A stretch of DNA of 64,000 nt from Macrostomum lignano (Eukaryota). The notes beneath the pieces were generated by a model, which did no database searches, had not been told where the DNA came from, and saw nothing but the letters and a program-made list of their open reading frames with translations. Of this stretch, positions 1 through 64,000 are shown one piece after another. The DNA lies in NCBI GenBank assembly GCA_002269645.1, contig NIVC01000103.1, forward strand, positions 617,393 to 681,392, in the 5' to 3' direction. The translations under genes were made by a program, and so were the position numbers. Numbering within the stretch: position 1 is the first letter of the stretch; each line of letters begins with the position of its first letter.

Positions 1-13600: not shown

Positions 13601-14510
13601 CTCTCATGCCTTATAAATTGATAGCTGACCAGACCATGCAGTCTATCTTGCATCTCGAAAAAGGTGCCATGTGCCATATATCTCCAAAACTTACCCCATA
13701 ACTCAAAGATCTCTTGATCTTTCTACTTCTCTGCTCTCAATTCTCATTTCTCCTTTACTATATAGCACGCACTCTTCTCTCGTGTCATCTTCTCTCGATC
13801 TCTCTCTCATCTTTCAATATGTACTTGATGTATCTGATATGTTATATGTATTCTTTTCTATCCCCTCGCCTGCACTCTGATCTCATATTTACCCCAACGT
13901 GAGGAATCAGGAATAAGAATTTGAGCTTGAGATTAAGAAATTGGCAAAACATTAGCAAAAGCTGGGTATACCTGCACATCAGTTCCACTCTCATGCCTTA
14001 TAAATTGATAGCTGACCAGACCATGCAGTCTATCTTGCATCTCGAAAAAGGTGCCATGTGCCACATATCTCCAAAACTTACCCCATAACTCAAAGATCTC
14101 TTGATCTTTCTACTTCTCTGCTCTCAATTCTCATTTCTCCTTTACTATATAGCACGCACTCTTCTCTCGTGTCATCTTCTCTCGATCTCTCTCTCATCTT
14201 TCAATATGTACTTGATGTATCTGATATGTTATATGTATTCTTTTCTATCCCCTCGCCTGCACTCTGATCTCATATTTACCCCAACGTGAGGAATCAGGAA
14301 TAAGAATTTGAGCTTGAGATTAAGAAATTGGCAAAACATTAGCAAAAGCTGGGTATACCTGCACATCAGTTCCACTCTCATGCCTTATAAATTGATAGCT
14401 GACCAGACCATGCAGTCTATCTTGCATCTCGAAAAAGGTGCCATGTGCCATATATCTCCAAAACTTACCCCACAACTCAAAGATCCCTTGATCTTTCTAC
14501 TTCTCTGCTC
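10676..14510 (+). repeat. 387-bp tandem array, right arm (~10 near-identical units)
   Basis: Identical short ORFs start at 10962, 11349, 11736, 12123, 12510, 12897, 13284, 13671 and 14058 (step 387). Confidence 0.98.
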
Positions 14511-15599
14511 TCTGCTTTTACAACAATTAAGAAAAGAAACTCGATTTTTACTGAGCCCCATGCAACATCCTGTAGCCTCTGGATGCGCCCCTGCTGGCAC
14601 ATGATAGCCGCGTAAATGCATATTTAAAGCAACTCGGTGTTGTAGTTATGCACTCAGGCTCGTCGCCATGGATTTTATGGTGGGTGACAAAGCCAAGATT
14701 TCTACTACATGTAAATGTACACGACGAAATTCCTACACGTACATTACTATCAGAATCCGTGTTGTCAGCACTCATTTCAGCGCCGCAGGTACTCATTTTA
14801 GCGCCGCAGGCACTCATTTTAGCGCCACAGGTACTCATTTTTAGCTCCGCAGCCACTCATTTTTAGCTCCGCAGCCACTCATTTTTGCGCCACAGGCCTC
14901 ATTGTATATAGACAAATTTCCACTTACAAGCTTTAATTTAAACTGAAGAAAATGGTAACAAAACTGGTATAAAATAGTCTATTTTTATAAATGACTGAAT
15001 GGCCCTTAGCAGCTAATAACATTTTGCTTTTAGAGCGTAGTATATCTTTATTAATTCATCATTTTTTGTACAACTCGTATATCCGGAAAGTAGTTAGTTA
15101 GTAGTTAGTAGTAGTTAGATAGTAGATAGTAGGATCTCTAGTAGGATACTAAAAGTAGTATGAGCGAAACATGTGCACTATAGTTTAGGGACATACACTA
15201 GCATAATGTTGTAAGGTCGCAATTCATCATTATATTTTAAAGATGGCCCGAAGAAATGGTCCTTTTCCACTCACACGTCCGATTTCTTTTCCAGATGGAA
15301 CCTGCTAACTTTAGTGCTGCAGCTGCCGCCCCTGCCGCAAAAATAGAAAATAGAATGTCTTAGAATACAATGGAATAGAACGTAATAGAATAGAATGAGA
15401 AATAGAAAATTTCCAGATACAAAATATTGGAAGAAGTTTAAGAACCGATTTTACAGATACTAAAAATCAGTGTTGCGTTGAATGCAAAACGGTTTATCAG
15501 GGATCAAGTATGCTACAGTTTACATATCGACATTGTCATATTGGCATTGTTAAACACTAAATGTCAAGATGGCGCGAAATCTTGGCGACTAATGACTGA

Positions 15600-15897
15600 C
15601 AACAACAACAAGTTACGCCCCAGGGTCGAGGTTGGGCATCACAGGTCGCGCCCCAGAGCACGGGAGCGGAGAAAGGCCGGTCCACCGGCCTGGTCGGGGG
15701 CGCCAGCATCGGCCAGCAGGCAGTCCGGATACCGCCGAGTGCGCGCCTGCTCGATGACTCACCGAAGGGCCAGGATCTGCGTAACAGTGCCGCGTCTTGG
15801 CCGGAACCCGTTCTGCTCGGTCCGCAGGTAGGGATCCAGCACGGGCTGCAACGGGGTAAGCAGGAGCCGGTTGAACAGCTTCGCGGCGATGGACATT
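15600..15897 (-). pseudogene. 5'-truncated, internally deleted LINE (RTE-like) copy with apparent 3' end
   Basis: Minus strand reads MSIAAKLFNRLLLTPLQPVLDPYLRTEQNGFRPRRGTVTQILALR*VIEQAR (early RT domains, in-frame TGA at 15759-61). It runs directly into TRRYPDCLLADAG...ALGRDL* and then a (TTG)n tail at 15600-15611. Confidence 0.85.
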
Positions 15898-16259
15898 ACT
15901 AATGATTGAGTCATACAACAAAGAAGAGTAGATAGGACATAAAATAGAGATACACAGTGAAAGTAGCATGACTGAATGACCTGGAGGAGGGTGTGATAAA
16001 AAGGGTGATTCTGGATGGGCAATTGTAAAAGAGCAAATCTAGACGGGCGAATCTAAGTAAAATCATAAGTCATTGTCAAATGTTAACATTGCAATAAGTG
16101 TGTAAAAGAAGAAAACAAATGCAATACACAATGAAGTCGTTAAAGTAAACTATAACTTAATTATAACAACGTGTATTTAGTAGAAAATGGAACGATAAAC
16201 TGTCAACAAACAGTGATCTAAATGGAAGTACACCTGATTGAAAAATAATCAATAACAAA

Positions 16260-16545
16260 AGTATAAAAGGTAACGAAATAAGTGCTCTTTGGCTCCATTA
16301 ATCAAAACAGTTTAGCGCCAGTTTATAAACTGAGTGACAGTTCATCACTGCATTAAACTGAATTAATTAACGTTAACAGGTCCGCTACGTGTAAGCAGAG
16401 CACATGGACCCAGGAATGATACAGCTGAGCAGCGAATTCACAGCACACTTGAGCTATTGTGTGCAAGTGAGGTTAAAAATGACATCTATTGGCACAGCAA
16501 TTTTTAATTACCACTTTATACGATAATTTTAATGATTGCAAGTGC
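16260..16545. repeat. Third, partial copy of the shared 3' trailer, downstream of the ZnF-CXC gene
   Basis: gtataaaaggtaacgaaata...gacatctattggcacagcaattttt matches ~18019-18267 and ~19851-20100. Confidence 0.93.
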
Positions 16546-16647
16546 TTGAGAATAAACTGTTAAATTAATTTTGTATTTCTGCTCGCTCAGAGATTGCCAT
16601 TACAGTGAGTAGGAGAAGGGGTCGGGGTTCAAGGACTATTAAAAGGT

Positions 16648-17466
16648 CTAATCAGCAAATCGATTGCTTTTTGGGGAAGAGGACACCAGGTTTGGATCAA
16701 ATTTAGTTACTTTAACTTCATGTGACGATTTCCGTCTGCGAATAACGGGTTGTGGAACTATTGTGAGAGGAACAATTGCTTTAGGCTTGAGAGGAATAGG
16801 AACTGGGCCGATTGCAGCGGGGAATTTTTTTCCTGGAGATTTTTTTAAATTTCCTAGTGAGCATCTAGGAATACAATTGGCAATTTCTTTTGTTGATGTA
16901 GCACAAGGCAGTCTTGGTGCACCACAGTTGCACCCAGAAAATGTGCAATGCCGATCAGATTGCTTAGGACTAGATGCCGCAGTAGAAGTTGAGGCTGCAA
17001 CAGGTTGTGAAGCTGCACGGAGTGGAGCAACGTTGTCTGTCTCGCTTATTTCGTAATTATAAACCAGATGTTGAATGTCCAGGACTACTTGATCGAATGG
17101 AGCATAGTGGATGGGCACTTCTTTTACAACTGCCAAGTCGCGAAGCTCTGCCAGACGTACGGAAGCTTGTTTTCTCATTCGCTTAGTAGCAGCCCGACCT
17201 GCCAGGTCTTTTCTACGACTTGGAGTTTGAAATTCGGAAGCATGGTTGTTTCGAAAGTGCATTCTAGGGCAAGAAATCATATCCTGGCAGAGAGGGCAGA
17301 GAGCCACAGACTTGGCCTTCGAATTGGCTTTAGACAGATCAATCATGGCCTGAATCTGCTCATCAGTTGTGGTAGGGTGAAACTTTTCCCGATGTCGCCA
17401 CAATTGGTACGTTCTACCAGTCCATGAGCACAAAAAGCAACAGATTTTTGCGTGTTTATTAGGCAT
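16648..17466 (-). CDS. 272-aa protein with two atypical C2H2 zinc fingers and a C-terminal CXC-like Cys cluster; paralogue of the N-terminus of the SET protein
   Basis: Single open frame from ATG 17466. Fingers CFLC-x11-H-x4-H and CPLC-x9-H-x4-H are followed by a basic helix (GRAATKRMRKQASVRLAEL) and later C-x4-C-x-C-x6-C-x9-C-x3-C. Confidence 0.75.
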   Translation of the reverse strand: MPNKHAKICCFLCSWTGRTYQLWRHREKFHPTTTDEQIQAMIDLSKANSKAKSVALCPLCQDMISCPRMHFRNNHASEFQTPSRRKDLAGRAATKRMRKQASVRLAELRDLAVVKEVPIHYAPFDQVVLDIQHLVYNYEISETDNVAPLRAASQPVAASTSTAASSPKQSDRHCTFSGCNCGAPRLPCATSTKEIANCIPRCSLGNLKKSPGKKFPAAIGPVPIPLKPKAIVPLTIVPQPVIRRRKSSHEVKVTKFDPNLVSSSPKSNRFAD

Positions 17467-17816
17467 GGCTAAAACAGTTGTTGAATAATTGGATTGGTGT
17501 TTTAGAAGACTTAATTTCAATGCGTCGAGTGGCTAGCTGAAATAAGTATAGCATTGTTTTTTTAGTAACTGAAGAAAGTCAGTAGCAAAAGTTACATCTA
17601 GTTAAAGCTGATTGAATTATGGGGACAGGGTTGCACTGTATAATATTAGTAAGTATAACTAAATAACCATAGGGTACCATTATACAAAAAGAGATTAGTA
17701 TGACTGAATGGCCTGGAGAAAAGATAACAGCACTCCTGGCTGAGGGGTCCGTATCAAGTATGACATCAAGACTGATCAAGTATTCGATGCTGACTTCTTA
17801 TAGATAGCGCAAAGTT

Positions 17817-18406
17817 TAGGCCTACAGCTAGGGTCTTAAGTCGATTCTAAGGTGTCGATTCTATGGATTTGAGAATGGCAATCGGGATCGAAAACTGAGT
17901 CCTAACTAATATTGACGACTTAAAAATGAGAAAAAGCAACCAACATATCGTTTAATAACACCATAACGGGCGAAAATGTCAACTTAACGGCAGTTTAATT
18001 TTCATGCAATGAAGTGTAGTATAAAAGGTAACGAAATAAATAAGTGCTCTTTGGCTCCGTTAATCAAAACAATTTAGCGCCAGTTTATAAACTGAGTGAC
18101 AGTTCATCACTGCATTAAACTGAATTAATTAACGTTAACAGGTCCGCTACGTGTAAGCAGAGCACATGGACCCAGGAATGATACAGCTGAGCAGCGAATT
18201 CACAGCACACTTGAGCTATTGTGTGCAAGTGAGGTTAAAAATGACATCTATTGGCACAGCAATTTTTGAATAATTTTATTGCAAGTGCTTTGGAAACAGC
18301 CGACACAATAAATCACTGTGTAATTGAAGTGTTCAGCTAACTAAAAAATTTAAACTTGCTCAAAAAGTATCTTCTGAATCATCCGATTCAGACGCTGAAG
18401 ACTCAG
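17817..18406. repeat. ~580-bp direct repeat, copy 1 (copy 2 at 19664-20239); includes the last ~15 codons and 3' trailer of the KDZ gene
   Basis: Near-identical to 19664-20239 apart from a 14-bp local duplication; both end in ...gacgctgaagactcag. Confidence 0.95.
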
Positions 18407-18471
18407 GTAAAGCAGATGTGCGAAGGACAGTAACCTAGGAATGTAGACAGTGCGAACGACATGCGAAAAAA

Positions 18472-19470
18472 TTAAGAGTTTAGCCACGGAAACTTTTGCA
18501 AACACTCTTCATCTCGTTCACCATAATCATAAAGCAACTCAATTCCCTTGGGAATATTATGTAATGCAAAAAATCCTATTCGGCTTGTGTGGCGTCCAAT
18601 GTCTTTGCAAGGTGATATGACACTAGGAACCAAGTTTGGGTTCAGTCGACTATGATTAATATAGCGACCTACAGAATCAGTGAGGGTAGCGTCTTCGCAT
18701 AATGATTTTGAACCATAAAAATAGAAAAAGGCGAATGCGGGCGAATCTCCTTCGCGAGATCGCTTTTCTTCCCTAGCCGCCCCTTCTTTTTTGGATAAAA
18801 CTGCTCCACCATAGAAACAGACGAATGACTTCGCCTTGATATTCTCATCAGAAAACAGTCCATAACCCTTCTCACCCGCTAACTGAACTGTAACTTTTGC
18901 CGGAAGAAGTTTTGAGGCTTTTGTATAGATTCGGAGACAAGACTGTTTACCAGCCCGCGACTCTTGTTCTCTGTGGGAGGATATACAAAGATATTTTTAG
19001 GTTTATACAACCGTTTACATGTCTGATCAAATCTTGAAAAGCAGGATAGGCAATAACATTACTCACCTCTCGTGCAATCCCTGTTTTTCGTTCTCGTAAC
19101 TTGAATCCGGATACCGTGGCAAAGGCTGGTCGGCAATAAAACACCAGTACAGTTCTCCGAATCGCCGCAGAGCACGTTTTCTCGCCAACCTGATAGCTGG
19201 TTGTCCAGTTAATAAGGAGTTAAGACGCCTGTAATCGCCCGCATGACATTTAGCGTAGTGATCTCGCAAATTTACAGCAAACTGATCACATAGCGCGCAT
19301 AATTTTACATCTGACTTTCTGGACCAACGAAGATATTGAATTATGCAACTTGCTCTTTTAGCGTCTAAAGCATGCTTTTTAGTTGCATGCAAAAGAAGTC
19401 GATCAGCTCGAGCACTATAGGTACTTAAACCAGGAAGACACAGAGGGCACTCGTACTTTTCAGTCGTCAT
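18472..19470 (-). CDS. 300-aa zinc-finger + SET-domain lysine methyltransferase, PR-Set7/SETD8 (KMT5A)-like; exons 19470-19067 and 18970-18472
   Basis: The GT-AG intron 19066-18971 (gtgagt...cctcccacag, 96 nt, phase 2) joins the frames (404+499=903 nt). Exon 2 translates GEKGYGLFS...FVCFYGG...AAREE...FFYFYGSKSLCEDAT...GRYINHS...FFALHNIPKGIELLYDYGERDEECLQKFPWLNS*, colinear with the SETD8 SET domain (GKGRGV, VEYHG, KKREA, YYFQYLSKTYCVDAT, GRLINHS, ELLYDYGDRS, HPWL). Confidence 0.93.
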
Positions 19471-19663
19471 GGTAGATTTGTGATCGTAGCCAAAGATTGA
19501 TAGATTATTACCACAAAAAAGAGTAAATTAATTGATTTTTGCCGACTCGTTTCAGATAACACAATCACTTTCGGATTTCAATAAGAAATCTGTAAAAAGG
19601 TGGACACATGTCGACATGAAAGACAGATTGATTGAGTACTAAATCTTTGTGATACTAAAAACT

Positions 19664-20239
19664 TAGGACTACAGCTAGGGTCTTGAGTCGATTCTATGGA
19701 TTTGAGAATGGCAATCGGGATCGAAAACTGAGTCCTAACTAATATTGACGACTTAAAAATGAGAAAAAGCAACCAACATATCGTTTAATAACACCATAAC
19801 GGGCGAAAATGTCAACTTAACGGCAGTTTAATTTTCATGCAATGAAGTGTAGTATAAAAGGTAACGAAATAAATAAGTGCTCTTTGGCTCCGTTAATCAA
19901 AACAATTTAGCGCCAGTTTATAAACTGAGTGACAGTTCATCACTGCATTAAACTGAATTAATTAACGTTAACAGGTCCGCTACGTGTAAGCAGAGCACAT
20001 GGACCCAGGAATGATACAGCTGAGCAGCGAATTCACAGCACACTTGAGCTATTGTGTGCAAGTGAGGTTAAAAATGACATCTATTGGCACAGCAATTTTT
20101 GAATAATTTTATTGCAAGTGCTTTGGAAACAGCCGACACAATAAATCACTGTGTAATTGAAGTGTTCAGCTAACTAAAAAATTTAAACTTGCTCAAAAAG
20201 TATCTTCTGAATCATCCGATTCAGACGCTGAAGACTCAG
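19664..20239. repeat. ~580-bp direct repeat, copy 2 (native 3' end of the KDZ transposase gene)
   Basis: Matches 17817-18406. Confidence 0.95.
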
Positions 20240-22704
20240 TCGCCGACTCAGTTGGCGAGTCGTTGCTAATAGGAGGAACATTTTCAATGCTTTGTTCTGC
20301 GCCGCCCAAAATGAGTCGAAAATATTCTGCCCTTGCTGGAACGTCAAGATTTACAACTCTTTCTAAAATTGATCGAAATAGTTTTCGAAACTGAGCCGCC
20401 AAACCAGCCTGATTATCTAGACTCTTGCAAACCATGTCCATTTTTACAATAAAGTCATACCATTCCTCAGATACGATATGCAGTTCCTCATTCACTCTGT
20501 CGTACTTATGATAGAGATCGATTGCACGCCGACGGAAACGGACAGAAGTAGCTGATTCAGATAAACCATCGTACTTTGAACTATTTGGCTTCCGATACTG
20601 ATCAAAAGAACCCCGGGTCTCTTCCGGCAGACGATTAATATCAGCTTTCATTTCTGAAGTCAAACCTTGTACACGGCGCAAGCAAGCTCTGTTATGACCT
20701 TGGCCCATATTTAGTCCAGACTGTCGCAGCCAATGTTCTCTGAGAACTGCAAGCGAACGAATATTAGATAGAAGGTCGTTTTCAGAGTTTTCTACTGCGC
20801 CTATAAGAGAGTTCTGATGCCACTGACGGCCGAGATTCCGAATTTGAACCTCCGAAAGTACTAAGCTTCCGTCTAAAATTCCGGAAGCTTGCTGTATTCG
20901 TGCATCATCAAGAAGTGAGTTCATTTCCGAAGACATGTTTTTTATCGTACTGTCCAAAAGTCTGAGACGTTGCTGGAACCACTGGGGTGTGTTAAACAAT
21001 TGATTCGCATTGAAATGAAACAGAATTTGAGACATACAGGTGCTCCTACGATCAGGTCGCATGTACTTTAGTGAATGCCCATATGGGCGAAGTTGTGCCC
21101 AAGCTCTCTCTGTGTTCTCGCCATCACACAAGCCCGCTCCAGGAGTGACACGCACAGAGAACCTTCTTTGGCAGCTTGGTTTGTGGCCAAGTGCGTGGAA
21201 TGCATTGATGGCACATGAAGAGGCCTGTACGTTAGCACCAGATTTAGTAACTGCGGATTGTACGCGAGCTGAAACGCGGCAGCCTGCAGTGAGATGTGAG
21301 AAAAATGTATGTACTTTATTTTGATCCCGCTAAATTATACGGACATAGTATGCAAAAGATGCACTTACCAACGTCATAGATAAGAAGCAATTTCTTCGAT
21401 ACAGACGTGTCTCTTAGAAAATGCTCAAGGCACTGTTCTATGTAGCAGAACCGCTCTCCTGTCGTAGTAATGTTACAACCATTCAATAGACGATTGTGCC
21501 GGCAAAAAAGTCCAAAAAAGCCATACACATCATGTCTACCAGCACCTCGGGATGGTGGCTCGAGCGCCCCAGCTTTCCAACTTGGACAGTTTTGTTCTTC
21601 TAAGCGATTTTTTGGCGCGTCTGCTTTGACATCTACATTCACTAATGGAACAGGAAGCGGACGACCATCTGACGGAGTTAGAGCTTGCCTGAATCCCATT
21701 GAAGAAAATCTTTGCCAGCCGAAAAGCGCATCAGCACAAACAACAGTCTGGCGATCATTATGCTGATCGGGACACAAGAGACACGACTTGGGCCATTTTG
21801 CTGAGCGGATCTGTAATTGTCTAAATTTTAGCAGAACACAGTGGCGTTGCAGACGTTGATACAAACTTGATGCTAATTTATCTCTGCAGATTCCTTGGCC
21901 AACAGTAGCACCTAAAAACAGGGCTTTGATTGCCCTGTGAGCCGGTAGTCGACCTACAGTAGTCAAATTGTCGAGAAGTGTTAATAAACTTATGGCGAAA
22001 TAGGCTGTGCAGTCTGTGGCGGTTGCGGTTGCATCATAAGACGGGAAGTAACCCATTGAGAGAAGCGCATCCACTTTGTCACATGAACTACACGTAAACA
22101 TCTGAGCTTGAACGATTCCCGACAAATCGATTAGCTCAACAGTTGATGCAGCCGACAATTCGCGAGCCTCTCTGCTTGCCACACAACAGAAAAGTGCAGC
22201 AACCATGGGCACGTGCACTGGATCTGCAAACATAAGCGTCTCAGAATTCCACTGTTCAAATTTGTGTGGTGCAAAATCACCATGTGTGATTTCTTTACAG
22301 TCTTCACAGAAATCCAGCCTACAAGTGACACACCGATAAATTCCAGGCGCATCACTGCAACGAATGCATGAACCCAAGTTGAAATAATTTTCATACGCAT
22401 TGCTGTGAAGATCCGAAAACATGGAATGATCCTCCCACTCAGTTTCTTCAGGCGGATTTGAAGGTTCAGTAGAATTTTCAGGCGGCATTTCGGCTGCATT
22501 ATCAGGCATTTCAGGAAAAAAATAATTCCCTACCGACTGATCCTGATGAGAACCATAAGCAGAGCTTGAGCTAGGACGACGGGTGGCACCAAAACCAGAA
22601 GATTTCTGGAGCTTTCTTGGACGTCCTCGACGGCTTGTCCGCAATACAGCTTCGACATCACTATCAGAATCTGTATTAGAAAACAATGTTCTGCGGCGAG
22701 ACAT
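20193..22704 (-). CDS. KDZ (Kyakuja-Dileera-Zisupton) superfamily transposase, 808 aa; exons 22704-21369 and 21283-20193
   Basis: The intron 21368-21284 (gtaagt...cactgcag, 85 nt, phase 1) restores YDVG|C and fuses the two track ORFs (1336+1091=2427 nt, no stop). Motifs: AT-hook RRGRPRK; Cys cluster CxxC-x8-CxxC-x4-CxxC-x4-H-x5-H; LLSMGYFP; CLLCP; CADALF; FCRH; GERFCY; YDVGC; FHALGHKPSCQ; GAGLCDGENTERAWAQL; acidic tail. Confidence 0.9.
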
Positions 22705-25385
22705 GACCTGAAATGTTTTAATGCAAATTGTAATTCAAGAGTATGTATGTATGTATGTATGACTTCAATATTATACTATTAGACGTATTTATTCATACAG
22801 ATTCATACATATCTGAACACACATTTGTCCAAAAATGACACTTTGGATTTGTATGATATAATGAATAAACACTGATGTAAATCATTGTTATAAATTACTT
22901 TTGTACCTACCAAAACCAATACGTAGTAACTTTAAGCTTATTATGTATGCATTACTATTCTGATATATTTGTCTACTTTATAGCATATAAAAATGTGTGA
23001 GTGCAATGTATGTGAAAAAAGATTCAGTATTAATTATTATATTTTTATATATTTATATTTTATCTATTCTTTAATCCTTTCTCTTACCTTTCCTTTCTCT
23101 TATTGCCTATTCATTCTTCTTTCTACTCTTATCTGCCCCTCAGCCTTTATCTGGCTCTCTCTCATATACTCTCCCAGTTGTGCTCTTAAGGGACATAGTA
23201 CTCTCATAGTTGTTTCATTCTATGGCCTACTTGTTGACTGCTTTGATTGCATCATCTTTCTAGCCAATTTTTCAGTCTTGAGAAAAACTACATGTATACA
23301 TTTTTAGCTCCACAGTGCCACATATCTGATATTGTGGCTAACCTAGGGCTGATGCTTTAAAGTTTGTTTAATTAGTAACTAATCATATATATAAACCTTT
23401 GCCTAAGAAAATAATACAAGTCAATGAAATAGTCTTTTTAAAAATGAATGATTATTTAAAAGGACCCTAAACTAACAAGAATACAATCCACTTTGGTAAC
23501 AGCCACTTCGGTAAAGCAGATTTATGACTTTTAGCACTTTTTCTTTATGTTAATTTTTTAGTAACTATTAATTAAATTAATCATTAACTTGTTTAGTACT
23601 TTATTGCTGATTACCATTCAATTTTTTCTGATTAGGATATATTATACATGTAATTTGTTTCAACTTGAACAGATAGAATATATAACAGCGGAGACTTAGA
23701 GAGATCAATGAAAGTAATTAATGACAAATAAATTAAAGTAAATACTGAAATTTCACATTTCTAACTCAAAGTAATTCTAATTACACAATACTTTGGTAAT
23801 TACAAGTTTTATAGGTTGTATCATAACATATCTTGAGTATCAAGCGCACCTGGAAATTTAAATAGATTGATCAAAACACATTAAAACAATTTTATCATTG
23901 TTGGCTAAATCATTGTCTAGGCCTAAAACATTATTTTTTGTCTCAAAAACTATTTGAAATTATTTTTTAGAGCACATTAAGATACATATTGTTATATCTC
24001 CTCCCTTGTTACCAAAATGGACTGTTACCACTAACAATACATTAAATACAAGTGCTAAAAATCCTAGGAGCTAAAGTGGCTAAAATAAAGGAGAAAGTCT
24101 CAAAAATCTTCCAAATAAAGCCAGGAGATAAAGGAGATAAAGGAAGGTGTAGGCACCCTGCATTTATCCACTTATTCTATTGAATCAAATATACTAAATA
24201 TCTATACTAGGCCTATACTATTTTTGTATAGCATGTTCTCTAAGGGCTGCAGGGCAAAGCATTCAAAAAGGACAAAAAAGTGAAAAAAATTAATCATGAA
24301 TATCATGGAAGAATATAGATATAGCCTATAGACTATAGTGTATAGCCTTGCAAGGCTTGCAATTGCAATTTAGCCTTGCAATTTTAACCATAAGCTTATA
24401 GTTAAAATTGCCTTGGTTGACTTGCAATAGTTTTGGGCCACTTATTCATCTTGTTAATATTAGTGATAAGTCTTGGCCAGGGGGTGCATGACCAAGATGG
24501 CCACACACCAAGATGGCCACAGTTTATTAAAATGTCTAAATAGATAATATGATGCTCATTTCCTTATTATAATTGGTCACAATTGGTCTTAAGGTATGTC
24601 TGTGAGAGCTGTGTCTTATTTGCCCTATAACTATAAGCCAAGTTTTAACATGAAGATTAAATAAAGATCAAGATCCACTATTTGCAAACTCAATATTTTA
24701 AGTTAAAAAGGCAATAAATATATGCTCGAACAATTTAAACCCACCTGCAACTTGGCTAGATACTAAATTTTCCAAAAGGGCTTTCCAGACATGAGTCCAA
24801 AAATTGAAGTAAGCAGAAGCAAGTAACTGTATAATTATCCACGAAACTAAAAATGAAGTGTCTGTATGTATGCAAGTATATCTAATAGTAAGTAAGTAAG
24901 CTTGGCTCAGGCAAGAAGCCTGTTTGGCCAGTATATGTCAGTGTATTTATTATTAATAATAATTCAATAGATAAACTAGATATGAGCGGCTAATTCGGCA
25001 ATAATATAGTATTTGAAAGAGTGTTAATATTTTTTTCTACGAAACTTCAAACGATCTTTAACGATAAACCCGCCGCGGAAGCCATGCAAATTTCGCGACA
25101 GAATCCCCAAATCAGCATTTGAAGTTGCTTACTATCATTTTAAAGCTATCGCTGCTGTAGTAAGTACTTTAGTCACTTTTTGATGTATTAATTTCCATTG
25201 CCAATGAATGGGGCTCAAGAGTATACTAATAGTAGACTTGTTTTATAAACGATTAGAACATTTGTCCAAAAACGACACTTTTGATATTTTAATCCCAAAT
25301 GGATAAAAATGAAAATCATTGCTACGAAAACTATGATTAATGTGCATGAAAATACAAAATAGAATAAAAAAATACTATGAGATAT

Positions 25386-28300
25386 CTCAAATCGGCGCTG
25401 GAAAGCTCAAATTGGCGCGGAAAGCTCAAATTGGCGCCGAAAGTCAAATTTGGCGCCAGGATCACCAAATCGGCGCCAGTATCGCCAAATCAGCGCCGGA
25501 ATGCTGAAATCAGCGCTAAAAAGCCCGGACCAGCGATGGAAAGCTCAAATCGGCGCTGGAAAGCTCAAATTGGCGCGGAAAGCTCAAATTGGCGCCAAAA
25601 GTCAAATTTGGCGCCAGGATCACCAAATCGGCGCCAGTATCGCCAAATCAGCGCTGGAATGCTGAAATCAGCGCTAAAAAGCCCGGACCAGCGCTGGAAA
25701 GCTCAAATCGGCGCTGGAAAGCTCAAATTGGCGCGGGAAAGCTCAAATTGGCGCCGAAAGTCAAATTTGGCGCCAGGATCACCAAATTTGGCGCCAGTAT
25801 CGCCAAATCAGCGCCGGAATGCTGAAAACAGCGCTAAAAAGCCCGGACCAGCGCTGGAAAGCTCAAATTGGCGCGGAAAGCTTAAATTGGCGCCGAAAGC
25901 CAAATTTGGCGCCAGGATCACCAAATCGGCGCCAGTATCGCCAAATCAGCGCCGGAATGCTGAAAACAGCGCTAAAAAGCAGCCGGAAAGCTCCAGCGCT
26001 GGAAAGCTCAAATTGGCGCGGAAAGCTTAAATTGGCGCCGAAAGCCAAATTTGGCGCCAGGATCACCAAATCGGCGCCAGTATCGCCAAATCAGCGCCGG
26101 AATGCTGAAAACAGCGCTAAAAAGCCCGGACCAGCGCTGGAAAGCTCAAATCGGCGCTGGAAAGCTCAAATTGGCGCGGAAAGCTCAAATTGGCGCCGAA
26201 AGTCAAATTTGGCGCCAGGATCACCAAATCGGCGCCAGTATCGCCAAATCAGCGCCGGAATGCTGAAAACAGCGCTAAAAAGCCCGGACCAGCGCTGGAA
26301 AGCTCAAATTGGCGCGGAAAGCTCAAATTGGCGCCGAAAGTCAAATTTGGCGCCAGGATCACCAAATCGGCGCCAGTATCGCCAAATCAGCGCCGGAATG
26401 CTGAAAACAGCGCTAAAAAGCCCGGACCAGCGCTGGAAAGCTCAAATTGGCGCGGAAAGCTCAAATTGGCGCCGAAAGTCAAATTTGGCGCCAGGATCAC
26501 CAAATCGGCGCCAGTATCGCCAAATCAGCGCCGGAATGCTGAAAACAGCGCTAAAAAGCCCGGACCAGCGCTGGAAAGCTCAAATCGGCGCTGGAAAGCT
26601 CAAATTGGCGCGGAAAGCTCAAATTGGCGCCGAAAGTCAAATTTGGCGCCAGGATCACCAAATCGGCGCCAGTATCGCCAAATCAGCGCTGGAATGCTGA
26701 AAACAGCGCTAAAAAGCCCGGACCAGCGCTGGAAAGCTCAAATCGGCGCTGGAAAGCTCAAATTGGCGCGGAAAGCTCAAATTGGCGCCGAAAGTCAAAT
26801 TTGGCGCCAGGATCACCAAATCGGCGCCAGTATCGCCAAATCAGCGCCGGAATGCTGAAAACAGCGCTAAAAAGCCCGGACCAGCGGAGCTCAAAGCGCT
26901 GGAAAGCTCAAATTGGCGCGGAAAGCTCAAATTGGCGCCGAAAGTCAAATTTGGCGCCAGGATCACCAAATCGGCGCCAGTATCGCCAAATCAGCGCCGG
27001 AATGCTGAAAACAGCGCTAAAAAGCCCGGACCAGCGCTGGAAAGCTCAAATTGGCGCGGAAAGCTTAAATTGGCGCCGAAAGCCAAATTTGGCGCCAGGA
27101 TCACCAAATCGGCGCCAGTATCGCCAAATCAGCGCCGGAATGCTGAAAACAGCGCTAAAAAGCCCGGACCAGCGCTGGAAAGCTCAAATTGGCGCGGAAA
27201 GCTTAAATTGGCGCCGAAAGCCAAATTTGGCGCCAGGATCACCAAATCGGCGCCAGTATCGCCAAATCAGCGCCGGAATGCTGAAAACAGCGCTAAAAAG
27301 CCCGGACCAGCGCTGGAAAGCTCAAATTGGCGCGGAAAGCTTAAATTGGCGCCGAAAGCCAAATTTGGCGCCAGGATCACCAAATCGGCGCCAGTATCGC
27401 CAAATCAGCGCCGGAATGCTGAAAACAGCGCTAAAAAGCCCGGACCAGCGCTGGAAAGCTCAAATTGGCGCGGAAAGCTTAAATTGGCGCCGAAAGCCAA
27501 ATTTGGCGCCAGGATCACCAAATCGGCGCCAGTATCGCCAAATCAGCGCCGGAATGCTGAAAACAGCGCTAAAAAGCCCGGACCAGCGCTGGAAAGCTCA
27601 AATTGGCGCGGAAAGCTCAAATTGGCGCCGAAAGCCAAATTTGGCGCCAGGATCACCAAATCGGCGCCAGTATCGCCAAATCAGCGCCGGAATGCTGAAA
27701 ACAGCGCTAAAAAGCCCGGACCAGCGCTGGAAAGCTCAAATTGGCGCGGAAAGCTTAAATTGGCGCCGAAAGCCAAATTTGGCGCCAGGATCACCAAATC
27801 GGCGCCAGTATCGCCAAATCAGCGCCGGAATGCTGAAAACAGCGCTAAAAAGCCCGGACCAGCGCTGGAAAGCTCAAATCGGCGCTGGAAAGCTCAAATT
27901 GGCGCGGAAAGCTCAAATTGGCGCCGAAAGTCAAATTTGGCGCCAGGATCACCAAATCGGCGCCAGTATCGCCAAATCAGCGCCGGAATGCTGAAAACAG
28001 CGCTAAAAAGCCCGGACCAGCGCTGGAAAGCTCAAATCGGCGCTGGAAAGCTCAAATTGGCGCGGAAAGCTCAAATTGGCGCCGAAAGTCAAATTTGGCG
28101 CCAGGATCACCAAATCGGCGCCAGTATCGCCAAATCAGCGCGGAATGCTGAAAACAGCGCTAAAAAGCCCGGACCAGCGCTGGAAAGCTCAAATTGGCGC
28201 GGAAAGCTTAAATTGGCGCCGAAAGCCAAATTTGGCGCCAGGATCACCAAATCGGCGCCAGTATCGCCAAATCAGCGCCGGAATGCTGAAAACAGCGCTA

Positions 28301-31028
28301 AAAAGCCCGGACCAGCGCTGGAAAGCTCAAATTGGCGCGGAAAGCTTAAATTGGCGCCGAAAGCCAAATTTGGCGCCAGGATCACCAAATCGGCGCCAGT
28401 ATCGCCAAATCAGCGCCGGAATGCTGAAAACAGCGCTAAAAAGCCCGGACCAGCGCTGGAAAGCTCAAATCGGCGCTGGAAAGCTCAAATTGGCGCGGAA
28501 AGCTCAAATTGGCGCCGAAAGCCAAATTTGGCGCCAGGATCACCAAATCGGCGCCAGTATCGCCAAATCAGCGCTGGAATGCTGAAATCAGCGCTAAAAA
28601 GCCCGGACCAGCGCTGGAAAGCTCAAATCGGCGCTGGAAAGCTCAAATTGGCGCGGAAAGCTCAAATTGGCGCCGAAAGTCAAATTTGGCGCCAGGATCA
28701 CCAAATCGGCGCCAGTATCGCCAAATCAGCGCTGGAATGCTGAAACAGCGCTAAAAAGCCCGGACCAGCGCTGGAAAGCTCAAATCGGCGCTGGAAAGCT
28801 CAAATTGGCGCGGAAAGCTCAAATTGGCGCCGAAAGTCAAATTTGGCGCCAGGATCACCAAATCGGCGCCAGTATCGCCAAATCAGCGCCGGAATGCTGA
28901 AAACAGCGCTAAAAAGCCCGGACCAGCGCTGGAAAGCTCAAATTGGCGCGGAAAGCTAAATTGGCGCCAAAAGCCAAATTTGGCGCCAGGATCACCAAAT
29001 CGGCGCCAGTATCGCCAAATCAGCGCCGGAATGCTGAAAACAGCGCTAAAAAGCCCGGACCAGCGCTGGAAAGCTCAAATTGGCGCGGAAAGCTCAAATT
29101 GGCGCCGAAAGCCAAATTTGGCGCCAGGATCACAAATCGGCGCCAGTATCGCCAAATCAGCGCCGGAATGCTGAAAACAGCGCTAAAAAGCCCGGACCAG
29201 CGCTGGAAAGCTCAAATCGGCGCTGGAAAGCTCAAATTGGCGCGGAAAGCTCAAATTGGCGCCGAAAGTCAAATTTGGCGCCAGGATCACCAAATCGGCG
29301 CCAGTATCGCCAAATCAGCGCTGGAATGCTGAAATCAGCGCTAAAAAGCCCGGACCAGCGCTGGAAAGCTCAAATCGGCGCTGGAAAGCTCAAATTGGCG
29401 CGGAAAGCTCAAATTGGCGCCGAAAGTCAAATTTGGCGCCAGGATCACCAAATCAGCGCCGGAATGCTGAAAACAGCGCTAAAAAGCCCGGACCAGCGCT
29501 GGAAAGCTCAAATCGGCGCTGGAAAGCTCAAATTGGCGCGGAAAGCTCAAATTGGCGCCGAAAGTCAAATTTGGCGCCAGGATCACCAAATCGGCGCCAG
29601 GATCCCTTAATCAGCGCTGGAATGCTGAAATCAGCGCTAAAAAGCCCGGACCAGCGCTGGAAAGCTCAAATCGGCGCTGGAAAGCTCAAATTGGCGCGGA
29701 AAGCTCAAATTGGCGCCGAAAGTCAAATTTGGCGCCAGGATCACCAAATCGGCGCCAGTATCGCCAAATCAGCGCCGGAATGCTGAAATCAGCGCTAAAA
29801 AGCCCGGACCAGCGCTGGAAAGCTCAAATCGGCGCTGGAAAGCTCAAATTGGCGCGGAAAGCTCAAATTGGCGCCGAAAGTCAAATTTGGCGCCAGGATC
29901 ACCAAATCGGCGCCAGTATCGCCAAATCAGCGCCGGAATGCTGAAAACAGCGCTAAAAAGCCCGGACCAGCGCTGGAAAGCTCAAATCGGCGCTGGAAAG
30001 CTCAAATTGGCGCGGGAAAGCTCAAATTGGCGCCGAAAGTCAAATTTGGCGCCAGGATCACCAAATTTGGCGCCAGTATCGCCAAATCAGCGCCGGAATG
30101 CTGAAAACAGCGCTAAAAAGCCCGGACCAGCGCTGGAAAGCTCAAATCGGCGCTGGAAAGCTCAAATTGGCGCGGAAAGCTCAAATTGGCGCGAACGTCA
30201 AATTTGGCGCCAGGATCACCAAATCGGCGCCAGGATCCCTTAATCAGCGCTGGAATGCTGAAATCAGCGCTAAAAAGCCCGGACCAGCGCTGGAAAGCTC
30301 AAATCGGCGCTGGAAAGCTCAAATTGGCGCGGGAAAGCTCAAATTGGCGCCGAAAGTCAAATTTGGCGCCAGGATCACCAAATCGGCGCCAGTATCGCCA
30401 AATCAGCGCCGGAATGCTGAAAACAGCGCCAAAAAGCCCGGACCAGCGCTGGAAAGCTCAAATCGGCGCTGGAAAGCTCAAATTGGCGCGGGAAAGCTCA
30501 AATTGGCGCCGAAAGTCAAATTTGGCGCCAGTATCGCCAAATCAGCGCCGGAATGCTGAAAACAGCGCTAAAAAGCCCGGACCAGCGCTGGAAAGCTCAA
30601 ATCGGCGCTGGAAAGCTCAAATTGGCGCGGAAAGCTCAAATTGGCGCCGAAAGTCAAATTTGGCGCCAGGATCACCAAATCGGCGCCAGGATCCCTTAAT
30701 CAGCGCTGGAATGCTGAAATCAGCGCTAAAAAGCCCGGACCAGCGCTGGAAAGCTCAAATCGGCGCTGGAAAGCTCAAATTGGCGCGGAAAGCTCAAATT
30801 GGCGCCGAAAGTCAAATTTGGCGCTAGGATCACCAAATCGGCGCCAGTATCGCCAAATCAGCGCCGGAATGCTGAAAACAGCGCTAAAAAGCCCGGACCA
30901 GCGCTGGAAAGCTCAAATCGGCGCTGGAAAGCTCAAATTGGCGCGGAAAGCTCAAATTGGCGCCGAAAGTCAAATTTGGCGCCAGGATCACCAAATCGGC
31001 GCCAGGATCCCTTAATCAGCGCTGGAAT
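25386..31028. repeat. GC-rich satellite with 139/158-bp units built from ~19-20-bp subunits (aaagctcaaattggcgc core), ~37 units
   Basis: ORF starts step by 158 (27918-28076, 29552-29710-29868). The 139-bp variant lacks one 19-bp subunit. Confidence 0.98.
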
Positions 31029-31293
31029 GTGCCAACGGGCGTAGAAGTGGCAGCATATATCAGCTTGCTACTTTTGGGCGCCAATTTTAATTTACCGGCG
31101 CCAATTTTAGCCTTTCGGCGCCCATTTTAGCGCCCTGGCAAGGTCATTGCATTTAGTTCTCACGCAATGGAGCCGAAAAAAGAGTTTTTTTTCTTTTTTG
31201 AATTAGTGCCATGTATCTTGACAACCAATGCGAGTCAAGTTCTGGCGTCTGCTTCTCCACAGCCCCGTAATGGCATATCCTAATAATTGTGGG

Positions 31294-31695
31294 CTGGCCC
31301 GCGCTAAGGGAGCCCACCCCACCGTGGGGCGGACCCCGCTAACGGGCTATTTTTAGCGTGGGATGGGCTCCGCTAACGGGCGGCCATAAACTGAAAACGA
31401 AACGCGTTCTGGGAGTTTTTTAAATTTGGAAGAGTTGGGAAAGACAAAGAGCCGTCTTCATCCAGCATACATTAATATACGAGAAATGAGTCACGGATGT
31501 GCAGCGTTTTCAGCTAGCTTCATTGCTAGTACAGTGCTAGTACGCTAGTGCGCACTACCGTCCACACTCACCCCACACCCACCCCTCTCCGCTTGTGGGC
31601 TGGCTTCCGCTAAGGGAGCCCATCCCACCGTGGGCTGGGTACCGTTAGCGGGCTATTTTTTGCGTGGGATGGGTCCCGCTAGCGGGAAGCCGTTA
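31294..31695. repeat. Pair of ~95-bp diverged GC-rich direct repeats (31294-31385, ~31595-31695)
   Basis: tgtgggctggc..cgctaagggagccca.cccaccgtggg...cgggctattttt.gcgtgggatggg.. occurs twice; the first copy is also at ~48535-48630. Confidence 0.8.
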
Positions 31696-32557
31696 GGTGT
31701 CGTTTTAGCTGCAAGGAATTGCAATCTTTCAATACTTAACGCGTTTCATTCAACTAATAGTATCCGACTTTTCAATACCTATCATTTATTAAACTATAAT
31801 TGAATCAGTTTAACCTTAAGGTTCAGAGATTTTTAATCCTAAGCTTTTTATCTTTATTTTATCCCAAAGGTAAGCAAACGTGGCCGGTTGGTCCTAAATT
31901 GCATTGTACTCATTATATTTTCTTTTATTATGTCTAGCTTAGCTTAGAATTGCATTATGCTACGAATCTATAGTCTTTTATGCTCCTAAATTTAGTGGAA
32001 ATTTGGTCAAAGAAGAATAATACAGGCACAAGAAGCGAGGCACATTTTCGTTCTGAACGTTTTTATAGCAAAATAAGGTATACCAAACGAGTTATTGATA
32101 AGTGATAGACAGACCAATTTCCAATTTCCAATTTCCTAATTCACAAAGTGCTGTTTTTCTAATTTGTGGATGTCTGATAAAGGCATAAAATCAATCGCCT
32201 CTGTACTTGTATTTGTCATTTAATATATACTGCATCCGTTTGTAAATATTATGCGAAAAAGACAGAGAAAATAAGTTTTGAATTTCAACACGAAGTTAAA
32301 ACAAACTAAAAATTTAAACAAAATTCAAATTGACGCGAAAATTAAAAATCTCACATTCGTTAAATTCAAAATTAAAAAATTAATTTACTCGTACGATCAA
32401 AGGACACTGGACACTAGGTTGCTATCTACATGCGATAGCAATTCCACTTTAACTTATGGGCTTTGCCCTTATTTTGTTCACTGCATAGATTTTTGTGTAG
32501 ATCTAGTCTTATCTCTCTTAAGAGTCATGTCTATGAGAGTTATATTTTAACGTTGTA

Positions 32558-32781
32558 CACCTTTTCACGTTCAATTTTGAACAAAGTCCAGTTCTAAAAA
32601 AACTAGCGGAAATTCAATTCAGACAATTTAGACTGGGGACAATTTTGTCTATGGCTAAACCTCGCTTCCGTAGCAGAATGTTTTGAACTGGGTTTTGTTG
32701 CCCCAGTCTGAATTGTCTGAATTGAATTTCCGCTAGTTTTTTTAGAACTGGACTTTGTTCAAAATTGAACGTGAAAAGGTG
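32558..32781. mobile_element. 224-bp MITE with ~80-bp terminal inverted repeats, flanked by TA (Tc1/mariner-type, tentative)
   Basis: caccttttcacgttcaattttgaacaaagtccagttc...agactgggg is mirrored with one mismatch at the right end. Flanks read TA|CACC...GGTG|TA; alternatively a GTAC target. Confidence 0.85.
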
Positions 32782-33054
32782 TACTAGTAGTTAGTTTATG
32801 GTACTCGCGCATTAATTTTGTATAGTAGTTTTATGCGATGGAAAATATTTATTGTCTGTGTCTTTGTGGTGTTACCGTTTTTATTAACCTAAATATTGGG
32901 CTATCTGACTAGAAATTTGTTTTTCTTTTTAATTCATACACGCGATAATTTTTCAGAAGTTTTTAACTTCAGAAATTGACGAGCAGGCGTGCATGCACGG
33001 GATTATTTTGACTAGTAAATAAACGAAATAAATACACATATTTATTTGGCGCTT

Positions 33055-33616
33055 GACCTAGATGGCCACATACCAAGATGGCCGCAGCCCTAAATGTATA
33101 AATAGATAATCATTTTTTGTTGGTATTAATCTGTATTAGATATACATCATATAGATAGATCTTTCAGTCTTGAGAAATAGATGCTATAATAGAATTATTT
33201 TGAATTAAGAACATTCCTTTTGCTTTAGCTTTTATTATAGCCTGACCTATATATATTTATCTACTAAGTAAAGCATGCAACCTAGCACAAAATACATACC
33301 TTGTTGCATTTATATCCTTTTTTGAATAGCATTACTAGTAGCAATGGTTTCTTAATAAACTAATACTAATGGTGATAGATAGATTTGACCAATGCAATGA
33401 TAGGGAATAAATTGGCATAAACACAGAAAAAGATTTTATTTTTTTATTATAGGTAATTAGTTTCAAGTTGATTTTTGGAGTCTACCTGAGCCTACCATTA
33501 GTATTAAACATATTAGTTAATATTACAATAGCTATTGAGTTGCTAATTGATGGTACAGAGGAAAAGAATAGAGAGATTCAATGCTGTGGCTATCTTGGTG
33601 TGTGACCATCTTGGTC
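33055..33616. mobile_element. ~560-bp putative non-autonomous element with ~33-bp imperfect TIRs containing tandem CCAAGATGGCC motifs
   Basis: gacctagatggccacataccaagatggccgcag (33055-) pairs with ctgtggctatcttggtgtgtgaccatcttggtc (-33616). A solo copy of the same end lies at 24490-24522. Confidence 0.55.
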
Positions 33617-35761
33617 TTACAACATTTATTTTTGTGGTTCTTGGTGCCTATTACTTTTAGTTGAAACGTCAGCTTTAGTATTAGGAGATGGTTTCAAAGA
33701 CTCCTTACTTTAGCAGTAGTTTATAGCAATGGATAAGACCAAGCTAGCGACACACTAAGACAGCCACTGGCTCACAGATAAGATTTTCTAAAATATTCAA
33801 TGGATAATCAACAATAAAGTGCTTTTTCAGTTATTATTACAGATGTTAGTACTACGAGTATATGTTTCATTGCTTTTCTTATGCAGGCCAATTTGACAGT
33901 TGACTACTTCAGCTTTAAAATAATAATTAGAAGTAATTGATTTATAAAGGTGTAGTTTATTATGCCAAATAGGTGAAAGTTAAATGTACAAATTACAATA
34001 TTATATTTATAATTAAAACTAAAGCAAATAAAAAATTTGCCTTCTTCAAACCAACATACCTGTCATGAGTTAAAAAAAATGAGACTAGCTTGTTTTAAAT
34101 AAAATTTAAAACTTAAGTTGAAGTTGCAGCTGTCCTGGTATGTAACTGTCTTAGTCATGTACCCTACGGAACTGTCTAAATAAATTTCAAGATTTTTATA
34201 TGGTCCTACACCTCTGAATAGAAAATCAAACCCATGGCAATGCCACGATACCATACTAGAAGTAAAAAATCAGCTAAGATTTTATGCCAAGCAACACATC
34301 AATCTGTAAACTGTATCCTTTAGAGGCACCAACAGGCTCAATCAAAAGGCTTCAATAGAACATAATAGAACATTTTGTATAAAGCTGAGCTAGGCATAGG
34401 CCAGGCAATCAAACTATCTAAGATTGAAAAAAGACAATAATCATATAATTAAATTATGTCAGCAAAATTGCCTTTCGATGGCAATTTTTCAAACTACAGA
34501 TTGTCATTGCAAATGTCATTAATTTTTTAAACTTCTTAAGTACCTATGGTAGGTGTGGATTTAGGTATCTGCCCCCACTGCTATAGTTTGTCAAACTTAA
34601 TCTACTCGTACTTGTCACACAAATGGTACTTTTTTATTTTTATAGCAAAATGGCAGCTTTCTGGCGCTATGTGGCACTTTTGGTTTTGGTACCAGTTTAG
34701 ACCCTGCTGCTGCCCCCCCCCAAGCAGAAATCCTTGATCTGCAACTGACATATGCATTCAAAATAGTAGAAAGATTCCAATCAATTTCCAAGTTTAAAAA
34801 AGGATTACATTATATTGGCGCTTCAACAATAATTTTTTTAGATGGTTGGAAATCCTTCGCATCAGTTTCTTCGTGAAGAACATGCTGGCAGTAAGTATTT
34901 TATACATGTGATTTGATTAAGCTTTTAAGTGCTCATCCCAATGGGAACAAATCCTCATAAGAGACAAAAGATTTTTTTGTCACAAACCTGATTGCACAGA
35001 GGCCATCTTAACAGTAGAACTACTAAGTACCAAAGGGATATTTTCCTCAACAACAAAAATTTTCCTGCATTGCTCCATTTTGGCACAGCAAAAGAAATTG
35101 TCTGGGTAGGGGAAATCCCCCTGAACCTATAGCTCCTTTTTGGCTGCTGGTGTGCTGAAATTGAACTCAATTGGTTGCATTGAACAGCATTCCTAAGTAC
35201 TATCTTTTAATATTAATTGAACCAGTGTGCAATGCTGTTGTTTAACTTATTACGGCCTGCCAAGCCTACTGGCTGATAATGACACTTTTCTGAAACCTCT
35301 ACAACTGAGCTCTACTGTTTTAAACTCTATGTTATGATCATTAAATAAGGAAGAAATTGAAGCGCAAGATTTTTAATCCAGACACAAGTGTAACCTCGAT
35401 TCGTCATTTTCAGGTTTTATTAAATATTTATTTCCAAGCAGTAATATGATCTGCTTAGATAAAACGACAGATGCTACTTAAATCAGCGTTAGTAGTATTT
35501 AAGCAGTACTAGAATAGCTTATTTAAAAACTGTCTATCTAGTGTCTGTCTCAGTCTCCGGTAGAGGTTTCAGAAAACTGTCATAATCAGTCAGTAGGCTT
35601 GGCAGGTTGTAATCAGTCTGCCTCAGCCTCTCTTAGTGTCTCAGTGTCTGTCCTAGTGTCTGCCTCAGTGTCTGTCTCACAGTCTCAGCGGTTGTCTCAG
35701 TGTCTGTCCGTCATACTTACCATATGCATTCTTAACTATGTAGTCTTACCTTCTATTTCAG

Positions 35762-57400: not shown

Positions 57401-60065
57401 GAAGAGACAGGCAGACAGACAGACAGACACGAGAAGAGACAGGCAGACAGACACGAGAAGAGACAGGCAGACAAACACGAGAAGAGAAAGGCAGACAAAC
57501 ACGAGAAGAGACAGACAGACAGACACGAGAAGAGACAGGCAGACAGACACGAGAAGAGACAGGCAGACAAACACGAGAAGAGACAGGCAGACAAACACGA
57601 GAAGAGACAGGCAAACAAACACGAGAAGAGACAGGCAGGCAAACACGAGAAGAGACAGGCAGACAAACACGAGAAGAGACAGGCAGACAAACACGAGAAG
57701 AGACAGGCAGACAGACACGAGAAGAGACAGGCAGGCAAACACGAGAAGAGACAGGCAGACAAACACGAGAAGAGAAAGGCAGACAAACACGAGAAGAGAC
57801 AGACAGACAGACACGAGAAGAGACAGGCAGACAGACACGAGAAGAGACAGGCAGACAAACACGAGAAGAGACAGGCAGACAAACACGAGAAGATACAGGC
57901 AGACAAACACGAGAAGAGACAGGCAGACAAACACGAGAAGAGAAAGGCAGACAAACACGAGAAGAGACAGACAGACAAACACGAGAAGAGACAGGCAGAC
58001 AGACACGAGAAGAGACAGGCAGACAAACACGAGAAGAGACAGGCAGACAGACACGAGAAAAGACAGGCAGGCAAACACGAGAAGAGACAGGCAGACAAAC
58101 ACGAGAAAAGACAGGCAGACAAACACGAGAAGATACAGGCAGACAAACACGAGAAGAGACAGGCAGGCAAACACGAGAAGAGACAGGCAGACAAACACGA
58201 GAAAAGACAGGCAGGCAAACACGAGAAGAGACAGGCAGACAAACACGAGAACAGAAAGGCAGACAAACACGAGAAGAGACAGGCAGACAGACACGAGAAG
58301 AGAAAGGCAGACAGACATGAGAAGAGACAGGCAGACAGACATGAGAAGAGACAGGCAGACAAACATGAGAAGAGACAAGCAGACAGACATGAGAAGAGAC
58401 AGGCATACAAACACGAGAAGAGACAGGCAGACAAACACGAGAAGAGACAGGCAGACAGACACGAAAACAGACACACAGACAAACACGAGAAGAGACAGGC
58501 AGACAAACACGAGAAGAGACACGCGGACAAACACGAGAAGAGACAGGCAGACAAACACGAGAAGAGACAGGCAGACAAACACGAAAACAGACACACAGAC
58601 AAACACGAGAAGAGACAGGCAGACAAACACGAGAAGAGAAAGGCAGACAAACACGAGAAGAGACAGACAGACAGACACGAGAAGAGACAGGCAGACAGAC
58701 ACGAGAAGAGACAGGCAGACAGACAGACAGACACGAGAAGAGACAGGCAGACAGACACGAGAAGAGACAGGCAGACAAACACGAGAAGAGAAAGGCAGAC
58801 AAACACGAGAAGAGACAGACAGACAGACACGAGAAGAGACAGGCAGACAGACACGAGAAGAGACAGGCAGACAAACACGAGAAGAGACAGGCAGACAAAC
58901 ACGAGAAGAGACAGGCAGACAAACACGAGAAGAGACAGGCAGACAAACACGAGAAGAGACAGGCAAACAAACACGAGAAGAGACAGGCAGGCAAACACGA
59001 GAAGAGACAGGCAGACAAACACGAGAAGAGACAGGCAGACAAACACGAGAAGAGACAGGCAGACAGACACGAGAAGAGACAGGCAGGCAAACACGAGAAG
59101 AGACAGGCAGACAAACACGAGAAGAGAAAGGCAGACAAACACGAGAAGAGACAGACAGACAGACACGAGAAGAGACAGGCAGACAGACACGAGAAGAGAC
59201 AGGCAGACAAACACGAGAAGAGACAGGCAGACAAACACGAGAAGATACAGGCAGACAAACACGAGAAGAGACAGGCAGACAAACACGAGAAGAGAAAGGC
59301 AGACAAACACGAGAAGAGACAGACAGACAAACACGAGAAGAGACAGGCAGACAGACACGAGAAGAGACAGGCAGACAAACACGAGAAGAGACAGGCAGAC
59401 AGACACGAGAAAAGACAGGCAGGCAAACACGAGAAGAGACAGGCAGACAAACACGAGAAAAGACAGGCAGACAAACACGAGAAGATACAGGCAGACAAAC
59501 ACGAGAAGAGACAGGCAGGCAAACACGAGAAGAGACAGGCAGACAAACACGAGAAAAGACAGGCAGGCAAACACGAGAAGAGACAGGCAGACAAACACGA
59601 GAACAGAAAGGCAGACAAACACGAGAAGAGACAGGCAGACAGACACGAGAAGAGAAAGGCAGACAAACACGAGAAGAGACAGGCAGACAGACAGACAGAC
59701 ACGAGAAGAGACAGGCAGACAGACACGAGAAGAGACAGGCAGACAAACACGAGAAGAGAAAGGCAGACAAACACGAGAAGAGACAGACAGACAGACACGA
59801 GAAGAGACAGGCAGACAGACACGAGAAGAGACAGGCAGACAAACACGAGAAGAGACAGGCAGACAAACACGAGAAGAGACAGGCAAACAAACACGAGAAG
59901 AGACAGGCAGGCAAACACGAGAAGAGACAGGCAGACAAACACGAGAAGAGACAGGCAGACAAACACGAGAAGAGACAGGCAGACAGACACGAGAAGAGAC
60001 AGGCAGGCAAACACGAGAAGAGACAGGCAGACAAACACGAGAAGAGACAGGTGGAACAATACAGG
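51425..60065. repeat. 8.6-kb 24-bp minisatellite (cagacaaacacgagaagagacagg) with variant-unit blocks
   Basis: Translations are 8-aa repeats (QTNTRRDR, QTREETGR, ADKHEKRQ). The plus strand is almost free of T. Confidence 0.99.
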
Positions 60066-60146
60066 TAGACAGACAGGCTAGCAGACAAACAGCGTAATTG
60101 TTAGATAGGCTCGTATTCTAAAAAAATGAGGTCATAAAAATTCCAG

Positions 60147-63100
60147 ATGAGCACCAGCTCCGCTCCATCTGTCGCCGCCGCCGCTGCAGCCGCCTGGAAA
60201 ACGGCGGATCTTTCCCAGCAGCTGTGCGAGTTTGTCAACCGGTCTCCATCGCCGTTCCACGCTGTAGCCGAGTCTCGGCGAATGCTCGAAGCCGCCGGGT
60301 TCGCCCAACTGCGGGAGGATCAATCCTGGTCTCTGCGGCCGAATCAGAAAGGCTTTGTTACTCGCAATGGGTCAACTATTTTTGCTTTCGCTACTGGCGG
60401 AAAATGGAAGCCGGGCAATGGCTTCAGCATTGTGGGGGCGCACACCGACTCGCCGTGTCTGAGGGTGAGAGGAGGGTGGGGAATGGAGGATAAGGAGGTT
60501 GGGGAGAGGAGGGTGAGGATAGGATGGGGAAAAGAGAGTAAGGAGGGTGAGGAGAGGGTGGGGAAATGAGGGTGAGGAGAGGGTGGGGAAATGAGGGTGA
60601 GGAGAGGGTGGGGAAATGAGGGTGAGGAGAGGTTGGGGAAAGGAGGGTGGGAGAGGGTGGGAAAGGAGGGTGAGGAGAGGGTGGGGAAAGTAGGATGAGG
60701 AGAGGGTGGGGAAAGGAGGGTTAAACTAAACTTTTAGTTTACGATCACAACCTCGTAACCTAGCCGTAAAATGATCATTTTTTTATAAAAAGCTGTAATC
60801 CACTTATCCTTCCCCAACATCTTACTTATAAGTAGTAGCGTTTGATGGTTTATATTGATGTTTATTCATCGTTTTCAAAACCCAGCTAAAGCCCGTGAGT
60901 CTACGCGAGAGCGCCGGCGAACTGCTACAGTGCGGAGTTGAAACCTACGGCGGCGGGCTGTGGTATTCCTGGTTTGACAGGGACCTCACTGTGGCTGGCC
61001 GGGTCATTGTGCGCAGCGGCAGCGGCGGTAGCAGCGACTCCTCTCGGCTGACTGAGCGGCTGGTCAATTTGGAGGCGCCCGTGTTTAAGGTTTGTGTTTT
61101 TGTTTTCATTGGGGGGGGGGGGTTTGTAGTGTCCTTTGTATCTATGAGTGAGTTGTGTGGGTCATTTTGTGTCTATGGGTGGGGTGTGTGGGTCATTTGT
61201 GTCTATGGGTGGGGTTTGTGTGGGTCCTTTGTGTCTATGGGTGGGTTGTATGGGTCATTTGTGTCTATGGGTGAGTTGTGTGGGTCCTTTGTGTCTATTG
61301 GTGGGTTGTGTGGGTCCTTTGTGTCTATGGGTGGGGTGTGTGGGTCCTTTGTGTCTATGGGTGGGTTGTATGGGTCATTTGTGTCTATGGGTGAGTTGTG
61401 TGGGTCCTTTGTGTCTATGGGTGGGTTGTGTGGGTCCTTTGTGTCTATGGGTGGGGTGTGTGGGTCCTTTGTGTCTATGGGTGGGTTGTATGGGTCATTT
61501 GTGTCTATGGGTGAGTTGTGTGGGTCCTTTGTGTCTATTGGTGGGTTGTGTGGGTCCTTTGTGTCTATGGGTGGGTTGTGTGGGTCCTTTGTGTCTATGG
61601 GTGGGGTGTGTGGGTCATTTGTGTCTATGGGTGGGTTGTGTGGGTCATTTGTGTCTATGGGTGAGGTTTGTGGGTCCTTTGTGTCTATTGGTGAGTTGTG
61701 TGGGTCATTTGTGTCTATGGGTGGGTTGTGTGGGTCATTTGTGTCTATGGGTGGGGTTTGTGTGGGTCATTTGTGTCTATGGGTGGGTTGTGTGGGTCAT
61801 TTGTGTCTATGAGTGAGTTGTGTGGTTGTGTCTATGGGTGGGGTTTGTGTGAGTCATTTGTGTCTTTGGGTGGGTTGTATGGGTCATTTGTGTCTATGGG
61901 TGAGGTTTGCAGGTCATTTGTGTCTATGGGTGAGGTTTGTGGGTCTTAAATTGTGTCTATGGGTGAGGTTTGTAAGCCTTATGGTCCGTTTTTTGTCTTT
62001 CACGTAGAATCTTTGATGCATTTCTATGTCTCTAGATTCATTTACATCTCTATAGGTGTGTTTACAGTTTTCTCTAGTCGTTTTCTGTACATGTGCTTTC
62101 AGTATCTTTAGTTAGATTATGGACTTGCAGTGTCTGTAGATGTTCTTGCAGTGTCTAGATGCGTTGGCAGTGTCTGTAGATGTGCTTGCAGTGTCTGTAG
62201 ATGTGCTGGCAGTGTCTGTAGATGTGCTGACAGTGTCTGTAGATGTGCTTGCAGTGTCTGTAGATGTGCTGGCAGTGTCTGTAGATGTGCTGGCAGTGTC
62301 TGTAGATGTGCTGGCAATGTCTATAGATGTTCTCGCCTGTCTGGGTTCAAAGTGCCCGAGTACTCAGCATGCCGTACACAGCCGCCTTTTCGCCCACCCC
62401 AGGTGCCCAGCCTGGCCATCCACCTGAACCGCACAGTGAATGACGAAGGTTTCGCCCCTAACAAAGAGAATCACCTGGCGCCAATCCTGTGCCGGAAGTT
62501 GGCCGCCGACGCGTCAGGCGCCGGGACCGGAAGCGACACCTCGGCGCCGCCTCAGCGCCATCCAGTCGGCCTGTTGGCTCGCATCGCCGAAAAACTGGGC
62601 TGCCAGCCTGCCGACATCCTAGACTGGGATTTGTACCTGGCCGACACCCAGCCGGCCGCTGTGACCGGTCTGAATGGTGATTTTGTCTCATCCCCAAGGC
62701 TGGACAATCTGCTCAGCTGCTACTCGGCACTCACCGCACTGATTGAAGCTCCCGGACTCGAATCCGATCCGAACTGCCGAGTTGTGTGCCTGTACGATCA
62801 CGAGGAGATCGGCAGCGAGTCGGCGCAGGGCGCCGGCAGCGCGCTCACCTTGCACTTTCTCAGACGGCTGAGCCAGGGTGCCGAGTTTGAAACTGCCGTG
62901 CCAAAGTCGCTGCTGGTCTCAGCCGATGTTGCTCACGCTGTGCATCCCAACTATGAGGAGAAGCACGAGCGGAAGCACCGGCCCAGCCTATTTGGCGGTG
63001 TTGTGATCAAGGAGAATGCTAACCAGCGCTACGCCACCAACTGTTTGACCTCCTCGTTGCTGCGGGAATGCCTGCGACTGTCTGACCCGGCTGCTCAGCT

Positions 63101-63323
63101 GCAGGACTTTGTCATCCGGCAGGACATGGCCTGCGGCTCCACTATCGGGCCGATTCTAGCCGCTAAAGTTGGCCTGCCAACTATTGATGTTGGTTCGCCA
63201 ATATTCGGCATGCACAGCATCCGGGAGACTGGAGCGGCTGCTGCCCCTGGCCAGGGTGTGCAACTGTTCTCCGCCTTTTTCAAGCACTTCCCAGCTCTGC
63301 GGGAGGCTATGGAGACTCAGTGA
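60147..63323 (+). CDS. DNPEP: Aspartyl aminopeptidase (peptidase family M18), 480 aa; exons 60147-60464, 60886-61089, 62403-63323
   Basis: Motifs [75 protein letters not shown] and MHSIRE. Both introns are GT-AG phase 0; total 1443 nt. Confidence 0.95.
60545..60720. repeat. Intronic ~25-bp purine minisatellite (gagggtgaggagagggtggggaaat)
   Basis: Visible tandem units in DNPEP intron 1. Confidence 0.9.
61135..61975. repeat. Intronic 30-bp minisatellite (gtgtctatgggtgggttgtgtgggtccttt)
   Basis: Units align at 30-nt steps in DNPEP intron 2. Confidence 0.95.
62125..62330. repeat. Intronic 21-bp minisatellite (gcagtgtctgtagatgtgctg)
   Basis: A 7-aa repeat (CAGSVCR) appears in the ORF translation upstream of the true exon 3. 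Confidence 0.93.
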
Positions 63324-63418
63324 AGGTTGCGTGGGCGATGACCAGATGCAAACTGAAAATTAAACTTGCGAATCATTTAATTATAATTGATTAGTAATAC
63401 TACTAGTATAGTACTATA

Positions 63419-63507
63419 TAGGGCTTGGCAAACTATTTTATCTGGCTCATGGCTACAAGTTAGATGAGAGCTAAGAAAGTAGTGGGCCGTGAGTTTGCCA
63501 ACCTCTG
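63419..63507. mobile_element. Possible tiny hAT-like MITE remnant
   Basis: tagggcttggcaaact ... agtttgccaacctctg is an imperfect 16-bp TIR resembling hAT CAGGGGT(T/C)GGCAAACT ends. No convincing 8-bp TSD. Confidence 0.35.
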
Positions 63508-64000
63508 GCCTATTTCAAATAGCTTTTGACCATAGACTAAACTTACAAGACACGGTCAACCATATTCAACTCGTACTTGGACGATTGTCTATGGCCAAAA
63601 CCGTGTATTTAGAGAGCGTCAATGAATTGAGATTTTGTATCTTGTGAGGATCTGTTTTTTTCAACCATAGGCGGTGTTTTGACCATAGACAAAAGTAGAA
63701 GCATCGGTTGAATAAAATGAAAATTGCTACCGGTTGCTATAATATAATGTTAATCAAGTGAGTTGTTCTCTTGTGTTAAATTGTTTCACAATTGATTTGA
63801 AATATCAATAATAATAAAAACGATGTTTGATTCACAATTTTTCTCTCGTTCTGCCTGTTGAACAACTTTTCAAAACGGTTTCGATTTGTTATTCTTACGG
63901 AAAAAATCGACGAATAAAGAAATTAAAACTGCTTTGTTTGCTTATAGAAATTGTTGATTTTTTGCTATAAAAATCTTTACTTTCTACTTGCACTAGTAGG

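What the first reader, a model, noticed from the sequence alone, without database searches (positions are those of the whole stretch)
16260..22704. KDZ DNA transposon locus carrying its own PR-Set7/SETD8-type histone methyltransferase plus a zinc-finger partner
SEEN: three compact co-oriented genes (KDZ transposase, ZnF-SET, ZnF-CXC) lie within 6.1 kb. All are open, and each is followed by the same 3' trailer, so they are physically and historically linked. ESTABLISHED: fungal KDZ elements travel with chromatin/DNA-modifying cargo (TET/JBP dioxygenases), Zisupton elements carry a Ulp1-type protease domain, and SETD8/PR-Set7 is the H4K20 monomethyltransferase. INFERENCE: this looks like an animal counterpart in which the cargo is a histone writer. 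The element might use it to set its own chromatin state or to influence repair of its excision breaks, since H4K20 methylation state governs 53BP1 versus TONSL/BARD1 recruitment. I do not know of a described KDZ + SET8 element but cannot verify novelty.
Basis: partly seen in the sequence, partly recalled or inferred. Interest (0 to 1): 0.93.

Follow-up and report, generated by a model that had tools for sequence, protein, structure and literature searches.

The report
Flatworm KDZ transposon carrying SET8 gene
The three genes are real and form the coding core of a giant, very recently mobile KDZ DNA transposon of the flatworm Macrostomum lignano, which carries its own SET8-type lysine methyltransferase fused to zinc fingers. 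No such cargo turned up for a KDZ element or an animal DNA transposon in the papers I could search.

Summary
On the minus strand lie a KDZ transposase (808 aa, Pfam KDZ E=1.6e-31), a zinc-finger + SET protein (300 aa; best sequence and fold matches are human SET8/KMT5A) and a third zinc-finger protein (272 aa). Each is followed by the same 3' trailer. The window is Macrostomum lignano contig NIVC01000103.1.

The genes sit inside an element that starts at window 31393 (minus strand) with 5'-CAGTTTATGGCC. That same terminus abuts five unrelated flanks in the assembly. Copies have no substitutions in about 5.2 kb of unique sequence, so movement was recent. The element is at least 23 kb long. It holds about 5.6 kb of a 20-bp repeat near its 5' end and a 387-bp satellite downstream.

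A second lineage (47% identical transposase) has a homologous terminus, the same 20-bp repeat and the same three genes in a different order. A third lineage appears in another sequencing run. One copy has precisely lost the SET cassette by recombination between trailers.

Not found: the 3' end, target-site duplications, expression data, enzyme activity. The 'CXC' label for gene 3 has no database support. Transposon-borne SET genes are known in oomycetes and TET/JBP cargo in fungal KDZ elements, so this is a new variant of a known kind.

The parts
31277..31393 (-). 5' terminal module of the lineage-A element. The terminus is at 31393 and reads 5'-CAGTTTATGGCCGCCCGTTAGCGG on the minus strand.
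   Evidence: The same 24-mer abuts five unrelated flanks: window 31393, window 48639, L011:1767, L014:1738, L016:2222. It aligns with the lineage-B terminus CAGAGCATATTCCCAGGCTAGCC.
25386..31029 (-). Subterminal array of the 20-bp motif GCGCCRATTTGAGCTTTCC, organised in 138/158-bp higher-order units.
   Evidence: TRF. The pattern gives 133 matches in the window against 0.02 expected; all but two (3-mismatch, plus strand) lie on the minus strand, and all fall in or just beyond this array and the second 5' end. The same motif forms the array in lineage B.
22705..25385 (-). 2.7-kb unique leader between the repeat array and the KDZ start codon.
   Evidence: 100% identical in L001, L011, L013 and L014; no substitutions (3 gap positions) in L016.
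21369..22704 (-). KDZ transposase, exon 1 (N-terminal B-box-like and Cys clusters, first half of the KDZ domain).
20193..21283 (-). KDZ transposase, exon 2 (second half of the KDZ domain, long C-terminal region, stop codon).
   Evidence: The spliced 808-aa product is 100% identical to P0004.
19687..20239 (-). 3' trailer, copy 1. It starts in the last roughly 45 nt of the KDZ coding sequence and contains an AATAAA.
19067..19470 (-). ZnF-SET gene, exon 1: two C2H2-type fingers plus a linker.
18472..18970 (-). ZnF-SET gene, exon 2: SET8-type catalytic domain, ending ...FPWLNS, then stop.
17854..18406 (-). 3' trailer, copy 2 (100% identical to copy 1). Together with the ZnF-SET gene it forms an 1833-bp cassette.
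   Evidence: The cassette is precisely absent in L011.
16648..17466 (-). Third gene ('Z3'), 272 aa. It has the same dual-finger N-terminal module as ZnF-SET, then a basic region, a short Cys cluster and a Pro/Lys-rich tail.
   Evidence: No Pfam or PDB match.
16260..16508 (-). 3' trailer, copy 3 (partial, 97%).
7973..15584 (.). Downstream part shared by copies at different sites. In order: 1.07-kb unique stretch (15584-14513), 387-bp satellite (14512-10676), 250-bp centre with a 19-bp hairpin (10675-10427), inverted 387-bp satellite (10426-9049), inverted unique stretch (9048-7973).
46973..48639 (-). Second, truncated 5' end of the same element family: terminus, 1.5 kb of array and 116 bp of leader, then a break.
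31593..31706 (-). Third, diverged copy (84%) of the terminal module, just outside the main element.

Best explanation
The three genes are the coding core of a giant (at least 23 kb), recently active DNA transposon of the KDZ superfamily in Macrostomum lignano.

Shown:
- The element begins at window 31393 (minus strand) with 5'-CAG.
- Reading inward it has a roughly 117-nt terminal module, a 5.6-kb array of a 20-bp motif, a 2.7-kb leader, the KDZ transposase gene, a ZnF-SET8-type methyltransferase gene and a second ZnF gene.
- Each gene is followed by the same trailer. Satellite-rich sequence follows.
- The same gene trio, a homologous terminus and the same 20-bp motif define a second lineage whose transposase is only 47% identical. 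The SET and ZnF genes are therefore long-standing cargo that has co-diverged with the transposase, not a chance neighbour.
- The two accessory proteins share one N-terminal two-finger module.
- The SET domain keeps every residue that is invariant in an alignment of 38 SET8-like proteins.

Inferred:
- The trailer supplies a common 3' UTR and polyadenylation signal.
- Because it is repeated, it lets [gene + trailer] cassettes be duplicated, reordered or lost by unequal recombination.
- The shared finger module brings the methyltransferase and its partner to one target. The most likely target is the element's own 20-bp repeat arrays or the transposase complex.
- There the SET8-type domain monomethylates a lysine, H4K20 by analogy with SET8. 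This would tune the chromatin, replication or repair context of the element.
For: Gene identities:
- KDZ Pfam E=1.6e-31; SET E=7.6e-16.
- SETD8/KMT5A is the best hit by sequence and by fold, with the top 19 Foldseek hits and target TM-score up to 0.87.
- All 9 invariant and 15 near-invariant columns of a 38-sequence SET8-like alignment are present: GxG, Y188, NHS, ELLYDYG, PWL.

Mobility:
- The identical 24-nt terminus abuts five unrelated flanks. One flank lies 236 bp from a host PDZ gene.
- Lineage B has two junctions at the homologous nucleotide.
- Copies show 0 substitutions in the 5.2 kb of leader plus KDZ.
- KDZ clusters at 90% identity or more sit on many contigs.

Cargo status:
- SET lies between the 5' terminus and sequence shared by copies at other sites, down to window 7973.
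- SET is present in the window, L001, L003, L013 and L014, and is precisely deleted in L011.
- Lineage B (L005, L010, L015) has KDZ, then Z3, then ZnF-SET, with its own duplicated trailer.
- Lineage C: the KDZ contig L006 and the ZnF-SET contig L007 come from the same read set, SRR19430222.

Repeat motif:
- 133 matches of the 20-bp motif against 0.02 expected, and the same motif in lineage B.
Against: - The 3' end, target-site duplications and any empty site were not found. 'Transposon' therefore rests on 5' junctions only.
- All copies come from one assembly that its users describe as redundant (PMC12801592). L001 and L003 share the window's visible downstream sequence; their 5' junctions are not in the fetched DNA.
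- The flanks are themselves repeat-rich, and two of them share repeats with flanks of the other lineage.
- One otherwise identical copy lacks the SET cassette, so SET is not needed in cis.
- On the SET domain alone the three ZnF-SET proteins do not form a clade in a neighbour-joining tree, 0 of 50 bootstraps. That run produced invalid (NaN) distances for the most divergent pairs and was not repeated, so it is not informative either way.
- I saw no expression, small-RNA or activity data.
- Substrate, target and benefit to the element are inference.
Confidence: 0.8

Rival explanations
1. The SET gene is a passenger: a host-derived gene captured by the element and carried along with no benefit to transposition. 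It may be functional for itself or on its way to decay.
For: One copy (L011), identical elsewhere, has lost the whole 1833-bp SET cassette by trailer-to-trailer recombination. Capture of host genes by DNA transposons is common. The SET-domain tree does not resolve a dedicated clade.
Against: The ZnF-SET architecture with all catalytic-motif residues is intact in three lineages whose SET proteins are only 35-41% identical and whose transposases are 41-47% identical. That implies long purifying selection in linkage with KDZ. Its finger module is shared with the other accessory gene of the element, which looks like a built-in system rather than a random capture.
Confidence: 0.12
2. It is not a transposon but a heterochromatic amplicon. 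A satellite-embedded gene cluster was copied by segmental duplication, polyploidy and assembly redundancy, and the KDZ gene is a relic or a domesticated host gene working with the SET protein.
For: The locus lies between satellite arrays. M. lignano is partly polyploid (my own recollection) and its assembly is described as redundant. L001 and L003 share the window's visible downstream sequence. No TIR or target-site duplication was found. One contig holds two copies tail to tail.
Against: Five junctions in lineage A and two in lineage B break at exactly the same, homologous nucleotide into unrelated sequence, once next to a host PDZ gene. The window holds a solo truncated 5' end. There are no substitutions between dispersed copies. 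Segmental duplication does not predict one fixed breakpoint.
Confidence: 0.06
3. The SET gene is simply the host's PR-Set7/SETD8 orthologue that happens to lie beside a KDZ insertion.
For: SETD8 is the best match by sequence and fold.
Against: It is multicopy, lies inside the mobile block and is absent from one copy. Its N-terminus is a two-finger module shared with the neighbouring gene rather than a SETD8 N-terminus. A paralogue sits beside the second KDZ lineage.
Confidence: 0.01

Closest known systems
Fungal KDZ (Kyakuja, Dileera, Zisupton) transposons carrying TET/JBP dioxygenase genes (Iyer et al. 2014, not held here; Kojima 2025, PMC12730594)
   Same: Same transposase superfamily (Pfam KDZ). 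Large elements. A chromatin or DNA-modifying enzyme encoded as a separate gene next to the transposase and spread with it. The 5'-CA start and the absence of a detectable TIR resemble Kyakuja, which has 5'-CA..TG-3' termini, no TIRs and 7-bp target-site duplications.
   Different: The host is an animal (a flatworm), not a fungus. The cargo is a SET8-type lysine methyltransferase plus a zinc-finger partner, not a dioxygenase. There are huge internal 20-bp and 387-bp repeat arrays. The 3' end and target-site duplication are unknown, and the assignment to Kyakuja, Dileera or Zisupton was not tested.
Oomycete DNA transposons encoding SET-domain proteins: HarbingerS and MuDR families (Repbase Reports 2014, cited in PMC12730594) and the proto-Helentron of Phytophthora infestans (PMC4067079)
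   Same: A SET-domain histone-methyltransferase-like gene carried as transposon cargo, proposed to act on the element's chromatin.
   Different: Different transposon superfamilies and a different kingdom. The proto-Helentron SET is Clr4/Suv39-like (H3K9 type), whereas this one is SET8-type with fused C2H2 fingers.
Human SET8 / PR-Set7 / KMT5A, the H4K20 monomethyltransferase
   Same: The catalytic domain is the best match by sequence and fold. It has an N-flanking helix, no pre- or post-SET Cys clusters, and a C-terminal ...PWL motif at the very end of the protein.
   Different: About 25% identity in the structural alignment. The N-terminal half is replaced by two C2H2-type fingers. It is transposon-borne and multicopy. 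Substrate untested.
SETMAR/Metnase (primate SET gene fused to a mariner transposase)
   Same: A SET domain and a transposase are functionally coupled at one locus.
   Different: SETMAR is a host gene that captured a dead transposon's transposase as a fusion. Here an active transposon carries a separate SET gene (papers listed).

Membership tests
KDZ transposase superfamily (Pfam PF18758) | Full-length match to the KDZ catalytic domain | tested here: met
   E=1.6e-31, profile positions 3-216 of 217 after splicing. Lineage B gives 4e-34.
KDZ transposase superfamily (Pfam PF18758) | N-terminal CxC-type cysteine clusters associated with KDZ transposases | tested here: inconclusive
   CxC1 scores E=0.002-0.03, below the curated cut-off. 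There is a B-box-like Cys/His cluster at residues 112-149. One source names a truncated copy a 'CxC2 domain-containing protein'.
KDZ transposase superfamily (Pfam PF18758) | A mobile element with defined ends, present at several genomic sites | tested here: met
   The 5' end is defined to the nucleotide at five sites in lineage A and two in lineage B. The 3' end was not found.
Kyakuja clade of KDZ | 5'-CA..TG-3' termini, no TIRs, 7-bp target-site duplications (PMC12730594) | tested here: inconclusive
   A 5'-CAG start was found. No inverted copy of the terminus exists in any fetched DNA. The 3' end and target-site duplication were not found.
Kyakuja / Dileera / Zisupton | Placement in a transposase phylogeny with reference sequences | not tested
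SET8 / PR-Set7 / KMT5A type of SET domain | SET domain whose closest relatives by sequence and fold are SET8 | tested here: met
   PDB phmmer gives SETD8 at 4e-13, ahead of EZH2 at 4e-11. Foldseek ranks 1-19 are all SET8, including Cryptosporidium SET8.
SET8 / PR-Set7 / KMT5A type of SET domain | Cofactor and catalytic motifs (GxG, NHS, ELLYDYG tyrosines) and the C-terminal PWL flank, with no pre- or post-SET Cys clusters | tested here: met
   All invariant and near-invariant columns of a 38-sequence alignment are present. The alignment to SETD8 runs to the last residue.
SET8 / PR-Set7 / KMT5A type of SET domain | Orthology to the host gene: single copy, conserved neighbourhood | tested here: not met
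   It is multicopy, lies inside the mobile block and has been lost from one copy. A host M. lignano SET8 could not be retrieved for comparison.
SET8 / PR-Set7 / KMT5A type of SET domain | Monomethylation of histone H4 K20 | not testable with these tools
   Needs an enzyme assay.
Transposon with chromatin-modifier cargo | The cargo gene lies within the element and recurs in independent copies and lineages | tested here: met
   SET lies between the 5' terminus and sequence shared by copies at other sites. It is present in two lineages of M. lignano and a third elsewhere.
CXC domain (Tesmin/TSO1 or EZH2 pre-SET type), claimed for gene 3 | Match to a CXC profile | tested here: not met
   No Pfam family at E<=1 and no PDB relative. 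Only a short Cys cluster is present, and it is not alignable between lineages by BLASTP.

The most novel reading that the evidence does not exclude
This is an animal DNA transposon that encodes its own targeted histone writer. The two-finger module shared by the SET8-type enzyme and its partner would recognise the 20-bp motif, which the element carries in more than a hundred near-exact copies. The element would thereby paint itself with H4K20 methylation, or methylate a repair or replication factor there. It would thus control its own chromatin, replication timing or break repair independently of the host.
Probability: 0.2. Interest if true: 0.88.

Novelty: new variant of a known kind. Interest (0 to 1): 0.68.

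Why it matters
Transposons that carry enzymes acting on chromatin or DNA marks are rare. Known cases are TET/JBP in fungal elements, SET in oomycete elements and DNA methyltransferases in some protist retroelements. They are windows on the arms race over silencing.

This appears to be the first KDZ element with a SET gene, and the first animal DNA transposon with a SET8-type writer, that I could find. It sits in a flatworm, and to my knowledge (not checked here) RNAi, transgenesis and germline/stem-cell transcriptomics exist for this species.

Nature has provided controls. There are near-identical copies with and without the SET cassette, and a second lineage with the same gene set. Whether the cargo helps the element, and what H4K20-type methylation does at a transposon, therefore becomes directly testable.

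The element also shows how a shared 3' trailer can turn accessory genes into swappable cassettes.

Tried and rejected
- **Terminal inverted repeats.** No inverted 12-mers between the unique flanks. No inverted copy of the terminal 60 nt in the window or in any locus.
- **Target-site duplication** for the truncated copy at 48639: the flank 7-9-mers occur nowhere else in the window.
- **3' end.** Copies at different sites stay identical down to window 7973, and lineage B for more than 10 kb past the genes. Contigs end in repeats, so no 3' junction was seen.
- **SET-domain tree.** Neighbour-joining on 147 sequences and 141 columns is a star. The three ZnF-SET proteins do not cluster, 0 of 50 bootstraps. 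The run produced invalid (NaN) distances for the most divergent pairs and was not repeated, and an earlier attempt timed out.
- **dN/dS.** Copies within a lineage differ by 0-2 substitutions in coding sequence, and between lineages synonymous sites are saturated. No usable estimate.
- **Host SET8 of M. lignano.** It could not be retrieved. The word-index protein search returned only 1-3 hits per query and no eukaryotic genome collection is searchable.
- **P0003**, the closest hit outside Macrostomum, sits among housekeeping genes on an unidentified contig and has no KDZ neighbour.
- **ZnF+SET8-like proteins from metagenomes** (the P0100 cluster, P0079) have no detectable KDZ on their short contigs.
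- **Iyer et al. 2014** is not held in the library, so I could not check whether it mentions SET neighbours of animal KDZ genes.
- **The organism of SRR19430222** could not be identified.
- **The bacterial promoter/terminator scan** of the trailer is irrelevant for a eukaryote and found nothing.

Full report
**What is there.** The window is Macrostomum lignano contig NIVC01000103.1. The fetched locus L002 matches window 29470-8472 at 100%. Three co-oriented genes lie on the minus strand between 22704 and 16648.

- KDZ transposase: exons 22704-21369 and 21283-20193, with a GT..AG intron. The spliced product is 808 aa, matches Pfam KDZ end to end (E=1.6e-31) and equals the annotated protein BOX15_Mlig001681g7.
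- ZnF-SET: exons 19470-19067 and 18970-18472, 300 aa. It equals BOX15_Mlig001681g4.
- Third gene, here called Z3: a single ORF, 17466-16648, 272 aa. It has no Pfam or PDB match and is not in the protein collection.

**The SET domain is SET8-type.**
- The best PDB sequence hits are SETD8/KMT5A (4e-13).
- An AlphaFold model has pLDDT above 90 over most of residues 161-300.
- Its 19 best structural matches are all SET8, with target TM-score up to 0.87.
- Every invariant or near-invariant column of a 38-sequence SET8-like alignment is present.

**The trailer.** The 553 nt at 20239-19687 are repeated exactly at 18406-17854, and 254 nt recur at 16508-16260. The 'CXC' label for gene 3 is the only part without support.

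**It is a transposon, and a large one.** Protein clusters show that the KDZ gene is multicopy in the assembly. Fetching those copies gave the decisive result. Reading the minus strand, similarity between copies starts at one nucleotide, window 31393, with 5'-CAGTTTATGGCCGCCCGTTAGCGG. Immediately outside that point the sequence differs entirely in five cases:

| Site | Position |
|---|---|
| Window, main element | 31393 |
| Window, truncated copy | 48639 |
| L011 (NIVC01001431.1) | 1767 |
| L014 (NIVC01000306.1) | 1738 |
| L016 (NIVC01000176.1) | 2222; a host PDZ-domain gene ends 236 bp away |

- Inside the block, dispersed copies show no substitutions across the 2.7-kb leader and the 2.5-kb KDZ gene. 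The only differences are single-base gaps near contig ends.
- The copy in L011, which has a different 5' flank, stays identical to the window down to 7973. The element is therefore at least 23.4 kb long.

**Anatomy, reading inward from the terminus.**
1. A roughly 117-nt terminal module.
2. A 5.6-kb array built from the 20-bp motif GCGCCRATTTGAGCTTTCC. There are 133 matches in the window against 0.02 expected; all but two weak plus-strand matches are on the element strand.
3. The leader.
4. The three genes with their trailers.
5. 1.07 kb of unique sequence.
6. A 387-bp satellite that is partly palindromic.

I found no terminal inverted repeat, no 3' terminus and no target-site duplication. The 5'-CA start and the lack of TIRs recall Kyakuja as characterised in PMC12730594. 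Clade assignment was not tested.

**The SET gene is cargo, not a neighbour.**
- Within lineage A, SET is present in the window, L001, L003, L013 and L014. L014 is demonstrably at a different insertion site.
- L011 lacks exactly the 1833-bp [ZnF-SET + trailer] cassette. One trailer remains where the window has two. This shows that the trailers recombine and that the accessory genes behave as cassettes.
- A second lineage (L005, L010, L015) has a transposase only 47% identical. It has the same three genes in the order KDZ, Z3, ZnF-SET, and its own 295-nt trailer after both KDZ and SET.
- Lineage B's 5' terminus, CAGAGCATATTCCCAGGCTAGCC, aligns with that of lineage A. It abuts different flanks in L005 and L010. 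Its subterminal array uses the same 20-bp motif.
- A third lineage is visible in Logan assemblies of run SRR19430222. One contig holds an intact KDZ gene with its two visible introns at the same positions as in lineage B (41.5% identical to the window's, L006). Another holds a 349-aa two-finger + SET8-like gene (L007). Linkage cannot be seen on those short contigs.

**The accessory proteins share a module.** ZnF-SET of all three lineages and Z3 of both M. lignano lineages begin with the same pair of C2H2-type fingers (CxxC..R..L..H....H, a spacer, then CxxC....H....H). On the SET domain alone my neighbour-joining tree is unresolved and the three ZnF-SET proteins do not cluster. That run also produced invalid distances for the most divergent pairs and was not repeated. 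The case for their common origin therefore rests on the shared finger module and the shared genomic context. Two-finger + SET8-like proteins also occur in marine and other metagenomes, one as a 13-member cluster, but no KDZ is visible on those short contigs.

**How it most likely works.**

*Shown:*
- A mobile block with a fixed 5' end.
- A complete transposase.
- A SET8-type enzyme with intact motifs.
- A finger module shared by the two accessory proteins.
- A conserved 20-bp repeat in more than a hundred near-exact copies.
- Cassette loss by trailer recombination.

*Inferred:*
- The trailer is a common 3' UTR and poly(A) region. It contains an AATAAA. The shared locus-tag numbers of the KDZ and SET genes suggest to me that their transcripts were grouped together (my reading of the tags, not checked).
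- The fingers direct both accessory proteins to one target. My best guess is the element's own repeat arrays or the transposase complex.
- The enzyme monomethylates H4K20, by analogy with SET8, or a non-histone lysine. This would affect the chromatin, replication or repair context of the element.

I put about 0.8 on 'KDZ transposon with conserved ZnF-SET8 cargo' and about 0.2-0.3 on the self-targeting mechanism. That one identical copy has lost SET shows the gene is not needed in cis. A trans-acting function, or none, both remain possible.

**Comparison with what is known.** Fungal KDZ elements carry TET/JBP dioxygenases (PMC12730594). SET genes are carried by oomycete HarbingerS and MuDR elements (cited there) and by a Phytophthora proto-Helentron, where the SET is Clr4-like (PMC4067079). 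SETMAR is the reverse case, a host SET gene that captured a transposase.

Full-text searches for KDZ, Kyakuja or Zisupton with SET, for SET-carrying DNA transposons, for M. lignano transposons and for SETD8 with transposons gave no description of a KDZ + SET element or of an animal DNA transposon with a SET8-type gene. Iyer et al. 2014, Repbase and Dfam could not be consulted. I therefore rate it a new variant of a known kind, with that caveat.

**Caveats.**
- Everything rests on one assembly that its users describe as redundant.
- L001 and L003 share the window's visible downstream sequence. Their 5' junctions are not in the fetched DNA, so I could not tell whether they are the same locus.
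- The surroundings are repeat-rich.
- An unexplained structure lies just outside the main terminus. It consists of a 232-bp unit that also abuts the lineage-B terminus in L010, in the opposite orientation, and a third, diverged terminal module at 31706-31593. It suggests nesting next to older element ends.

Noticed in passing
window 31394-32367; L010 1081-1979: The 232 bp just outside the lineage-A terminus are 89.7% identical to the sequence abutting the lineage-B terminus in L010, but in the opposite orientation. Beside them lies a third, diverged (84%) terminal module starting CACCTAACGGCTTCCCGCTAGCGG. Beyond that is a 69% match to more of the L010 flank. This may be a nesting hot spot at old element ends.
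   Followed up: partly
window 1-7501 and 38759-46490: A block of about 7.4 kb is repeated in direct orientation at 98.35% identity. It contains G-rich tandem arrays and a reverse-transcriptase fragment (ORF 7029-7703, RVT_1 E=3e-5). One copy follows the truncated left arm of the 387-bp satellite palindrome and the other follows the truncated second 5' end. It may be another mobile element or part of a rearrangement.
   Followed up: partly
window 9049-14512: A 387-bp satellite (99% between units) is arranged as two inverted arrays around a 250-bp centre. The centre holds a perfect 19-bp inverted repeat (GTAGCTGCGTTCTCATTGG ... CCAATGAGAACGCAGCTAC). On contig NIVC01001431.1 two whole elements lie tail to tail across this satellite.
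   Followed up: partly
window 51430-60051: An 8.6-kb array of a 24-bp unit (ACAAACACGAGAAGAGACAGGCAG, about 357 copies, 91% matches) has almost no T on the plus strand. This creates spurious ORFs of up to 2897 codons in several frames.
   Followed up: no
window 62130-63323 (+): This ORF has a strong match to aminopeptidase I / M18 zinc metalloprotease (PF02127, E=1.9e-90). It is presumably an exon of an ordinary host gene at the edge of the repeat-rich region.
   Followed up: no
window 49843-50572 and 61116-61970: Two further tandem arrays, with 31/61-bp and 30-bp units.
   Followed up: no
P0008 (Holothuria leucospilota KAJ8048607.1): A sea-cucumber protein annotated as set-1 consists of eight tandem partial SET8-like repeats. 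It was the second-best hit of the ZnF-SET protein in the representative library. SET8-like sequences may be amplified in other invertebrates too.
   Followed up: no
P0100 cluster (Tara Oceans contigs, e.g. L008) and P0079 (L009): Proteins with two N-terminal C2H2-type fingers and a C-terminal SET8-like domain occur in marine and other metagenomes, one as 13 near-identical members on separate short contigs. That pattern is typical of a repeated element. No KDZ is visible on those contigs.
   Followed up: partly
L005 14217-14241 versus L010 13925-14542: The Z3-like gene of lineage B is an intact 205-codon ORF in L010 but is frameshifted in L005. This is either a copy-specific mutation or a long-read indel error. 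Single-base gaps are common near contig ends in this assembly.
   Followed up: partly
L007 160-330: Upstream of the lineage-C ZnF-SET gene lies a sequence I read as a tRNA-derived SINE. ARAGORN finds no tRNA gene there.
   Followed up: partly

What the first reader, a model, noticed from the sequence alone, without database searches (positions are those of the whole stretch)
18472..19470. Hidden SET8-like exon fused to tandem zinc fingers, with catalytic residues retained
SEEN: exon 2 (18970-18472) has no ATG, so the ORF track misses it, but canonical splice sites join it in frame to ORF 19063-19470. It retains the SAM-binding GxG and RYINHS motifs, the FYGG tyrosine (human Y245), the RE glutamate (E259), ELLYDYG (Y334 switch and Y336) and the terminal PWL. 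ESTABLISHED: Tyr at the switch position favours monomethylation. SEEN: the usual SETD8 N-terminus is replaced by C-x2-C-x16-H-x4-H and C-x2-C-x9-H-x4-H fingers, and I see no canonical TD-type PIP degron. The C270-equivalent is Ala and D338 is Glu. INFERENCE: a DNA-targeted, cell-cycle-uncoupled methyltransferase, possibly with shifted substrate preference.
Basis: partly seen in the sequence, partly recalled or inferred. Interest (0 to 1): 0.86.

Follow-up and report, generated by a model that had tools for sequence, protein, structure and literature searches.

The report
Transposon-carried SET8-like methyltransferase in a flatworm
The two-exon zinc-finger/SET8-like gene is real and looks catalytically intact, but it is already annotated in the flatworm Macrostomum lignano, and it is not a remodelled host SETD8: it travels inside a multi-copy KDZ-type DNA transposon next to the transposase gene, an unusual case of an animal transposon carrying its own lysine methyltransferase.

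Summary
Exon 1 (19470-19067), a 96-nt GT..AG intron and exon 2 (18970-18472) give a 300-aa protein. It has two C2H2-like fingers and a C-terminal SET domain whose closest solved relatives, by sequence and by predicted fold, are human SETD8/KMT5A.

The exon is not hidden. The same 300-aa protein is in GenBank as a Macrostomum lignano hypothetical protein, from a transcriptome-derived annotation.

The context changes the interpretation. The gene lies directly downstream, on the same strand, of a complete Kyakuja-Dileera-Zisupton (KDZ) transposase gene. It is followed by an ORF with the same two-finger module ("ZnF-X"). This three-gene set recurs in a second family in the same genome (about 45% transposase identity, 35-41% ZnF-SET identity).

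Both families are multi-copy. Each has a sharp 5'-CAG terminus with unrelated flanks in different copies. One copy lacks exactly the SET cassette, which is bounded by 553-bp direct repeats.

Best reading: a transposon accessory gene for a zinc-finger-targeted lysine monomethyltransferase. Substrate, role and the element's 3' end are not established. This is a new variant of a known kind (transposons carrying chromatin modifiers).

The parts
19067..19470 (-). ZnF-SET exon 1. It holds the start codon and the two C2H2-like fingers: finger 1 at residues 8-33 (19449-19372) and finger 2 at residues 58-76 (19299-19243).
   Evidence: All eight zinc ligands are invariant in five homologous modules. A profile of the module matches CTCF C2H2 fingers at E 5.8e-9.
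18971..19066 (-). 96-nt intron, GTGAGT...CCCACAG, with in-frame stop codons. If retained, the product would be a 135-aa finger-only protein.
   Evidence: The spliced product equals the annotated GenBank protein, and that annotation is transcriptome-derived.
18472..18970 (-). ZnF-SET exon 2: linker, SET8/KMT5A-like SET domain (Pfam match at 18867-18520), C-terminal PWL and the TAA stop.
20193..22704 (-). KDZ (Kyakuja-Dileera-Zisupton) transposase gene, 808 aa. Exons 22704-21369 and 21283-20193, with an 85-nt GTAAGT..CAG intron. The N-terminus is B-box/CxC1-like.
   Evidence: On the spliced protein, Pfam KDZ scores 1.6e-31 (110 bits) and covers profile positions 3-216 of 217.
16648..17520 (-). 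'ZnF-X': an intact 290-aa ORF (first ATG at 17466) with the same two-finger N-terminal module as ZnF-SET but no SET domain. It has no Pfam match and is not in the public gene set.
   Evidence: Homologues lie in the family-B loci L005 (frameshifted) and L011 (intact, 205 aa).
19687..20239 (-). 553-bp direct repeat, copy 1. It starts 47 nt before the KDZ stop codon and contains an AATAAA.
17854..18406 (-). 553-bp direct repeat, copy 2, 100% identical to copy 1. It starts 66 nt after the ZnF-SET stop. Together with copy 1 it brackets a 1,833-bp SET cassette that is absent from locus L007.
16260..16510 (-). Third, partial copy (about 250 bp, 97-98% identical) of the same repeat, downstream of ZnF-X.
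25386..31029 (-). 5.6-kb array of a 20-nt unit (higher-order periods 138/158 nt). It lies inside the mobile unit, between the 5' terminus and KDZ. The same satellite sits in the same position and orientation in family B (L005 594-2306).
31370..31393 (-). 5' terminus of the mobile unit (5'-CAGTTTATGGCCGCCCGTTAGCGG). Upstream flanks are unrelated in four family-A copies.
   Evidence: The family-B terminus 5'-CAGAGCATATTCC... has two unrelated flanks.
46973..48639 (-). Second copy of the element's 5' end (terminus plus a short 20-mer array). It is cut off by the assembly gap at 46491-46972.
8003..15584 (.). Downstream region shared by all family-A copies that reach it. It comprises a unique 1.07-kb segment U (15584-14513), a 387-bp satellite (14512-10676), a 249-bp junction, an inverted satellite (10426-9049) and inverted U' (9048-8003). 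Whether this is part of the element is unresolved.

Best explanation
The ZnF-SET gene is an accessory gene of a KDZ-superfamily (Kyakuja-like) DNA transposon of Macrostomum lignano.

The unit reads: 5'-CAG terminus, then a 20-mer satellite array, then the KDZ transposase, then ZnF-SET, then ZnF-X. Each gene is followed by the same repeat, which carries a poly(A) signal.

Shown: the protein joins a two-C2H2-finger module, shared with the neighbouring ZnF-X protein, to a SET8/KMT5A-type SET domain. That domain keeps the SAM-binding, catalytic and Tyr-switch residues.

Inferred: it is an active lysine monomethyltransferase. The finger module brings it to the element's own DNA or chromatin (for example the subterminal 20-mer repeats) or to the transposase complex. 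There it methylates a histone tail lysine, with H4K20 the default candidate.

Inferred purpose: to benefit the element. It could favour 53BP1/NHEJ-type repair of excision and integration breaks, as SET8 does at double-strand breaks. Alternatively it could set a chromatin state that counters silencing.
For: Adjacency:
- KDZ and ZnF-SET are adjacent on the same strand in the window and in the allied loci.
- A second family (KDZ about 44-50% identical, ZnF-SET 35-41%, ZnF-X 35%) keeps all three genes together.

Multi-copy:
- Family-A KDZ genes are on at least 6 contigs, and family B is on at least 8.
- Consecutive GenBank accessions show KDZ, ZnF-SET and a 98-aa gene side by side.

Mobility:
- The 5' boundary is identical to the nucleotide, with unrelated flanks in 4 family-A and 2 family-B copies.
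- Two copies with different flanks (window and L010) run collinear from the terminus into the SET gene.
- A 5'-CA terminus without TIRs fits the published description of Kyakuja (PMC12730594).

Expression:
- The annotation is a transcriptome assembly.
- KDZ and ZnF-SET share a transcriptional-unit name prefix in both families.
- An older gene model fuses KDZ to ZnF-SET.

Enzyme integrity. ORFs and motifs stay intact although synonymous sites are saturated between families.

Precedent:
- SET genes in HarbingerS and MuDR transposons, and TET/JBP genes in KDZ transposons (PMC12730594).
- SET8 activity at double-strand breaks is needed for 53BP1 recruitment (PMC4253490).
Against: - The 3' terminus and target-site duplications were not found. 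Every copy shares all downstream sequence as far as the loci reach.
- Copies within a family are almost identical (0 and about 8 substitutions over 11 kb). M. lignano is a hidden polyploid with a redundant assembly, so some 'copies' are duplicated loci rather than transpositions.
- One copy (L007) lacks the SET cassette, so the gene is dispensable for persistence of the unit.
- No activity, substrate or DNA-binding data exist.
- Substrate-groove positions differ from human SETD8 (C270A, D338E, H347F).
- The finger module could not be modelled (pLDDT 52).
- ZnF-X is absent from the public gene set.
Confidence: 0.65

Rival explanations
1. Domesticated or immobile KDZ-derived gene cluster. On this view the transposase, ZnF-SET and ZnF-X now serve the host, for example in satellite or heterochromatin biology. 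Their copies spread by segmental duplication and polyploidy, not by transposition.
For: - All copies sit between satellite arrays and share more than 8 kb of downstream sequence.
- Within-family identity is about 99.9-100%.
- No 3' end, TIR or TSD was found.
- Both families keep intact ORFs.
Against: - Six copies have unrelated sequence starting at exactly the same terminal nucleotide, which segmental duplication does not predict.
- Two diverged families co-exist in multiple copies in one genome.
- Near-identical copies are also what recent transposition gives.
Confidence: 0.15
2. An ordinary host SETD8 paralogue (a zinc-finger-targeted chromatin writer) that merely lies next to a transposon.
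For: The protein is intact, SETD8-like and expressed. A homologue on a short Logan contig (P0006) has no KDZ within 611 nt upstream.
Against: - The KDZ/ZnF-SET/ZnF-X linkage is kept across about 45% transposase divergence and on every contig examined.
- The gene lies inside the terminus-bounded repeat unit.
- No copy without KDZ was found in M. lignano.
Confidence: 0.07
3. A captured host gene fragment that no longer works as an enzyme. It would be either a pseudo-methyltransferase acting only as a binding module, or a passenger in slow decay.
For: - One copy has lost the cassette.
- Several substrate-groove residues differ from SETD8.
- Catalytically dead SET proteins are known (for example SET-24 in C. 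elegans, PMC12886896, listed).
Against: - The protein keeps 28 of 32 family-conserved positions, including every invariant one (Y188, G190, D228, H241, Y284).
- The same positions are kept in the 35-41% identical family-B and Logan homologues.
- No frameshift or stop occurs in any copy.
Confidence: 0.08
4. An active methyltransferase, but with a non-H4K20 or non-histone substrate, such as the transposase itself, another histone lysine or a host repair factor.
For: C270A, D338E and H347F change positions that in human SETD8 lie next to the H4 peptide (mapping; their role is from my own knowledge of the SET8-H4 structures 1ZKK and 3F9W-Z). Human SETD8 is known to have non-histone substrates (own knowledge).
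Against: The overall closest fold and sequence match is SETD8 in complex with H4K20 peptides. The C-terminal PWL helix that forms part of the substrate groove is retained.
Confidence: 0.2

Closest known systems
Human SETD8 / KMT5A / PR-Set7 (H4K20 monomethyltransferase; PDB 1ZKK, 3F9W-3F9Z, 7D1Z)
   Same: - Best sequence and fold match.
- GxG, RE, NHS and ELLYDYG motifs are kept.
- Tyr at the Phe/Tyr switch.
- No pre-SET or post-SET cysteine clusters.
- C-terminal PWL.
   Different: - The N-terminus is two C2H2-like fingers instead of the disordered region carrying the PIP degron.
- C270A, D338E and H347F.
- Multi-copy and transposon-linked.
- Only 300 aa.
- Orthology was not tested, and is unlikely.
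KDZ (Kyakuja-Dileera-Zisupton) transposons carrying TET/JBP dioxygenase genes in basidiomycete fungi (Iyer et al. 2014; PMC12730594)
   Same: - Same transposase superfamily (complete Pfam KDZ domain).
- An epigenetic-modifier gene is carried next to the transposase.
- A 5'-CA terminus without TIRs, as described for Kyakuja.
   Different: - The host is an animal (a flatworm).
- The passenger is a protein lysine methyltransferase, not a DNA-base dioxygenase.
- There is an extra paralogous zinc-finger gene.
- There are large internal satellite arrays.
- The 3' end and TSD are not defined.
HarbingerS and MuDR families of Phytophthora that encode a SET-domain histone methyltransferase (Kojima & Jurka 2014, Repbase Reports, cited in PMC12730594)
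   Same: A DNA transposon encoding a SET-domain protein as an accessory gene.
   Different: Different transposase superfamilies and a different kingdom. I could not inspect those SET sequences, so their subfamily relation to SET8 is unknown.
SETMAR / Metnase (primate SET-mariner fusion)
   Same: A SET methyltransferase is physically coupled to a DNA-transposon protein, with a proposed link to double-strand-break repair.
   Different: SETMAR is a single-copy host gene that captured a transposase. Its SET domain is of a different subfamily (H3K36-directed). Here the coupling is by gene adjacency inside a multi-copy element, not a fusion protein.

Membership tests
SET-domain lysine methyltransferases (Pfam PF00856) | Significant match to the SET profile above the curated cut-off | tested here: met
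   58.9 bits against a cut-off of 22.4, E 7.6e-16, full profile 1-105.
SET8/KMT5A subfamily | Closest solved relatives by sequence and fold are SETD8; C-terminal flank ends in PWL; no pre-SET or post-SET Zn clusters | tested here: met
   (the top 17 fold matches are all SETD8, TM-score about 0.8 normalised to the target). The margin over EZH2 and MLL SET domains in sequence E-value is only about 100-fold.
SET8/KMT5A subfamily | Catalytic and product-specificity residues (Y245, E259, N298-H299, Y334 switch, Y336) | tested here: met
   Y188, E202, N240-H241, Y282 and Y284, from the alignment. The protein keeps 28 of 32 family-conserved columns.
SET8/KMT5A subfamily | Substrate-groove residues of human SETD8 (C270, D338, H347) | tested here: not met
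   They are A213, E286 and F295. The same positions vary in the family-B and Logan homologues.
SET8/KMT5A orthologue (host cell-cycle enzyme) | N-terminal PIP degron and CRL4-Cdt2 regulation; single-copy orthologous locus | tested here: not met
   No PIP or TD[FY][FY] motif. The gene is multi-copy and linked to a transposase. No formal phylogeny against the flatworm's own SETD8 was run.
SET8/KMT5A subfamily | H4K20 monomethylation activity | not testable with these tools
   Needs an enzyme assay.
C2H2 zinc fingers | C-x2-4-C-x12-H-x3-5-H ligand pattern and a profile match | tested here: inconclusive
   - Ligands are present and invariant in 5 homologues, but the spacings are x16 and x9 in this protein. 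The family-B homologue has x12 in finger 1.
- Pfam zf-C2H2 and related families match only below threshold (best 2.9e-4 to 1.9e-5 among members).
- The profile matches CTCF fingers at E 5.8e-9, summed over repeats.
- The structure model is unusable.
KDZ-superfamily DNA transposon | Complete KDZ transposase domain | tested here: met
   110 bits against a cut-off of 26.6, profile positions 3-216 of 217. CxC1 and B-box matches are weak.
KDZ-superfamily DNA transposon | Multiple copies with defined termini and differing flanks | tested here: met
   The 5' terminus is shared to the nucleotide, with 4 (family A) and 2 (family B) unrelated flanks. Genes lie on at least 6 and at least 8 contigs.
KDZ-superfamily DNA transposon | 3' terminus (Kyakuja: ...TG-3') and 7-8 bp target-site duplication | tested here: inconclusive
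   The 3' boundary was not reached in any locus. No inverted repeats were found. One 7-mer match (TCGTTTT) is ambiguous.

The most novel reading that the evidence does not exclude
An animal cut-and-paste transposon carries its own zinc-finger-guided SET8-type histone methyltransferase, plus a paralogous finger-only partner. It would write a methyl mark such as H4K20me1 on chromatin at its own ends or at its excision and insertion sites, steering break repair or escaping silencing. That would be a transposon-encoded histone writer acting in cis. The SET cassette would be a gain/loss module bounded by direct repeats.
Probability: 0.3. Interest if true: 0.8.

Novelty: new variant of a known kind. 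Interest (0 to 1): 0.6.

Why it matters
Transposons that encode enzymes acting on chromatin marks are rare. Known examples are TET/JBP genes in fungal KDZ elements and SET genes in oomycete Harbinger and MuDR elements. In the library I could search, none is reported for animals or for the SET8/H4K20 branch.

If the enzyme is active and acts on the element's own chromatin, this is a tractable case of a mobile element manipulating histone methylation. M. lignano has transgenesis and RNAi, so it can be tested. The case would also offer a natural experiment, because SET-plus and SET-minus copies exist side by side in one genome.

There is a practical consequence for annotation. SET8-like genes in flatworm gene sets should not be assumed to be host H4K20 methyltransferases.

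Tried and rejected
- dN/dS among copies. Family-A copies are 100% identical over 10.9 kb. Five family-B copies differ at about 8 substitution columns in 11.3 kb. Between families, synonymous sites are saturated and dS is undefined (dN 0.64-0.83). No usable estimate resulted.
- Terminal inverted repeats. None were found with seeds of 9-12.
- TSD search with the 5' flanks. It gave only chance-level 6-7-mers. The one exception, TCGTTTT at 25275-25269, is internal to all copies.
- 3' end. I extended with loci anchored on KDZ and on the downstream 98-aa gene. All loci stay collinear into the satellites.
- Cross-family nucleotide or tblastx conservation in the non-coding spacers: none.
- Word-indexed homologue searches with the protein, with a three-member alignment and with KDZ returned almost only M. 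lignano entries. The exhaustive search gave two architecture-sharing homologues.
- Long SET8-like proteins among the hits have no transposase domains.
- P0003 (39% identical) sits among ordinary genes of an unrelated compact genome.
- AlphaFold2 of the finger module gave pLDDT 52, which is unusable.
- Iyer et al. 2014 (PNAS) could not be read. I therefore could not check whether SET-linked KDZ elements were mentioned there.

Full report
**1. What is in the sequence**

Read on the minus strand, ORF 19470-19063 ends at a TGA that overlaps a consensus 5' splice site (AG|GTGAGT). Ninety-six nucleotides downstream lies a pyrimidine-rich acceptor (CCTCCCACAG|). Joining 19470-19067 to 18970-18472 gives a 903-nt CDS and a 300-aa protein. 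The unspliced frame has four stops within the intron, the first being that TGA.

**2. Identity of the protein**

- Pfam finds a complete SET domain (E 7.6e-16).
- The best solved-structure sequences are a dozen SETD8/KMT5A chains (E 4e-13 to 1e-11). They are aligned from the first beta-strand to the C-terminal PWL. EZH2, EHMT, MLL and SETD2 follow.
- An AlphaFold2 model built on 84 SET8-like sequences has pLDDT >90 over residues about 155-300. Its 17 best PDB fold matches are all SETD8.
- From the alignment and the numbering of the 352-aa chain 7d1z_K, the mapping is as follows.
  - Y188 = Y245, and R201-E202 = R258-E259.
  - A213 = C270, and N240-H241-S242 = N298-H299-S300.
  - Y282 = Y334 (the Phe/Tyr switch), and Y284 = Y336.
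  - E286 = D338, F295 = H347, and PWL = P348-W349-L350.
- Of the 32 columns that are at least 80% conserved in 81 other SET8-like proteins, this protein keeps 28, including every invariant one. The four differences are conservative.
- The N-terminus has C-x2-C-x16-H-x4-H and C-x2-C-x9-H-x4-H. No PIP-type motif is present.

**3. It is not hidden**

The exact 300-aa sequence is GenBank 'hypothetical protein BOX15_Mlig001681g4/g17' of Macrostomum lignano, with four accessions on four contigs. The window is 100% identical to contig NIVC01000103.1.

That annotation is a genome-guided transcriptome assembly in which gene ends are set from trans-splicing and poly(A) reads (PMC5730564). The splice model therefore already rests on RNA evidence, although I could not see the reads.

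**4. Context**

Directly upstream on the same strand is a two-exon gene (22704-21369 and 21283-20193). It encodes an 808-aa protein with a complete Kyakuja-Dileera-Zisupton transposase domain (110 bits, profile 3-216 of 217) and weak B-box/CxC1 matches.

Directly downstream is an intact 290-aa ORF (17520-16648, 'ZnF-X'). Its N-terminus has the same two fingers. All eight zinc ligands are invariant across the five modules I could align. A profile of the module matches the H-x4-H C2H2 fingers of CTCF (E 5.8e-9). Pfam matches stay below threshold.

Each of the three genes is followed by the same sequence:
- a 553-bp repeat at 20239-19687, which begins 47 nt before the KDZ stop;
- the same repeat at 18406-17854, 100% identical;
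- a 250-bp copy, 97-98% identical, at 16510-16260.

The repeat contains an AATAAA.

**5. The linkage is conserved and multi-copy**

The exhaustive protein search found only two other proteins with the finger-plus-SET architecture.

One of them, P0005, is M. lignano BOX15_Mlig022522g3. On its contig it again lies downstream of a KDZ gene, with a ZnF-X homologue between them. Identities between the two families are about 44-50% (KDZ), 35% (ZnF-X) and 35-41% (ZnF-SET).

Cluster look-ups show family-A KDZ genes on at least 6 contigs and family-B KDZ genes on at least 8. Consecutive GenBank accessions cover KDZ, ZnF-SET and a 98-aa gene.

In both families KDZ and ZnF-SET share the transcriptional-unit name prefix (Mlig001681, and Mlig022522 or Mlig004599). 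Under the naming rule in PMC5730564, that implies at least one assembled transcript spans both genes; this is an inference. An older model even fuses them into one 1,347-aa protein.

**6. Evidence that the unit is mobile**

Comparing loci shows that similarity begins at exactly the same nucleotide:
- family A: 5'-CAGTTTATGGCCGCC..., at window 31393 and 48639, L007 1767 and L010 1738;
- family B: 5'-CAGAGCATATTCC..., at L005 181 and L011 1980.

The upstream sequence is unrelated in every copy.

From the terminus the copies run collinear through about 370 bp, a 20-mer satellite array, about 2.7 kb, KDZ and the accessory genes. The window and L010 have different flanks, yet both reach the SET gene.

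A 5'-CA end without TIRs, and 7-bp TSDs, is how Kyakuja elements are described (PMC12730594).

I could not find the 3' end. All family-A copies share a 1.07-kb segment, a 387-bp satellite, a 249-bp junction and an inverted copy of the satellite and segment. On NIVC01001431.1 two whole copies lie tail-to-tail around that junction. Family-B copies remain collinear for more than 20 kb.

No TIRs were found, and no convincing TSD.

**7. The SET cassette is gained or lost as a block**

Copy L007 is identical to the window except that one 553-bp repeat plus the 1,280-bp SET segment (1,833 bp in all) is missing. That leaves KDZ, one repeat, then ZnF-X. This is what recombination between the two direct repeats would produce.

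Family B has an analogous 295-bp repeat after KDZ and after ZnF-SET. Gene order differs between the families: KDZ, SET, ZnF-X in A and KDZ, ZnF-X, SET in B.

**8. Selection**

Within families the copies are too alike to test: 0 differences in 10.9 kb for family A, and about 8 substitution columns in 11.3 kb for family B. Family-B proteins are identical except for one residue.

Between families, synonymous sites are saturated. Even so, all ORFs are intact and the catalytic and zinc-ligand positions are kept. That argues for long-term constraint but gives no number.

**9. Interpretation**

Shown:
- an expressed, intact, SET8-type methyltransferase gene with a C2H2-like two-finger N-terminus;
- its location inside a multi-copy, terminus-bounded unit that encodes a KDZ transposase;
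- conservation of that arrangement in two old families.

Inferred:
- the protein is an active monomethyltransferase, because Tyr occupies the switch position, and the SET8 Y334F structures 3F9W-Z concern exactly this product-specificity switch;
- the fingers target it to element DNA, chromatin or the transposase;
- it benefits the element.

A concrete hypothesis follows from precedent. SET8 activity at double-strand breaks is required for 53BP1 recruitment (PMC4253490). A cut-and-paste element that makes breaks could profit from bringing that activity. Countering silencing is the alternative, as is argued for TET/JBP-carrying KDZ elements and SET-carrying Harbinger and MuDR elements (PMC12730594).

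The changes at C270, D338 and H347 leave the substrate open.

**10. Comparison and novelty**

The protein works like SETD8, but it fails the tests for being the host KMT5A orthologue. It has no PIP degron, it is multi-copy, and it is transposon-linked.

The element passes the KDZ tests for transposase, copy number and 5' terminus. The 3' end and TSD remain inconclusive.

Full-text searches pairing the KDZ family names with 'SET domain' or with Macrostomum, and SETD8 with transposase and DNA-transposon terms, found no report of such an element. Iyer et al. 2014 could not be read.

I rate it a new variant of a known kind, of moderate-to-good interest.

Noticed in passing
window 51400-60060: An 8.7-kb stretch that is almost free of T on the plus strand (A 4327, G 2493, C 1790, T 50). 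It is built of AGACAGRC-like units and produces artefactual ORFs of up to 2,897 aa on both strands.
   Followed up: partly
window 8003-15584: A large palindrome. A 387-bp satellite (14512-10676) and a 1.07-kb unique segment are repeated in inverted orientation (10426-9049 and 9048-8003) around a 249-bp non-palindromic junction. The same junction joins two whole KDZ units tail-to-tail on NIVC01001431.1.
   Followed up: partly
window 25269-25285 and 31394-31400: The 7-mer TCGTTTT that flanks the 5' terminus at 31393 recurs just after ...ATCAAAAGTG at 25275-25269. This would define a 6.1-kb 5'-CAG...GTG-3' satellite-bearing element with a 7-bp TSD. However, the same internal sequence is present in copies that have other 5' flanks.
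   Followed up: partly
window 46491-46972 and 46973-48639: A 482-N assembly gap cuts off a second copy of the element's 5' end (terminus plus a short 20-mer array). What lay downstream of it is unknown.
   Followed up: partly
window 7029-7703 (+) and 15759-16066 (-): Reverse-transcriptase fragments of non-LTR type (RVT_1 E 3e-5 for the first). They flank the two arms of the palindrome.
   Followed up: no
window 62130-63323 (+): An ORF with a strong match to M18 aspartyl aminopeptidase (Peptidase_M18, E 1.9e-90). It is probably part of an ordinary host gene.
   Followed up: no
window 5000-5803 and 43483-44803: The same 120-bp tandem repeat (20-bp sub-unit) occurs twice in the window, about 95% identical.
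   Followed up: no
L006 (Logan SRR19430222 contig, 612-1661): A ZnF-SET homologue (349 aa) is encoded as one uninterrupted ORF on a genomic-looking contig that also carries a tRNA-like SINE and a (TATTC)n repeat. It has Phe instead of Tyr at the product-specificity switch (ELLFDYG).
   Followed up: partly
L011 5330-8659 versus L005 ~3806: One family-B copy carries a 3.3-kb insertion between the 20-mer array and KDZ that the other copy lacks. Its nature was not examined.
   Followed up: no
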